NCBI GenBank assembly: GCA_973895155.1 | Contig: OZ316891.1 | Span: 25,233,899-25,297,898 of the forward strand | Length of the DNA stretch: 64,000 nt | Origin: Marsupella aquatica | Taxonomy: Eukaryota; Plantae; Marchantiophyta | Direction of reading: 5' to 3' | In this document: piece by piece, positions 1-64,000 of the stretch | Numbering within the stretch: position 1 is the first letter of the stretch | How the letters are laid out: every line of letters begins with the position of its first letter | Notes under the pieces: generated by a model | Databases searched by the model: none | Told to the model about the DNA's origin: nothing | Seen by the model: only the letters and a program-made list of their open reading frames with translations | Position numbers and translations under genes: made by a program

Positions 1-65
1 GAGGAAGTAAAGGATGTATACCAATTGGATGAAACGGCTAAGTGGGGAGCAGTAGCAGGGACAGT

Positions 66-125
66 GGATTTTCTGCAGGCGTTGTGGCAGAGCCGACGGG
101 GTCCACAACGCCATCGATCATCGGC
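66..125 (+). promoter_or_regulatory. Putative -1 programmed ribosomal frameshift signal (G GAT TTT plus stem-loop/pseudoknot)
   Basis: Heptamer 66-72 in the gag frame, 5-nt spacer, perfect 10-bp stem GGCGTTGTGG (78-87) / CCACAACGCC (103-112); loop GCCGA (92-96) can pair with TCGGC (121-125); pol is in the -1 frame. Confidence 0.75.
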
Positions 126-3100
126 AAGGAATTAAATACCAAGGGATCGGCATACAAGCCGATTACGAGGGCAGAACAAATTGAGGCCCTATTAGAAGCC
201 GAGAGAGCACAGCGGCCTAACTCTCAGGAGCAAGAGGTGGATGAGATGGACAGACACGATCTAGAGCCAAGGCAGGAAGGGGAGCCGACCACTAATTCAA
301 AACCGAATAGACCGGTAGGGGGACAATCTATGGACACCAAGGAAGGGACCAACTCGGCTAGTCCAGCCGAGATCCCAGTTTATGGAGGTATGAGATTAGA
401 GAGACTGGAAGCCGAACTGGACCCGAATTTGAAGAAGCAGATTAATATGATCCAAGCACGGCAATATCGGAAGCTCGACTTAGGAGAGGGAAGAGAACTG
501 AACTTAGGGAGAAACCTAGCACCTGAGCTCGAGAAAGAGATCAGTGACTTATTGATTGAATTTTAGGATGTGTTTGCATGGAGTCACCAAGATCTAAAGG
601 GAGTAGATCCAACACTAGGGGAACATCGAATTGATCTCATGTTAGGAGCCAAATCATTTCGACAACCAATTCGAAGGATGAACCCGAAGTATTCCCTGCT
701 GGTCAAAACAGAAATCGACAAACTAGTGGAAGCTGGATTCATCACTCCAGTCCTGCATTCAGACTGGGTGTCTCCAATTGTGATAGTTCCCAAGAAAGCT
801 GGACCCGATGGTAAACCCAAGATCCGGGTTTGTCAGGATTACAGGAAGCTGAATGAAGCAACATTAAAAGACCATTTTCCTTTACCGTTTACTGATATGG
901 TACTAGACATGGTAGCCAGTCATGAACTATATTCATTCATGGATGGATACTCTGGTTATAACCAAATCAGGATTCGGCAGGAAGACCAAATCAAGACGGC
1001 CTTCATCACGGAATGGGGGATCTATGTCTTCAATCGTATGCCGTTTGGACTCTGCAACGCACCAGCTATGTTCCAACGATTAATGGTGAACATTTTTCAT
1101 GATTACTTGAGAAAGTTCATGGAAATCTTCATTGATGACTTTGCAGTATTCGGGAAGGCATCGAAACATGCTAAATACCTCAGGAAAACCTTCATGAGAT
1201 GTAGAGAGGTGGGTCTCAAGTTACACCCAGATAAATGTTTTTTTGCAGTAACCGAGGGGGTGCTACTAGGTCACAAGGTATCAAGGAAGGGCATTGAGAT
1301 TGACAAAGGTAAGCTAGCAGTATGGCTAGATATCATGCAACCTAAGAACATAAAGGATGTAAGATCCTTCTTGGGATGCATTGGTTACTATCGCCGGTTC
1401 ATCAAGGATTTTGCCAAGCTGGCTTTACCATTAACCAATATGCTCAAGGCAGGAGCAGACTTCGAACCCACACCCGAACGAGTCACAGCGGTGGTAGAAT
1501 TGAAGCAGATGTTAGTAGAGGCCCCAGTCATGATAGCACCGGACTGGAACAAAGATTTTCATGTTTTTGTAGATGTCTCAGGCTTCTGTATTGGCTCAGT
1601 ACTAAGTCAGTTGGATGAGAAAGGAAGGGACCATCCCATATACTTCGCAAGCCGTCAGCTTGCCGATGCCGAACGGAACTACTCTACCACGGAAAGAGAA
1701 GCATTAGGAGTCATTTATTCTTGTAAAAAGTTTAGGCATTATTTACTAGGGTACAAGGTAATCTTTCATACTGATCATGAAAGTTTGAAGTACCTAGTCA
1801 ATAAGCCGGACCTTACAGGCAGAGTAGCAAGATGGATTTTGCTATTACAGGAGTTTGACTATGAGCTGAGGATCAAGCCGGGAAAGTTACATGCCAATGC
1901 CGACTTCTTTTCAAGGATCACAGGTAAACCTGCCACGGATTGCATCGATGATCGATTCCCCGACGAGGAGCTATTCGTTGTGGAAATAGCTGGTACATGG
2001 TACCCGGAGATTTTACAATTTCTCAGCACTTCCAGATTACAGCCAGGATTAAGCCGAGAGCAAGCCGCAGTCTTTGTGCGGAAGGTCAGACAGTATCAGT
2101 GCATTAAAGGCATACTGCACAAGCATGGAATCAACGGCACGATTCAAAGATGTTTGGAAAAGAGAGAGGTAAAACGAGTCCTACGGGCCATGCATGGAGA
2201 GGAGGCCGGAGGACATTTTGCCCCAGTAACCACGTCTAAGAAGATATTAAATGCCGGTTACTGGTGGCCCACCTTGCACAAAGATGTCTATCAGTTTATC
2301 AAACAATGCGATCCTTGTCAACGAGCGGGAGGACCAAGGGCGTCCACCAGGCATCCACTGCACCCTATTCTACCTCTGGCACCATTCGAGAAGTGGGGTA
2401 TTGATTACATTGGACCTCTGAAACCACTGACCCACCCTCGATGGAACAAGTACATAATCCTGGCTACGGATTATGCAACTAAATGGGTAGAGGCCAGACC
2501 AACAACGAAGGATGATGCAATTACTACGGCTAGATTCATGTATGAGCAGATCTTCACCAGGTATGGAGCACCCCTAGAATTAGTTAGTGATAGAGGAACC
2601 CATTTTTTGAATGATATAATTAGTCGTTTAAATGAGCAGTATTTAGTTAAACATAGGCCTACTACTCCCTACCATCCAAAGGCAAACGGGTTGACAGAAC
2701 GAGCAAACGGAATCATAGGAAAGATATTGAACAAGACAGTAGCTCAGAACAAACTCGATTGGGATGATAAATTGTTTGCTGCTGTTTTTGCTTACAATCT
2801 TGCCTATAAATCCACTACCGGTCATACACCCTTCTTCTTAACCTTTGGACAAGAAGCCCTGGTACCCATGCAACTTGAGATACCGACATTTCAAGTTACA
2901 ATTGAGGAAAGAGCCTCAGCGGAGGAGAGCCTAAAGGAGCGAGAATATAGGTTAGAAGCTTTAGAGGAAGCGAGAATGATTTCAGCCGAGAGAGTAGAAT
3001 ATAGACAGAATATCATGAAGCAGCAGTATGATAAAAGGTTAAAAGTAGTTAGTATTCATACCGGTGATCTTGTGCTACTTTATGACAGTAGGTATAGTAG

Positions 3101-3282
3101 GTTTCCAGGAAAGCTTTACACTCGCTGGTTAGGACCCTTTAGAGTAACCATGATGTTCCCCAATGGCTCCGTACAATTGGCCAACATTACGGGAGAGGTA
3201 TATCCAGTTCGCATCCATTATGACCGCCTCAAGAAATACTATATGGATGAAGATGAAGTTGTTCGCGAGGACGCTTCACAAT

Positions 3283-3296
3283 TAAGTGGGGAGCTA
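3283..3296 (+). other. Polypurine tract of copy A
   Basis: TAAGTGGGGAGCTA directly precedes the LTR start TGTGATGCC and lies within the last codons of integrase. Confidence 0.85.
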
Positions 3297-6200
3297 TGTG
3301 ATGCCTAGACAGGAATCACTCGGCCGGTTAAGTGGGTAAAGCAGGAAGGCACCCTAGGAACACCTTAGTATAGTGACAAAACAAGGAAAATATAAACAAT
3401 TAGGGGCAACCATGGAACCCGGGCAGAGGCCGGAGGTAAGGCTGAGGGTGAAAACCTGATTAGGGTTAGGGTTAGGGCGCGTTAAGCGTCGGCGGCTAGG
3501 AAGGATCAATGGGAAGAAGGACCGGCAGAGGAGAGGGGTAAGGAGCGCTTGCAGGAGATGGTGGCTCATTTGCGAGCACGAACTAGGCAGACGACTACGG
3601 GAGGCCAACTACTGTCAGCTGCTTAGGCAAGCACTCGGGGAGAGAGTAGATACCGACGATCAACCTAAGGAGGGTATGAGCAACGTCAATCAAGCGGCAC
3701 ATTTCTGGGGATGCCTGTTCGAACGGGCAACTGAGTACATCAAGACTTACGAGGACGAGGAATCAGAAAGGGCAGCTCGAGAACGGCAAGAGCTCGCTCG
3801 ATTGTGGGAGCTGCAGAAGACGGCTTTCTTAGGAGGCGAACTCATCAAGGACGAGTTCCTGTGGACGCCTACTTCCAATCAACTCGACGATCTTCTGTTT
3901 TGCAAAGATAGCGTCGTCGGCATCCGAGAGGCCATCAAGAACTGCAACGACATACACTGGGAATTAAAGGGTAGCACGAAAAGGTGGACCCGGGCAACGG
4001 TGCTAGGAGAAACCTCCACGGCAGCAGAGATGAAGAGGAAGGGAGCCGTCAACGATGAAGCCACCCCGGCAAAAAGAACGAGGTCGGCGGCACCAAAGAA
4101 GCCAGCCGAGCAGCAGAGCAGGAGGCAGGGAGAAGCCGAAGAGGAGGAGGTCAATCCCATCAAGGCCATTCCAACCAGGGATGACACCTGGAAGGGCTGG
4201 GCGGCAACCCTACCGGTGGAGGTGCAACTACATTTTGCACGGGAGGAGGATGCATGCTTTACGGCCATGCAGACCAAGAAGTACCAAGGCTTCATGGCCG
4301 GATCCGGCTTGGAGGCCTTTGTAAGATTACCATGGCTGAAGCCGGAGGTACCGGAGTCAGACCTATTAGAATTCGTGGGGTCATGGGAACCCGAGACCAA
4401 TTGCACGAGGATATATGGGAAGGATTTCTATCTTACTCCCAAGGTAATTGCCGAAGTGTTTGGCCTGCCGATAGGCAATAAGACCAAAGTTGATACCAGG
4501 AAGACCTTGCCTGACAAGGAGTTCCGGTCGTTCCCCGGGCCATCAACGAAGAATGGCTTCTTCTGGAACACCTGCACCAACCCGCACATAGGAGAGATGA
4601 TCGACTTCTTGCGGGTGACCATGCATTGTAACTTGCCGAGGGCAGAGATCGGCAAGGCACAGGTCTATCTGGCAGAAAGGCCAGACCCAAGCCGGGACTA
4701 CAACGGGTACCTCCTCAACCAATTGAAGAAGATCTTAAAGGAGGAGGAGCAGGTAATCGGCATGGGGAGCGTGTCGCGGCTTGGCTATCACATGCCGCTG
4801 TTGTGCCGGTATGCCAGAAGTCAGACTTTTGCCCCGGTACTTCCCCTGCAGGTAAGGGCACCCGAGGAAGCTCCAACGCCGAGGCCGTTGGCTGAGAAGC
4901 CTCAACCACCTGTTAGTCCTACGATCGAGCAGGTGTTTAGGCCCAGGAAGGAAGACTTGCCGATGCAGCAACCAGGCATGCAGAGTCTGCTAAAACTACT
5001 GGAGAAAGAAAAGAAATCGGCATCGGCAACAACAACGGCAACGGCAACAATGCAGGACACTACTACAGAGGTAGGCCTACACCGGCTCACAAGAGAAAAC
5101 CCCTTTGCTGAAGACAAGGAGAGAATCAGGCCGGAATCCAAGCCAGGTGTTCGAATGTACGTGGGAACCTCAAGCTCCGAATCTGAGGCAGAATTGCCTG
5201 AAGCTCCTACCGACGAAGAGGAGAGGGAGAAGCCGGACGTCCAAGAGGTAGAGGAGGCAGTGGAGGACTACAGCCATGATAATTCCGGCTATGGGTCGGA
5301 CCATCACGTTCCAGGAGTAAGGACCTGTGGCCGGTTTGTCCCCACACTTCCAAGGGTAGTGCGAGGGGACCCCAACCAGCAGAGTAGCCCTGAGTCTCCC
5401 CCACCAGATGTTGCTCCCCCGAGCTTCGACGGCATAAAATAGACGGTGCAGGAATTTCAGGAGCGAATCAAGCAGGAGGAAGAGGCCGCCCTGGCTAAGG
5501 AAAAGGATTTACCAGGAGGAGATTGGCCGGAGGACATCAGGCGGCTAGCCGAAAAAGGAAGCAAACCTCTAGCCACGATTGAAGAGATCCGCAGGACGGC
5601 TTGGGAGCAGAGGCCACGATGGGCGATGCCGATCACTTCTACTTACTCCACCTACGCTAAGAATAGAGCCATGGAGTATGGTGAGATGTGTGGGGAACTT
5701 GCGCTCAGCATCTTTGGAGAGGAGTTGGAGGTAGGACCCTTTTTCCATAGGGAGCAGTTGGAGAAGCACCAATTAGAAGAAGCGGTGGCTTTAGAGAGAA
5801 GCAAGAAGGACGAGGTCATTCGGCGGCTTAGGAGGATGGAAGCCGAGATTGAAGATCTAAGGGCGGCCAAGAAAGCCCAAGATGAACTGCGGATTAAACG
5901 ACATGAGCCGAACATCATGCAGGGGCAGTTGGACACCGCGCAGGCTGATAATCAGAATATCAAGGATAAACTGACTCAGACGCAGGAAGAGTTGGCCGAC
6001 ACGATCAAAGAGAGGGAGAAGTGGAAGCAAGAGCTGAAGAATACAGAGGAGGCCCACATAACAGCCAACAGCCGGGCCATGGCGGAGACCCAAAGAAAGG
6101 AATGGGCGTTGAAAGGGGAGCTCGAGAAAATCCGCGGAGCCCTTGAGCAGAAGGAGGTCGAGTTAGGGAAATCCTATCAAGGGATTATGGCGCTGCAGCA

Positions 6201-7950
6201 GGAGCTTGCGTCCCTGACGGCCAGCTTCAAGGCCGACCTAAGGGAGAAGGACGAGATGCTCGAACAGACTTACGCCAAGATGAACCAGATGGAGTCTGTC
6301 ATCATTGCAGAGCTCGACAAGGAGCTAAGAGCAACCCAGGAGGAGAGGGCTACCTTGAAGAAGGAATTGGAGGAAGCCCACAGGGAGCAGGAGGAGGCCA
6401 AAAACGAGCTGGAGGGGGCACGTAAGGACCTGGATGAAACCCAAGAGGAGTTGGAGGAAATCACGAGGAAGATGGAGAACCTACAGCGGCGGGCCGACAA
6501 CCAAACAGAGCGGCTAAAGAAACAAGCCGCAGTATTTAAATGCTTAGCTGCAGCAGGTCCATCTCCCGTAGGGACAAACCAGTTACCAGGGGTGGTAATT
6601 GCCGAAGGACAAGCCGCGTCAACTGCACCCGTGCCGGAAGTAAGTGGGAAGGGGAAGGGACCAGCTGCCGAGCCACCAACGAAGAAGAAGCGGAAACCTT
6701 CAGGGTCAAGGAGTAATACGACTTCACAGGCCGTGGTGATCAAGGAGGTAGACCCAGCACCGACCCCAGACAGGGTCACGGCTAAGGATCCAACTACCCT
6801 AGGGGAAGGGGAGGCCAAAGCCGAGGGAGTGGCTGAAGCCGAAGCCATGGGAGTGGCTGAGGCCGAAGCCATGGGTATTGCCGAGGCCGGTGTCGAGGCT
6901 GAAGCCGAAGGTGGACCCAGTCAGGCCGATGGAGAGTTGACTCGGTCAAGGGCAGGTAATCTGTCAGTAGGCGGGCCAACGGCAGTGGCTGAGGAGGAAG
7001 TGTTGGGGGCGTCCATTGAGGATCCACCACCGGTGTCGTGACGGTGCAAGGGCGCCGTTCCTTTTAGGGAGGGCGGACGTGGAGGGAGGAGGCGTGAGTG
7101 GGCAGGGCGGGCGCGGATCTCCACGTTTAGGATTAGGATCAGAACCAGGAGCGGCCCTGACACTTAGCTTAGTGGGATTGCGGTCCCACTGGTAGGAGCA
7201 ACACTTGTGCTCCTGCCTTGCTGTACATAGGTAGATTCGGGCAAGTAGATTACTGTTAAGTAGATTAGGCTTACGATGCAAAGAATGGCGGATCCACTAC
7301 CAGGATAAGTACCTGGGCAGCGGGGAGCTCAGGGCCTCTTCTTTAGCAAGTTTTTAGTTTGCACCAGCCGGGCTGGGATCAAGTAGTACGAGAAGCTCTC
7401 GGTTAGTCATACAGTGACCCTTGTGTATATTCATGTTTCCTCATGCCTAAGAGCTGAATAGAGTTGGCCTCACGGCTTAGTTCGCAGAACTTGTGTATGA
7501 GATGTACTGTTTGTATGGCAAGTGCATGGTATGACTCAGTCAGAATGAGTCATTTTGCTATTTGTGTGTCGCATTAACTTGTGTGAAGAGTGCCCACATC
7601 AACAGAAGGAAGGAAAGTAAGCAGGGGAGTGAGAGTTGGATGTGTCGAGCTGAGAGAGGTCTTAGCGGCTTAACCAAGCCTATTGGGGATCATTCCGGCG
7701 GTGGAATCCAAACATACCTAACAAGAAGACAGGGGAAGACAGGGGAAGGCCTATATTAGGCCGGCTACGTATCTCATGACCCGATGAAGGATCTGTCCAG
7801 TATATGTGTGTAAAATGTTAATAGTAGTAGTAGAAGGTTAGCAGCGTCCCACGCTAAGCCGCGGAAACGGCCTCGCCAAACACGAAACCTGCGGGAATCG
7901 GCTTGAGCTGGGGGGTTTCTTGGGTTTAGGGAGCCATGGGACGCACCATA
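3297..7950 (+). repeat. 3' LTR of copy A (about 4.65 kb)
   Basis: Starts TGTGATGC after the PPT, ends ...GCACCATA (other copies CACCACA); same boundaries as the TSD-flanked solo LTRs. Confidence 0.93.
3676..7041 (+). pseudogene. LTR-encoded accessory protein (Athila ORF/PMD-like domain plus long coiled coil), one premature stop
   Basis: ORFs 3676-5442 and 5446-7041 in frame, separated by TAG 5440-5442 (CAG in copy C); upstream in-frame ATG 3412 is blocked by TGA 3457-3459. Confidence 0.88.
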
Positions 7951-8587
7951 GATGGCTTTGCGGATGCCGACGACTCTGTCTTTGAAAAATAGCAGGTCGT
8001 CTAGCTCGTTACCGGTAGGAGCCCACAAGAATCGGCCTTGATGAGTTCTCCTCCTAAGAAGGCAGCTTTCTGCAACTCCCACAATCGAGCGAGCTCCTGC
8101 CATTCTCAAGCTGCTCTCTCCGATTCTTCGTCCTCGTAAGTCCCAATGTACCCAGTTGCCCGTTCGAACAGGCTTCCCCAAAAATGTGCCGCTTGATTGA
8201 CGTTGGTCATACCCTTCTCGAGTTGATAGTTGGTATCTGCTCCCACCCTGAGTACCTGCCTAAGCAGTTGACAGTAGTTGGCCGCCCGTAGTGGTCTGCC
8301 CAGTTTGTGCCTGCAAATGAGCCACAACTCCTCGCAAGCGGTCCTTACCCCTCTTCTCCTCGGCGTCTCTCTTTCGGTCGTGACCCCTAGCCGCCGGCAC
8401 TTAGCGTGCCCTAACCCTAATCGTGTTCTCTCCCCTGGCGTCCTCACTTCCGGCCTTGGCTCGGGTTCCATAGTCGCCCTTAATTGTTTATATTTTCCTT
8501 ATTTTTGTAACTATACTAATGTGTTTCTAGGGTACTCTTCCCTTTTCCACTTTAAACTAGCCCAGTGATTCCTGGCTAGGCATCACA
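7951..8587 (-). repeat. First ~640 bp of the 3' LTR of copy B (cut by insertion of copy A)
   Basis: GGCATCACA terminus at 8587 next to the PPT; encodes MEPEPRPEV...AAHFWG, the N-terminus of the LTR ORF. Confidence 0.9.
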
Positions 8588-11500
8588 TAGCTCCCCACTT
8601 AATTGTGAAGCGTCCTCGCGAACAACTTCATCTTCGTCCATATAGTATTTCTTGAGGCGGTCGTAGTGAATACGAATTGGGTACACCTCTCCGATAATGT
8701 TGGCCAATTGTACAGAGCCATTGGGGAACTTCTTTGATACCCTGAAAGGTCCTAGCCAGCGAGTGTAAAGCTTCCCTGGAAACTTACTATACCTACTGTC
8801 ATAAAGTAATACAAGGTCTCCTGTGTGAATACTAACTACTTTCAACTTTTTATCATACTGTTGCTTCATGATATTCTGTCTATATTCTACTCTCTCGGCT
8901 GAAATCATTCTTGCCTCCTCTAAAGCTTCTAATCTATATTCTCGCTCTTTCAGGCTTCCCTCCTCAGAGACTCTTTCCTCAATGGTAACTTGAAATGTTG
9001 GTATCTCAAGTTGCATGGGTACCAGAGCTTCCTCTCCAAAGGTTAAGAAAAAGGGTGTATGACCAGTAGTGGATTTATAGGCTAAATTGTAAGAAAAAAT
9101 GGCAGCAAACAATTTATCATCCCAATCGAGTTTGTTCTGAGCTACTGTCTTGTTCAATATCTTTCCTATAATCCCATTGGCTCGTTCTGTCAATCCATTT
9201 GCCTTTGGGTGGTAAGGAGTGGTAGGCCTATGTCTAACTAAATACTGCTCATTTAAACGACTAATTATATCATTCAGAAAATGGGTTCCTCTATCACTAA
9301 CTAATTCTAGGGGTGCTCCATACCTGGTGAAGATCTGCTCATACATAAATCGAGCTGTAGTAATTGCATCATCCTTCGTTGTCGGCCTAGCCTCCACCCA
9401 CCTAGTTGCATAATCCGTGGCCAGGATTATGTACTTGTTTCTCCGAGGATGGGTTAATGGTTTCAGCGGTCCAATGTAATCAATACCCCACTTCTCAAAT
9501 GGTGCCAGAGGTAGAATAGGGTGCAGTGGATGTCTTGTAGACGCCCTTGGTCCTCCTGCTCGCTGACAAGGATCACATTGTTTGATGAACTGATAGACAT
9601 CCTTGTGCAAGGTGGGCCACCAGTAACCGGCATTTAATATCTTTTTAGACGTGGTTACTAGAGCAAAATGTCCTCCGGCCTCTTCTCCATGCATAGCCCG
9701 TAAGACTCATTTTACCTCTCTCTCTTCTAAACACCTTTGGATAGTGCCGCTGATTCCATACCTGTGTAGCACACCCTTAATGTACTGATACTGTCTGACC
9801 TTCCGCAGGAAGACTGTGGCTTGTTCTCGGGTTAGCCCTGGCTGTAATCTGGACGTGCTGAGAAATTGCAAAATCTCCGGGTACCATCTATCAGTTATTT
9901 CCACAACAAATAGCTCCTCGTCGGGGAATCGATCATCGATGCAATCCGTGGCTGGTTCACCTATGATCCTTGAAAAGAAGTCAGCATTGGCGTGTATCTT
10001 TCCCGGCTTGATCTTTAGCTCGTAGTCAAATTAACTCCTGTAATAGCAAAATCCATCTTGCTACCCTGCCTGTAAGGTCCGACTTATTTACTAGGTACTT
10101 CAAACTTTCATGATCAGTATGAAAGATTACCTTGTACCCCAACAAATAATGCCTAAACTTTTTACATGAATAAATGACTCCTAATGCTTCTCTTTCTGTG
10201 GTGGAGTAGTTCCGTTCTGCATCGGCAAGCTGACGGCTTGCAAAGTATATGGGATAGTCCCTCCCTTTCTCATCCAACTGACTTAGTACTGAGCCGATAC
10301 AGAAGCCTGAGACATCTACAAAGACATGAAAATCCTTGTTCTAGTCTGGTGCTATCATGACTGGGGCCTCTACTAACATTTGCTTCAATTCCACCACTGC
10401 CGTTACTCGTTCTGGTGTGGGTTCAAAGTCTGCACCTGCCTTGAGCATGTTGGTTAATGGTAAAGCTAGCTTGGCAAAATCCTTGATGAAGCGGCGATAA
10501 TAACCAATGCACCCCAAGAAGGATCTTACATCTTTTATGTTCTTAGGTTGCATGATATCCAGCCATACTGCTAGCTTACCTTTGTCAATTTCAATGCCTT
10601 TCTTTGATACCTTGTGACCTAGTAGTACCCCCTCTGTTACTCCAAAGAAACATTTATCGGGGTGTAACTTGAGACCTACTTCTTTGCATCTCATGAAGGT
10701 CTTCCTTAGATATTTAGCATGTTTCGATGCCTTCCCGAATACTGCAAAGTCATCAATGAAGATTTCCATGAACTTTCTCAAGTAATCATGAAAAATGTTC
10801 ACCATCAATCGTTGAAACATAGCTGGTGCGTTACAGAGTCCAAACGGCATACGATTGAAGACATAGATCCCCCATTCCGTGATGAAGGCTGTCTTGATTT
10901 GGTCCTCCTGCCTAATCCAAATTTGGTTATAACCAGAGTACCCATCCATGAATGAATATAGTTCATGACTGGCTACCATGTCTAGTACCATATCGGTAAA
11001 GGGTAAAGGAAAATGGTCTTTTAACGTTGCTTCATTCAGCTTCCTGTAATCCTGACAAACCCGGATCTTGGGTTTACCATCGGGTCCAGCTTTCTTGGGA
11101 ACTATCACAATTGGAGACACCCAGTCTGAATGCAGGACTGGAGTGATGAATCCGGCTTCCACTAGTTTGTCGATTTCCGTTTTGACCATCAGGGAATACT
11201 TAGGGTTCATCCTTCGAATCGATTGTCGAAATGATTTGGCTCCTAACATGAGATCAATTCGGTGTTCTCCCAGTTTTGGGTCTACTCCTTTCAGATCTTG
11301 ATGACTCCATGCGAACACATCTTGAAATTCAATTAGTAATTCACTGATCTCCTTCTCCAGCTCAGGTGCTAGGTCCCGCCCCAAGTTCAGTTCCCTTCCT
11401 TCTCCTAAGTCAAGCTTCCGGTATTGCCGTGCTTGGATCATATTAATCTGCTTCTTCAAATTCGGGTCCAACCCGGCCTCCAACCTCTCCAGTCTCATAC

Positions 11501-11846
11501 CTCCATAGACTGAAATCTTGGCAGTACTAGCCGAGTCGGTTTCTTCCTTGGTGTCCCCAGATTGTCCCCTTGCCGGTCTATCTGGTTTTGAATTGGTAGT
11601 CGGCTTTCCTTCCTGCCTCGGCTCTAGATTGTGTCTGTGCATCTCATCCGTCTCTTCCTCCTGAGGGTCAGGCCGCTGTGCTCTCCCGGCTTCTACTAGG
11701 GCCTCGATTTGTTCTGCCCTCGTAATCGGCTTGTATGCCGATCCCTTGGTTTTTAACTCCTTGCCGATGATAGATGGCGTTGTGGATCTTGCCGGCTCTG
11801 CCACAACGCCTGAGGAAAATCCACCGTCTCGGGTATAGCTCCCCAC
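8576..11846 (-). pseudogene. pol: pol of copy B
   Basis: Four ORF pieces collinear with copy C pol; stops near 10341 and 9707 and a frameshift near 10030. Confidence 0.92.
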
Positions 11847-14297
11847 TTAGCCGTTTCCAACTGGCTTACCTCTTGTGCTTCCTCCAGAATTGAAGCTAAA
11901 AAGGTGGACTCTATGGCAAAGCAGTCCTCAGCTTCATCGTCACAATCCTCCAAGTCACCTTCCATAGGTTCTTGCCATAGTCCACTGGGGGATACTTCTG
12001 GTCCAAAGACACTTTCTTCGGTTTGGTTAGCGAGGCATTCTAGCCATCGTACCTCATCGGCTGATTCTAGTCCACTGTCATACCCGTCTACCTCCCTGAT
12101 GCTTCTTCGGCGGTCATCCTTGGTATCCCAGGATACCGTGATAGAAGGGGTCCCAAAAGTGAACTCCTTCTTACCCCAATCCTCTATTACCTTGGCTAGG
12201 TATAGCCATGGCCTACCAATCAACAGCCGGAATGACGTAGGATTTACCAGCTTCATTACTACATAGTTAATGCTAAAAACGATACCTCCTATCTCTGTCT
12301 TGATGCCAGTTAATACTCCCGTGGGAATGACCTGATACCCATTGGCCATGTTCAACACTCTTCCAGTCATCTCTGGTGTTAGACCCCACCCTTTTGCTGT
12401 TGAATCAATCATAATACATACCCCTGATCCTCCATCGATGGGTACCCAAAGTAATAATTCTCCTTGAATCATTAATGGTAATGCTGGGGCTCCTTGATCT
12501 TCTTCTATCATCAGCACATCGGATCTGGTTGCTACCTTGGGTAATCTCGGTTTGCCGAGAATTGCCTTTCTTAATTGCTTCCGGAAGTACGGGCTATTTT
12601 TCAATAGTTGACCAACTGTTGCCGAGACTCTAGATTCTAGCACATCTTTAGCCAGGTCATAGGGAACTATCGGCTTCTCTTCTGGCAGTGTCTTTATCTC
12701 GGCTTCAGCCTGTTTCTTCACGCTGATTTCCACAGCCGTTGGATCCTCCGAAGCAAACAGTGCTTTTGCTCATTCCACATCCTTGGCTATGGCTTCAGTG
12801 TTCTCCAGGGTTTCTAATTCTCGCAGCTGTTCCTTAACACTAGCCATGATAGATGGGTAGAACAACTTTGGGTGATCTCGATTGAAATCGCTGTCTTGTG
12901 AAGGATTGGGGTCACTATTGAGCTCATGGCTTACCTATGTTGCCGGCGCCTTTCCTTCTCCTTCCGTTGATGTTGACGAAGAGTCAATCTTCTCTTCCTT
13001 ATCCTTCCCTTTATTTTTGGCCAGCCCATCCCATCTTTCCTTCCTTCTGGTGGATCGAGTAGAGACCCGGTAGCAATCATGATCCATATCCTCTTCTGAA
13101 AATGTTGATAGGGCCTCGGTCTCATCATCAGAGGGTCCAAACTCTGCCTCGGCATCCACTTGCCATCCGAGCTCGATGTGGTTGATTTGAACTCCTTCGG
13201 GGGTAGTACCTGGCGGCAAGACCTTGACCGGCAAGAGCTTATGATTTGCGGCCAATCCTGCCAACCAAGTAGGACATTGTCCTAGCATGTGACCCTCCTG
13301 TCGGCATCCCATACATAGCTGAGCTGGCTGTCCATCACCTTGTTTGCGTGCATTCAGGCATTCTCTAGCAAAATGGCCAGGTTGACCACAGTTATAGCAT
13401 GCCGCAAATCTTTGCACATTCGGCCTAGGAGGTACTGACGGGTTCTGAATAATCCGAGGATACATCTCTCCTGGATTGTTCCTTAATCCAGACCAGAGAG
13501 ATGCAGGTCGGTTGGATAGGTCTCGTGCTCCAGTCTCACTGATGCCGAAAACACTATCAGCGGCATCTCCTAGAAAGTATTCTACTTCTCCCTGACATGG
13601 TCTGACTTCAGCCACATGCCGATCATGACTAGTATTGAGCTTAGGACATGCATCTTTATGGTGTCCGGTTTTATAACATAAGGCACACCATACAGAGCTA
13701 TCCTCCTGCACTACTTTCTTCTTCGGCTTCGCCTCTGCTATTATAGCTTTAAGCTGCTCGGTAAGGGCTACGATGTTATCTGGTGGTTTAGCCTCCAGAT
13801 TGACTTTCGTCTTCCCTCTTCTTCTGCCCTTCCTTTTCCTAGTTTTTTCTTCTTCAGAACTAAAAGATGACTCACTCTTGCTACCTCCACTATCCGAGCT
13901 TGAGTTATCACTTCTTGACTTCTTAGAGTGTTTCTTTTTCTTATCCTTTTTCTTATGGGGTGATCCTTCCTCCGATGAGGAACTCTCAGACTTAAGCTGT
14001 TTCTTCCGGCTTGTGATATCTGCATTAATGTATAATTGAATATCTTTAATTGCCTCGGCTAAAGTCTCTGGGTTCTCCTTCCTTATTGCAAAACTCATCT
14101 TCTGTGGCAAAGCATTCACTTACCATTGAAGTTGCATACCTTCAGAGGCATTGGTCTTTGTACGTCTTACCAACTTTTGAAAGCGTTGGAAGAACTTCCT
14201 GAAGGATCTGTTCTCCTTGAACCGAAGTTGTCCCAACTTCAGCACTGCTAACTCTGAAGTTCCAATGGGTCAAAAATCCTTAACAAATAGTGTTTTG

Positions 14298-14495
14298 TGT
14301 TGTAATAGACAACTAAAGGAAACACTCAAAGATACTCCAACAAGATAGATCCATTACTATTGATGAGGGGATATATATATCCCCTTGGTTACATGGTAGG
14401 CAAATGCCCTTATACTGGTCCTATGGTTAGGAGTTCTCATACTATGGTTAAGGGTTCTCGCCCTATGGTTAAGGGGTAAACTAGGGTTTACAACA
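14298..14495 (-). repeat. Copia 3' LTR (198 bp)
   Basis: Direct repeat of 19975-20172; preceded on the minus strand by the PPT AAGGGGGAG (14496-14504). Confidence 0.95.
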
Positions 14496-14999
14496 CTCCC
14501 CCTTGGTTAGTTTATGGAGGAGCATAAAGTAACCACATCTCTTGAACCTAGGGTATAATCCGGTTTAGGGGTCCACCTGTGTGATGTAGCCTCATTAAAA
14601 CCTCGCCGCTTTCTTCTCGAGGAAAGAGTGCTACCATCACTTATATAGGTGGTTTCCCATATCTAATGTCCTGGTTAAGCCTTTTTGCCATGTCTTAGTT
14701 AGTGTTGATCGTATGTGCTAAGTGGGGTTATGTGAATGTTCCTAATGGGTGTCTAGTCTCCCCCTCAGCTCGTTGCCTGGTGTGCGTCTCGTGTTGTTCT
14801 TCATGTCGTTTTGCGTATTGCGCTTCGCTTCGTGTTGTGCTTTGGGTTAGTGAGGCCAAGTCGGGCGTTTTTGCGTTGGTTTGCGTTGTTTCACGTCGGG
14901 GATGTGGTGTGGCGCTCGCCGAGTGTGGTGGTCGGGCATCTGGAGGCGGCTTCATCGGGCGACAGTTTCATCGTTGGGTAATCCTTTCGAGCTTCAGTG

Positions 15000-17900
15000 T
15001 TATGAGGTGGGCTTGATCGTGGACAATCTGCTCATGCCTATACCTTCGAGGTGCGCTCTGTGCAATCCGGCTGGTAGTGGTTTCGTAAACATGTCTGCTC
15101 GATTGTCCTGAGATTTGATCCATGCAACATTGATACTTTTCCCTTGTTGTTCTTGCGTGAAGAAATACTTGGGGTCAATATGCTTGGTCCTCTCGGTCTT
15201 CAGGATTCCGTTGGTTATCTGGTCGATACACGCCTTATTGTCTTCGTAGATTGTGGTTGGCTCTGTTATCTGTGGTTTACCGGTGCTGGACCTAATATGA
15301 TTGATAATGCTTCGTAGCCATACAGCTTCTCTGCACGCCTCGTATAACGCTATGATTTCCGAGTGGTTGGATGACGTTGTGGTCATCGTTTGCTTTGAAC
15401 TTCGCCAAGATATTGCTGTCGTCCCCTGTAAGAACACGTACCCAGTCTGTGATTTGGAGTCCTGGGGGTCCGACAGGTAGCCGGCATCAGTGTAACCGGT
15501 AAGCGTATCGGGGCTATTCTTAGGAAAGAATAGTCCAAGGTCGATCGTCCCTTGTAGGTATCTCATGATCCTCTTGATGCCGTTCCAATGCCTGATGGTG
15601 GGCTGTGCGCTGTGTCTCGCTAAGAGACTGACGGCGAACGATATGTCAGGTCTCGTCTGGTTCGCTAGATACATAAGGGCGCCCACCGCTGATAGGTACG
15701 GTTTTTCTGATCCCAGTATGGGTTCGTCTTCTTGGCGCTTCCGAAACATATCTTTGATCGGGTCTAGAGATCTGAGTTCCATCGGGGTGGAGACAGGGTA
15801 GGATTTCTGCATGTTGAATTGATGAAGTATCTTCTGCGTGTATGTCGATTGGTAAAGGAATATGCCTGTTTCTAAGTGTTCGATCTGCAGGCCTAGGCAG
15901 TGGTTGGGTCTTCCAAGGTCCTTCATCTCGAAGACTCCTTTCAGTGTATGTATTGTGTCTTTCATCATCTGTTTAGTCCCGAATAAGTTCACATCGTCCA
16001 CGTACAGTGCTAGTATCAGGACTTCGTCCATATGCTTTTTGATGAAGATGCAGGGTGCCAGTCCGCTATTTGTAAATCCGAGGGCGAGCATCTCTGTCTG
16101 GAATTTCTGATACCAGATTCTGCCGCTCTGTTTAAGTCCGTTGATGGAACGTAACACTTGGACTGTAAGTTTTGTTGTTAATTTCTTTCCTCTGGTATGC
16201 ATTGCCTGTGTATTTCCACTTTGCATCAAGAGGGCCTTTGTATCCCCATCAGGTATTATTTGGCTGATGCCCTTTTTAATCTCTGTATTCAGGTTCTGGG
16301 ACGTCTCCCCCTGAATGTGCTGCTTGACCCTCTCTATCAGTTCCGGGGGGGCAGTCATGTATATCTCAGTATCGAGTGTGCCGTAAAGGTACGCGGTTAC
16401 CACGTCCATAAGGTTATTAACCAGTTTATGGTGGACTGAATGTGCTGTGAGATAGCGATATGTAGTAGCGTCCATTACTGGTGAGTATGTTAAATCGTAG
16501 TCCCTGCCCGGGATTTGTGTGTAGCCTTTGGCTACTAGCCGGGCTCGATATCTTACTACTATGCCTTTCTCATTTCGTTTTTTCAAGAATGTAAATCGAG
16601 AGTCGGTGTAATGTGTACCTGGTAATGCCATTTTAAATGGTCCGAATACTTGTCGCTTGATGAGGGCGTCCATCTCGGTATGTATTGCTGCTTGCCACTT
16701 TGGCCAATCTGGTTGTTTCTTTGCCTCGTTTATAGTGAGCGGATCAGGAATATCGTTGGTGATTTCCTGTATTACGTTATAGGCAAATTGTTCATCAATT
16801 TGGGTTGTCGGTCGTTTATATATGTTACCTGTTTGCATGTATGTGATTGACATTTCCTCGTTTTCTTCGCTCAGTGGGTCGTTTTGATTTATCGCTGTCA
16901 CGTTAAGTGTGATCGCTGGTTCCAGCGCGGGTGTACCCAAGTTTGCTGCTGGAGTTTTACGTTGGCGAGGCTGGGAGTCCTTGATCCCTGGTGGTCTGCC
17001 TCGCTTTGCTCTGGGGGCTGTTACATTGGCCGGTGTCGAGGAGGTTTGTACTCGCGATGGCGCATTAGCTGCTAAGTTGTGGGATCTTGTGACATTTGCA
17101 GCGTCATTAAATGAGTCTGGAATCTTTTCGAGCATTTCATGTAGGTGGAGAAGTCTTCTGACTTCTTCGTCTGCCTGCTTGGTTCTGGGGTCATTTCTGT
17201 TTTGGTCTGCTTTCCAATTTATGGGCATTTTCGTTGTGTCCTTGGATTGTGTTGATGCTGTATTCGTGAGCTGTGGGAATTGATCTTCATAAAAATGGCA
17301 GTCCTGATGTCTTGCCTTGAACAGGTCTGCCGTAGTCGGTTCAAGGTATCTAATGATCAAAGTAGAGTCAAACCCAACATAGATACCTGCATTCCGTTGG
17401 GGTCCGAGTTTTGTTCTCTTTGGTCCTAAGATAGGCACCATTACCTGGCATCCGAAAACGCGTAGGTGGGACAGGTCCGGTGGTATGCCGAACGCCAGGT
17501 GGTATGGTGTCTTAGAGTTATATGCTGACGGTCTATATTGGATTAGTGCAGCTGCGTGAAGGATGGCATGTCCCCATGCTGATGTGGGTAAGTTTGACTT
17601 CATTAACAGTGGTCTTGCCACCATTTGAAGTCTCTTAATAACCGACTCAGCTATACCGTTCTGAAAATGAACGTGGGGAACTGGATATTGAGTATCGATG
17701 CCCGCTGCCCAGCAAAAGTCGTCGAATGTTCTTGATGTGAACTCGCCAGCTCCATCTACTCTTAATCTTCTTGTAGGATACTCTGGGAACTGTGCTCTTA
17801 ATTTAAGAATATGTGCTAAGATCCGCGCAAATGCCAAGTTGCGGGTAGATAGCAATGAAATCTGCAGCCATTTAGTTGATGAGTCGATGATTACCAGGAA

Positions 17901-19727
17901 ATATTTGAAAGGGCCGCTCGGGGGGTCTATAGGTCCGCAGATATCTGCATTGATCTGCTCTAGGAACTGTGGTATTGAAAATATTGTTTTTGGTATTGAT
18001 GGTCGTATGGTCATTTTTCCTTGTGAGCACGCTATGCAGGCTGTTTTTACCTTTGGCTTGACTGTCTTGGGGATTCCTTTGGAGTCCCTTATAATCCTGT
18101 TGTACATAGTGGTACCCGGGTGGCCCAGTCGACAGTGCCAGATGTATGTCATATCCTCTGATTCTTGGTGTATATGGAATGTTTGGATACTGGTTGCGTA
18201 TAGGCCTGGGGGGATCAATGCAAATGTTTCTTTAATGGATGGCTTACCCTGTATGTCTTGTATGATCTGTAATGTCTCTGTTTTGCCCTGAGTATTCGTG
18301 CGCAGTTGGAGGTTATTGGATCTGATATCCTGGAAGCTGATGAGGTTTCGGGTTGCTTTCGGGGCATAAATTGCTGACTTCACGGTGATTTTAGTTCCTC
18401 CTGGTAGTATAAATGTGGCTCGTCCTTTGCCTTCTTCTATATGATTAAGTCCTGCTATGGTGGTGATAGCGCGGGATGATGGGGTGATGGCCTCGAAATA
18501 CTTGTTGTGTTTTAAGATAGTATGTGAGGTTCCGCTGTCGATGATGCCCGTATCGGGGTCGTCTAATGTCGGGTATTTCCAGTCAGTAAGAGAGGTATGT
18601 ACTTCTATCTGTTCTTGTGTTTCTTCTCTCTGAGAGGCAATCAATTCTTCTTCTATCTCCATATAATGTCCTTGGGGGTTTTGTCTGGACTTATTTCTGT
18701 CGTTTATGTATCTGTGGGCCTCTTGTTCTGTGGCTGCACATGCGTTTCTAATGTGGCCAATTTTGCCACATCGGTAACACATTTTCTGGGAATTGTTTGC
18801 AGTGTCGTATTGGTTGCTTCGTCCTCTTCCTCTATTATTCATGGTGCCTCTGTGCCACGTGTTATTGGATCCGGAGGGTCGGTTATAAGGTTTGCCTTGT
18901 CCTCTGAATTGATTTCTCCCGCCCCTGAATTGGTTTCTTCCGCCTCTGAATTGAGTTCGTCCGCCCCGGTAATTTCCTCGTTGTTTGTCTTCATAATTGG
19001 TGTAGTGGGTTTCAGGTCGATGTGGTGGGGGGTCTGATCCTGCTGGGCGCTTTCTGGCGTTTTGCAAGGCCACGATCTGTTGCTTCTCTTCCACAAGTAA
19101 GTGAGCAATCAGATCTGAGTACTTAGTGAAACGCATGTTCCTATATTGTGTACCTAATGTGATATTAGATTCAGGGAATGTCGATAGTGTCTTATCGATT
19201 CTATCTATGTCATTTATTGGATGTCCACACATTTCTAATTGAGATGTAATTCTGCACAGTGCGCTATTGTAATTGGCAATTGTGGTGTGGTCCATGACGC
19301 GCAGGTTATGCCAATCCCTTCTTGCCTCTGGGAGCCATATCTCCCTCATATGATCAAATCGGGCTTTGAGGAGATCCCATAGTTTTCTTGGATTAATTTC
19401 GTTCATATACTCATTCTTTAGTTGAGGGGTTAGATGTTGCCTGAGTAGAAACGCTGCCTTAGCCTTTTGTTTGAGCGTGACATCGATGTCGGTATCTAAG
19501 GTGTCTTCAAGGTCTTGTGATGTAAAGTAAGTTTCGACATCTGTGATCCACGTCAAATAGTTGGATCCGTCGACTTTAAGTGCTGGCCATAATAATTTTT
19601 CGACTGTATTCATTATTCGGGATGTCAGTTGATTTAAGAACTTTGGTGAAGATTGAATCGAGTGAAGTATCTCGATTGTACAATTGACCGGTTGGAAGCT
19701 TGTATATGGAGCTGAGGGAGCTTTCAA
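15000..19727 (-). CDS. Copia Gag-Pol polyprotein (gag, CCHC, PR, IN, RT, RH); true start probably MNTVEK near 19613
   Basis: CYRCGKIGHIRNAC; IIDSGT; WHCRLGHPG...CIAC; ADICGPI...LLSTRNLAFARILA (Bianca-like); GLKQSGR; LYVDD; GYTDAGY; no stops. Confidence 0.95.
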   Translation of the reverse strand: MKAPSAPYTSFQPVNCTIEILHSIQSSPKFLNQLTSRIMNTVEKLLWPALKVDGSNYLTWITDVETYFTSQDLEDTLDTDIDVTLKQKAKAAFLLRQHLTPQLKNEYMNEINPRKLWDLLKARFDHMREIWLPEARRDWHNLRVMDHTTIANYNSALCRITSQLEMCGHPINDIDRIDKTLSTFPESNITLGTQYRNMRFTKYSDLIAHLLVEEKQQIVALQNARKRPAGSDPPPHRPETHYTNYEDKQRGNYRGGRTQFRGGRNQFRGGRNQFRGQGKPYNRPSGSNNTWHRGTMNNRGRGRSNQYDTANNSQKMCYRCGKIGHIRNACAATEQEAHRYINDRNKSRQNPQGHYMEIEEELIASQREETQEQIEVHTSLTDWKYPTLDDPDTGIIDSGTSHTILKHNKYFEAITPSSRAITTIAGLNHIEEGKGRATFILPGGTKITVKSAIYAPKATRNLISFQDIRSNNLQLRTNTQGKTETLQIIQDIQGKPSIKETFALIPPGLYATSIQTFHIHQESEDMTYIWHCRLGHPGTTMYNRIIRDSKGIPKTVKPKVKTACIACSQGKMTIRPSIPKTIFSIPQFLEQINADICGPIDPPSGPFKYFLVIIDSSTKWLQISLLSTRNLAFARILAHILKLRAQFPEYPTRRLRVDGAGEFTSRTFDDFCWAAGIDTQYPVPHVHFQNGIAESVIKRLQMVARPLLMKSNLPTSAWGHAILHAAALIQYRPSAYNSKTPYHLAFGIPPDLSHLRVFGCQVMVPILGPKRTKLGPQRNAGIYVGFDSTLIIRYLEPTTADLFKARHQDCHFYEDQFPQLTNTASTQSKDTTKMPINWKADQNRNDPRTKQADEEVRRLLHLHEMLEKIPDSFNDAANVTRSHNLAANAPSRVQTSSTPANVTAPRAKRGRPPGIKDSQPRQRKTPAANLGTPALEPAITLNVTAINQNDPLSEENEEMSITYMQTGNIYKRPTTQIDEQFAYNVIQEITNDIPDPLTINEAKKQPDWPKWQAAIHTEMDALIKRQVFGPFKMALPGTHYTDSRFTFLKKRNEKGIVVRYRARLVAKGYTQIPGRDYDLTYSPVMDATTYRYLTAHSVHHKLVNNLMDVVTAYLYGTLDTEIYMTAPPELIERVKQHIQGETSQNLNTEIKKGISQIIPDGDTKALLMQSGNTQAMHTRGKKLTTKLTVQVLRSINGLKQSGRIWYQKFQTEMLALGFTNSGLAPCIFIKKHMDEVLILALYVDDVNLFGTKQMMKDTIHTLKGVFEMKDLGRPNHCLGLQIEHLETGIFLYQSTYTQKILHQFNMQKSYPVSTPMELRSLDPIKDMFRKRQEDEPILGSEKPYLSAVGALMYLANQTRPDISFAVSLLARHSAQPTIRHWNGIKRIMRYLQGTIDLGLFFPKNSPDTLTGYTDAGYLSDPQDSKSQTGYVFLQGTTAISWRSSKQTMTTTSSNHSEIIALYEACREAVWLRSIINHIRSSTGKPQITEPTTIYEDNKACIDQITNGILKTERTKHIDPKYFFTQEQQGKSINVAWIKSQDNRADMFTKPLPAGLHRAHLEGIGMSRLSTIKPTS

Positions 19728-19961
19728 TCATGCCAATAAAGTATTAGTCCTTTGGACTCTCGATATGCTGGTCCCGAATTGATGCTCTATGTGAAAAATT
19801 TCGTGTTTTGTAAAAAAAATTCAACTCTGAGGCAAAAGAATGGAGACCAAGAAAAAAAAACGGTTATGGCAGTTTCTAAAAAAAATGCCACTTTACGAGC
19901 ATTCTCCTCGTGTAAAACTCGATTGCATCTGCTTGAAAAAAAATGATTTTAGAGACTGGCT

Positions 19962-19974
19962 CGTGCTGATAACG
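19962..19974 (-). other. Copia primer-binding site, half-tRNA type (probably tRNA-Ile anticodon arm)
   Basis: CGTTATCAGCACG immediately after the 5' LTR, with no TGG start. Confidence 0.65.
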
Positions 19975-20172
19975 TGTTGTAATAGACAACTAAAGGAAAC
20001 ACTCAAAGATACTCCAACAAGATAGATCCATTACTATTGATGAGGGGATATATATATCCCTTTGGTTACATGGTAGGCAAATGCCCTTATACTGGTCCTA
20101 TGGTTAGGAGTTCTCATACTATGGTTAAGGGTTCTCGCCCTATGGTTAAGGGGTAAACTAGGGTTTACAACA
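19975..20172 (-). repeat. Copia 5' LTR (198 bp)
   Basis: Direct repeat of 14298-14495; TATA-like core inside a GGGATATATATATCCC palindrome. Confidence 0.95.
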
Positions 20173-20667
20173 TTTTGAAGATATCCCAGATGGCTTGATC
20201 TTCCACATTCAATGCTCTGTACCAAGGCCTAGCCTCACCCTTGAACAGGCCGGGAAGAATCTGCATCTTGATGGCCGATTCTCCATTTGCTGCAGCGGTT
20301 CCTTCGAAATCATCCAACCATTCATCCGGATCCTCATCTCCTCTCCCATGAAACGCCTTGTAATGAATGCGCGACCGTTGGCTCAGTCTGGTCCCTGGCC
20401 TATTGTCTGGCCGTGCCTCAGGTTCCCCCATGTCGGTTGGGTACTCGTTTCTTCCTACCGACTCTTCTTCTGGTATCTCTTCTTCGACGCCACTCCCAGC
20501 TTTGGAGCTACCAGCTCTTTCTGCCCCTCTCAGTCGCTGTGTATCATGCCACCCGGCGAGCTGCTGCAAACGAGCTCTCTCCTGTTGAATTGCTCTTTCC
20601 TCCCTTGGCGTAGGTTCAGTCATTACCTACGCTTCTTTCCTAACTTCATATCTCACGGCTTAAGAAA

Positions 20668-20688
20668 TGCCCCCTCCATCTAGCGCCA
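20668..20688 (-). other. Primer-binding site of copy B
   Basis: TGGCGCTAGATGGAGGGGGCA, 4 nt (TTTT) after the LTR end CACCACA. Confidence 0.85.
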
Positions 20689-20692
20689 AAAA

Positions 20693-21964
20693 TGTGGTGC
20701 ACCCCATGGCTCCCTAAACCCAAGAAACCCCCCAACACAAGCCGATTCCCGCAGGTTTCGCGCTTGGCGAGGCCGTTTTCGCGGCTTAGCGGCATGGGAC
20801 GCTGCTAACCTCTTCCTCTACTACTATTAACATTTTACACACATATACTGGACAGATCCTTCATCGGGTCATGAGATACGTAGCCGGCCTAATCTAGGCC
20901 TTCCCTTGTCTTCCCCTCCTTCTAGTTAGGTATGTTTGGATTCCGCTGCCGGAATGATCCCCAATAGGCTTGGTTAAGCCGCTAAGACCTCTCTCAGCTC
21001 GACACATCCAAATCTCACTCCCTTGCTTACTTTCCTTTGATGTGGGCATTCTTCACACAAGTTAATGCGACACACAAATAGCAAAATGACTCCTTCTGAC
21101 TGAGTCATACCATGCACTTGCCATACAAACAGTACATCTCATACACAAGCTCTGCGAACTAAGCCGTGAGGCCAACTCTATTCAGCTCTTAGGCATGAAG
21201 AAACATGAATATATACAAGGGTCACTGTATGACTAACCGAGAGCTTCTCTTACTACTTGATCCCAGCCCGGCTGGTGCAACTAAAAACTTGCTAAAGAAG
21301 AGGCCCTGAGCTCCCCGCAGCCCAGGTATTTATCCCGGTAGTGGATCCACCTAATTCTTTGCAGCGTAAGCCTAATCTACCTAACTGAATCTACCTATGT
21401 ACAGCGAGGCAGAAGTACAAGTGTTGCTCTTACCAGTGGAACCGCAATCCCACAAAGCTAAGTGTCAGGGCCGCCTCCTGGTCCTGATCCTAATCCTAAT
21501 CCTAAACTTAGAGATCTGAGCCCGCCCTGCCCACTCACGCCTCCTCCCTCCACGTCCGCCCTCCTTGAAAGGAGCGGCCCTCCACCACCGTCATGGCAAC
21601 GGTGTCTGTTCCTCAGTGGACGCCCCCAACGTTTCCTCCTCAGCCACTGCCGTTGGCCCGTCTACTGACAGATTACCTGCCCTTGACCGAGTCAACTCTT
21701 CATTGGCCTGACTGGGTCCACCCCCGGCTTTGGCCTCGACATTGGTTTCGGCATCAGCTACGGCTTTGGCCTTTGCCAAGCTTCGGCCTTTGCCAAGGCC
21801 TCAACATCCCCTTCTTCTAGGGTAGTTGGATCCTCTGCCGTGACCCTGCCTGGGGTCGGTGCTGGGTTTACCTCCTCGGTCACCTCGGTCTGTGGAGCCG
21901 CATTACTCCTTGACCCAGAAGTTTTCCGCTTCTTCTTCTTCTCTGGTTCGGCAGCTGGTCCCTT
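20693..21964 (-). repeat. Distal 1.27 kb of the 5' LTR of copy B
   Basis: TGTGGTGC terminus at 20693; homologous to about 30511-31833. Confidence 0.88.
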
Positions 21965-22018
21965 GACCAAGGAGGTAGACCCAGCACCGACCCCAGGCAG
22001 GGTCACGGCAGAGGATTT

Positions 22019-22051
22019 TAAACCCTAAACCCTAAACCCTAAACCCTAAAC
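22019..22051 (-). repeat. Interstitial plant-type telomeric repeat (TTTAGGG) x ~4.6 at an LTR-LTR junction
   Basis: TAAACCC x4 plus TAAAC on the + strand; absent from all other LTR copies. Confidence 0.92.
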
Positions 22052-23907
22052 TCCGGCCAATCTCCTCCTGGTAAATCCTTTTCCTTAGCCAGGGCGGCCT
22101 CTTCCTCCTGCTTGATTCGCTCCTGAAATTCCTGCACCGTCTGTTTTATGCCGTCGAAGCTCGGGGGAGCGACATCTGGTGGGGGAGACTCAGGGCTACT
22201 CTGCTGGTTGGGGTCCCCTCGCACTACCCTTGGAAGTGTGGGGACAAACCGGCCACAGGTCCTTACTCCTGGAACGTGATGGTCCGACCCATAGCCGGAA
22301 TTATCATGGCTGCAGTCCTCCACTGCCTCCTCTACCTCTTGGACGTCCGGCTTCTCCCTCTCCTCTTCGTCGGTAGGAGCTTCAGGCAATTCTGCCTCAG
22401 ATTCGGAGCTTGAGGTTCCCACGTACATTCGAACACCTGGCTTGGATTCCGGCCTGATTCTCTTCTTGTCTCCAGCAAAGGGGTTTTCTCTTGTGAGCCG
22501 GTGTAGGCCTACCTCTGTAGTAGTGTCCTGCATTGTTGCCGTTGCCGTTGTTGTTGCCGATGCCGATTTCTTTTCTTTCTCCAGTAGTTTCAGCAGACTC
22601 TGCATGCCTGGTTGCTGCATCGGCAAGTCTTCCTTCCTGGGCCTAAACACCTGCTCGATCGTAGGACTAACAGGTGGTTGAGGCTTCTCAGCCAACAGCC
22701 TCGGCGTTGGAGCTTCCTCGGGTGCCCTTACCTGCAGGGGAAGTACCGGGGCAAAAGTCTGACCTCTGGCATACCGGCACAACAGCGGCATGTGATAGCC
22801 AAGCCGCGACATGCTCCCCATGCCGATTACCTGCTGCTCCTCCTTTAAGATCTTCTTCAATTGGTTGAGGAGGTACCCGTTGTAGTCCCGGCTTGGGTCT
22901 GGCCTTTCTGCCAGATAGACCTGTGCCTTGCCGATCTCTGCCCTCGGTAAGTTACAATGCATGGTCACCCGCAAGAAGTCGATCATCTCTCCTATGTGCG
23001 GGTTGGTGCAGGTGTTCTGGAAGAAGCCATTCTTCGTTGATGGCCCGGGGAACGACCGGAACTCCTTGTCAGGCAAGGTCTTCCTGGTATCAACTTTGGT
23101 CTTATTGCCCATCGGCAAGCCAAACACTTCGGCAATCACCTTGGGAGTAAGATAGAAATCCTTCCCATATATCCTCGTGCAATTGGTCTCGGGTTCCCAT
23201 GACCCCACGAATTCTAATAGGTCTGACTCCTGTACCTCCGGCTTCAGCCATGGTAATCTTACAAAGGCCTCCAAGCCGGATCCGGCCATGAAGCCTTGGT
23301 ACTTCTTGGTCTGCATGGCCGTAAAGCATGCATCCTCCTCCCGTGCAAAATGTAGTTGCACCTCCACCGGTAGGGTTGCCGCCCAGCCCTTCCAGGTGTC
23401 ATCCCTGGTTGGAATGGCCTTGATGGGATCGACCTCCTCCTCTTCGGCTTCTCCCTGCCTCCTGCTCTGCTGCTCGGCTGGCTTCTTTGGTGCCGCCGAC
23501 CTCGTTCTTTTTGCCGGGGTGGCTTCATCGTTGATGGCCCCCTTCCTCTTCATCTCTGCTACCGTGGAGGTTTCTCCTAGCACCGTTGCCCGGGTCCACC
23601 TTTCCGTGCTACCCTTTAATTCCCAGTGTATGTCGTTGCAGTTCTTGATGGCCTCTCGGATGCCGACGACGCTGTCTTTGCAAAACAGAAGATTGTCGAG
23701 TTGATTGGAAGTAGGCGTCCACAGGAACTCGTCCTTGATGAGTTCGCCTCCTAAGAAAGCCGTCTTCTGTAGCTCCCACAATCGAGCGAGCTCCTGCCGT
23801 TCTCGAGCTGCCCTTTCTGACTCCTTGTCCTCGTAAGTCTTGATGTACTCAGTTGCCCGTTCGAACAGGCATCCCCAGAAATGTGCCGCTTGATTGACGT
23901 TGCTCAT
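22039..23907 (-). pseudogene. Truncated LTR-encoded accessory protein (622 aa)
   Basis: Nearly identical to the N-terminal half of 31423-34806; final residues FRV and the stop come from the telomeric insert. Confidence 0.88.
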
Positions 23908-24286
23908 ACCCTCCTTAGGTCGATCGTCGGTATCTACTCTCTCCCCGAGTGCTTGCCTAAGCAGCTGACAGTAGTTGGCCTCCCGTAGTCGTCTGCCTAG
24001 TTCGTGCTCGCAAATGAGCCACCATCTCCTGCAAGCGCTCCTTACCCCTCTCCTCTGCCGGTCCTTCTTCCCATTGATCCTTCCTAGCCGCCGACGCTTA
24101 ACGCGCCCTAACCCTAACCCTAATCAGGTTTTCACCCTCAGCCTTACCTCCGGCCTCTGCCCGGGTTCCATGGTTGCCCCTAATTGTTTATATTTTCCTT
24201 GTTTTGTCACTATACTAAGGTGTTCCTAGGGTGCCTTCCTGCTTTACCCACTTAACCGGCCGAGTGATTCCTGTCTAGGCATCACA
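22051..24286 (-). repeat. Truncated 3' LTR of copy C
   Basis: Starts after the PPT at 24286; matches about 32956-35179; ends at the telomeric tract. Confidence 0.92.
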
Positions 24287-27200
24287 TAGCTCCCCACTTA
24301 ATTGTGAAGCGTCCTCGCGAACAACTTCATCTTCGTCCATATAGTATTTCTTGAGGCGGTCATAATGGATGCGAACTGGATATACCTCTCCCGTTATGTT
24401 GGCCAATTGCACGGAGCCATTGGGGAACATCATGGTTACTCTAAAGGGTCCTAACCAGCGAGTGTAAAGCTTTCCTGGAAACCTACTATACCTACTGTCA
24501 TAAAGTAGCACAAGATCACCGGTATGAATACTAACTACTTTTAACCTTTTATCATACTGCTGCTTCATGATATTCTGTCTATATTCTACTCTCTCGGCTG
24601 AAATCATTCTCGCTTCCTCTAAAGCTTCTAACCTATATTCTCGCTCCTTTAGGCTCTCCTCCGCTGAGGCTCTTTCCTCAATTGTAACTTGAAATGTCGG
24701 TATCTCAAGTTGCATGGGTACCAGGGCTTCTTGTCCAAAGGTTAAGAAGAAGGGTGTATGACCGGTAGTGGATTTATAGGCAAGATTGTAAGCAAAAACA
24801 GCAGCAAACAATTTATCATCCCAATCGAGTTTGTTCTGAGCTACTGTCTTGTTCAATATCTTTCCTATGATTCCGTTTGCTCGTTCTGTCAACCCGTTTG
24901 CCTTTGGATGGTAGGGAGTAGTAGGCCTATGTTTAACTAAATACTGCTCATTTAAACGACTAATTATATCATTCAAAAAATGGGTTCCTCTATCACTAAC
25001 TAATTCTAGGGGTGCTCCATACCTGGTGAAGATCTGCTCATACATGAATCTAGCCGTAGTAATTGCATCATCCTTCGTTGTTGGTCTGGCCTCTACCCAT
25101 TTAGTTGCATAATCCGTAGCCAGGATTATGTACTTGTTCCGTCGAGGGTGGGTCAGTGGTTTCAGAGGTCCAATGTAATCAATACCCCACTTCTCGAATG
25201 GTGCCAGAGGTAGAATAGGGTGCAGTGGATGCCTGGTGGACGCCCTTGGTCCTCCCGCTCGTTGACAAGGATTGCATTGTTTGATAAACTGATAGACATC
25301 TTTGTGCAAGGTGGGCCACCAGTAACCGGCATTTAATATCTTCTTAGACGTGGTTACTGGGGCAAAATGTCCTCCGGCCTCCTCTCCATGCATGGCCCGT
25401 AGGACTCGTTTTACCTCTCTCTTTTCCAAACACCTTTGAATCGTGCCGTTGATTCCATGCTTGTGCAGTATGCCTTTAATGCACTGATACTGTCTGACCT
25501 TCCGCACAAAGACTGCGGCTTGCTCTCGGCTTAATCCTGGCTGTAATCTGGAAGTGCTGAGAAATTGTAAAATCTCAGGGTACCATGTACCAACTATTTC
25601 CACAACGAATAGCTCCTCGTCGGGGAATCGATCATCGATGCAATCCGTGGCAGGTTTACCTGTGATCCTTGAAAAGAAGTCGGCATTGGCATGTAACTTT
25701 CCCGGCTTGATCCTCAGCTCATAGTCAAACTCCTGTAATAGCAAAATCCATCTTGCTACTCTGCCTGTAAGGTCCGGCTTATTGACTAGGTACTTCAAAC
25801 TTTCATGATCAGTATGAAAGATTACCTTGTACCCTAGTAAATAATGCCTAAACTTTTTACAAGAATAAATGACTCCTAATGCTTCTCTTTCCGTGGTAGA
25901 GTAGTTCCGTTCGGCATCGGCAAGCTGACGGCTTGCGAAGTATATGGGATGGTCCCTTCCTTTCTCATCCAACTGACTTAGTACTGAGCCAATACAGAAG
26001 CCCGAGACATCTACAAAAACATGAAAATCTTTGTTCCAGTCCGGTGCTATCATGACTGGGGCCTCTACTAACATCTGCTTCAATTCTACCACCGCTGTGA
26101 CTCGTTCGGGTGTGGGTTCGAAGTCTGCTCCTGCCTTGAGCATATTGGTTAATGGTAAAGCTAGCTTGGCAAAATCCTTGATGAACCGGCGATAGTAACC
26201 AATGCATCCCAAGAAGGATCTTACATCCTTTATGTTCTTAGGTTGCATGATATCTAGCCATACTGCTAGCTTACCTTTGTCAATCTCAATGCCCTTCCTT
26301 GATACCTTGTGACCTAGTAGCACCCCCTCGGTTACTGCAAAAAAACATTTATCTGGGTGTAACTTGAGACCCACCTCTCTACATCTCATGAAGGTTTTCC
26401 TGAGGTATTTAGCATGTTTCGATGCCTTCCCGAATACTGCAAAGTCATCAATGAAGATTTCCATGAACTTTCTCAAGTAATCATGAAAAATGTTCACCAT
26501 TAATCGTTGGAACATAGCTGGTGCGTTGCAGAGTCCAAACGGCATACGATTGAAGACATAGATCCCCCATTCCGTGATGAAGGCCGTCTTGATTTGGTCT
26601 TCCTGCCGAATCCTGATTTGGTTATAACCAGAGTATCCATCCATGAATGAATATAGTTCATGACTGGCTACCATGTCTAGTACCATATCAGTAAACGGTA
26701 AAGGAAAATGGTCTTTTAATGTTGCTTCATTCAGCTTCCTGTAATCCTGACAAACCCGGATCTTGGGTTTACCATCGGGTCCAGCTTTCTTGGGCACTAT
26801 CACAATTGGAGACACCCAGTCTGAATGCAGGACTGGAGTGATGAATCCAGCTTCCACTAGTTTGTCGATTTCTGTTTTGACCAGCAGGGAATACTTCGGG
26901 TTCATCCTTCGAATTGGTTGTCGAAATGATTTGGCTCCTAACATGAGATCAATTCGATGTTCCCCTAGTGTTGGATCTACTCCCTTTAGATCTTGGTGAC
27001 TCCATGCAAACACATCCTGAAATTCAATCAATAAGTCACTGATCTCTTTCTCGAGCTCAGGTGCTAGGTTTCTCCCTAAGTTCAGTTCTCTTCCCTCTCC
27101 TAAGTCGAGCTTCCGATATTGCCGTGCTTGGATCATATTAATCTGCTTCTTCAAATTCGGGTCCAGTTCGGCTTCCAGTCTCTCTAATCTCATACCTCCA

Positions 27201-27541
27201 TAAACTGGGATCTCGGCTGGACTAGCCGAGTCGGTCCCTTCCTTGGTGTCCATAGATTGTCCCCTTACCGGTCTATTCGGTTTTGAATTAGTGGTTGGCT
27301 CCCCTTCCTGCCTTGGCTCTAGATTGTGTCTGTCCATCTCATCCACCTCTTGCTCCTGAGAGTTAGGCCGCTGTGCTCTCTCGGCTTCTAATAGGGCCTC
27401 AATTTGTTCTGCCCTTGTAATCGGCTTGTATGCCGATCCCTTGGTATTTAATTCCTTGCCGATGATCGATGGCGTTGTGGACCCTGTCGGCTCTGCCACA
27501 ACGCCTGCAGAAAATCCACTGTCCCTGCTACTGCTCCCCAC
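24275..27541 (-). CDS. pol: Pol (RT-RNase H-integrase), intact; probably expressed by -1 frameshift from gag-pro
   Basis: 1088 codons; FIDD, RH and DDE motifs; no chromodomain and no archaeal RH seen; stop codon lies inside the 3' LTR (TGT GAT GCC TAG). Confidence 0.95.
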   Translation of the reverse strand: MGSSSRDSGFSAGVVAEPTGSTTPSIIGKELNTKGSAYKPITRAEQIEALLEAERAQRPNSQEQEVDEMDRHNLEPRQEGEPTTNSKPNRPVRGQSMDTKEGTDSASPAEIPVYGGMRLERLEAELDPNLKKQINMIQARQYRKLDLGEGRELNLGRNLAPELEKEISDLLIEFQDVFAWSHQDLKGVDPTLGEHRIDLMLGAKSFRQPIRRMNPKYSLLVKTEIDKLVEAGFITPVLHSDWVSPIVIVPKKAGPDGKPKIRVCQDYRKLNEATLKDHFPLPFTDMVLDMVASHELYSFMDGYSGYNQIRIRQEDQIKTAFITEWGIYVFNRMPFGLCNAPAMFQRLMVNIFHDYLRKFMEIFIDDFAVFGKASKHAKYLRKTFMRCREVGLKLHPDKCFFAVTEGVLLGHKVSRKGIEIDKGKLAVWLDIMQPKNIKDVRSFLGCIGYYRRFIKDFAKLALPLTNMLKAGADFEPTPERVTAVVELKQMLVEAPVMIAPDWNKDFHVFVDVSGFCIGSVLSQLDEKGRDHPIYFASRQLADAERNYSTTEREALGVIYSCKKFRHYLLGYKVIFHTDHESLKYLVNKPDLTGRVARWILLLQEFDYELRIKPGKLHANADFFSRITGKPATDCIDDRFPDEELFVVEIVGTWYPEILQFLSTSRLQPGLSREQAAVFVRKVRQYQCIKGILHKHGINGTIQRCLEKREVKRVLRAMHGEEAGGHFAPVTTSKKILNAGYWWPTLHKDVYQFIKQCNPCQRAGGPRASTRHPLHPILPLAPFEKWGIDYIGPLKPLTHPRRNKYIILATDYATKWVEARPTTKDDAITTARFMYEQIFTRYGAPLELVSDRGTHFLNDIISRLNEQYLVKHRPTTPYHPKANGLTERANGIIGKILNKTVAQNKLDWDDKLFAAVFAYNLAYKSTTGHTPFFLTFGQEALVPMQLEIPTFQVTIEERASAEESLKEREYRLEALEEARMISAERVEYRQNIMKQQYDKRLKVVSIHTGDLVLLYDSRYSRFPGKLYTRWLGPFRVTMMFPNGSVQLANITGEVYPVRIHYDRLKKYYMDEDEVVREDASQLSGELCDA

Positions 27542-30441
27542 TTAGCTGTTTCATCCAATTGGTCTACATCCTTAACTTCCTCCAGAATTGCAGCTAAAAA
27601 GGTGGATTCTATTGTAAAGCAGTCCTCGACCTCTTCGTCTTCTTCTTCCAAGTCACCTTCCATTGGTTCTTGCCATAATCCGCTGGGGGGTACCTCTGGT
27701 CCAAAGACACCTTCTTCGGTTAGGTTAGTGAGGCATTCTAACCAACGTACTTCATCGGCTGACTCCAGTCCACTATCGTACCCATCTACTTCCCTTATGC
27801 TTTTCCTACGGTCATCCTTAGTGTCCCAGGATACCGTGATAGAGGGGGTCCCGAAAGTGAACTGCTTTTTACCCCAATCTTCTATTACCTCGGCTAGGTA
27901 CAGCCATGGCCTACCAATCAATAGCCGGAATGACGTAGGATTTACCGACTTCATTACTACATAGTTAATGCTAAAGAAGATACCTCCTATCTCTGTCTTG
28001 ATGCCGGTTAACACTCCCGTCGGAATGACCTGATATCCATTGGCCATGTTCAACACTCTTCCAGTCATCTCCGGTGTTAGACCCCACCCTTTTGCTGTTG
28101 AATCAATCATAATACATACCCCTGATCCTCCATCGATGGGTACCCGTAGTAATAATTCTCCTTGAATCATTAATGGTAATGTTGGGGCTCCTTGATCTTC
28201 TTCTATCATTAGTACGTCGGATCTGGTTGCTACCTTGGGTAATCTCGGCTTGCCGAGAATAGCCTTCCTTAATTGCTTCTGGAAGTACGGGCTATTTTTC
28301 AATAGTTGACCTACTGTTGCCGAGACTCTAGATTCTAGTACATCTTTAGCCAGGTCATAGGGAACAATCGGCTTCTCTTCTGGTGGTGTTTCCGTCTTGG
28401 ATTCGGCCAGTTTTGCCACGCTAGTCTCCACAGCTGTTGGGTCTTCCGAAGCAAACAATGCTTTTGCTCGTTTTACATCCTTGGCAATGGCTTTGGTATT
28501 CTCCAGGGTTTCTAATTCTCTTAGTTGTTCCTTAACACTAGCCGTAACAGAGGGGTAGAACAACTTAGGATGATCTTGATTGAAGTCGCTATCTTGTGAA
28601 GGATTGGTTTCACTGGTGGGCTCATGGCTTACCTGTATTGCCGGAGCCCTCCCTTCTCCTTCTGTTGATGTTGACGAAGAGTCGATCCTTTCCTCCGTAA
28701 CCTTCCCTTTATTTTTGGCCAGCCCATCCCACCTTTCCTTCCTTTTGGTAGATCGAGTAGAGACCCGGTAGCAATCATGATCTAAATCCTCCTCTGAGAA
28801 GGTTGATAGGGCTTCGGCCTCATCATCAGATGGTACAAACTCTGCCTCGGCATCCTCTTGCCATCCTAGTTCGATGTGGTTGATTTGAACTCCTCCGGGG
28901 GTAGTACCTGGCGGTAAGATCTTGATCGGCAAAAGCTTATGATTTGCGGCCAGGCCTGCCAACCAAGTAGGACATTGCCCTAGCATATGACCTTCCTGTC
29001 GGCATCCCATACATAGCTGAGCTGGTTGTCCATCACCCTGTTTGCGTGCATTCGGGCATTCTCTAGCAAAATGGCCAGGTTGACCACAATTATAGCACGC
29101 CGCAAATCTTTGCACATTCGGCCTAGGAGGTACTGACGGGTTCTGAATAATCCGAGGATACATCTCTCCTGGATTGTTCCTTAATCCTGACCACAGAGAT
29201 GCAGGTCTGTTGGATAGGTCTCGTGCTCCAGTCTCACTGATGCCGAAAACACTATCAGCGGCATCTCCCAAAAAGTACTCTACTTCTCCCTGACATGGTC
29301 TGATCTCGGCCACATGCCGAACATGATTAGTATTAAGCTTAGGACACGCATCTTTATGGTGTCCGGTTTTATAACATAAGGCACACCATACAGAGCTATC
29401 CTCCTGTACTACCTTCTTCTTTGGTTTTACCTCTGCAATGATAGCCTTAAGTTGCTCGGTAAGGGCTACGATGTTATCTGGTGGCTTAGCCTCCATCTTG
29501 ACTTTCGTCTTCCCTCTCCTTCTGCCCTTCCTTTTCCTAGTTTTTTCTTCTTCAGAACTAGAAGATGACTCACTCTTGCTACTCCCACTATCCGAGCTTG
29601 ACTTATCACTTCTAGACTTCTTGGAATGTTTCTTCTTCTTATCTTTTTTCTTATGGGGTGATCCCTCCTCTGATGAGGAACTCTCAGACTTAAGCTGTTT
29701 CTTCCGGCTTGTGATATCTGCATTAATGTATAATTGAATATCCTTAATTGCTTCGGCTAAAGTCTCCGGGTTCTCCTTCCTAATTGCAAAACTCATCTTC
29801 TGTGGCAAAGCATTCACCAACCATTGAAGTTGCATACCTTCAGATGCATTGGTCTTTGTACGTCTTACCAGTTTCTGAAAGCGTTGCAAGAACTTCCTGA
29901 AGGATTTGTTCTCCTTGAACCGAAGTTGTCCCAACTTCAGCACTGCTAGTTCTGAAGTTCCAATGGGTCGAAACTCCTTAACAAAGAGTGTTTTGAAGAT
30001 ATCCCAGATGGCTTGATCTTCCACATCTAATGCTCTGTACCAAGGCCTAGCCTCACCCTTGAACAGGCCGGGAAGAATCTGCATCTTGATGGCCGATTCT
30101 CCATTTGCTGCAGCGGTTCCCTCGAAATCATCCAACCATTCGTCCGGATCCTCATCTCCTCTCCCATGAAATGCCTTGTAATGTATGCGCGACCGCTGGC
30201 TCAATCTGGTCCCTGGCCTCTCGTCTGGCCGTGCCTCTGGTTCCCCCATGTCGGTTGGAGACTCACTTCTCCTTACCGACTCTTCTTCTGGTATGTCTTC
30301 TTCGACGCCACTTCCAGTTTCGGAGCTACCAGCTCTTTCTGCCCCTCTCAGTCGCTGTGTATCATGCCACCCGGCGAGCTGCTGCAGTCGAGCTCTCTCC
30401 CGTTGAATCACTCTTTCTTCCCTCGGCGTAAGGTCAGTCAT
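27448..30441 (-). CDS. gag: Gag-protease polyprotein, intact (997 aa)
   Basis: Capsid-like FHGRGDEDPDEWL...ARPWY; Lys/Ser-rich tract; three CCHC knuckles; aspartic protease PIDGGSGV...LLIGRPWL. Confidence 0.95.
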   Translation of the reverse strand: MTDLTPREERVIQRERARLQQLAGWHDTQRLRGAERAGSSETGSGVEEDIPEEESVRRSESPTDMGEPEARPDERPGTRLSQRSRIHYKAFHGRGDEDPDEWLDDFEGTAAANGESAIKMQILPGLFKGEARPWYRALDVEDQAIWDIFKTLFVKEFRPIGTSELAVLKLGQLRFKENKSFRKFLQRFQKLVRRTKTNASEGMQLQWLVNALPQKMSFAIRKENPETLAEAIKDIQLYINADITSRKKQLKSESSSSEEGSPHKKKDKKKKHSKKSRSDKSSSDSGSSKSESSSSSEEEKTRKRKGRRRGKTKVKMEAKPPDNIVALTEQLKAIIAEVKPKKKVVQEDSSVWCALCYKTGHHKDACPKLNTNHVRHVAEIRPCQGEVEYFLGDAADSVFGISETGARDLSNRPASLWSGLRNNPGEMYPRIIQNPSVPPRPNVQRFAACYNCGQPGHFARECPNARKQGDGQPAQLCMGCRQEGHMLGQCPTWLAGLAANHKLLPIKILPPGTTPGGVQINHIELGWQEDAEAEFVPSDDEAEALSTFSEEDLDHDCYRVSTRSTKRKERWDGLAKNKGKVTEERIDSSSTSTEGEGRAPAIQVSHEPTSETNPSQDSDFNQDHPKLFYPSVTASVKEQLRELETLENTKAIAKDVKRAKALFASEDPTAVETSVAKLAESKTETPPEEKPIVPYDLAKDVLESRVSATVGQLLKNSPYFQKQLRKAILGKPRLPKVATRSDVLMIEEDQGAPTLPLMIQGELLLRVPIDGGSGVCIMIDSTAKGWGLTPEMTGRVLNMANGYQVIPTGVLTGIKTEIGGIFFSINYVVMKSVNPTSFRLLIGRPWLYLAEVIEDWGKKQFTFGTPSITVSWDTKDDRRKSIREVDGYDSGLESADEVRWLECLTNLTEEGVFGPEVPPSGLWQEPMEGDLEEEDEEVEDCFTIESTFLAAILEEVKDVDQLDETAKWGAVAGTVDFLQALWQSRQGPQRHRSSARN

Positions 30442-30485
30442 TACCTACGCTTCCGTTCTAACTTCATATCTCACGGCTTAAGAAA

Positions 30486-30506
30486 TGCCCTCTCCATCTA
30501 GCGCCA
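30486..30506 (-). other. Primer-binding site of copy C
   Basis: TGGCGCTAGATGGAGAGGGCA after the LTR end and a TTTT spacer. Confidence 0.85.
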
Positions 30507-30510
30507 AAAA

Positions 30511-33500
30511 TGTGGTGCGTCCCATGGCTCCCTAAACCCAAGAAACCCCCCAGCTCAAGCCGATTCCCGCAGGTTTCGTGCTTGGCGAGGCCGTTTCCGC
30601 GGCTTAGCGGCATGGGACGCTGCTAACCTTCTACTACTACTATTAACATTTTACACACATATACTGGACAGATCCTTCATCGGGTCATGAGATACGTAGC
30701 CGGCCTAATATAGGCCTTCCCCTGTCTTCCCCTGTCTTCTTGTTAGGTATGTTTGGATTCCGCCGCCGGAATGATCCCCAATAGGCTTGGTTAAGCCGCT
30801 AAGACCTCTCTCAGCTCGACACATCCAACTATCACTCCCCTGCTTACTTTCCTTCCTTCTGTTGATGTGGGCACTCTTCACACAAGTTAATGCGACACAC
30901 AAATAGCAAAATGACTCATTCTGACTGAGTCATACCATGCACTTGCCATACAAACAGTACATCTCATACACAAGTTCTGCGAACTAAGCCGTGAGGCCAA
31001 CTCTATTCAGCTCTTAGGCATGAGGAAACATGAATATACACAAGGGTCACTGTATGACTAACCGAGAGCTTCTCGTACTACTTGATCCCAGCCCGGCTGG
31101 TGCAAACTAAAAACTTGCTAAAGAAGAGGCCCTGAGCTCCCCGCTGCCCAGGTACTTATCCTGGTAGTGGATCCGCCATTCTTTGCATCGTAAGCCTAAT
31201 CTACCTGACAGTAATCTACTTGCCCGAATCTACCTATGTACAGCAAGGCAGGAGCACAAGTGTTGCTCCTACCAGTGGAACCGCAATCCCACTAAGCTAA
31301 GTGTCAGGGCCGCTCCTGGTTCTGATCCTAATCCTAAACATGGAGATCCGCGCCCGCCCTGCCCACTCACGCCTCCTCCCTCCACGTCCGCCCTCCCTAA
31401 AAGGAACGGCGCCCTTGCACCGTCACGACACCGGTGGTGGATCCTCAATGGACGCCCCCAACACTTCCTCCTCAGCCACTGCCGTTGGCCCGCCTACTGA
31501 CAGATTACCTGCCCTTGACCGAGTCAACTCTCCATCGGCCTGACTGGGTCCACCTTCGGCTTCAGCCTCGACACCGGCCTTGGCAATACCCACGGCTTCG
31601 GCCTCAGCCACTCCCACGGCTTCGGCCTCAGCCACTCCCACGGCTTCGGCTTCAGCCACTCCCTCGGCTTCGGCCTCCCCTTCCCCTAGGGTAGTTGGAT
31701 CCTTAGCCGTGACCCTGTCTGGGGTCGGTGCTGGGTCTACCTCCTTGATCACCACGGCCTGTGAAGTCGTATTACTCCTTGACCCTGGAGGTTTCCGCTT
31801 CTTCTTCGTTGGTGGCTCGGCAGCTGGTCCCTTCCCCTTCCCACTTACTTCCGGCACTGGTGCAGTTGACGCGGCTTGTCCTTCGGCAATTACCACCCCT
31901 GGTAACTGGTTTGTCCCAACGGGAGATGGACCTGCTGCAGCTAAGCATTTAAATACTGCGGCTTGTTTCTTCAGCCGCTCTGTTTGGTTGTCGGCCCGCC
32001 GCTGTAGGTTCTCCATCTTCCTCGTGATTTCCTCCAACTCCTCTTGGGTTTCATCCAGGTCCTTACGTGCCCCCTCCAGCTCGTTTTTGGCCTCCTCCTG
32101 CTCCCTGTGGGCTTCCTCCAATTCCTTCTTCAAGGTAGCCCTCTCCTCCTGGGTTGCTCTTAGCTCCTTGTCGAGCTCTGCAATGATGACAAACTCCATC
32201 TGGTTCATCTTGGCGTAAGTCTGTTCGAGCATCTCGTCCTTCTCCCTTAGGTCGGCCTTGAAGCTGGCCGTCAGGGACGCAAGCTCCTGCTGCAGCGCCA
32301 TAATCCCTTGATAGGATTTCCCTAACTCGACCTCCTTCTGCTCAAGGGCTCCGCGGATTTTCTCGAGCTCCCCTTTCAACGCCCATTCCTTTCTTTGGGT
32401 CTCCGCCATGGCCCGACTGTTGGCTGTTATGTGGGCCTCCTCTGTATTCTTCAGCTCTTGCTTCCACTTCTCCCTCTCTTTGATCGTGTCGGCCAACTCT
32501 TCCTGCGTCTGAGTCAGTTTATCCTTGATATTCTGATTATCAGCCTGCGCGGCGTCCAACTGCCCCTGCATGATGTTCAGCTCATGTCGTTTAATCCGCA
32601 GTTCATCTTGGGCTTTCTTGGCCGCCCTTAGATTTTCAATCTCGGCTTCCATCCTCCTAAGCCGCCGAATGACCTCGTCCTTCTTGCTTCTCTCTAAAGC
32701 CACCGCTTCTTCTAATTGGTGCTTCTCCAACTGCTCCCTGTGAAAAAAGGGTCCTACCTCCAACTCCTCTCCAAAGATGCCGAGCGCAAGTTCCCCACAC
32801 ATCTCACCATACTCCATGGCTCTATTCTTAGCGTAGGTGGAGTAAGTAGAAGTGATCGGCATCGCCCATCGTGGCCTCTGCTCCCACGCCGTCCTGCGGA
32901 TCTCTTCAATCGTGGCTAGAGGTTTGCTTCCTTTTTCGGCTAGCCGCCTGATGTCCTCCGGCCAATCTCCTCCTGGTAAATCCTTTTCCTTAGCCAGGGT
33001 GGCCTCTTCCTCCTGCTTGATTCGCTCCTGAAATTCCTGCACCGTCTGTTTTATGCCGTCGAAGCTCGGGGGAGCGACATCTGGTGGGGGAGACTCAGGG
33101 CTACTCTGCTGGTTGGGGTCCCCTCGCACTACCCTTGGAAGTGTGGGGACAAACCGGCCATAGGTCCTTACTCCTGGAACGTGATGGTCCGACCCATAGC
33201 CGGAATTATCATGGCTGCAGTCCTCCACTGCCTCCTCTACCTCTTGGACGTCCGGCTTCTCCCTCTCCTCTTCGTCGGTAGGAGCTTCAGGCAATTCTGC
33301 CTCAAATTCGGAGCTTGAGGTTCCCACGTACATTCGAACACCTGGCTTGGATTCCGGCCTGATTCTCTTCTTGTCTCCAGCAAAGGGGTTTTCTCTTGTG
33401 AGCCGGTGTAGGCCTACCTCTGTAGTAGTGTCCTGCATTGTTGCCGTTGTTGTTGCCGATGCCGATTTCTTTTCTTTCTCCAGTAGTTTCAGCAGACTCT

Positions 33501-35179
33501 GCATGCCTGGTTGCTGCATCGGCAAGTCTTCCTTCCTGGGCCTAAACACCTGCTCGATCGTAGGACTAACAGGTGGTTGAGGCTTCTCAGCCAACGGCCT
33601 CGGCGTTGGAGCTTCCTCGGGTGCCCTTACCTGCAGGGGAAGTACCGGGGCAAAAGTCTGACCTCTGGCATACCGGCACAACAGCGGCATGTGATAGCCA
33701 AGCCGCGACATGCTCCCCATGCCGATTACCTGCTGCTCCTCCTTTAAGATCTTCTTCAATTGGTTGAGGAGGTACCCGTTGTAGTCCCGGCTTGGGTCTG
33801 GCCTTTCTGCCAGATAGACCTGTGCCTTGCCGATCTCTGCCCTCGGTAAGTTACAATGCATGGTCACCCGCAAGAAGTCGATCATCTCTCCTATGTGCGG
33901 GTTGGTGCAGGTGTTCCGGAAGAAGCCATTCTTCGTTGATGGCCCGGGGAACGACCGGAACTCCTTGTCAGGCAAGGTCTTCCTGGTATCAACTTTGGTC
34001 TTATTGCCCATCGGCAAGCCAAACACTTCGGCAATCACCTTGGGAGTAAGATAGAAATCCTTCCCATATATCCTCGTGCAATTGGTCTCGGGTTCCCATG
34101 ACCCCACGAATTCTAATAGGTCTGACTCCGGTACCTCCGGCTTCAGCCATGGTAATCTTACAAAGGCCTCCAAGCCGGATCCGGCCATGAAGCCTTGGTA
34201 CTTCTTGGTCTGCATGGCCGTAAAGCATGCATCCTCCTCCCGTGCAAAATGTAGTTGCACCTCCACCGGTAGGGTTGCCGCCCAGCCCTTCCAGGTGTCA
34301 TCCCTGGTTGGAATGGCCTTGATGGGATCGACCTCCTCCTCTTCGGCTTCTCCCTGCCTCCTGCTCTGCTGCTCGGCTGGCTTCTTTGGTGCCACCGACC
34401 TCGTTCTTTTTGCCGGGGTGGCTTCATCGTTGACGGCCCCCTTCCTCTTCATCTCTACTGCCGTGGAGGTTTCTCCTAGCACCGTTGCCTGGGTCCACCT
34501 TTCCGTGCTACCCTTTAATTCCCAGTGTATGTCGTTGCAGTTCTTGATGGCCTCTCGGATGCCGACGACGCTGTCTTTGCAAAACAGAAGATCGTCGAGT
34601 TGATTGGAAGTAGGCGTCCACAGGAACTCGTCCTTGATGAGTTCGCCTCCTAAGAAAGCCGTCTTCTGCAGCTCCCACAATCGAGCGAGCTCCTGCCGTT
34701 CTCGAGCTGCCCTTTCTGACTCCTCGTCCTCGTAAGTCTTGATGTACTCAGTTGCTCGTTCGAACAGGCATCCCCAGAAATGTGCCGCTTGATTGACGTT
34801 GCTCATACCCTCCTTAGGTCGATCGTCGGTATCTACTCTCTCCCCGAGTGCTTGCCTAAGCAGCTGACAGTAGTTGGCCTCCCGTAGTCGTCTCCCTAGT
34901 TCGTGCTCGCAAATGAGCCACCATCTCCTGCAAGCGCTCCTTACCCCTCTCCTCTGCCGGTCCTTCTTCCCGTTGATCCTTCCTAGCCGCCGACGCTTAA
35001 CGCGCCCTAACCCTAATCAGGTTTTCACCCTCAGCCTTACCTCCGGCCTCTGCCCGGGTTCCATGGTTGCCCCTAATTGTTTATATTTTCCTTGTTTTGT
35101 CACTATACTAAGGTGTTCCTAGGGTGCCTTCCTGCTTTACCCACTTAACCGGCCGAGTGATTCCTGTCTAGGCATCACA
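30511..35179 (-). repeat. Complete 5' LTR of copy C (4669 bp)
   Basis: TGTGGTGC...GCATCACA termini (7/8 inverted repeat); adjacent to the PBS; unrelated context beyond 35179. Confidence 0.94.
31423..34806 (-). CDS. LTR-encoded accessory protein, intact 1127 aa (Athila ORF/PMD-like domain, acidic linker, long coiled coil, basic NLS-like KKKRK, EAEAVGVA repeats)
   Basis: Uninterrupted ORF entirely inside the LTR; GLEAFVRLPW...LLEFV...IYGKDFYLTPKVIAEVFGLP motif. Confidence 0.9.
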   Translation of the reverse strand: MSNVNQAAHFWGCLFERATEYIKTYEDEESERAARERQELARLWELQKTAFLGGELIKDEFLWTPTSNQLDDLLFCKDSVVGIREAIKNCNDIHWELKGSTERWTQATVLGETSTAVEMKRKGAVNDEATPAKRTRSVAPKKPAEQQSRRQGEAEEEEVDPIKAIPTRDDTWKGWAATLPVEVQLHFAREEDACFTAMQTKKYQGFMAGSGLEAFVRLPWLKPEVPESDLLEFVGSWEPETNCTRIYGKDFYLTPKVIAEVFGLPMGNKTKVDTRKTLPDKEFRSFPGPSTKNGFFRNTCTNPHIGEMIDFLRVTMHCNLPRAEIGKAQVYLAERPDPSRDYNGYLLNQLKKILKEEQQVIGMGSMSRLGYHMPLLCRYARGQTFAPVLPLQVRAPEEAPTPRPLAEKPQPPVSPTIEQVFRPRKEDLPMQQPGMQSLLKLLEKEKKSASATTTATMQDTTTEVGLHRLTRENPFAGDKKRIRPESKPGVRMYVGTSSSEFEAELPEAPTDEEEREKPDVQEVEEAVEDCSHDNSGYGSDHHVPGVRTYGRFVPTLPRVVRGDPNQQSSPESPPPDVAPPSFDGIKQTVQEFQERIKQEEEATLAKEKDLPGGDWPEDIRRLAEKGSKPLATIEEIRRTAWEQRPRWAMPITSTYSTYAKNRAMEYGEMCGELALGIFGEELEVGPFFHREQLEKHQLEEAVALERSKKDEVIRRLRRMEAEIENLRAAKKAQDELRIKRHELNIMQGQLDAAQADNQNIKDKLTQTQEELADTIKEREKWKQELKNTEEAHITANSRAMAETQRKEWALKGELEKIRGALEQKEVELGKSYQGIMALQQELASLTASFKADLREKDEMLEQTYAKMNQMEFVIIAELDKELRATQEERATLKKELEEAHREQEEAKNELEGARKDLDETQEELEEITRKMENLQRRADNQTERLKKQAAVFKCLAAAGPSPVGTNQLPGVVIAEGQAASTAPVPEVSGKGKGPAAEPPTKKKRKPPGSRSNTTSQAVVIKEVDPAPTPDRVTAKDPTTLGEGEAEAEGVAEAEAVGVAEAEAVGVAEAEAVGIAKAGVEAEAEGGPSQADGELTRSRAGNLSVGGPTAVAEEEVLGASIEDPPPVS

Positions 35180-35490
35180 GTCGAGCTGAGAGAGGTCTTA
35201 GCGGCTTAACCAAGCCTATTGGGGATCATTCTGGCGGCGGAATCCAAACATACCTAACCAGAAGGAGGGGAAGACAAGGGAAGGCCTAGATTAGGCCGGC
35301 TACGTATCTCATGACCCGATGAAGGATCTGTCGAGTATATGTGTGTAAAATGTTAATAGTAGTAGAGGAAGAGGTTAGCAGCGTCCCATGCCGCTAAGCC
35401 ACGAAAACGGCCTCGCCAAGTGCAAAACCTACGAGAATCGGCTTGTGCTGGGGGGTTTCTTGGGTTTAGGGAGCCATGGGGCGCACCACA
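35180..35490 (+). repeat. 3' end of another family-1 LTR (copy D), the target of copy C
   Basis: Matches about 7644-7950 and ends GCACCACA at 35490; has B-subfamily variants. Confidence 0.88.
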
Positions 35491-36857
35491 GCTTGGACTA
35501 CCGGCTTCTCTCGCTGTTCTCCTGGTTTTGTCGTGAACACGGCTTCACCTCTCATCGGTCTTGGTTCCTCCTCCGGCTCCCGTGTTGATCTCTTGTTCTC
35601 CTTGTCGTGGCCGAGAGCTACGGCCTGCTTCTCCTCGGCTTCGGGACTAGAGGCTCCTACATACATCCGGACTCTCGGATCGTGTTCCGGCCTCCTTCTC
35701 TCCTTGACTCCAGTAAAGGGGTTTTCCTTTGTAAGCCGGTTTAGGCCAACCTCTGGAGCAGTGTCCTGTATTGTTACCGTTGCCGTTGCCGTTGCAATTC
35801 TATTTTCTCTCTCCAGCAATTTCAGCAGATTCTGCATGCCTGGTTGTTGCATCGGCAAGTCCTCCGTCCTTGGCCTAAACACCTGCTCAATTGTAGGACT
35901 GTCGGGCGGGTTGGGTTTCTCCGTTGCTGGCCTCTGTTCCGGAACCTCCTCGGGTGCCCTTGCCTGTAGGGGAAGTACCGGGGCAAAGGTCTTACTTCGG
36001 GCATACCGACACAATAGCGGCATGTGATAGCCAAGTTGGGACACGCTTCCCTTGCCGATCACCAGCTGTTCCTCCTTCAAGATCTTCTTTAGTTGAGTGA
36101 GGAGGTAACCGTTGTAGTCCCGGCTTGGGTCTAGCCTCTCTGCCAGATAGACCTGTGCCTTGCCAATCTCTGGTCTCGGCCAGTTGCAATGCATGGTCAC
36201 CCGCAAGAAATCGATCATCTCACCTATATGCGAGTTGGTGCAGGTGTTACGGAAGAAGCCATTCTTTGTTGAAGGCCCTGGAAACGACCTAAACTCCGTG
36301 TCTGGCAAGGTCTTCCTGGTATCTACCTTGGTCTTATTGCCCATTGGCAAGCCGAACACTTCGGCAAGCACCTGGGGAGTGAGATAGAAATCCTTCCCAT
36401 ACACCCGTGTGGAATTGGTGTCAGACTCCCATGATCCCATGAATTCAAGGAAGTCTGAATTCGGTACCTCCGGCTTCAACCACGGTAACCTTACAAAGGC
36501 TTCCAAGCCGGATCCGGCCATGAAGCCCTGATATTTCCGAGTCTGCATAGCCGTAAAGCATGCATCCTCCTCCCTTGCAAAGTGTAATTGGACCTCCTTG
36601 GGGAGGATCGCCGCCCAGCCTTTCCAGGTGTCATCTCTCGTTGGAATGGCGTTGATGGGGTCGACCTCCTCCTCCTCCTTGGCTTCTCTCTGCCTCCTGC
36701 TCTCCTATTCGGCTGGCTTCTTTGGTGCCGCCGACCTCGTTCTTTTTGCCGGGGTGGCCCCTCGTTGTTGTTTCCCTTTCTCTTCATCTCAGCTACCGTG
36801 GATGTCTCTCCTAGCACGGTTGCCTTTGTCCACCCCTCTGTGCTACCCTTCAACTCC
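35491..36857 (-). pseudogene. Internal fragment of a diverged family-1 LTR ORF (fragment E; possibly the rest of the 5' LTR of copy B)
   Basis: ORF 35466-36548 is clearly homologous to the LTR ORF; cut by D on the left and by a deletion on the right. Confidence 0.85.
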
Positions 36858-37460
36858 CTAAGAGTTTGTCCGGCCCTTCTTCTTATGCCGTCGTCTTTTC
36901 TTCCTTTTCTTCTTGTCGTACTCAGAGTTGGAATCGCAAAAGGTATGATACCTCCTGCTCTTCTTATGCTTGGTCCTCCTATTAAGCTGAGAGGCGTAGT
37001 GCGATTCCCTGAAGGATTTGGCACTAACAATTGCTTGTTGTAGAGTTGTGGTCTTCTTTTCTAGCACTGAGAACGCCATCCTCTAGGGTAGCGCGTTGAC
37101 GAACCATTTCCTCAACAGGGAGTCATTGGGCTTAGGCCAAATCTTGGCGGCAACCTTCTAGAATCGCTGCAGAAATTTGCGAAGTGAGTCATGCTTACCC
37201 ATCTGCATTCGTCCAATTTTTGACAGGGCCCGAGATTCAATCCCCACGGACCTAAACTCTTGCAAAAACGCCGTCTAGAACTGGCCCCATGTGAAGCCGG
37301 GGGGTTGCAAGTTAAACCACGGGCGCGCTTCTCCCCGTAGCACGCCTGGAAGGATGGTTAGCTTAATGGCCTCCTCGCCATTTGCCTTGGCTATGGCCTC
37401 AAACTCAGCTAGCCACTCATCGGGGTCGTCCGTGGGTCATCCCTTGAAGGGTCGATAGTG
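36858..37460 (-). pseudogene. gag: gag remnant of element F
   Basis: Homologous to the N-terminal capsid region of copy C gag; several TAG stops. Confidence 0.78.
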
Positions 37461-40400
37461 GAACCAATATCGTTGTGACACATTCTGGGCTGCCGAAGGC
37501 CGCAATGCACCTGGTGCCTACGGGGCTGGTGGAACCGGTGGAGTTCCTCCCGCCGCTTGTTTGAGAGGGTCCAAACCATAAACGGTAATATTTTCCCAAA
37601 AAATGAGAAAAAAATATTCCTTGGCTAACAAAGCATGGGGTTCATATTGGAATTGGGATCCAAAAGAAACTTGCTTGGGTTCCCATCACAATAAGCGATC
37701 CTGCTTGGGAAGCCAAGCTCCTCGCTCCACCGGATGCGGTATTTCCTTCCAAACTTGATGCTCCATCTGGTTGTTGTAAATACACAGAACGTGAGCGGGT
37801 AAGGGGCATGCCCCTTCCTACACGTCAAGGACAAAATCAAAGGTTAATAGCTCACTACACGGCTCCACTCGTAAGGCAAAATGAGTGCCCCCTCCATCTA
37901 GCGCCAAAAAACCGGTCGCCGTATGTTGCGCCCCTAACCCGGGCCTTAAATCCAGTTTAGTTCCATGGGGCGACCTTGACCGCCAGTAGGGGTGAGGGTT
38001 CGAGCAAGGAGGTGTGTAGTGACCTTGATTAGCCCTAAGTTGGGCTAAGGCAATATACTTACTGGTATAAGACTCACGCAACTCGTACTAGTCATAGGTA
38101 TATTTGTTTTCCACTGCTGGAATATTCCCATAGTTAGTGACTCGGACTAACTCCCGGCTTGGGGCTTTCAAGCCATCGACGCGACAGAACCTTGTGACAT
38201 GCAATGGGTGGCAATCCCTACCATTAGTCCGCACCCGGTACGTCCCTTGAAATGACGCCTTTGCCCAGACAAAGCATACACACAACATCAGTTACTCGCG
38301 GAAACATTAGAGGAAAAAGACTATATTTACTCCACGAAGAATCGGTTTACATAGTTGACTCAACTTCTAAGGGGGTCAGCAGGCCCAACGGCAGTCGATG
38401 CCCAGTCCCTACGAGGCCCCGCCCCGCACTCGCCCAGCAAGCTCGACTTTGGCTCTCACTCCTTAGTGCACTCTGACCCTGCTCAGGCCGGGACTCCCTG
38501 TGCCTTGCCTTTTCTTATGCTGAAATAAGTAAACCTTCTCCCCTCCCACAGCGGAAGGGGAAGCCTAAATACTATGGTTGCGGAAAGGAACCGAAAGATA
38601 CTACCTTCCAGGGTAATGCCTACTGACTAACTACCCTCTGACTAGCCAGCCGCACTCCTTTGACCGGTTGACCATCGGCGGCAAGGGTGCTGACCGGGGT
38701 GGTAGCAACTAAGTCCACTAACCAAAATCTAGTCCGTTGATGGACTCTATCCTATGTTGACTGATCCTAACTGATCCCGTCCTAATTCTTCCTGTTGTGC
38801 CACTAATCGGCGCCTAATGACAGCTATTTTGTCGTTAAGCCTAATAAAAAAGATGCTACTGACTCAACTGTCCCGTGCAGCGCCTGCTCACACCCCCGGT
38901 AACCACCCCTTACGTGCGTGTTGTGGTTGGGCCAGGGTTTGTCCCCCTGTCGGGGCGAGACCTCGAGCCGCCTTGATCAGGGGTGGGCCCTGGTCTTCCC
39001 CGCTGGAGGACGAGCAGGGTAATGCGGTCCTGCAAGGCCTTGTTGTCCCGCACCGCCTCCTCCGCCTCGTTTGCAGCTTCATCGACCTCTGTCTAGAGCC
39101 GTGCTACCTCCAGGTTGAGCTGGTCGATGGAGTCACGATGGGTTTGGTCCTGCGCCAGAAATTTATCCCGTTCGGCGGAGAGACTAGCCACCTACTGAGC
39201 TGCTTGTAGGAATTGGTTGTTGAGGTCGGTCAGGCTGGTAACCCGAGCCGAGGATTCCGAGCGCAACTGAAGCACGATGTCGTCCAGCTTCTTGAGATCC
39301 GCTTGCGCCCTGCTCAACTCCTAGGTTAGTCCGTCCCTTTGTTCGACGATGCGGACTAACTCCTCACGGCGGGTAGTGGCCTCCTCCTCGAGGTGTTCTA
39401 CCAGCATTTGGAGGCGCCCAATCTCATTCCCCTTCGCCATGAGTTCTTCTTCCAAGCGGCTTACGATCTGTGGTTGGTGCTCTAATATGAAGAAGGTTGG
39501 TTGAAAGTATGTCAAGACTTGTTGTCCGATGTACGGCGCCAGCTCCCTTGACAGAGTCTGACTAAACTTCTGGACCAGGTCGTAGGCCATGGTCCTCGGG
39601 GCTACTTGGTAGTCCTCCATCCTCTCGGGTACCGGCGGTTCCTCGGGTGGGGTGGTGAGCTCCTCCATAGTTTGCACTAGGGAAGGAAAGGTTTCTTCAG
39701 GTGGTGGAGGGATTGGGGGTGGTTGTACTACGGGTAGCGGAAGCTTGATGGAAGGGGGCGGCGGAATTTCAACAGGAGGGGGTGACGGAGTATTAGTCGA
39801 GGCCTCCGGCTTGGGGTTTGCCTGAGGCATGGTAGTCCGCTCGCTCGGGGATGCCTCCTCTAGAGCGGGGATGACATTAGTCGGGGCTGAGGTGGCCATA
39901 TTCTTTCCTCTGGCCTCCCGCCGCGCCTTGTACCAGGTGAGGATGATGGCGATATGACTTCCCAAGTAAGTCTTTCCCCCAATAGCCATACCTCCCTGAG
40001 CCCGCTTAAGCTCCCCAGAGAACCTTTGGTAAAAGAATTGGGCCCAGTTCTGCCGTTTGTACTGTTCCACTTGTACGATTGTGCAAAGGGAGATCTTGGA
40101 TCGTGGCTCAATCATGTGTAGGGTAGTCCGTATGAAGTTAAGCCGCTCCAGGCAGATTAAGTTGGTGCACAACCCCTACTTGTATCCGTTGTCCATCTTA
40201 CCTTTGGGTTTGAAGTGCCGAGGTGTATACTCCTTATCCTGAATTTGGAGTTCAACCGGCACCGGCCCGGTTGGCAGGCAAAAGATCTGTGCTAACCAAT
40301 GCTTTGTGAGTGATAAGGTCTATCCTAAAACCTTGGTGGTCGATGCGTCATTGTCAAAATTGGAGATGAACTCACAAATCTCCTTTGGCCCGGCTGCGCA

Positions 40401-40504
40401 CGGTCTCCATAGCAAGTGAGCAAACTACTCCAACTGATGCTCCTTGAGGTAGTCCGCATGGTCGAGTTTCTTGATTGCGATCCAAACTACCTCGGGGACG
40501 CGGA

Positions 40505-43500
40505 TGTGGTGCATCCCATGCTCCCCAAACCCAAGAAACCCCCCCGCACAAGCCGATTCCCGCAGGTTTCATGCTCGGCGAGGCCGTTTCCGTAGCTTAG
40601 TGGCATGGGATGCTGCTAACCTCCTACTATTACTATTAATATTTTACACACATATACTGGACAGATCATTCATCGGGTCATGAGATACGCAGTTGGCCTA
40701 ATCTAGACCTTCTCTTGTCTTTCCCTCCTGTTGGTTAGGTATATTTGGATTCCGCCGCCAGAATGATCCCCAATTGGTTTGGTTAAGCCGCTAAGACCTC
40801 TCTCAGCTTGACACATCCAACTCTCACTCCCTTGCTTACTTCCCTTCTACTTGTTGATGTGGGCACTCTTCACACAAGTTAATGCGACACACAAATAGCA
40901 AAATGACTCCTTTTGACTGAGTTATAGCATGCACTTGCAATACAAACAGTACATCTCATAGACAAGCTCTGCAAACTAAGCCGTGAGACCAACTCTATTC
41001 AGTTCTTAGGTATGAGGAAACATGAATATACACAAGGGTCATTGTATAACTAACCGAGAGCTTCTCTTACTACTTGATCCCAGCCTTGCTGGTGCAACTA
41101 AAAACTTGCTAAAGAAGAGGCCCTGAACTCCCCGCCGCCCAAGTACTTATCCTGGTCGCGGATCCGCCTGATTCCTTGCAGCATAAGCCTAATCTACCTA
41201 CTGTAATCTACTTGACTGTAATCTACCTATGTACAGCAAGGCAGGAGCACAAGTGTCGCCCTCACCCATGGATCCAAAATCCCACTAATCTAAGTGTCAG
41301 GGCTGTCTCCTGGTCCTGATCCTAAGTCTAGACTTGGAGATCAGCGCCCGCCCTGCCCACTCACGCCTCCTACCTCCACGTCCGCCTTCCCTAAAAGGGA
41401 CGGCGCCCTTACACCGTCACGACACCGGTGGCTGGTCCTCACTGGACGCCCCCAACGCATCCTCCGCAGCCACTGCCGTTGGTCCGTCCTATGACAGATT
41501 ACCTGCCCTTGACCGAGTCAACTCTTCATCGGCCTGATTGGGTCCACCGTCGGCTTTGGCCTCAGCCTCGATCACGGCCTCCGATACGGCTATGGCCTCC
41601 CCGACATGTTCTAGTGGAGGATCCGGTACCTCGGCATCATTACTGGTTCTCCCGGCCTCGGCCTTGCCATCTCCACTTCCTAGGACTGATGGATCCACCG
41701 CCGTGCCGATGCTGGAGATTGTTACGGCTTTATCTTCTCGGTCACAACAGCTTGAGAAGCCGTATAACTCCCAGACCTAGAAGGTTTCCGCTTCTTCTTC
41801 TTCCCTATTTTGACAGCCGGTTCCTTCCCCTTGCCACTTACCTTCGGCACCTGGGTGAGTGTTTCGGCTTGTCCTGCGGCCAATACTACCCCTGGTAACT
41901 GGGTTCCCCCAATTGGAGTTGGACCTGATGAAGCCAAGCATTTAAATACTGTGGCTTGTGTCTTCAGCCGCTCTGTTTGGTTGTTGGCCCTCCGCTGTAG
42001 GTTCTCCATCTTCCTTGTGATTTCCTCCAACTCCTCCTGGGTCTCGTCCAGGTCCTTGCATGCCTCCTCCAACTCCTTATTGGCTTCCTCCAATTCTTTC
42101 TTTAAGGTAGCCCTCTCCTCCTGGGTTGCTCTTAGCTCCTTGTCGAGCTCTGCTACAACCACAGACTCCATTTTATTCATCTTGGCATAAGTCTGGTTGA
42201 ACTGGTCGTCCTTTTCGCGTAGGTCAGCCTTGAAGCTGGCCGTTAGGGACGCAAGCTCCTGTTGCAGCGCAAAATCCCTTGATAGGATTTCCCTAACTCT
42301 GCTTCCTTCTGCTCAAGGGCTCCGCGGATATCTTTGAGCTCTCCTTTCAACGCCCTCTCCCTTCTTTGGTTCTCCGCCATTGCCCGATTGTTGGTTGCTA
42401 AGTGGGCCTCCTCTGCATCCCTTAGCTCCCGCTTCCATTTCTCTCTTTCTTTGACTGCGCCGGCCAACTCTCCTTGGGTCCAAATCAGTTTATCCTTGAT
42501 AATCTGATTGTCAGACTGAGCGGTATCCAACTGCCCCTGCATGATGTTTAGCTCATGCCGCTTAATCCGTAGCTCATCTTGGGCTTTCTTGGCCACCTGC
42601 AGGATTTCCACCTTGGCTTCCTTCTCCCTAAGCCGTCGGATGACCTTGTCCTTCTTGCTTCTCTCCAAAACCACCGCTTCTTCTAATTCGTGCTTTTCCA
42701 ACATCTCCCTCTGGAAAAAGGGTCCCTGCTCCAACTCCTCCCCAAAGATACTAAGCGCCAGGTCCTCACACATCTCCCCGTACTCCATGGCTCTATCCTT
42801 AGCATAGGTGGAGTAACTAGAAGTCATCGGCATCAACCACCGCGGCCTCTGCTCCCAAGCCGCCTTGCGGATTTCTTCTATGGTGGCAAGAGGGTTGCTT
42901 CTTTTTTCGGCAAGCCGCCTGATGTCCTCCAGCCAATCTCCTCCTGGTAAATCCTTTTCCCTAGCCAGGGCTGCTTTCTCTTCCTCCCTAAGTCGCTCCT
43001 GAAATTCTTGTGCCGTCTGCTTTATGCCGTCAAAGCTCGGGGGAGCAATCTTTGGTGGGGGAGACTCGGGGCTATTTTTTTGGGTGGGGTCCCCTCGAAC
43101 TACTCTTGGAAGCGTGGGGATAAATTGGCCACAGGTCCTTACTCCTAGAACATGATGATCCGACCCATAGCCGGAGTTATCATTGTTGTAGTCCTCCACC
43201 GCCTCCTCCACTACTTGGACTCCCGGCTTCTCCCTTTGGTCCCCTGGTCCAATCGTAAAAATGGCCTCTGGTTCCTCTGGTTTCCAGGCTGTCGTCTCCC
43301 TCTGCTCTCCGCGGGAAGGAGCCTTAGGTTGCTCTGCCTCTGATTCGGGGCTTGAGGCTCCCACATACATTCGCACTCCCGGCTTGTGTTCTGGCCTCCT
43401 GGTCTCCTTGGTTCCGGTAAAGGGGTCTTCCCTTCTGAGTCGGCTTAGGCCGACCTCTGGGGCAACGTCCTGTATTGGTGCCGTTGCCGGAACCATTGCC

Positions 43501-45228
43501 GTTGCCGGAACCATTCTCTTTTCCTTCTCCAGCAATTTGAGCAGATTTTGCATGCCTGGTTGCTGCATCGGCAAGTCTTCTTTCTTTGTCCGAAACACGT
43601 GCTCGATCGTTGGACTGTCGGGTTGGTTGGGCTTCTCTAGTGCCGGCCCCTGCTCTTCCTCTTCCTCCGGTGCCCTTGCCGATAGGGGAAGTACTGGGGC
43701 AAAGATTTGACTTCTGGCATACCGGCACAACAGCAGCATGTGATAGCCAAGCAGGGACACGCTTCCCACGCCGATCACCTGCTGTTCCTCCTTCAAGATC
43801 TTCTTTAGTTGGTTGAGGAGGTACCTGTTGTAATCCCGGCTTGGGTCTGGCCTTTTTGCCAGGTAGACCTGAGCCTTGCCGATTTCTGCCCTCGGCAAGT
43901 TACAGTGCATGGTCACCCGCAAGAAATCGATCATTGCTCCAATGTGCGGGTTGGTGCAGGTGTTCCAAAAGAAGCCATTCTTTGTTGATGGTCCTGGGAA
44001 CGACCAAAACTCCTTGTCAGGTAAGGTCTTCTTGGTATCAACCTTGGTCTTATTACCCATCGGCAATCCAAACACCTCAGCAATCACCCGGGGAGTGAGA
44101 TAGAAATCCTTCCCATACACCCTCGTGGAATTGGTCTCGGGTTCCCATGATCCCACGAATTCTAATAAGTCTGAGTCTGGCACCTCCGGCTTCAGCCATG
44201 GTAATCTTACGAAGGCTTCCAAGCCGGACCCGGCCATGAAGCCTTGGTACTTCTTGGTCTGCATGGCCGTAAAGCATGCATCCTCCTCCCGTGCAAAGTG
44301 TAATTGCACCTCCTCCGGTAGGGTCGCCGTCCAGCCTTTCCAGGTGTCATCGTTTGTTGGAATGGCTTTGATGGGATCAACCTCTTCCTCTTCGGCGTCT
44401 TCCCTTGTCCTGCTCTGCTGCTCTACTGGCTTCCTAGGTACCGCCGACCTCGTTCTTTTTGCCAGGGTGGCCTCTTCGTTGTTGTTTCCTTTCCTCTTCA
44501 TCTCGGCTGCCGTGGATGTTTCTCCTAGCAAGGTTGCCTTTGTCCACCCCTCCGTGTTACCCTTCAACTCCCAGTGTAGGTCATTGCAGCGATTGATGGC
44601 TTCCCGGATGCCGACGATTCTGTTTTCGCAAAACAGAAGGTTGTCGAGCTGATTGGCAGTAGGAGTCCACAAGAACTCGGCCTTGATAAGTTCTCCTCCT
44701 AAGAAAGCCGTCTTCTGCAATTCCCAGAGCCGAGCGAGCTCCTGCCGTTCTCAAGTTGCTCTCTTTGATTCTTCGTCCTTGTAAGTCCTGACGTACTCAC
44801 CTGCCCGTTCGAACAGGCATCCCCAAAAATGTGCCGCTTGATTGACGTTGCTCATACCCTCCTTGAGTTGATCGCTGGTATCTGTTCCCACCCCGAGTGC
44901 TTGCCTAAGCAGCTGACAGCATTTGTCCTCCCGTAGTCATCTGCCCAGTTTGTTCTTGCAAATGAGCCACTATTCCTTGTGAGCGGTCCTTACCCCTCTC
45001 CTCCTCTGGTCTTCCCCTGTTGGTCACCCCTAGCCGCCGACGCTTAGCGCGCCCTAACCCTAATCGTGTTCTCTCCCCGACGTCCTTACTTCCGGCCTCG
45101 GCCCGGGTTCCATAGTCACCCTTAATTGTTTATATTTTCCTTATTTTGTTCCTATACTAAGGTGTTTCCAGGGTACACTCCTGCTTTACCATGTAAACCG
45201 GGCTAGTGATTCCTGGCTGGGCATCACA
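40505..45228 (-). mobile_element. Solo LTR, family 1 (older subfamily), 4724 bp
   Basis: TGTGGTGC...GCATCACA with 5-bp TSD GCGGA (40500-40504 and 45229-45233); no PBS or PPT. Confidence 0.95.
41417..45113 (-). pseudogene. LTR-encoded accessory ORF in the solo LTR, with several stops and frameshifts
   Basis: ORF pieces 42243-44720, 41722-42180 and 41489-41698 are collinear with 31423-34806. Confidence 0.88.
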
Positions 45229-46464
45229 GCGGATTACCTGTAATAAGTTAGACTTGGGATTATCCAAGGGCCGTCGGGTCTGGTTGGCCGGGGGGTTTGC
45301 CGGGGCAGGTGCAGGAGCGACGTTGGTTCGCGTTGTCAATTTGGGGGCCGACGTCGTCCTTGCCCGCTTACAAGAACGCTATTGGAGTTGCAGACTAACT
45401 TGCTCGGAACCCAAAGAACACTTGGTGTTTGTTCACGGAACGGACTTGGGACCGGTTTGGGGGTACACCGGTGGTCATCGGCTGAGGAGCTGGTGGTGTC
45501 AGGGTAGCCATATCCTAGTTGAAGGTGTTGGAGCTTTCCCCGAGAAACATAAGATTACGCGCTGCTTCCCGTTGTCTACTGATGTCTTCTTGGCACTTTT
45601 TGGCTACGATATGTTGGTCTAGGTACCCCGGGATCTTGTTGAACTTTGCGGGGACTTCAAGAATCGCCTCTGCTACCGATCTAAGCCCTTCCTCGCTGAG
45701 ATATAGCTCGATGATGTAGTCCCGCAGCTCGTTGTAGCTGGAATCCCTGGTGATGGCTATATTCTCGCAGTTAATCTGCGCTACCTTGGCCACCAACTTT
45801 GCGTATCTTCTTTTGTAAGCGGCTTTCTTGGTACAAGAGTACTAGTAAGTCTCGGAGAACTTAGCACCTACCTCGCCAAATAAGGTCCAAAATCCCAAGG
45901 CTGTAAGGGTCATACTAACCTTTGTAGTCTGGTTTGTCGAGTCCGTGTTCCCGCCTATTTGGTCTGCTTACTGGTGGAGGCCTTACTCGCCCTGACTAAA
46001 TCTTGCCACAACCCGCTCTTATCCCTCGATGATCTCCTTGTAAAGGTCAGCTTGATTCGAGCAAAAAGGCGAGAGAATGGCAGCATTCGCAAATTTTGAA
46101 AGGTAGAAATGAGCAAATGGCCCGTAGCTCCATCAACTTCGCTCTTATGGAGGTGCCAGGGTGAGCTCGAGCGTGAGAGGGAAAGGCCGTTTTGGTCGTT
46201 GATAATGAGCTGAAGTCGGTATCTCGGTCCAAGTGTGATTCTCCTAACGGATTTTTACTCCGCCGCCGCCACCGTACCGCGGTCAAGCGTAATAATCCTC
46301 TGCCTTAATTTGGAATCATCCGATCAACTAACCTACTCCTAATCTATTCATAATGGCAAAGACAGCTATTCATGCTATTCTATGCTACGGCTACGGTCCT
46401 AATGATCGTATAAGTCCTAATCTAGGACTTGCATTCGATTAAGTGACACGTTACCCGTGTCACA

Positions 46465-47797
46465 GATACTAAAGTGGATGCTACACCTGAAATTTCTGAA
46501 GCAAACATGGGAGCTCGATCGGACCCTATTATTCCTGTCAACAAAGAGAAGGTAATAGTTCTGGTCGACGCCACAAGTACTAGGAAGAAACAAAAGAGAG
46601 CTATCGAAGGTGGACCTTCTTCAAGGGAGAGTGTTGCAGCATCTGGTGTCCAACGTGAAGTTGGAAACTTCAAAACTACAGTGTCTCGTCATGCCATGGT
46701 TGAGACAAGCCTACCCAAATTTTTTGACTCGACTTTCAACAAGGAGGAAAAACCTGAATGGGTTAGTCATTGGAGAAGTGGGGGAAGGATCTCGTTAAGT
46801 CGGGATATAAAGAGAAGGGTGTTGTGCGGGGCAGAAAAGAAAGATCATTTGGAGTGGATGCGGGTTTCATTTACCTACCGACCAGGTTCAAACCAACAAT
46901 CATAGATAAGAAGGTTCCTAAATGGAACATTCCAGATCACTCCATGGCTAAATCTTTTTTCAAATCCATGGATCCATTTCTATCAGATGATGGGTTCCTT
47001 GCAATTCTACACAATGGGGAGTACGATCCCAAGTCTCAAGTCATTGCTGCCTGTCAGGAGTTGAGAAAATTTCAGTGCATATGCACGCATAATGTTGTAA
47101 TGTTTGTCCCAATGTACGCGGCAAAGACAGACCGTCAAGTAATTATCTACTCTTAACTATTTTGCATTTTGAGTTAAAACTTGTGTAACCTGGAGTTGCC
47201 AACTGACACTTTGGATTGCTTTTTGCAGATGTTTACCCTCAGGCTGGACATATTTGGTCAAATTAATGGGAAATGTAAAATTCCCAAAGACCCCAAATTC
47301 CATACACTCTCCATCAGTGAGGACCCCTCGATCACTAATTTGATCGGGCTTCCTTCTCTCAAATCCGATCCATTCCCGCAAATGGAGTTTGCTAGAAATG
47401 CTCGCCTGTCTGTCGGGTTTATGCAATCTGTCATCGAGCTTGTCACCCGACCTCGTGATATTTTATGGATTGGACCGCTAGGGCTAGAAGCTCCTTCATT
47501 GCTGGAGACTTCTCCGGGAGGTTTGTATTCGGGATAGAACATAGAAAAGAATTTATTGAATCCGCTTTGAAGGTTTTCATGGATTTGTTGTCTCCCAAAG
47601 AGATTGCGGTTTTACCTCCACCTGTTCCTACTACCGACCAAAAGAAGCGAGATAAGCTTCGGTCGGTACTCAATTTTGATTCTGATGATGAGTCCAGCAA
47701 AGGTGGAGAGGAACAAGGTACAGGGGACTCGGAGGAGGAAAAGGAAGAGCCTCGTGGATCTCCAGATGAAACCGATAGTGATGACTCTTCCAAGTAA
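46465..47797 (+). pseudogene. Degenerate beta-class amino-DNA-methyltransferase-like gene with an intron; 5' end cut by element F
   Basis: VDAGFIYLPT (motif IV position)...PKWN...FLSDDGFLAILH; phase-0 intron 47139-47228; VIELVTRPRDI/MDWTARARSSFIAG..SGRFVFGIE (motifs X, I, II); frameshifts near 46765 and 47462. Confidence 0.65.
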
Positions 47798-48565
47798 TGT
47801 TCATAAACTCGTAAGCTTCTTTCTCCATTCCCGTCAATTTATAACATTTCTGTGTTGTTTTGGAGAAAGGCACCTAACGTGCTGGATTTTGTTTCATCAG
47901 GTCAGAGTGGAATGCGAGGACACATTTCAAACTGCAAAGGAGGGTTGCTAGACACAACATAGAAACACCAGAAAAACCTTTTGTTCTTCCCTCCTATGCA
48001 AAGAAAGCCGCAAGGAAAGCCGAGAGTACAAGGACGCTTTGCTGGGAAAACAAAGGTTTTTGGTTACGAAGGGGTGTTGACAGGAAGTTCATTAAACATG
48101 CTTATGTTGATGACTTCTCCCACAGCCAGTACGTAGATGATGAGGCTGTGTCCACGGACAAATCCGAGAGTACAGATTCTAGTTCCAAATTAGAATCTTC
48201 AGAATCGTGACACGTATTGAGGAATTTAGGGTGAAATGTTTTACCAGCGCCTGGCGCTAGTACCAACTTGTATTCAATTCCTCTGTTGAGGGTCCTTATA
48301 AATTAATGTCTCATTACTTGTGTTTTTTACAAGCGCCTGGCGCTCGCCAAATGGTGATTCATAAAGCAAATATTTCCAGCTTTTATTGGTGTGTCATGGC
48401 CGTTTGGCCTTTGTCGTGTCCTACCAACGGTCATCATAATGAGACAAATAGTAGGCAATACAGAGTATATTATACATTTTGGATACCAACGGCCATTTGA
48501 TTTGTGTCCGTTAGTTTGCCAAAGGAAACCCCCCATGGACTGTTAGTGCTAGTGGATACCACAAA

Positions 48566-48770
48566 CTTTTGGACCTTTTGCGGATGACACTTTTTGCGGA
48601 CGACACTTTTCACGGACAACAGTTTTTGCAGACGACAGTTTTCGGACCGACGACCATTTTTGGACTGACAACCATTTTTGCGGACGACACTTTTTGCGGA
48701 CTTCAATTTTTGCGGACGACAATTTTTGGACCCACGACCATTTGCGGACCTTTTGCGGACAATTTTTGCA
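48566..48770. repeat. Tandem array of ~15-bp units, consensus TTTT(T)GCGGACGACA
   Basis: About 13-14 degenerate copies with no unique spacers. Confidence 0.85.
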
Positions 48771-50150
48771 TTTTGTCAGAGGGGAAGTTGACACTTGATT
48801 GGGCTCTATTCAACATGGCAAGAAACGGTGAGCTCATGGATTGGGAGGCAGCGTTCCTCCCTTCTCGTGTGCGTCCAGAAGAGAGCCATTTCAGTTCTTT
48901 TGAGTCACGGATGGAGACTGAAGAGACTAAAACCTCCACTTTTTGGAACCGTCTCGCTCTACCGTATGATGAGGCTATTTGTCCTAGAGAGAAGAACATC
49001 CCGTGGATCGTCGATTCTCCTCCGCTCCCATTTGCAAGCAGGTTCTCGTCTCATCAGGCTGTTCCTGTTGATGGAGAGTTCAAGAAATGTTTGGGAAAGT
49101 TGACTTTAAGGACAATAATATTCTGAATGAAGGTTTTACGAGGGCAATGCGTCGGGGTCCTTCTGAGAGATACATTTGATTGTGTGGTCTTGGATTCAAG
49201 AAAGATCGGAGGAGAGAAGCGACAAAAGTGGAGGACGATTGCAATTCTGAAAGCTAGATGCAAAGTCTAATTTGTTGTTCCTACGGTTTTTCACGAAGAA
49301 CTACATCGCATTGTTCAGTTTGGTGATCACTTTAAGCTAGTGCCGAGCGCTGCTTAAGCTCTTTCGATGTTTTGGGATGGAGTCGACCTTGGCTTAGTTG
49401 TTAGGGTTTTTCCCGGTTGTTGTTTTTTTTGGCCAAAAATGTTTTTTGCCAACGCCCGGCGCTGGTAATGCTAGCACCCAAAGCTAGCCAAAAAATGTTT
49501 TTATTTAATTTTTTTTGGAAAATATGACTTTTTTGAAAATAGTTTTTGATTGTCATTTTTCCTGGTAACAGTAACTTTTTGCTGGTAACAGGAAAATTTT
49601 TGCTGGTACCAGGAAACCTGTTTCCTGTTTTCTGTCACGGGTAGGGGAATTTACAAACGACAACAAACAGATAACAGTAACAGCAAACAGGAACTGTTAT
49701 CAGCTAAAAGAAACTGATACCAATGAACAGTGTTTGGCTAGCAGTGAACAGTGATCATGAAAAAAGGGGACAAAAGATGTGTTTCCAACTACTGGTATAG
49801 AAATTAAGACGACCAAATTTGCGTGAAAGGAAATTGGACTAAACGGAATCATGTATTTTGCAACAAATAAAACCGACTCACAATTGAGATAAACAAAATC
49901 CAAGACCAATATATGTCAAAATGCGCAGGGGGAAAAGAAAACTGTCATATATAATCGCAAAGTACAAAATGCATTTGGCGCAGGTCCTAAAAATGCAGTT
50001 ATAAGTGAAAACTATAATCCTAGTAATACTTCTGTATATTGGATTACTAGGATTACTAGACTTCTGTATAGCCGATAAAAATTCCAAATTTTTTTAAAAA
50101 AAATTTCAAAAAAAATTACCACTCATTTTTGTTAACAGTTTCTGTTTCCT

Positions 50151-53100
50151 TGTGGTGCGTCCCATGGCTCCCTAAACCCAAGAAACCCCCCAGCTCAAGC
50201 CGATTCCCGCAGGTTTCGTGCTTGGCGAGGCTGTTTCCGCGGCTTAGCGGCATGGGACGCTGCTAACCTTCTACTACTACTATTAACATTTTACACACAT
50301 ATACTGGACAGATCCTTCATCGGGTCATGAGATACGTAGCCGGCCTAATATAGGCCTTCCCCTGTCTTCCCCTCCGTCTTGTTAGGTATGTTTGGATTCC
50401 GCCGCCAGAATGATCCCCAATAGGCTTGGTTAAGCCGCTAAGACCTCTCTCAGCTCGACACATCCAACTCTCACTCCCCTGCTTACTTTCCTTCCTTCTG
50501 TTGATGTGGGCACTCTTCACACAAGTTAATGCGACACACAAATAGCAAAATGACTCATTCTGACTGAGTCATACCATGCACTTGCCATACAAACAGTACA
50601 TCTCATACACAAGTTCTGCGAACTAAGCCGTGAGGCCAACTCTATTCAGCTCTTAGGCATGAGGAAACATGAATATACACAAGGGTCACTGTATGACTAA
50701 CCGAGAGCTTCTCGTACTACTTGATCCCAGCCCGGCTGGTGCAACTAAAAACTTGCTAAAGAAGAGGCCCTGAGCTCCCCGCAGCCCAGGTATTTATCCC
50801 GGTAGTGGATCCGTCATTCTTTGCAGCATAAGCCTAATCTACTTAACAGTAATCTACTTGCCCGAATCTACCTATGTACAGCAAGGCAGGAGCACAAGTG
50901 TTGCTCCTACCAGTGGGACCGCAATCCCACTAAGCTAAGTGTCAGGGCCGCTCCTGGTTCTGATCCTAATCCTAAACGTGGAGATCCGCGCCCGCCCTGC
51001 CCACTCACGCCTCCTCCCTCCACGTCCGCCCTCCCTAAAAGGAACGGCGCCCTTGCACCGTCACGACACCGGTGGTGGATCCTCAATGGACGCCCCCAAC
51101 ACTTCCTCCTCAGCCACTGCCGTTGGCCCGCCTACTGACAGATTACCTGCCCTTGACCGAGTCAACTCTCCATCGGCCTGACTGGGTCCACCTTCGGCTT
51201 CAGCCTCGACACCGGCCTCGGCAATACCCACGGCTTCGGCCTCAGCCACTCCCACGGCTTCGGCCTCCCCTTCCCCTAGGGTAGTTGGATCCTTAGCCGT
51301 GACCCTGTCTGGGGTCGGTGCTGGGTCTACCTCCTTGATCACCACGGCCTGTGAAGTCGTATTACTCCTTGACCCTGAAGGTTTCCGCTTCTTCTTCGTT
51401 GGTGGCTCGGCAGCTGGTCCCTTCCCCTTCCCACTTACTTCCGGCACTGGTGCAGTTGACGCGGCTTGTCCTTCGGCAATTACCACCCCTGGTAACTGGT
51501 TTGTCCCAACGGGAGATGGACCTGCTGCAGCTAAGCATTTAAATACTGCGGCTTGTTTCTTTAGCCGCTCTGTTTGGTTGTCGGCCCGCCGCTGTAGGTT
51601 CTCCATCTTCCTCGTGATTTCCTCCAACTCCTCTTGGGTTTCATCCAGGTCCTTACGTGCCCCCTCCAGCTCGTTTTTGGCCTCCTCCTGCTCCCTGTGG
51701 GCTTCCTCCAATTCCTTCTTCAAGGTAGCCCTCTCCTCCTGGGTTGCTCTTAGCTCCTTGTCGAGCTCTGCAATGATGACAGACTCCATCTGGTTCATCT
51801 TGGCGTAAGTCTGTTCGAGCATCTCGTCCTTCTCCCTTAGGTCGGCCTTGAAGCTGGCCGTCAGGGACGCAAGCTCCTGCTGCAGCGCCATAATCCCTTG
51901 ATAGGATTTCCCTAACTCGACCTCCTTCTGCTCAAGGGCTCCGCGGATTTTCTCGAGCTCCCCTTTCAACGCCCATTCCTTTCTTTGGGTCTCCGCCATG
52001 GCCCGGCTGTTGGCTGTTATGTGGGCCTCCTCTGTATTCTTCAGCTCTTGCTTCCACTTCTCCCTCTCTTTGATCGTGTCGGCCAATTCTTCCTGCGTCT
52101 GAGTTAGTTTATCCTTGATATTCTGATTATCAGCCTGCGCGGTGTCCAACTGCCCCTGCATGATGTTCAGCTCATGTCGTTTAATCCGCAGTTCATCTTG
52201 GGCTTTCTTGGCCGCCCTTAGATCTTCAATCTCGGCTTCCATCCTCCTAAGCCGCAGAATGACCTCGTCCTTCTTGCTTCTCTCTAAAGCCACCGCTTCT
52301 TCTAATTGGTGCTTCTCCAACTGCTCCCTATGGAAAAAGGGTCCTACCTCCAACTCCTCTCCAAAGATGCCGAGCGGGCAAGTTCCCCACACATCTCACC
52401 ATACTCCATGGCTCTATTCTTAGCGTAGGTGGAGTAAGTAGAAGTGATCGGCATCGCCCATCGTGGCCTCTGCTCCCAAGCCGTCCTGCGGATCTCTTCA
52501 ATCGTGGCTAGAGGTTTGCTTCCTTTTTCGGCTAGCCGCCTGATGTCCTCCGGCCAATCTCCTCCTGGTAAATCCTTTTCCTTAGCCAGGGCGGCCTCTT
52601 CCTCCTGCTTGATTCGCTCCTGAAATTCCTGCACCGTCTGTTTTATGCCGTCGAAGCTCGGGGGAGCAACATCTGGTGGGGGAGACTCAGGGCTACTCTG
52701 CTGGTTGGGATCCCCTCGCACTACCCTTGGAAGTGTGGGGACAAACCGGCCACAGGTCCTTACTCCTGGAACGTGATGGTCCGACCCATAGCCGGAATTA
52801 TCATGGCTGCAGTCCTCCACTGCCTCCTCTACCTCTTGGACGTCCGGCTTCTCCCTCTCCTCTTCGTCGGTAGGAGCTTCAGGCAATTCTGCCTCAGATT
52901 CGGAGCTTGAGGTTCCCACATACATTCGAACACCTGGCTTGGATTCCGGCCTGATTCTCTCCTTGTTTCCAGCAAAGGGGTTTTCTCTTGTGAGCCGGTG
53001 TAGGCCTACCTCTGTAGTAGTGTCCTGCATTGTTGCCGTTGCCGTTGTTGTTGCCGATGCCGATTTCTTTTCTTTCTCCAGTAGTTTCAGCAGACTCTGC

Positions 53101-54777
53101 ATGCCTGGTTGCTGCATCGGCAAGTCCTCCTTCCTGGGCCTAAACACCTGCTCGATCGTAGGACTAACAGGTGGTTGAGGCTTCTCAGCCAACGGCCTCG
53201 GCGTTGGAGCTTCCTCGGGTGCCCTTACCTGCAGGGGAAGTACCGGGGCAAAAGTCTGACCTCTGGCATACCGGCACAACAGCGGCATGTGATAGCCAAG
53301 CCGCGACACGCTCCCCATGCCGATTACCTGCTGCTCCTCCTTTAAGATCTTCTTCAATTGGTTGAGGAGGTACCCGTTGTAGTCCCGGCTTGGGTCTGGC
53401 CTTTCTGCTAGATAGACCTGTGCCTTGCCGATCTCTGCCCTCGGCAAGTTACAATGCATGGTCACCCGCAAGAAGTCGATCATCTCTCCTATGTGCGGGT
53501 TGGTGCAGGTGTTCCGGAAGAAGCCATTCTTCGTTGATGGCCCGGGGAACGACCGGAACTCCTTGTCAGGCAAGGTCTTCCTGGTATCAACTTTGGTCTT
53601 ATTGCCTATCGGCAGGCCAAACACTTCGGCAATTACCTTGGGAGTAAGATAGAAATCCTTCCCATATATCCTCGTGCAATTGGTCTCGGGTTCCCATGAC
53701 CCCACGAATTCTAATAGGTCTGGCTCCGGTACCTCCGGCTTCAGCCATGGTAATCTTACAAAGGCCTCCAAGCCGGATCCGGCCATGAAGCCTTGGTACT
53801 TCTTGGTCTGCATGGCCGTAAAGCATGCATCCTCCTCCCGTGCAAAATGTAGTTGCACCTCCACCGGTAGGGTTGCCGCCCAGCCCTTCCAGGTGTCATC
53901 CTTGGTTGGAATGGCCTTGATGGGATCGACCTCCTCCTCTTTGGCTTCTCCCTGCCTCCTGCTCTGCTGCTCGGCTGGCTTCTTTGGTGCCGCCGACCTT
54001 GTTCTTTTTGCCGGGGTGGCTTCATCGTTGACGGCTCCCTTCCTCTTCATCTCTGCTGCCGTGGAGGTTTCTCCTAGCACCGTTGCCTGGGTCCACCTTT
54101 CCGTGCTACCCTTTAATTCCCAGTGTATGTCGTTGCAGTTCTTGATGGCCTCTCGGATGCCGACGACGCTGTCTTTGCAAAACAGAAGATCGTCGAGTTG
54201 ATTGGAAGTAGGCGTCCACAGGAACTCGTCCTTGATGAGTTCGCCTCCTAAGAAAGCCGTCTTCTGCAGCTCCCACAATCGAGCGAGCTCCTGCCGTTCT
54301 CGAGCTGCCCTTTCTGACTCCTCGTCCTCGTAAGTCTTGATGTACTCAGTTGCCCGTTCGAACAGGCATCCCCAGAAATGTGCCACTTGATTGACGTTGC
54401 TCATACCCTCCTTAGATTGATCGTCGGTATCTACTCTCTCCCCGAGTGCTTGCCTAAGCAGCTGACAGTAGTTGGCCTCCCGTAGTCGTCTGCCTAGTTC
54501 GTGCTCGCAAATGAGCCACCATCTCCTGCAAGCGCTCCTTACCCCTCTCCTCTGCCGGTCCTTCTTCCCGTTGATCCTTCCTAGCCGCCGACGCTTAACG
54601 CGCCCTAACCCTAATTGGGTTTTCACCCTCAGCCTTACCTCCGGCCTCTGCCCGGGTTCCATGGTTGCCCCTAATTGTTTATATTTTCCTTGTTTTGTCA
54701 CTATACTAAGGTGTTCCTAGGGTGCCTTCCTGCTTTACCCACTTAACCGGCCGAGTGATTCCTGTCTAGGCATCACA
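50151..54777 (-). mobile_element. Solo LTR, family 1 (young), 4627 bp
   Basis: TGTGGTGC...GCATCACA with 5-bp TSD TTCCT (50146-50150 and 54778-54782). Confidence 0.96.
51061..54662 (-). pseudogene. LTR-encoded accessory ORF (~1200 aa from MEPGQR) with a single frameshift
   Basis: ORFs 52344-54701 and 51061-52392 joined by a 2-bp insertion near 52377; the N-terminal extension is open in this copy. Confidence 0.9.
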
Positions 54778-57564
54778 TTCCTGTTACCAGAATCTGTTTG
54801 CTGTTACTGTTTGCTATTTGCTGTCATTTGTAAATACCTTGATAGTAGTAGGGGAGATGCCGCGGGAACTTCTGATGGTGGGAAGAGGAGCCAGGAAACT
54901 AGTAGTAGTGGAGGGCCAGGGCAATCGTCGTGGACGTGCATCAGAAGCACCGTCCGTTAATCCAAGCGAAAGTACAAGATCAAAGGGATCTAGGCCATCT
55001 GGTTCTGGACTTAGCACAAAGAGGAAGAGAACTGGCTAGGGTGAAACGGTGGCTCCATAAGTAATTAAATCTTCGACTAATACATCAATTCCTTCAGTTC
55101 CCATCACGGTTCCTGCGATGCCATTGGTAAGTATTACGTCATTTAGTTTTGTTGAACAAATCCGGATTCCGAGAAAAATCTCGCTGTTTCTTTCCTTAAT
55201 TGAATTTGCAACATTTTTTGTAGACAAATGCGGATTCTGATAAAAATCTCGTTCTTTCACTCCTTAATTGAATTTGCAACGCTCTTGTAGGCTGATCAGG
55301 AGGAGACGGCTCTTTTGATGTATGAGACTAACGCCATCAAAGCAGAGCTCAGTCTGTTGATGCAACAAAGGGTGCAAAGGACAACTGTCCTTCTGCATGT
55401 CAACAATCTGATTTTGATGAGGAGGGGGATTTTTCAACTTTGATTAGCATGTGGAGAATATCAAGATAATTCTCATGAAAAACCCCACGAACTTCAGTGC
55501 CCCGTTCGTGCTGTGTGTGGATCCGAAGGATTGTCCCACACCCGAAGATTGGGACATCCTGAAGTCAAGGGTATGGAAGTATAGAATTATTGGAGGGAAT
55601 CATGGTGCTCGGGCAAAGTCCGAGTTGTATAAAATGTACGGCAAGCAAATTTATGGTGAGCTGGAAGCTTGGATTTATGTTGGGCTTGCAAGATCCGAGA
55701 TCCAAAATTTGGGCTTCCAGCATAATTATGACCAGGAGTATTGGAAGAACGTGACTCACATTGACCAAGTTCGTGCTTGTCACAATATTTATCTTGAAAT
55801 GGGTGTGGGCTCAAATAAAGATGTTTGCCAAGCATGTTGTCAGGAATGCATGATGGATTACACGCTAGGCGTTCATGACTCCATGGCCAAACATGACCCA
55901 GCTTTCCAAATTGCTTTCCAAACAGGTGAAATTTGGGATCTTAAGGAGAAAATTTTCTAGATGTGGGAGAAGGGTATTGTCTTAAGTAGGACAACCCAAA
56001 AACATTGTGGCAACAACAAACGCAAAGGGAAAGGTAAAACCTTTGACGGTAAGGGAGATTAAAATGAATAAACTTGTTGGGGACCTCAACTTAAATTCAT
56101 TTCAAGGTCTACAAGGACTGTCAAATAAGGAGCATGTCAAGCGTCTCTTGAGTAGGGTTATCGGGAAGGTGATCACTTTGGATCAAATGCACAAGGAAGG
56201 TGAGAAGCTGAAAAAGCTTGCCAAGGTGAAGAAACTATTTTTGTAGATATCTGGTCAGCCAGATTGGGCAACGTGAAGAGAAATGTTTCCCACTAAAATA
56301 GATGTTTTGGTCCTTGGCATATGGGCGGAGAAATTGAGTGACCCGGTAAGCATTCCTCTGACCGCAAGATTTTTATCGGCAAAAGTGGTTCCGGCTATCA
56401 CTTATAATTCTGCGGAGGAGGTTATTGTTCCTCTGACCGCAAGATTTTTATTGGCTTTAGCATTCCATTTGTAGGTTTCTAAGCGATTGTATTTATTGGC
56501 GATAGGATTCCATTTGTAGATATGCATGATGCTTATGGGCTATAGTGTTCCATCGCAAGATTTTTATCGGGTTTTGGATTCATCTCACGTTATTCTAACT
56601 GGAGATGTGTGTGACATTTGTACAGTTGAAGATTAGTTCAAAAAGGAAAAACAAAGTGGTTCTGGCTGTCACTTATAATTCTGCGGGGGAGGTTATTGTT
56701 CCCTTGGCTGACATCCCGTATGTGTTTAAGAATTTTGTGCTTGCTGCAATCGATAAGTACAACCGGCTCCAGTCCTTAGGCCAGGGTGCAGTAGAAGCGT
56801 TGGAACAAACATGGAAAAATGCTGACGGGGATTCTTTCCCCTACTATCTCCATGTTGGGGATGTTTGAATTTTGGATTCTTTTGTTGAGCCAAGGGCTTA
56901 CACCCTTGCGGTCGCGGATATTCCCTATGGTTTTAATGCTCTTGGTTCGGAGTTTGATGAAGTGTCCTTCACAGAAAAGGACATTTTAGATATGGTGACA
57001 AGTTTTTCAAAGATGACGACCGCTAAGCAGTGGAGGTTTGTTGCGATCCATTCACTACAACAAACTAATATGGTGATGTCTGCACTTGAGAGTGTATGCA
57101 ACTGTGGGGTCGAGGCTGGAATCTGGGAGAAGACTAACATTCATGAGCGTCCTGCTAGCGCTCGATTAGCATGGGGTTTTGAGAACTGGTCGATGGGTTT
57201 CTATAGTGTGACGTCGCCGGTATGGCGAGTAATGAGTAATTCGGTCTAAACCATGCCTAGCACGTGCGTTAGGGGTATCTTAGGCCGCTATGATTAGCAT
57301 AACGACAGTATTTAGGTAGCCATTATGAGTATGAAATCATTAGTCAATAAGGGGAATTCATGTTCGGGCTGGCGGCGCGTCGCCATTTGCACGCCCGGGT
57401 TACGAGCGTGGAGGGGCCCTCCCTCGGGTCCGTATAACAAACTTTGGGAGGCGTCCACTGACACGTGGTGACTCAGACCGGCGGAGTGGCCAGTGCACTA
57501 CAAGCGTGAACGGTTCAGCCTATAGGCAACGAGGAGATGTCGAGGGATCGACAAGCCCTCAAGG

Positions 57565-57571
57565 TATAAAA
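57565..57571 (+). promoter_or_regulatory. Candidate TATA box upstream of the family-3 LTR ORF
   Basis: TATAAAA in a GC-rich context about 105 bp before ATG 57673. Confidence 0.5.
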
Positions 57572-57672
57572 AGGGAGCCGACCCTTTGTAGTGCACTAGT
57601 CCATCAGTCCGCGCGCCAGCTTTGACCCCAACTCTCTCGGTCGCTCTTAGTTGCCACTACTATCTCCTCTGA

Positions 57673-60306
57673 ATGTCGCACACGATCCTCTCCAGTTCGG
57701 CCATTCGATTCTGGACGCAGTTTCTATCTACCGGAAGGCACTTGGCCGACTCGTTGAAACACGCCAACCCACACCGATACAAAATCAAACGCGAGTACGA
57801 GAGAGCCATCCGCCTAGCAGGATGACACCGCTACATCCTTAACTTTGACTACCCGTCTCAGAGCGAGCTTTACCGACCAGCAGAGGGATCTGGGTACTTC
57901 TTCAACGGAGACAAATATATCGGTTTCTGGGAAGCATTGCTTCGGCTTCCGGACGAGGTCTTCAATATCCCGGGTACAATCGACTTGCAATGACATCACT
58001 TTGACCACATCCCTGCTCAGGTTCGGGCTATCATTAACAACGAGTTCAACACTACCCGTTTGACAGGGTCATCTGCACTTGCTTTGGAGAACTTCTACCC
58101 GCACCTACAGAGCTTCATGGGAACTAGAACCGCAACCACCGGCGCCGACCCAGTCGACCCCACCCGTACCAACACAGGCTCAGGCTCAGCTTCAGTCTCA
58201 GTCTCAGCCTAGCCAACCCCCACCGCCGATCGCCCTGCCAGCAGTACAAGTACGCTCCGTCATCAACGTTGTGGACCTTAGCGACGACGACGAAGCTACC
58301 CCACCCTTGCTCAGGCGGCCCAGAGGAGCAAACACTCGGGGGGCCGACACTACATTATCCCCTACTCGGACCCAAGGAGCGGCTCCAGCAGACAACACGG
58401 TGACCGTGGCCGCCCCGAGCCTATTACTAACGGCGGTAGCACTACCGGTGCCCGATAGAGAGGATGGGGAGGTGTCACCCTCCCCAAGCCAGTCACGGGG
58501 GAAGAAGAGGAAGGAACCCACCACTGCATCCGGGTTACCATTGGCCACGGTAGCCGTGGCCAAGGTGACAATGCACCGCATGGGGGAAAATGTGCATAAA
58601 AACATCCTCCATCCCAAGCATGCGGTGTACCTGAAGACTCAGGGATTCGAGCACCTCGCCTCTCTCCCCTGGAACACTTGCAGGTACTACGGGGAGAACA
58701 TGACAGAATTTGTCAAGAATTATGACGACGCACATCAACAGACTCGGCTGTGGGGAAGGAATATGTCCCTCACGGAAGAACGGCTCAAGATGATCTTTGG
58801 ATTACCCGAAGGTGACCATCGAGTCGAATCACGGGCTCTCGGGGGCAAGGGAGCCAAGTACCAATTCTTGAGTTTTCTTTCGGAGGGAGCAGTGGACAAT
58901 GGGTTTGTGATAAGGACCTGCCTCATCCCCAGGATAGCTGAGCGACTGGAATTCCAAAGGTACGCCCTCCATATGATGGAACCCTGGGGGGAGATCTCCG
59001 CCGCCCAGGTTATCCAGGTCGAAAACTATCGACCTAGGAGGTGGGCGTCGTACTTTGCTAAGAAATTCCATGAAGAGATGGAGCGGCAAAGGAAGACGCT
59101 ATACATTGGCGGAAAGGCGTATTTCGCTAGCCACATCGAGATCATTCTTGAGTGGTACGCTTGGTTTGATCGACGAACCCTTTCCTGTGTCAACGTTACA
59201 AAGCTGGTCCCGGCTAGGTGGGTTTTCCCGGCCTTGGAGAGACGGCCCCAACCCAAGGCCCGAGGTCCAGTGGACACACAAGCTTCACCCACCCCACCTC
59301 CACAAGTAGCTGTAGTCGTAACCGAGGAGGTACCGGATGGGTCGGTTATCGCAACCATCGGTGCGATCCAATAGGCCGGGCTAAGTACAGAAGTCGGTAC
59401 AACGGAGGCCTTACTCGAGCCCGGGCCCCCCAATGACCCGCCGGTGGCTATTTTGGGGAACCGGACATTGCAGTAGGAGGACACTCCAGCCCCTTCCAAC
59501 ACGTCCCAAGGGCTAGATGTCATTGCCCCGGCCCCCGCGCTTGTTGACGTCTGCCCGTGCCCAACTCCGGACAGACACAACCTGGACCACCCGGAACTCT
59601 TCGTATCGGGTACATTTCTGAATGGGCTTCTGGGAGATTTTTCTCATCAAATTGCCCGGGATACTGGGGAGTTCATGGCCCGAAAGGTCGCCTGTTTCTT
59701 CAATCAGGAGTTGGTTGCCGTAGTAAAGGCAGGTCGGGCCCAATCAGAGGCCCTTCAGAGGATAGAGCGGTACCGGGAGGAGTCCGTATACTTAAAGAAC
59801 AAGGTTGCGGCTCAAGAGGCTGAGCTTCTGCAACTACGACCCAAAGTTGTAGCCGCCGACGAGTCGTTAGCAAATACGCACGCCCTTACCGCCCTAGCCG
59901 AGCAGGCCAAAGCAGGGAACGAGGCCAAGATTTCACGGCTTCGGTCCCAGATTGACAGTTTGAAGAATCAAACTGTTATCTGGCAGAAAGACTTGGAGGA
60001 GGCCGAAGAACGGGCCCAACGGGACACTACGGAGATAGCCACGCTACAAGCCAAAGTAGCGCGGCTTCAGACCGAAGCCGAGAAGCAGGACCAGTTGGTG
60101 GGCAAGCTGACGTGCGACGCCCAGCAGCTCGAGGAGGCATGCTAGGAGGCAGCGGAGGAGACGGACGCAGCAAAGCGAGAGAACAAATCTCTGCTAGACC
60201 AAGTCCAGCTCCTCAAGTCGGACAACGACAGACTTTGCAGGCAGCGGGAGGACCGCTCCCACTCGGGCGGCTCTGGCAAGCGTGCCAGATATTAGCGGTG
60301 GAGTAG
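57673..60306 (+). pseudogene. LTR-encoded accessory ORF of family 3
   Basis: GFEHLASLPW...EFVKNYD...LWGRNMSLTEERLKMIFGLPEG...GGKAYFASHIEIILEWY, then a coiled coil (59675-60306); several stops and frameshifts. Confidence 0.8.
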
Positions 60307-61916
60307 GAATGGAATAGGGTTAGGAATAGCTAAGTCAGGCTATTGGGACAGGCACCTGCCTTAGTTATAGCAGCACTGCCATGCTGTCCAGCCTGCATAG
60401 ATTAGGATCTTCTAATAAGACACAGCCGTTTTTTGGCCTGACAGTCAGCTTAGACCTTAGTCAGCAAATCTTCGGGCGAGAGGACACTCCGTTCCTCGGC
60501 CCTTAGTATTTAGTGCACCACTCGGTAGAGGCAAGGGGGGGTTTTTAGTCTCAGAGTTGGACATCGGTGGTATGTGCGGGGAGTCCCGACCTCTGGGAGT
60601 GAAAGAGTACCAAGGGGAGGGGGGGTAGGACTAAGCTCTTTGGGCAAGTGCGGAGCCGGGCTTTGTTGTAGTGTACACCCTCGGCCTTGAACCTGTTCAT
60701 TCCGAAGCTGTCGGGTCAACCAAGTGTACACTTATGTCCCCTATGTAGTAAAATCCTTTCCCATTATTTCCTTCGTGTAAATCAAGATTGTATGCTTGTG
60801 CGCGTGTATGTGTGTGTGAATCTCGTGTATAGGTGACAACGTCGGGCCGAATGCACTACCCGAATTGTGCACGGGGTGCAGCTTGCGGGTATGTGGTTGC
60901 GAGCACGGGTTGAGGACCTGTATCATTGCATCCGGATCGAAGGTGGACAACACGAAGGCTTAGAAGTCCTTAAGCCGGGGTCGATCCTGTTATCGACTAA
61001 GGTACGTTCCGGCGGCGGAACACAAACCATACCTAGGAGATGTCCGTATCTAACAGTAGGCGCACTTAGCGCTAGTTTACGTGAATTGGGTGCATTACGT
61101 TTGTCCCTCCCTGCCCGAACCCTCATATTTACGAAGGATGTGCCCGTTTAAAGTTGAAGCCCGAGTTAAGGCCAAGGCTGATGACGTGACATATAGCGAG
61201 GAAGGCATTCGGAACATGAACATGTACAATTTCCAACCAGATGAGTCTCGCGTCAATATCCTCAAGGTTCCATGTGTAACCAAGAAGTCCATTGATCCGT
61301 TGGCATGTGTTGTGAACCCGTACCAAAAGCCTGTTGGTTTGGGGGCTTGGTTTGTTTCCCATTTCTCTGAGAAAGAGGATTGGGTTATAGATCTTTGTTG
61401 TGGAACCGGATCGATGTTAGCTGCTACGCTCCTCAATTCTTGTCAGGGTTGTGCTGTTGATAAGAGTTCTGTGCAGATTGATTTGGTGAAATCTTGGATC
61501 ATGACTCTGGAGTCAAATTGGAACTTATTTGAGGAATCCCAGATTGAAGGGCACGGCGTTGAAGGTCATGAGATTTAACCACCAATTGCAGGCCAATTGG
61601 GTGTTCTCGGGACATCGGCTTACAAAATTGAAGGCATGAAGGAGACCGAAGAGGAACAAGAAGAAACTTAGGAAAAGCCTCCCAGAACACCAAATGAGGA
61701 TGATCTCAACAAGATGTTATTAGATTAGTTAGATGTGCTAGTTAGGGTTTCTTGGCATCACAGTCATGCTGTTATCAATGAGGAATGGAGTTGTCAATAA
61801 ATTTATCGGATTCTGTATTCCATCAAGAAGAACCATTGTAACTTTGTTCATGGGATAAATTTATTGGACTTTGCATTCCATCAAGAAGCACTTTGCATTC
61901 CAGTCCCTCCACTTGA

Positions 61917-62097
61917 CTAGCTATTCCACTCCCTTGTTTGTCACGGTGTTCTAGTTGTCGAATGGAGTTGTCGATAATCTTATCGGACTTTGCATTTCAT
62001 GTTCTAGCTATTCCACTCCCTTGTTTGTCACGGTGTTCTAGCTGTCGAATGAAGTTGTCGATAATCTTATCGGACTTTGCATTCCATGCTCTAGCTA
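61917..62097. repeat. 87-bp tandem duplication, with degenerate related units at 61785-61900
   Basis: Units start at 61917 and 62004; each holds CGATAATCTTATCGGACTTTGCAT. Confidence 0.85.
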
Positions 62098-62221
62098 GTT
62101 TGTCATTACAATAATTTCAAAAAAAGATATCATTATAGCTTTGGAGAACAACATAGTCCCAGATGTTCATGACTGCGACCATCCTCATGGGAACGATAAC
62201 CATTATAACTTAACCTTTACA

Positions 62222-63844
62222 CTAGCTTCTACTATCAACGACCATAGTGTCCATCATTGCATTTTGAATGATTCGTCTTGTTTGTACAAGGAGAGTACTA
62301 TTTGCCAATAACGCAAAGTTATACGCATAAACGACAGTTTCTGCTAGGGACAATTCATCCTCCAATACTTTGCTAGACAAAGCTTCTTTCTCCGGATAAT
62401 ATTTGCCTTCAATTGCAAACTCCTCTTTCGAATCCATTGCATACCAAGTGATTTTAATTTGCTCGGGGATGTCGTTAATTTTTGTGAGAATCTTAGTCAC
62501 TTTTGCCATCAAGAATGGTCTTCCTGTTGGATCCTAATGGCCTGCTACACATATCATTGCAAATTTAGTATTCACCTCTAGATCCTTGAAGTCTCCAATT
62601 TCTGTGACTTTTCTTCAACTTCTAGAATACATGACTGTCCTCACACCCGCTATTTTATCAACCAAGATAGGTTCCATTGCTCCTCCCGTAGGATTGGTCG
62701 TAGGTTCCCTCTGTACGTTTACCTTGGGCCAACTCAAATCAAAACTCCATTGTGCAGGTTTCAGGTGGTGCTGAATCACTTCTTTTTGTTTGTCAAAAAA
62801 ATGACCCCACCATAGCCGATCTTTGTCGTCAAAGTAATTGAATCCATCTTCAATTGCTCTCTGATACTTTTGAAGAGTCAAAAAATGATTTTGTGCCGCC
62901 CGCTCGTCTTGTTCCTCAGTATCATTCTCTTGATCATCATTGTCTTCTGTCGCTCCTGTGGCCGACTTCAATGTCATTTGTGGTGCGACCCACATTCCAG
63001 ATGAAGGAATGTACCGAACAAATTCCACGGGCTCCCCCCAATCAGTTGTCGTTGAAAGATGTTTGGCATGGAAGACAGACCGAGCACTTCCATCTTTGAG
63101 TACTCTCGTAATCCAAAATTGTTTCTGAGCACTTATGTTGTGGAGAGTACGCAAAACCTGACCATCCATGTTGTTGTCATTTGCTTGATCCTTGTCAGAC
63201 ACAAAGTTTTTGAAATCGGCAACCTCATCGACAAAAAATATATTTGCCGTAGGATTGTAGGATTCCTCTATGATTGCGGAAAGAGTGTCCAACCAAAAAG
63301 CTTTTTGCTTGTTCAATTTTGAAGAAAACTTGCTAAATATTTGATCAATTTGATCATGGGTGTGCCCCACCAACAGAAAACCAACCTTTATTTTTTGGAA
63401 AACACCTATCTCCACCAACATGTTCAAATATGTCATAAGATATTTATTCTTGTTTTCCTGAGCAGTTATCAAGCTGGAGGTAAAGCATTGGAGGAAGCGG
63501 ACCTTCACATGTATTCAAAATATGCTAAATAACTTGGATGGTCAGGTTGCTATCATTGTGAATATTTGGATAGTTCAAAAAAACATTTGAACTCAATTCT
63601 TTGTTGAAGATCAAACAACCCACTACGTGCGGGACTACGTGTACAGGGATGAAATACTTCTCATCCATATTCTTCGGACACCGAATGAAATGAGGTAACT
63701 CTGTCTTATTTTGATCCATTCCATCAATACAAATACCCAAATATATCTCCGGACTCTTGTAACATTTGCTCCGGTGCTTTGCTAACTTCTCCCTCTCCAT
63801 TGCTTGTGCCTTCCGATGCTCGTTTAGCAATGTTGAGAATTTTC
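62222..63844 (-). pseudogene. Sola-like (DUF7869-type) DDD transposase, decayed; continues upstream through an intron
   Basis: ICIDGMDQNKT; LPPMLYLQLDNCSG/ENKNKY (1-bp frameshift near 63455); FLLVGHTHDQIDQIFS; TAG near 63525; splice acceptor at 63845-63846. Confidence 0.8.
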
Positions 63845-64000
63845 CTACAATAATAAAAATGTTTAGGACTTTGCTGGCCAGACAACGATAAATTTATGGG
63901 GTTCAGTATTCAAACACTTGATTTGATAACCATAATGTTAAACCGTGACAACAATAAATTTATCGGGATAAGTATTCAAACTGTTCAAATGATATATTCA

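Follow-up and report, generated by a model that had tools for sequence, protein, structure and literature searches.

An accessory gene inside the long terminal repeats of an Athila-like retrotransposon of Marsupella aquatica

The 64-kb window from the liverwort Marsupella aquatica, by which we mean the whole stretch of DNA that was analysed, holds several LTR retrotransposons nested in one another (Table 1). The 5' LTR of element 1, a member of family A, begins with TGTGATG and ends with CACCACA, and is followed by a primer binding site (PBS), TTTTTGGCGCTAGA, which may be of the Asn-tRNA type, and by gag. The pol gene overlaps gag in a different frame, and its stop codon (24275-24277) falls within the 3' LTR, which begins at 24286 directly behind a purine tract. 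The same junction of pol end and LTR recurs in the window at 3297 and 8587. With the 3' LTR of element 1 truncated, two full LTRs are seen together in none of the window's elements; a full family-A element would be 15.6 kb long and 60% LTR, in keeping with the share estimated by an earlier sequence-only reading of this DNA.

Table 1. Coordinates of features in the 64-kb window
Feature	Position	Strand	Remarks
Element 1 (family A) 5' LTR, TG...CA	30511..35179	-	4,669 bp
Primer binding site of element 1, TGGCGCTAGA...	30489..30506	-	
gag-protease ORF, element 1	27448..30444	-	
pol, element 1 (RT, RNase H, integrase)	24275..27541	-	no extra RNase H, no chromodomain
GTTCGCG..GG...TCAC motif and polypurine tract	24287..24322	-	conserved; sets LTR start
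Element 1 3' LTR	22051..24286	-	truncated after 2,236 bp; 17 differences from 5' LTR over 2,224 sites
LTR tail, non-coding	30511..31422	-	912 bp; p-distance 0.095 vs dS 0.44
Accessory ORF within LTR	31423..34806	-	1,127 aa; ATG 34806, stop 31423; 72% of LTR; sole intact copy in window
N-terminal helical domain, ~aa 1-105	34447..34806	-	conserved across families A, D and E and in proteins of Calypogeia; pLDDT 69
Core globular domain, aa 171-397	33616..34296	-	distantly Transposase_32/PMD/DUF1985-like; pLDDT 89.7
Long charged heptad region	31950..32760	-	likely coiled coil; weak coiled-coil Pfam matches
TATAAA box and upstream ATG	35062..35085	-	candidate ORF promoter; conserved in 6/6 family-A LTR starts
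Second family-A element, complete 3' LTR	3297..7950	+	pol 567-3308; ORF with one in-frame stop
Older subfamily element	7951..21964	-	5' LTR remnant 20693-21964; Copia insertion in internal region; 3' LTR start 7951-8587
Solo LTR, diverged subfamily (84%)	40505..45228	-	TSD GCGGA; ORF broken
Solo LTR, 97.5% to 5' LTR of element 1	50151..54777	-	TSD TTCCT; ORF with one frameshift
Internal fragment, further subfamily LTR	35491..36870	-	contains core domain; dN/dS 0.10
Family D 5' LTR	37924..46464	-	~3.8 kb once the nested solo LTR (40505-45228) is subtracted; right end uncertain by ~13 bp
Family E solo LTR	57207..61191	+	3,985 bp; TSD TATAG; homologous ORF ~57673-60295 with stops and frameshift; TATAAAAA at 57565

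The sequence-only reading held that the LTR runs for some 4.65 kb from the polypurine tract (PPT), with the pol stop inside it, to the PBS, that solo copies share its ends and have perfect target site duplications (TSDs), and that about three quarters of it is a single sense ORF. Both junctions were found, the two solo copies it had named have these ends and TSDs, and the length and coding share agree. With the PBS behind it, the PPT before its 3' twin, and solo copies flanked by 5-bp TSDs, the unit is confirmed as a true LTR. The chance of its being something else, whether a non-autonomous mini-element, another transposon nested here or a product of misassembly, is negligible: heavy nesting and the truncated 3' LTR of element 1 might suggest as much, but the ends are identical at the PBS, the PPT and the solo copies, the layout is common to three families and several relatives, and the TSD-flanked copies together with the PPT and PBS junctions refute it. 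No terminal direct repeats were found inside 30511-35179, so the unit is not a mini-element with short LTRs.

The three families of the window with an ORF in the LTR are A, D and E, of which D and E are distant from A (ORF domain 23-24% identical). A decayed homologous ORF lies inside the 5' LTR of family D, behind which come a PBS and, at 37481-37029, what is left of gag (42% to the gag of A). The ORF is intact in one of four full-length family-A LTRs (30511-35179); the copy at 40505-45228 has two frameshifts as well as stops, and the ORF is broken in all three solo LTRs of the window. Of the length of 1,127-1,200 aa proposed earlier, the lower figure stands. The form of about 1,200 aa does not: it would have to begin at an upstream ATG, whose frame is open in two of six copies and evolves without purifying selection (dN/dS 0.76 and 1.57), and we did not accept this extension as coding.

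The N-terminal domain of the predicted protein has no family match, no fold match and no usable atlas match. Behind the heptad region, which is found in all families, stands the basic motif PPTKKKRK (aa 998-1005), a likely nuclear localisation signal. An env-like role was ruled out because the protein has no membrane segment (top 19-residue hydropathy 1.11). For the core domain, Transposase_32 (PF20167) matched 4 of 46 scanned homologues at 17-32 bits, below its cut-off of 45, and a profile match to them had E=5e-17; the atlas gave DUF1985 (0.89) and PMD (0.88), scores below 0.9 being leads only. At the Pfam cut-off, Transposase_32, PMD and DUF1985 had no match in the proteins of the window, nor had any Pfam family of this kind in seven metagenome ORFs, and the Pfam search of the accessory ORF returned weak coiled-coil matches only. 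Foldseek with both domains found no fold match in PDB or BFVD, nor did VIA on a second look, a PDB sequence search gave four weak matches, all outside the core domain, and a word search seeded with residues 1-420 of the ORF brought up none of the proteins of 619-1,973 aa. A comparison with PMD and Transposase_32, suggested by the sequence-only reading, gave weak leads but no match at the Pfam cut-off.

These leads weakly link the core domain to Transposase_32, PMD and DUF1985, and PMD-C and the DUF1985 of VANC have a common fold (10.1101/2024.09.27.615353). The protein would resemble the chromatin factors VANC (DUF1985) and MAIL1/MAIN (PMD) in these domain leads and in its predicted nuclear location; in contrast to them it adds an N-terminal domain and a long coiled coil, and reaches no curated Pfam cut-off. 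A chromatin-acting role is likely and would fit the link. We consider it somewhat unlikely that the protein is a factor for integration targeting or an RNP scaffold, made of a globular domain and a long coiled coil, instead of an anti-silencing factor. Such a role would suit the coiled coil of all families, the ASY2-like protein of globular and long-helix parts encoded by ATLANTYS (10.1101/2024.04.02.587720), and the elements nested in one another; however, nesting is common in repeat-rich DNA, and no family leads emerged besides Transposase_32, DUF1985 and PMD.

Between subfamilies the accessory ORF is under purifying selection. Against the diverged solo LTR, dN/dS was 0.31 (0.25-0.37) for the whole ORF and 0.11 (0.06-0.20) for the core domain, while pol and gag, as controls, gave 0.06 and 0.12; with the internal fragment included (Table 1), the values span 0.10-0.31 and are not near 1, which together with a lack of transcripts would have spoken against the sequence-only reading. 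After insertion the ORF decays neutrally: comparison of the LTR pair of one element shows 13 substitutions that change an amino acid and 2 that are silent, as neutral decay gives. The claim that solo LTRs keep a working factor is supported neither by this pair nor by the broken ORFs. That solo LTRs work as self-contained units from which the factor is provided in trans, a benefit that would keep the layout, is of low probability, even though a solo LTR retains the ORF together with its candidate promoter on one side and the LTR tail on the other, and the accessory gene of Grande, whose protein is nuclear, has its own promoter (PMC7264820). Contig depth also hints that solo LTRs are common, the summed depth of the ORF being 2.8-3.5 times that of gag in four of four runs, like that of the LTR tail (2.7-4.6), which is a weak hint and not a copy number; the three broken solo LTRs are, for their part, a small sample that is uninformative about young ones.

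The non-coding LTR tail is better conserved than silent sites and contains a 28-bp motif common to families A, D and E; it is likely to hold the core promoter, R and U5. In family A the TATAAA stands at LTR position 95 and the upstream ATG is in frame with the ORF. A strict TATAWAW occurs upstream of the ORF in two of seven ORF-in-LTR leaders, where shuffles give one in 12-26%, and the same scan found no TATA-like box in the tail of family A. That the ORF lies in R or U5 we regard as quite unlikely: the TATAAA would be the single promoter, the ORF would be the first cistron of a long RNA, as the 5' extra ORF is in Ogre, and the LTR would owe its giant size to a shift on the PBS side. The TATAAA and in-frame ATG kept in all family-A LTR starts, and the tail of family A with no clear TATA, agree with this. 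Yet the tail is long and highly conserved, families D and E have TATTTA boxes 647 and 685 bp before its end, minus strong-stop DNA would exceed 4 kb, and a homologous ORF lies 3' of pol and before the PPT in the metagenome relative L003. The gene had been said to be carried twice, which is true of the DNA; if in U3, it is likely present once in genomic RNA.

Motif and PPT were found in 10 of 78 metagenome loci, in nine at the pol end, before the ORF, and in L003 behind it. Four loci (L004, L005, L006 and L007) have an ORF homologue downstream of the pol-end motif, with a profile match (A1-A4) of E=2e-7 and a probability of 93.5, and no second motif in the sequence available. In L005 and L008 the TGTGGGA that follows pol repeats, in inverted form, the end of the 5' LTR ahead of the PBS (first 9/9; 12/13). 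L003, a sister-clade element, reads pol, purine tract, 745-aa ORF, motif and PPT, LTR of about 1 kb, PBS; this internal layout was seen directly in that one contig, without a TSD. Its two purine tracts have like ends; Athila4 and Calypso are said to have two PPTs. Three loci of a Marchantia-like clade (L018, L057, L060) have neither motif nor domain in the 10 kb behind pol. No metagenome locus has two full LTRs, a domain scan of metagenome contigs with A1 gave 161 pattern matches of which none was confirmed, and an integrase scan of viral contigs found none.

In an IQ-TREE tree of 21 of 32 rows (L007 and L009 are among the 11 left out), a branch with support 80/93 separates the ORF-in-LTR rows from the rest; it occurs in 82% of bootstrap trees and is not starred, and deeper branches are without resolution. 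The rows of the trees are unnamed or host-named proteins and include no Tat references. Pol groups in a bryophyte clade with about 42% identity to angiosperm rows, and the nearest named relatives of the element are from Calypogeia. The layout is likely shared by a wider group of relatives, and U3 likely took in a 3' accessory gene that had been in the conventional position, because motif and PPT stand before the ORF in nine of ten loci and behind it, with a 1-kb LTR, in the sister-clade element. The reverse course, in which the ORF in the LTR is the old state of the bryophyte lineage and L003 acquired a new PPT behind the gene, its pol-end purine tract being a relic, is very unlikely. The like ends of the two tracts and the deeper part of the tree would allow it, but the angiosperm Athila-group outgroup has the extra ORF between pol and PPT (PMC1142308, PMC7264820).

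The element has the gag, protease, RT, RNase H, integrase order, PBS, PPT, TG...CA LTRs and TSDs of Ty3/gypsy. A chromovirus was rejected, with no chromodomain match and pol ending inside the LTR, as was Tat (TatI-III, Ogre, Retand), which has an extra RNase H that is absent here, a single RNase H standing about 100 aa before the integrase zinc finger; Tat clades without aRH occur in Marchantia (PMC10508981). The element is Athila-like. It shares with Athila, a non-chromovirus OTA lineage of Ty3/gypsy, the 5-bp TSD (three of three solo LTRs), the lack of an extra RNase H and a chromodomain, and a sense accessory ORF 3' of pol (accessible parts of PMC6317226, PMC1142308 and PMC2844528). In Athila the TSD is 5 bp in 95% and the PBS is of tRNA-Asp in 72% and tRNA-Asn in 12%. 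The PBS here differs from the Asp type of FIDEL, whereas those of L003, L005 and L008 are Asp-like, as in Athila. Unlike Athila, the element has its PPT at the pol end, its ORF within the LTR and no membrane segment; the ORF lies behind the PPT of the 3' LTR and not, as it does in L003, between that PPT and pol.

Phygy (moss) and Selgy (Selaginella) are likewise non-chromoviruses of non-seed plants with no extra RNase H and an internal part filled by the coding region, but have 4-bp TSDs and a PBS for Trp or Ala, and are listed without an extra ORF; the 5-bp TSDs and extra ORF here place the element outside them. Ogre, Retand, Grande (PMD, Transposase_28) and Retrosat2 (ORF0) also have conserved accessory ORFs, and LTRs in this group reach 5-6.5 kb (PMC6317226, PMC6431247), whereas their extra ORFs are described in the internal region. 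A literature search found no precedent for a whole accessory gene inside a plant LTR, which agrees with the suggestion of an architecture undescribed in plants, with sag of MMTV as the known analogue. Both the sag gene and its LTR are far shorter than the plant ORF and LTR, and sag is the membrane superantigen of an animal retrovirus with no homology to the plant ORF. It resembles the latter in that the whole accessory ORF lies in the LTR (U3) and is copied to both ends, and in MMTV further promoters are described in U3, ahead of the classical promoter (PMC12789967).

We favour, with a probability of roughly 0.6, an Athila-like element whose LTR starts at the pol end and whose accessory gene, likely in U3 and captured there, encodes a likely nuclear, DNA- or chromatin-binding anti-silencing factor. 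The primer site that defines the LTR would have ended up upstream of the gene, until then internal, and the gene would thereby have been captured into U3. Genomic RNA would start behind the ORF, in the 0.9-kb tail of the 5' LTR, and carry the gene once, at its 3' end, and plus-strand synthesis from the pol-end PPT would copy it into both LTRs. A promoter of its own, within the first 0.4-0.8 kb of the LTR, may drive the ORF, whose transcript would end at the LTR poly(A) site. The protein would help the element to escape silencing, and solo LTRs would inherit the gene cassette as a by-product and then lose the gene by drift.

Bolder, and in our view unlikely, is the idea that, throughout a bryophyte clade of Athila-like elements, U3 has come to hold a VANC/PMD-like anti-silencing gene complete with a promoter. 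Each new LTR, solo or not, would then be a self-activating unit countering Polycomb silencing of the family in trans. PRC2 silences transposons in such hosts (10.1101/2022.10.24.513474). If the idea were true, solo-LTR recombination by the host would leave activators behind in place of removal.

Several families here have a plant LTR made up mostly of coding sequence, and a sister element has the ordinary layout, so the move of an accessory gene out of the internal region and into the LTR can be traced and tested. The gene is also a candidate through which the function of Athila-type extra ORFs, long an open question, becomes tractable. This class is easily missed because surveys look beside the polyprotein and LTR finders limit LTR length. 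Extra-ORF surveys place such ORFs up- or downstream of the polyprotein (PMC6317226). Solo LTRs of the class are likely annotated as host genes, and many 'unnamed' Calypogeia proteins are homologues of the accessory ORF.

A whole accessory ORF lying inside the LTR is a real, selected and clade-wide architecture. In element 1, the minus-strand family-A Ty3/gypsy element, the layout was read from self-comparison of the window and from junction sequences (see table), and the sequence-only reading of a giant LTR enclosing the entire gene was confirmed by the TG...CA ends, the PBS and PPT junctions, the TSD-flanked solo copies and an ORF filling 72% of the LTR. No inner terminal repeat was found within the 4,669-bp LTR unit, and the junction of PPT and LTR is seen again at 3297 and 8587. 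The two LTRs of element 1 show 17 differences in 2,224 sites. Of the 1127-1200 aa initially claimed for the protein, the lower figure of 1,127 aa is safer and about 1,200 aa did not stand, because the in-frame upstream ATG present in 6/6 family-A LTR starts opens a continuous reading frame in only two and the resulting extension has dN/dS of 0.76 and 1.57. Gag-protease and pol lie in different frames and share 94 bp (27448-27541); pol is probably reached by a programmed frameshift downstream of the protease. Unlike the window element, the related metagenome loci L005 and L008 have gag and pol in one frame with a stop codon between them.

Features of families A, D and E in the window
Feature	Positions	Strand	Remarks
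5' LTR, element 1	35179-30511	-	4,669 bp; TG...CA ends; then PBS
Accessory ORF	34806 (ATG) to 31423 (stop)	-	72% of LTR
gag-protease, element 1	30444-27448	-	
pol, element 1	27541-24275	-	RT, RNase H, integrase; frame differs from gag
3' LTR, element 1	begins 24286	-	after purine tract; contains pol stop; cut off after 2,236 bp
Solo LTR, family A	40505-45228		ends identical to 5' LTR of element 1; 5-bp TSD
Solo LTR, family A	50151-54777		ends identical to 5' LTR of element 1; 5-bp TSD
5' LTR, family D	46464-37924		about 3.8 kb without inserted solo LTR; then PBS of family-A type, gag remnant
Solo LTR, family E	57207-61191		3,985 bp; TSD TATAG

Selection on the ORF was estimated from pairwise codon counts across copies, including solo LTRs, a check that the earlier reading had proposed. 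Against the diverged solo LTR, dN/dS was 0.31 (bootstrap 0.25-0.37), with 0.11 for the core domain (aa 171-397), 0.24 for the coiled coil and 0.21 for the N-terminal domain; against the fragment at 35491-36870 it was 0.20 (core 0.10), and against young copies 0.44 and 0.30. Controls gave 0.06 and 0.10 for pol and 0.12 for gag. Between the two LTRs of one element, whose divergence begins only with insertion, the ORF shows 13 non-silent and two silent differences. An intact ORF is found in one of four full-length family-A LTRs, and it is broken in all three solo LTRs, the two of family A and the family-E copy. Given low dN/dS between subfamilies as against 13:2 post-insertion changes and broken copies, selection maintains the ORF in the replicating lineage but does not do so in the inserted copies of this small sample. 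The available copies give no support to the suggestion that solo LTRs persist as working gene cassettes. A 24-bp tandem repeat in the ORF tail (31555-31690), encoding AEGVAEAE-like units, varies in copy number, in frame, between LTR copies.

The ORF matches two distant homologues in the window, in families D and E, whose core domains are 23-24% identical to that of family A; the family D gag remnant is 42% identical to family A gag. All three families share the N-terminal helical domain, the core domain and the coiled-coil region, each LTR ends in a 0.9-1.0-kb tail, and a common 28-bp motif lies 185-261 bp before the LTR end. As medians over contigs of four runs, where contig depth is no copy number, ORF depth was 2.8-3.5x that of gag, LTR tail depth 2.7-4.6x and LTR head depth 1.5-2.6x, a pattern consistent with the ORF moving together with the LTR.

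An integrase scan of metagenomes yielded 78 loci, of which 10 contain, once each, the motif that immediately precedes the PPT in the window. It stands at the pol end, ahead of a purine tract and TG, in nine (L001, L002, L004-L009 and L029, the last duplicating L006). In L001, the closest metagenome relative (62% in integrase), motif, PPT and LTR start fall within the pol reading frame (898-969), as in the window. The domain profile matched behind pol in seven loci (L003, L004, L005, L006, L007, L015 and L040; E 3e-9 to 0.26), and the alignment of these seven domains matches the window's at E=2e-7; an eighth match (E 0.85) was dismissed as noise. The ORF lies downstream of the pol-end motif in L004-L007. 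No second motif follows it in the 0.2-1.1 kb present in L004, L006 and L007, and L005 ends inside the ORF. Both the PBS and the 5' LTR end are present in L005 and L008, and this LTR end forms an inverted repeat with the bases behind the pol-end PPT (first nine bases, 9/13 overall, in L005; 12/13 in L008). In L008 the 3' LTR part (870 bp) and the 5' LTR part (1,394 bp) do not overlap, so the LTR exceeds 2.2 kb. Diverged 150-220-bp tandem duplications occur in non-coding LTR tails of L008 (180-677) and L006 (5440-5843).

A conventional order is found in L003 (contig of 10.9 kb, its ends repeated over 123 bp): pol, a motif-less purine tract, a 745-aa ORF, motif and PPT, a roughly 1-kb LTR, an Asp-type PBS and gag. 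The pol end also lacks the motif in L010, L015 and L040; because these are too short to reveal a second PPT, and L015 has a purine tract followed by TG, their layout is inferred by kinship. In a 21-row pol tree that includes L010 and L015 (L040 was not placed), the ORF-in-LTR rows lie together on one side of a branch (support 80/93, unstarred, recovered in 82% of bootstrap trees), and the L003 rows make up a second group. Of the two directions of change, capture of the ORF into the LTR is more likely, because in angiosperm Athila-group elements the ORF stands between pol and PPT (PMC1142308, PMC7264820), and an origin by capture is reasonably supported. The start of an LTR depends on the place at which RNase H spares the plus-strand primer; if that place is the pol end, all downstream sequence would become LTR. 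The LTR tail has a p-distance of 0.095 versus a dS of 0.44, and this conserved tail probably contains R, U5 and the genomic promoter, which likely places the ORF in U3. It would then be present once in RNA, twice in DNA and once per solo LTR. Expression is likely, on thin evidence, from a candidate promoter in the LTR head, where TATAAA is conserved in family A; strict TATA boxes occur in 2/7 leaders, within chance. MMTV sag is an analogue of this architecture, and the U3 of MMTV can hold a whole ORF plus extra promoters (PMC12789967). The LTR head also bears two or three telomere-like TTAGGG repeats, depending on the copy (35005-35019 and copies). These resemble teloboxes, which recruit PRC2 via TRB proteins in Arabidopsis (10.1101/2024.09.27.615353).

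Among named pol proteins, those of Calypogeia fissa are closest (69-70% across RT-RNase H), with Riccia and Marchantia next; of the ORF homologues checked, 7/10 and 3/10 had records from Calypogeia or Riccia. These affinities point to a liverwort as the likely host. The element was found in six DNA runs from four organisms and four studies. Its 5-bp TSDs and absence of an extra RNase H disfavour Tat, Phygy and Selgy and accord with Athila (PMC6317226), whereas its ORF position differs from that of Athila. No plant element with an accessory gene inside the LTR was found in searches of open full-text papers, among them PMC6317226, PMC3485330, PMC12885004, PMC10508981, PMC6431247 and PMC2844528. 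With no plant precedent in that open literature, the architecture would be a new form among Athila-like elements.

A profile of five window core domains, run against 1.84 billion proteins, recovered 86 at E<=0.001. PF20167 (Transposase_32) was matched by 4/46 scanned homologues, all below cut-off, and the window profile matches those four at E=5e-17. The predicted core fold (pLDDT 89.7) had no match in PDB or BFVD; atlas clusters gave 0.90-0.91 for unnamed plant clusters, 0.89 for DUF1985 and 0.88 for PMD (leads only). No match was found for the N-terminal domain (pLDDT 69), and no membrane segment in the protein, which contains a PPTKKKRK motif. PMD-C and the DUF1985 of VANC reportedly share a fold (10.1101/2024.09.27.615353); VANC is a DNA-binding anti-silencing protein and MAIL1/MAIN counter Polycomb (10.1101/2024.09.27.615353; 10.1101/2024.04.02.587720), and bryophyte transposons are repressed by PRC2 (10.1101/2022.10.24.513474). 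Any function is a guess; through this chain of weak links, from the Transposase_32, DUF1985 and PMD leads to these roles and PRC2 repression, anti-silencing would be the best one.

Family-A members are nested in each other's LTRs several times, and element 1 itself is inserted into a 311-bp family-A LTR end of opposite orientation (35180-35490). Immediately left of 22051, as far as about 21960, the 3' LTR gives way to four plant telomere repeats and then to a fold-back (45 bp) of the LTR next to it; this looks like a chromosome break that was healed and re-joined. A young Copia element (14297-20172; single 1,575-aa ORF, TSD TTTTG, 199-bp LTRs 99.5% alike) sits in the gag of an older family-A element. 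A DUF7869 ORF at 62615-63514 (minus strand, E=6e-28) likely belongs to a decayed DNA transposon; the flanks at 46465-50150 and 54778-57206 carry short repeats, both terminal and tandem, of the same kind.

What the first reader, a model, noticed from the sequence alone, without database searches (positions are those of the whole stretch)
57207..61191. The LTR-borne gene is conserved in three divergent families
Seen: a TSD-flanked 3985-bp solo LTR (family 3) and the ~3.8-kb LTR of element F (family 2) have no evident long-range nucleotide identity to family 1. Both still encode the same domain (LPW...EF(V/I)...T(R/K)xxG...LT...(V/I)F(G/C)LPxG...NG(F/Y)...FxRxx(L/M)H...H(I/M)xxx(L)xxY), then a Pro-rich linker and a coiled coil. 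Family 3 has a TATAAAA about 105 bp before the ORF. Inference: this is an old, selected, clade-wide trait rather than a one-off LTR expansion, and solo LTRs may express the protein autonomously.
Basis: partly seen in the sequence, partly recalled or inferred. Interest (0 to 1): 0.8.

Follow-up and report, generated by a model that had tools for sequence, protein, structure and literature searches.

The report
Anti-silencing-like gene inside retrotransposon LTRs
Three distantly related retrotransposon families in what is likely a liverwort genome carry the same extra gene inside their long terminal repeats, and its core is predicted to fold like the DNA-binding anti-silencing protein VANC21, so the elements likely carry their own anti-silencing factor.

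Summary
Confirmed and extended. 57207-61191 is a 3985-bp TG..CA unit with a 5-bp target duplication; the empty site exists in 4 of 4 runs laid. It carries a broken copy of a gene also found in the 4.65-kb LTRs of a Ty3/gypsy element (family 1, one intact 1127-aa ORF) and in a 3.8-kb LTR followed by PBS and gag (family 2). Core domains are 25-37% identical (E 1e-20 to 6e-44); a second, N-terminal domain is shared too. Between family-1 subfamilies the core is under purifying selection (dN/dS 0.10-0.12). 84 homologous clusters exist; the 11 of 30 checked that name an organism are liverworts. The AlphaFold model (pLDDT 95) has one clear structural match, VANC21 bound to DNA (Z 7.9, 191 of 207 residues, next 2.3; Foldseek probability 0.90, E 0.075). 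Sequence links reach Pfam Transposase_32 only below threshold. So it is likely a remote member of the VANC/PMD/Athila-ORF group, placed inside the LTR instead of the internal region. Anti-silencing function is inferred, not shown.

The parts
57207..61191 (+). Family-3 solo LTR, 3985 bp, TG..CA
   Evidence: (empty site in 4 of 4 runs)
57202..57206 (+). Left target-site duplication TATAG
61192..61196 (+). Right target-site duplication TATAG
57565..57571 (+). TATA-like box 108 bp before the ORF (promoter role untested)
57673..60295 (+). Family-3 accessory gene, broken copy (stops at 57823, 57991, 59372, 59474, 60143; one frame change between about 58030 and 58230)
   Evidence: an intact 906-aa relative (P0108) aligns along it, E 4e-80
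57688..58002 (+). N-terminal helical domain shared by all three families and liverwort homologues; no fold match
58565..59185 (+). Core domain, predicted VANC21-like fold
59738..60292 (+). Coiled-coil region
   Evidence: (weak coiled-coil family matches only)
61007..61035 (+). Nucleotide motif conserved near the 3' end of the LTRs of all three families
30511..35179 (-). Family-1 5' LTR (4669 bp), followed by PBS at 30497-30506
31423..34806 (-). Intact family-1 accessory ORF, 1127 aa (P0003): N domain, core, linker, coiled coil; no transmembrane segment
24275..30441 (-). gag and pol (RT, RNase H, integrase; no chromodomain or extra RNase H hit); pol stop codon lies in the first 12 bases of the 3' LTR
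24287..24299 (-). Polypurine tract directly before the 3' LTR, inside the end of pol
22051..24286 (-). Family-1 3' LTR, surviving part, 99.2% identical to the 5' LTR
40505..45228 (-). Family-1b solo LTR with 5-bp duplication, nested in the family-2 LTR gene; ORF broken
50151..54777 (-). Family-1 solo LTR with 5-bp duplication; ORF has one frame change near 52385
3297..7948 (+). Family-1 3' LTR of a second element; ORF has one stop
45229..46464 (-). Family-2 LTR, 5' part, with N domain at 45913-45623; left boundary inferred from TGTGA start
37924..40499 (-). Family-2 LTR, 3' part, with core domain (three stops) and coiled coil; PBS at 37897-37906, gag from about 37481

Best explanation
The unit is a solo LTR of a non-chromovirus Ty3/gypsy retrotransposon lineage whose LTRs contain a selected accessory gene, and the gene's core is predicted to fold like VANC21, so the protein likely binds DNA motifs in its own family's LTRs and likely protects them from host silencing. 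Shown: LTR anatomy, homology across three families, purifying selection, domain order (N domain, basic linker, core, proline-rich linker, coiled coil), no transmembrane helix. Predicted: the VANC21-like fold. Inferred: (1) the gene sits in U3, because plus-strand priming occurs right at the end of pol, so the region that is internal 3' sequence in Athila-type elements is copied into both LTRs; (2) it has its own promoter at the LTR's 5' end while genomic RNA starts near the conserved 3' tail; (3) the protein is nuclear, oligomerises by its coiled coil, binds short motifs in non-coding LTR segments (candidate: sense-strand TTAG-containing words) and opposes DNA methylation or H3K27me3; (4) young solo LTRs would supply it in trans until they decay.
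For: Fold: pLDDT 95, pTM 0.90 from 89 sequences; Foldseek top PDB hit 9lnj_A VANC21-DNA, probability 0.90, TM 0.50, next 0.04; VIA-align over 48,161 chains: 9lnk_A Z 7.9, rmsd 4.1, 191 of 207 residues, next Z 2.3. VANC and the plant mobile domain share a fold and both act through DNA motifs against silencing (PMC13547354 section 10; bioRxiv 2024.09.27.615353 Discussion; PMC5735166 passages). 8 of 89 aligned members match Transposase_32 weakly, best E 1.6e-7; atlas leads point to Transposase_32 and ATHILA. Selection: dN/dS 0.10 (0.05-0.19), 0.11, 0.12 in three family-1 pairs. Basic NLS-like runs in 7 of 8 proteins scored and no hydrophobic window above 1.6. PPT abuts pol, stop codon inside the LTR. 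TTAG is enriched on the sense strand of non-coding LTR parts in all three families (16, 21, 19 vs 7.2, 9.9, 7.4 expected; lowest z 3.4; best of all 256 words in 300 simulations 2.31).
Against: Foldseek E is only 0.075 and Z 7.9 is at the level the tool calls middling; identity to VANC21 is 10-12% and rmsd 4-5 A; a shared fold shows no function. No sequence match to PMD or DUF1985 among the 25 of 77 families shown, none to any PDB chain; profile comparison with angiosperm Transposase_32 is not significant (probability 1%; 0.1%). VANC targets are family-specific tandem arrays; here no 5-7-mer exceeds the null maximum in any family and the enriched 4-mer is shared, not family-specific. MAIN/MAIL1 were first described as silencing factors (PMC5418596). 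No expression, binding or methylation data. 0 of 3 solo LTRs intact.
Confidence: 0.55

Rival explanations
1. Same fold, different job: the protein is a chromatin-binding tether that steers integration into repeat-rich chromatin or carries the pre-integration complex into the nucleus.
For: These elements lack a chromodomain; the window is a dense nest of insertions, including a family-1b LTR inside the family-2 gene; related lineages are centromere-enriched in Apopellia (PMC12885004 passages); a nuclear-import role has been suggested for accessory ORFs (PMC7264820).
Against: No link to integrase was tested; the two characterised relatives of the fold act on transcription; one window cannot show targeting.
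Confidence: 0.17
2. The protein is a self-limiting factor: it binds the LTR and dampens its own family, like the silencing side of MAIN/MAIL1.
For: MAIN/MAIL1 loss releases TE silencing (PMC5418596 passages); dosage rising with every LTR copy would suit negative feedback (inference).
Against: The TE release in mail1 is attributed to lost MORC1 expression, with MAIL1 itself opposing Polycomb (bioRxiv 2024.09.27.615353 Discussion); the families reach high abundance.
Confidence: 0.1
3. The protein is an env-like or structural, RNA-binding particle component and the VANC resemblance is a helical coincidence.
For: Position after pol and sense orientation match env-like ORFs (PMC7264820); long coiled coil; sense-strand bias of TTAG would also fit an RNA signal or splice acceptors.
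Against: No transmembrane segment; no viral fold match at E 0.001; two aligners pick the same single PDB entry over nearly the full domain.
Confidence: 0.12
4. Family 3 is not an LTR but a free-standing non-autonomous mobile unit with no gag-pol parent.
For: No parent element is in the window and none was fetched; most contigs leaving 61191 go to unrelated sequence (agreement about 0.5).
Against: TG..CA ends, 5-bp duplication, colinear tail motifs with true LTRs (0 and 1 of 300 shuffles reach the scores), same gene layout, and a shared T-run spacer like that before the PBS of families 1 and 2 beyond the end in 3 of 4 runs.
Confidence: 0.05

Closest known systems
VANC21 anti-silencing protein of VANDAL21 (Mutator-like DNA transposon, Arabidopsis; PDB 9lnj, 9lnk)
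   Same: Predicted fold of the core over 191 of 207 residues; transposon-encoded accessory protein; coiled coil also predicted for VANC (PMC13547354 passages).
   Different: Retrotransposon, not DNA transposon; likely liverwort, whereas VANC is described as dicot-specific (PMC13547354); 10-12% identity; extra N domain; no family-specific tandem motif arrays found.
Extra ORFs of OTA retrotransposons: Athila ORF-1 (PF03078) / Transposase_32 (PF20167), PMD-A of Ogre (PF10536), Transposase_28 of Retand
   Same: Sense ORF after pol in a non-chromovirus gypsy element; weak Transposase_32 matches in homologues; 3 of 120 RT relatives from angiosperms carry Transposase_32 in the same gene model, after the integrase in 2 and before a coiled coil in 1.
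   Different: Those ORFs are described in the internal region (PMC7264820, PMC6317226 passages); here the whole ORF is inside the LTR, is present twice per element and stays in solo LTRs; window proteins have no Pfam match.
MAIN / MAIL1 / MAIL2 plant mobile domain proteins
   Same: Reported to share the VANC fold, to sit on DNA motifs and to oppose Polycomb silencing.
   Different: Host genes; no direct structural or sequence comparison could be run here (no solved structure or AlphaFold library on hand).
Retroviral U3-encoded genes such as MMTV sag and HIV nef (recalled, from no call)
   Same: A protein gene lying in the LTR and so duplicated at each round of reverse transcription.
   Different: Unrelated proteins; here 2.6-3.4 kb of coding sequence fill most of a 3.8-4.7-kb plant LTR.

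Membership tests
Solo LTR of an LTR retrotransposon (family 3) | TG..CA ends with 4-6-bp target duplication | tested here: met
   empty site in 4 of 4 runs
Solo LTR of an LTR retrotransposon (family 3) | Same sequence flanks a gag-pol region with PBS and PPT elsewhere | tested here: inconclusive
   only a 13-15-base shared, PBS-spacer-like continuation in 3 of 4 runs; no assembly held
Ty3/gypsy non-chromovirus (family 1) | Two LTRs, PBS, PPT, gag then RT-RH-INT, no chromodomain | tested here: met
Tat clade | Additional archaeal-type RNase H domain | tested here: not met
   no such Pfam match in gag or pol ORFs; feature from PMC6317226 passages
Athila vs Phygy/Selgy | Placement on a reference RT-RH-INT tree | tested here: inconclusive
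   RT groups with Calypogeia RTs (100/99), apart from the angiosperm group (32 rows, no named reference elements, midpoint root)
Transposase_32 (PF20167) | Score above gathering threshold 45 bits | tested here: not met
   window proteins no match; best homologue 31.8 bits
PMD (PF10536) / DUF1985 / ATHILA (PF03078) | Pfam profile match | tested here: not met
   none for window proteins at E 0.1 and none among the 25 of 77 families shown for 89 members
VANC-like anti-silencing factor | VANC core fold | tested here: met
   predicted model only; Z 7.9 is moderate but stands alone
VANC-like anti-silencing factor | [quoted passage not shown] | tested here: inconclusive
   no 5-7-mer above null maximum; a 15-bp array of about 3 copies in family 1; shared TTAG excess
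VANC-like anti-silencing factor | Sequence-specific DNA binding and loss of silencing marks in trans | not testable with these tools
   needs experiment
env-like ORF | Transmembrane segment | tested here: not met
   highest 19-residue hydropathy 0.68-1.54 in 8 of 8 proteins scored

The most novel reading that the evidence does not exclude
A liverwort retrotransposon lineage turned its LTR into a self-contained anti-silencing cassette (promoter, VANC-fold gene and binding sites in one repeat), so that every insertion and every young solo LTR adds anti-silencing protein; the VANC/PMD fold was then already a retrotransposon weapon in bryophytes, older than the dicot VANCs, which supports a retrotransposon origin for VANC and the host MAIN/MAIL genes and implies that Athila/Transposase_32 'env-like' ORFs are anti-silencing factors too.
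Probability: 0.35. Interest if true: 0.9.

Novelty: new variant of a known kind. Interest (0 to 1): 0.74.

Why it matters
The function of extra ORFs in plant gypsy retrotransposons is an open question (PMC7264820), and the origin of the plant mobile domain, host or retrotransposon, was left fully open (PMC5418596). A selected VANC-fold gene in a bryophyte retrotransposon gives a concrete, testable function and an early-diverging data point. Its place inside the LTR changes the logic of solo LTRs, normally seen as dead ends: here recombination removes gag-pol but keeps the regulator. One copy in the window is intact, and liverworts are tractable, so the test is direct.

Tried and rejected
No assembly is held, so no genome-wide count or parent search. 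Word-indexed protein searches found 0 and 1 homologues; only the profile search was informative. DNA context for outside homologues: two metagenome scans and one viral scan gave no locus; a third alignment was too divergent to scan with. No RNA holder was listed among 6 runs. Sequence searches of the PDB gave nothing. Viral fold library: no match at E 0.001. N domain: model pLDDT 72 from 12 sequences, only generic helical-bundle rows in Foldseek, atlas rows under 0.9; the second aligner could not be run on it. Pairwise N-domain alignment of family 1 to families 2 and 3 was not significant (221 and 38 of 1000 shuffles reach it); only the profile built from outside homologues linked them. Profile comparison with three angiosperm Transposase_32 gene models was not significant. 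The 8-mer TAGATTAG occurs 14 times vs 1.85 expected, but most are copies of one family and it was picked after looking, so it is not counted as evidence. LTR 5' heads show no clear shared motif (286, 4 and 155 of 300 shuffles). An upstream ATG next to the family-1 TATA box was rejected as the start: its frame is open in 1 copy and not in subfamily 1b, while homologues begin at the later ATG. Earlier scan notes: nothing in 3 look-ups. The VANC21 structure paper and Sasaki 2022 were not held.
Full report
Observation. The unit runs 57207-61191 (3985 bp), begins TGTGAC, ends GTGACA and has TATAG on both sides. It splits a methyltransferase-like reading frame whose two halves are in frame across the site, and contigs from 4 of 4 public runs laid (3 studies, 3 coded organisms) join 57201 to 61192, the empty site. 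Summed contig depth over the unit is about ten- to fifty-fold that of the flanks (not a copy number), and contigs leaving 61191 continue into different sequences (agreement about 0.5), so this is an abundant mobile family with an exact end. Nucleotide similarity to the rest of the window is limited to 29 bp, while protein similarity is strong: 27% to family 1 (E 1e-21), 37% to family 2 (E 6e-44), 25% between families 1 and 2 (E 2e-20).

That the gene is inside an LTR is firm for family 1. The element at 35179-22051 (minus strand) has a 4669-bp 5' LTR, a PBS, gag, pol (RT, RNase H, integrase), a polypurine tract and a 3' LTR whose surviving 2.2 kb are 99.2% identical to the 5' LTR. Two further copies are solo LTRs with their own 5-bp duplications. 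The 5' LTR holds an unbroken 1127-aa ORF. The polypurine tract lies in the last codons of pol and the pol stop codon falls inside the LTR, so nothing separates pol from the LTR. Family 2 has one 3812-bp LTR, interrupted by a family-1b solo LTR and followed by the same PBS and a gag 34% identical to family-1 gag; its left boundary is inferred. Family 3 shares tail motifs with both (0 of 300 and 1 of 300 shuffles reach the scores; family 2 vs 1, 0 of 300), and in 3 of 4 runs some contigs continue past its end into one shared T-run sequence resembling the spacer before the PBS of families 1 and 2. Its gag-pol parent was not recovered.

Gene structure and selection. All three families have an N-terminal domain of about 105 aa: a profile built from 6 outside proteins and no window row finds it in family 3 (E 7e-10), family 2 (1e-8) and family 1 (1e-6). 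Then come a basic low-complexity linker, the 200-aa core, a proline-rich linker and a coiled coil. An intact 906-aa relative from an unnamed source has the same layout and aligns along the family-3 copy. Between family-1 subfamilies dN/dS is 0.10 (95% 0.05-0.19), 0.11 and 0.12 for the core, 0.19 for the N domain, 0.24 for the coil and 0.39 for the linker, against 0.03-0.06 for pol. The family-3 and family-2 copies are pseudogenes, and 0 of 3 solo LTRs in the window are intact; of the family-1 LTR copies only the 5' LTR at 30511-35179 is.

Range and host. A profile of 5 window rows found 84 clusters at E 0.001 or better among 1.84 billion representatives. I looked up 30 of the 84: 10 are Calypogeia fissa, 1 is Riccia sorocarpa, 19 name no organism. 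The RT's closest named relatives are Calypogeia (69-70%), then Riccia (54-59%), then angiosperms; on a tree of 32 RT rows chosen from 120 hits (3 further chosen rows dropped for short alignment) it groups with Calypogeia at 100/99. The host is therefore likely a leafy liverwort (inference). Whether outside homologues are also LTR-borne is untested (searches gave no locus).

What the core is. Window proteins match no Pfam family. Of 89 aligned members, 8 match Transposase_32 at E 1 or better, best 1.6e-7, all under the curated cut-off; the atlas gave Transposase_32 and ATHILA as leads at 0.89 and 0.87. The AlphaFold2 model is confident (pLDDT 95, pTM 0.90). Foldseek ranks VANC21 bound to its target DNA first (probability 0.90, TM 0.50, E 0.075; next probability 0.04), and an independent aligner over 48,161 chains finds it as the only chain with Z 5 or more (Z 7.9, rmsd 4.1, 191 aligned; next 2.3). 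The tool warns that Z under 8 can reflect a common arrangement; the gap to rank 2, the coverage and the agreement of two methods on a plant transposon protein make chance unlikely, but the match is remote (10-12% identity) and rests on a model. I put the fold assignment at about 0.8.

Mechanism. VANC21 binds a 9-base motif in non-coding transposon DNA and removes methylation over whole elements (PMC5735166, passages). VANC is structurally homologous to MAIN (PMC13547354, passages and section 10), and MAIN/MAIL1/MAIL2 sit on DNA motifs and oppose H3K27me3; the authors raise an anti-silencing role for transposon-encoded PMDs as a hypothesis (bioRxiv 10.1101/2024.09.27.615353, passages and Discussion). 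PRC2 represses transposons in bryophytes (bioRxiv 10.1101/2022.10.24.513474, abstract). The proteins here have NLS-like basic runs (7 of 8 scored) and no transmembrane segment (8 of 8). I infer a nuclear, oligomeric, motif-binding factor that keeps cognate LTRs active (0.55). A candidate cis signal exists: TTAG is over-represented on the sense strand of the non-coding LTR parts in all three families beyond the best word in 300 simulations; but longer family-specific arrays, the VANC hallmark, were not found, and the strand bias would also fit an RNA signal. The likely origin of the arrangement is a 3' sense accessory ORF of the Athila type taken into U3 because plus-strand priming occurs directly behind pol; in 2 angiosperm gene models Transposase_32 follows the integrase. 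U3/R/U5 borders were not measured.

Comparison and novelty. Extra ORFs with PMD, Transposase_28 or Athila ORF-1 domains are well known in non-chromovirus elements, as are LTRs up to about 5 kb (PMC6317226, passages); reviews place these ORFs in the internal region and call their function unknown (PMC7264820, parts 1-2 of 3; PMC3485330, passages; PMC11728184, passages and section 2.5; PMC13317346, passages). PMD-A on gypsy elements is described for angiosperms, with ancestry left open (PMC5418596, passages). A liverwort genome paper lists Tat, Phygy, Selgy and Athila lineages without this feature in the passages seen (PMC12885004). Searches aimed at an LTR-internal ORF or a retrotransposon VANC showed no such report in titles, abstracts or the passages read; the library lacks most subscription journals, I read no supplements, and the element tables of PMC6317226 may hold such elements unflagged. 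MMTV sag and HIV nef as LTR-borne genes are recalled, from no call. Verdict: a real, selected feature; a new variant of a known kind (accessory ORF of the VANC/PMD/Athila-ORF group, relocated into the LTR), with a testable function. It works like VANC by inference; it is not filed as a VANC, PMD or Transposase_32 member.

Noticed in passing
window 22023-22050: Four perfect plant telomere repeats (TTTAGGG) sit exactly where the 3' LTR of the family-1 element breaks off, next to a short inverted LTR piece; looks like telomerase-type filler at a repaired break.
   Followed up: partly
window 56869-57206 and 61197-61578: The insertion target is an N6/N4 DNA-methyltransferase-like ORF (weak Pfam match, E 0.005), itself apparently multicopy; probably part of a DNA transposon.
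   Followed up: partly
window 55448-55960 and 62615-63514: An ORF with a ParB-like motif by eye (recalled motif, no Pfam match) upstream of the methyltransferase-like ORF, and a DUF7869 ORF (E 6e-28) downstream on the other strand.
   Followed up: no
window 14297-20172: An intact Copia element (1575-aa ORF, 199-bp LTRs 99.5% identical) is nested in the gag of a family-1 element.
   Followed up: no
window 7951-35179: Family-1 elements lie in tandem sharing an LTR (PBS and gag follow the LTR ending at 20693), and that middle LTR is a patchwork of two subfamilies.
   Followed up: partly
window 36870: Family-2 gag runs directly into a family-1 LTR gene fragment of a third subfamily, a deletion or template-switch junction between families.
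   Followed up: no
window 31197-31235 and 41190-41233: A short 15-bp tandem array just after the family-1 ORF is kept in subfamilies 1a and 1b; candidate binding site.
   Followed up: partly
proteins P0077, P0078: Riccia-type homologues form a distinct subfamily; one gene model is fused to a DDE_Tnp_4 fragment, possibly an annotation join.
   Followed up: no

Follow-up and report, generated by a model that had tools for sequence, protein, structure and literature searches.

A decayed Sola-like transposon copy in Marsupella aquatica with a ParB-methyltransferase gene and palindromic sites that its protein may bind

Layout and decay of the locus

At the 3′ side of the window (the whole stretch of 64,000 nucleotides of Marsupella aquatica DNA analyzed here), a ParB-methyltransferase gene on the forward strand and a DUF7869 transposase gene on the reverse strand converge tail to tail, and the gap between their stop codons spans 61729-62221, or about 0.49 kb. 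The ParB exon (55291-56345) encodes an N-terminal domain, a putative ParB/KorB-like helical DNA-binding region and a helical linker, and shares 47-79% identity with intact ORFs. It is followed by a GT..AG intron (56346-56625) and by a methyltransferase exon that is now in two pieces. The 5′ half of this exon (56626-57206) carries motif IV (ADIPYG, 56914-56931) and a stop at 56866; the 3′ half (61192-61728) carries NPYQKP (61315-61332), motif I (DLCCGTGS, 61390-61413) and an acidic tail, its ORF extending to 61728 through two further stops (61576 and 61669). A candidate upstream exon on the same strand (54857-55127), proposed from sequence and with no homology support, is of low complexity, contains two stops and ends at a GT donor, from which a candidate first intron (55128-55290) would lead to the ParB exon. 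The transposase is represented by its last exon (62222-63844, reverse strand).

The GT donor and AG acceptor positions of the intron at 56346-56625 recur in four related loci (L001-L004), and the ORFs of the relatives end there. Further introns inside 55291-56345 were rejected because all 10 intact relatives read across this region as one ORF; the breaks are two frameshifts and three stops. Thus, of the spliced gene described in an earlier note on this DNA, the intron at 56346-56625 is well supported, whereas several other exon breaks are lesions. In all, the ParB-methyltransferase gene has six stops, two frameshifts and one insertion in ~730 codons, and the transposase three stops and one frameshift in ~540 codons. 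These counts agree with the similar decay that the note reported for the two genes; their convergence stands as it described, with the distance of about 0.6 kb corrected as above. The window copy is a dead relic, and neither protein can be made from it.

The insertion that splits the methyltransferase exon (57207-61191, forward strand) is a 3,985-bp TG..CA unit flanked by a target duplication (TATAG, 57202-57206 and 61192-61196). It is likely a solo LTR, judging from the homology of its ORF to ORFs of the other long LTRs in the window. Its later arrival, and the restoration of the gene by its removal as proposed in the note, are confirmed by the frame, which is continuous once it is taken out, and by the empty site (joint 57201>61192, in contigs skipping 57207-61191), which is present in all four runs examined. 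Another later insertion, a 4.6-kb solo LTR with the target duplication TTCCT (50151-54777), lies upstream of the ParB gene, and the joint 50127>54778 occurs in runs X2 and X3. Beyond it, positions 46465-50150 (forward strand), with a broken gene at 46465-47797, probably belong to the same element as the ParB-methyltransferase gene, because contig depth is similar and the joint spans the LTR. The upstream gene weakly resembles a degenerate methyltransferase (a PHROG match at E 0.029 only), and its likeness to a methyltransferase was not significant in profile comparison (hhalign). The element copy sits inside a nest of retroelements. No terminal inverted repeat (TIR) or target-site duplication (TSD) of the element was found within the 64-kb window; its ends lie beyond the window or are hidden.

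The transposase, the two-domain protein and their linkage

The transposase matches Pfam DUF7869 over 63844-62222 (E 6e-28) and contains the motifs IDGMDQ (63728-63711), LQLDN (63479-63465) and GHTHDQID (63367-63344). The three aspartates of its DDD triad are spaced 80 and 41 residues apart and are conserved without exception wherever the alignment of 12 relatives has no gap. The label Sola-like follows the note; a sequence search of solved structures returned no relative. Its 5′ part probably lies outside the window.

In L002 and L003, two of the four related loci, a transposase is located tail to tail with the ParB-methyltransferase gene within ~320-370 bp (54% identity over 413 aa in L002; the last 31 aa, E 2e-5, in L003), so that in the window and in both of these loci the ParB + N4/N6 methyltransferase gene is opposite in strand to the transposase. 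This evidence for linkage comes from one metagenome assembly, in which related contigs are at most 5 kb long, and the contigs of the remaining two loci end before a transposase could appear. In run X2, contigs or joints on the upstream gene, the ParB exon, the empty site and the transposase have depths of 386-608, compared with 15-26 for the other listed contigs; among the depth-surveyed contigs, none spans both genes. From contig depth, which is not equal to copy number, we infer that the element is likely multi-copy. The two genes very probably move as one unit. The methylase-carrying DNA transposon envisaged in the note is supported by the recurrent transposase and the similar depth, and the counter-case that it named, a single-copy host gene unlinked to the transposase elsewhere, does not apply.

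The ParB-like N-terminal domain contains GGNH (55592-55603) and HNYD (55721-55732). Pfam ParB_N matched neither the window piece nor any of 10 relatives, and the HTH_ParB profile gave weak matches (E 0.04-0.09) in three of the 10. The ParB label is nevertheless upheld by the predicted structure of the intact relative P0001 (pLDDT 90), which matches ParB, Noc and KorB and whose top Foldseek matches all belong to the ParB family (best E 1.8e-5). The ParB/sulfiredoxin N-terminal fold is found in this model (PadC, Z 9.5, rmsd 3.1, 99 aligned); two-domain alignments were obtained with pNOB8 ParB (Z 8.7, rmsd 4.8, 212 aligned) and KorB (Z 7.9, rmsd 12.5, 169 aligned), and chains comprising the DNA-binding domain only match weakly (Z 4.0-5.2). 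Conserved around the ParB motif are G-G-x-H, an upstream R (52/60) and a downstream N (83/87). The arginine of the GxxR motif of ParB is needed for CTP binding. Here it is mostly absent, its position being held by S, G, T and L in 38, 21, 8 and 5 of 85 rows, respectively. A CTP-driven sliding clamp appears doubtful because S, G or T replaces this arginine in most rows. When two copies of the ParB region were modeled together without an alignment, the score was 0.01, from which no verdict was drawn.

In the methyltransferase part, motif IV (56914) precedes motif I (61390), and the beta permutation and all four motifs listed in the note (GGNH, DIPY, NPYQKP and DLCCGTGS) were found. The 3′ half of the exon is 61-72% identical to five intact relatives, all five of which lie above the Pfam N6_N4_Mtase cut-off; of the two profiles that the note had recommended, this one matched and the ParB profile did not. 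A model of the relative P0011 (pLDDT 78) has the fold of CcrM (E 3e-15, Z 23.1, rmsd 3.2, 228 aligned), RsrI, MboIIA and PvuII, that is, the beta-class amino-methyltransferase fold, the absence of which would have spoken against the note's reading. The strict motif [DNSH]PP[YFW] is replaced by DIPY or DVPY in the window and close relatives; only three relatives (P0150, P0153 and P0164) have the canonical DPPY, and animal relatives carry DMPQ or DMPK. The first position of motif IV is aspartate in every row having the motif, and the serine of SPPY is absent. What the proline position supplies is a backbone carbonyl (PMC4738411), and DIPY and DLPY occur in phage proteins whose methyltransferase activity is known by annotation only; these phage variants suggest that a non-canonical motif lowers strict class membership more than function. 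D-x-P-Y, PYQKP and DLxxGTG are retained together across saturated synonymous divergence (methyltransferase exon of L001-L004: dN 0.14-0.29; dS saturated or >3.4 in six of six pairs). Judged by these substitution values, the intact relatives are under purifying selection. Intact members may well be catalytic, a view toward which the evidence leans slightly, and the Asp at the start of motif IV favors a 6mA product over 4mC. The domain may also persist without catalysis, given DIPY or DVPY at motif IV and DMPQ or DMPK in animals.

Relatives are present in Chara, Riccia, a fern, Ginkgo and marine animals; among the 10 that were looked up, Chara and Riccia account for three paralogues apiece. Seventeen of the 150 listed ParB-exon matches also carry a methyltransferase domain (E <1e-11), and 7 of 37 long ParB-exon matches lie above the Pfam methyltransferase cut-off, in support of a single fused protein. 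The window protein groups among streptophyte proteins in a quick tree with long-branch warnings, which is to be read for grouping and not for the order of events. It is likely that the element belongs to a family of land plants.

Palindromic sites in non-coding DNA

A 38-bp site, GAAT-N8-CGA-N8-TCG-N8-ATTC, recurs in the non-coding DNA of three subfamilies, between which this DNA can no longer be aligned. Ten sites were picked in the window using a pattern that itself came from these data: two in the candidate first intron (55158-55263; cores at 55170 and 55238), two decayed ones in the conserved intron (56353-56581; 56365 and 56556), four in the spacer between the 3′ ends of the genes (61783-62084; 61795, 61853, 61972 and 62059) and two in non-coding DNA upstream of the transposase exon (63874-63977; 63886 and 63952). 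The majority alleles of related copies are nearer to the palindrome at 61796 and 61853, and complete it at 63898 and 63953. The core CGA-N8-TCG was seen 12, 6, 22 and 5 times against 1.1, 0.6, 1.2 and 0.55 expected, respectively, and 41 of these 45 sites are non-coding; sites within one locus are partly local duplications and hence are not independent. Decay-tolerant matches number eight in the 8.9 kb of the element; the remaining 55 kb have one, and shuffled sequence has 0.14. In 40 of 104 half-sites, GAAT lies 12 bases out from the core, and no other offset has it more than twice. A hairpin as a conserved feature is unsupported in the window and L003, where the outer spacers pair no better than controls (window, 1.8 of 8 versus 2.4; L003, 3.1 versus 3.1); in L001, L002 and L004 they pair somewhat better. 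It is probable, by a modest measure, that the ParB part rather than the transposase reads the 38-bp sites.

The coding DNA of intact loci is mildly CpG-poor (observed/expected 0.72-0.79), and the window genes are as CpG-poor as the neighboring retroelements. CpG content in these loci and genes thus offers no indication of durable shielding from 5mC.

Interpretation and comparison with known systems

The explanation that we favor, with some reserve, is that the locus is a decayed copy of a multi-copy land-plant Sola-like transposon, the ParB-fold and beta-class methyltransferase protein of which would bind its own 38-bp sites and methylate adenine there. A dimer of this protein would read the inner CGA-N8-TCG core in the manner of ParB at parS. 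Methylation would most likely fall on the outer GAAT/ATTC arms, which lie a further helical turn from the center, so that the ParB part would direct adenine methylation onto the element. More tentatively, the mark might keep the element expressed, or time its transposition, against host 5mC silencing. It is a bolder speculation, and on present evidence an unlikely one, that streptophytes harbor a recently active family of transposons equipped for site-specific 6mA, in which ParB guides a methyltransferase to a conserved four-part operator, with an inner spacer that varies by subfamily, and the adenine mark acts as an anti-silencing or transposition switch. Land plants would then possess a defined source of DNA 6mA confined to transposons.

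The element may be as proposed with its methyltransferase domain a catalytically dead scaffold, in which case the protein would act, much as VANC does, as a cofactor in anti-silencing or transposition. The non-canonical motif IV of all close relatives, the animal DMPQ/DMPK and the missing ParB arginine fit this possibility, as does the occurrence of the 38-bp sites in introns and spacers, where VANC, in the available portion of its description, binds family-specific motifs (PMC5735166). The joint retention of D-x-P-Y, PYQKP and DLxxGTG across saturated divergence, the three DPPY relatives and the annotated phage proteins speak against it, and we consider it the less probable course. Rather improbable is a reading in which the transposase binds the palindromes, or these are small selfish hairpins, and the ParB-methyltransferase rides along and acts on some other target. 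Tandem duplication did build part of the array, and cut-and-paste elements often have repeated transposase sites; however, the palindromes sit in internal introns and the inter-gene spacer, and in the window and L003 the outer spacers show no excess of pairing over controls, whereas pairing is somewhat better in L001, L002 and L004.

Chance adjacency of a host gene to a transposon is highly improbable: some distant relatives look stable, such as a length-conserved protein in four Haliotis species, but the identical layout in L002 and L003, the matching decay, the high and similar depth on both genes and the retroelement nest argue otherwise. Bacterial or phage contamination, or recent gene transfer, scarcely deserves credence. 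Both folds are typical of prokaryotes, and the named Atlas clusters nearest to the Chara relative are phage ParB_N + N6_N4_Mtase proteins (score 0.86-0.87, a lead only). Against this, the locus has the conserved GT..AG intron, in line with the note's appeal to introns, and LTR insertions; its protein groups with streptophyte proteins; GTDB genomes and viral contigs yielded no relative of the family; and the listed phage and plasmid matches, among which no donor was found, are remote (21-32% identity, all <60%).

The favored explanation bears on two matters, enzymatic DNA 6mA in land plants and the resistance of transposons to 5mC silencing. A specific 38-bp site and a candidate target base render it testable, and a programmable binder-plus-writer pair could serve as a tool.

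Among the systems to which the element can be likened, ParB, Noc and KorB and the phage ParB-N + N6_N4_Mtase fusions resemble it in the N-terminal fold, with a weaker likeness in the DNA-binding region; the palindromic core is similar in length to parS, which is 16 bp. By contrast, identity is 10-18%, GGNH(G/S) replaces GxxR, and the present family is eukaryotic with introns. The bdelloid N4CMT also has the beta-class amino-methyltransferase fold (Z 20.7, rmsd 3.6, 218 aligned), at an identity of only 18-19%. N4CMT and MpDN4MT1 are, in the accessible text of their reports, host 4mC writers, and MpDN4MT1 has TSPPY and no extra domain (PMC8885841; bioRxiv 10.1101/2021.02.12.428880), whereas the present family has D-x-P-Y and a ParB domain. 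Thus, the kinship to these enzymes suggested in the note holds for the fold and not for the catalytic motif (S-PPY versus D-x-P-Y).

Element-encoded VANC of Arabidopsis VANDAL, in the portion noted above, recognizes intron and spacer motifs that are specific to a family and shift from one subfamily to the next, as here; it differs in belonging to a Mutator-like element, in being an unrelated protein with short same-orientation motifs, and in removing 5mC, as experimentally tested (PMC5735166). In the accessible part of a report on red-algal Plavaka (EnSpm) elements, PAG2/PAG3 have a ParB-like protein beside inverted-repeat arrays, proposed as its own binding sites, and a PF01555 methylase on the same element, as in Marsupella; however, the transposase is of the EnSpm type, the fusion partner of ParB is a 2OG oxygenase, and a separate gene joins the methylase to a SET domain (bioRxiv 10.1101/2025.02.11.637652). 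The closest likeness, by description, is Sola1-1_Ec32 of Ectocarpus, which according to the available excerpt already pairs a Sola-type transposase with an opposite-strand ParB-like + N4C/N6A methyltransferase gene, the same pairing and strand layout as in the window, L002 and L003. Its authors propose that the protein binds and modifies its own element, and the best transposase match listed is a Physcomitrella Sola1. It differs in coming from a brown alga and in being delimited, at 21.5 kb, by a known 282-bp TIR and 4-bp TSD, and the excerpt mentions neither land-plant members nor binding sites for this type (PMC12477816). Consequently, the note's idea of a transposon-borne methylase is supported and is not new; self-marking by ParB-methyltransferase accessory genes is in print for algae, as a proposal only in the excerpts available. 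The Marsupella locus extends the pairing, itself already known, to a streptophyte family whose intact relatives show purifying selection, and the 38-bp non-coding site is what it adds.

The fusion gene, its transposase neighbour and their decay

The gene predicted to fuse a ParB-like domain to a beta-class amino-methyltransferase (55291–61728, plus strand) carries GGNH, ADIPYG, NPYQKP and DLCCGTGS, the motifs named in the earlier note, at 55592, 56914, 61315 and 61390, respectively. It lies tail to tail with a transposase exon on the minus strand (63844–62222; Pfam DUF7869, E 6e-28), and the gap between the two genes, previously put at 0.6 kb, measures about 0.49 kb from stop codon to stop codon. 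The description of the fusion gene as spliced stands in part: the intron at 56346–56625 recurs, with identical donor and acceptor positions, in four related loci from metagenome contigs (L001–L004), whereas the breaks within 55291–56345, also considered as introns, were rejected as such. They are lesions, because this stretch is a single ORF in the ten relatives of the N-terminal piece that were compared (of 80 candidates; 47–79% identity).

Both genes are decayed, as had been proposed, with six stops, two frameshifts and a 3,985-bp insertion in the fusion gene, and three stops and one frameshift in the transposase exon. The inserted LTR-like unit (57207–61191) begins with TG, ends with CA and is flanked by TATAG; taking it out leaves the methyltransferase frame uninterrupted, in agreement with the earlier reading, and contigs with the empty site are present in four of four runs. 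Among the matches listed, deep contigs lack two of the three transposase stops, the transposase frameshift and one ParB-exon frameshift. Relative to related copies, C-to-T and G-to-A changes in the window are about twice as frequent as the reverse changes (84 versus 35 places in X2, one of the runs compared), an excess that would fit a methylated, dead copy. In the same run, depths of 386–608 are reached by contigs or joints on the upstream gene, on the ParB exon, across the empty site and on the transposase, against 15–26 for the other listed contigs; although depth itself is not copy number, these even, high values suggest that one unit is present in tens of nearly identical copies. No contig spanning both genes was found in the runs compared with the window. 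The window locus is a real but dead copy, of a kind already known and with a proposed function.

The window as a whole is a nest of LTR retroelements, and subtracting them leaves, on the right-hand side, 46465–50150, 54778–57206 and 61192–64000. Very long (4.0–4.7 kb) LTR-like units of Ty3 type occupy 3297–7948, 30511–35179, 40505–45228, 50151–54777 and 57207–61191, and have long internal ORFs of up to 1,197 codons (31423–35016). ORFs from two scanned units gave no significant Pfam match; one domain is common to the families. The copia-type element at 14297–20172, nested inside a Ty3 element, has an unbroken 1,575-codon ORF and 199-bp direct repeats that are 99.5% alike, and is a young insertion. 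Skipping the solo LTR at 50151–54777 brings out an inverted repeat of 78 bp (79%) between 49646–49723 and 50129–50150 plus 54783–54838, enclosing about 560 bp where depth is raised in some runs; it is probably a nested MITE, and possibly the boundary of the element. Short repeated units and small palindromes at 48230–48770, with depth below that of the flanks, are probably another nested element. The broken gene at 46465–47797 (plus strand), which has an acidic tail, has lost its 5′ part to the retroelement nest; its depth is similar to that of the element, and its last exon looks like a degenerate form of the methyltransferase motif I region (PHROG E of only 0.029). Within it, deep contigs of three runs miss a net 90 bases, marked by the joint 47134>47227; the corresponding GT..AG segment (47139–47228) is either an intron of some copies only or a small intron-mimicking insertion.

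Linkage, predicted folds and range of the family

A metagenome scan reduced 194 pattern matches to L001–L004, all from one assembly. The co-occurrence of transposase and methyltransferase noted in the window recurs in L002, where the transposase (54% identity over 413 aa) lies tail to tail about 320 bp past the methyltransferase, and in L003, where the contig stops within the transposase (last 31 residues) about 370 bp past it; L001 and L004 are uninformative on linkage, as no more than about 360 and 300 bp of their contigs follow the stop. The methyltransferase exons of all four loci are open, and dN is 0.14–0.29 with dS saturated or above 3.4 in six of six pairs. Upstream ORFs of L001 (643–1779) and L003 (about 330–1235) are alike by eye, have no match in PHROG or the window, and possibly represent a subfamily-specific first exon or a third gene.

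The earlier domain labels agree with the predicted folds. For the ParB exon of P0001, a related protein folded with 110 sequences (pLDDT 90), the top Foldseek matches are all ParB, Noc and KorB (best E 1.8e-5), and VIA-align scores PadC at Z 9.5 (rmsd 3.1, 99 aligned) and pNOB8 ParB at Z 8.7 (rmsd 4.8, 212 aligned), with Z of only 4.0–5.2 against chains of the DNA-binding domain alone. The arginine of the GxxR motif is a feature of ParB; other residues replace it in most members of the fusion family. The methyltransferase exon model of a second relative, P0011 (pLDDT 78), matches CcrM (E 3e-15; Z 23.1, rmsd 3.2, 228 aligned), as well as M.BceJIV, N4CMT, MboIIA, PvuII and RsrI, and five of five intact relatives pass the Pfam N6_N4_Mtase cut-off.

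A profile search with an E cut-off of 0.001 yielded 300 clusters. Among the best 150 of these, 17 also contain the methyltransferase domain (E under 1e-11), and many others are short fragments. Named sources of the 20 clusters looked up are Chara braunii (3), Riccia sorocarpa (3), Ginkgo, Adiantum, a sea cucumber, a hemichordate, a sea anemone, abalones, amphioxus and an amoeba. A 44-row quick tree, which carries long-branch warnings, places the window piece in a group of 15 rows that are otherwise environmental (support 100); this group lies within a larger one of 33 (support 96). The host is likely a streptophyte, because the group of 33 holds every named streptophyte row and no named animal row. 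Phage and plasmid matches reach 21–32% identity among those listed, and a pattern search of GTDB and viral contigs found no relatives of the fusion gene. The family also includes three members with different partners or hosts (P0116, P0068 and P0141): a possibly domesticated protein with a weak Tudor-like match, kept at 543–548 aa across four Haliotis species, a fusion to a SAM domain, and a transcript-derived member from the amoeba Clastostelium.

Palindromic sites in the non-coding DNA

The core CGA-N8-TCG occurs 12, 6, 22 and 5 times in L001, L002, L003 and L004, against 1.1, 0.6, 1.2 and 0.55 expected, and CGA/TCG pairs with other spacers from 4 to 12 never exceed 4 occurrences. Non-coding DNA holds 41 of the 45 sites, although 64–81% of these loci is coding. 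Of 104 half-sites, 40 carry GAAT at a distance of exactly 12 bases outward from the core (other offsets, at most 2 each), so that the full 38-bp site reads GAAT-N8-CGA-N8-TCG-N8-ATTC; its inner spacer depends on the subfamily. Sites inside one locus are partly duplicates of each other. The non-coding DNA of L001, L002 and L004 is mutually alignable, but L003 and the window have non-coding DNA that can be aligned neither between the two nor with those three loci; the sites thus come from three independent groups. In the L003 subfamily, the core is asymmetric and the outer arm is kept on one side only, implying a directional site. In the window, a decay-tolerant pattern, derived from the same data, has 8 matches in the element's 8.9 kb, 1 in the remaining 55 kb and 0.14 in shuffles. 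The core is decayed in seven of ten window sites, and in four of these the majority allele of related copies is nearer the palindrome (the other three are absent among the rows listed).

Possible function and comparison with known systems

Beyond this anatomy, we infer that the fusion protein would bind the sites via its ParB region and methylate adenine near the bound site, with the outer GAAT arms as the first candidate target, and that this methylation would mark its own element. Arguments against this reading are the family's non-canonical motif IV, D-x-P-Y, the apparent inactivity of the animal relatives, the missing ParB arginine and a CpG content that shows no sign of protection from 5mC. 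The main rival is a VANC-like role, in which a dead enzyme would act by binding; VANC is the anti-silencing protein of Arabidopsis VANDAL elements, and its motifs likewise sit in introns and spacers (PMC5735166). Catalysis with D-x-P-Y may be possible, since DIPY and DLPY are found in two annotated phage methyltransferases and motif IV prolines work via their backbone carbonyl (PMC4738411); by a rule from the same source, the motif IV aspartate points to 6mA over 4mC, as a tendency only. That land plants have a transposon-restricted 6mA system guided by an operator seems rather unlikely.

The literature surveyed, available in part, contains no land-plant element of this design and no 38-bp site; the defining Sola paper, Iyer 2011 and Repbase could contain either. 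The design itself, a transposase with a ParB-methyltransferase, is already published (Sola1-1_Ec32 of Ectocarpus; PMC12477816), and the land-plant linkage together with a defined operator makes it testable. In the Bostrychia preprint (bioRxiv 10.1101/2025.02.11.637652), inverted-repeat arrays adjoin a ParB accessory gene.
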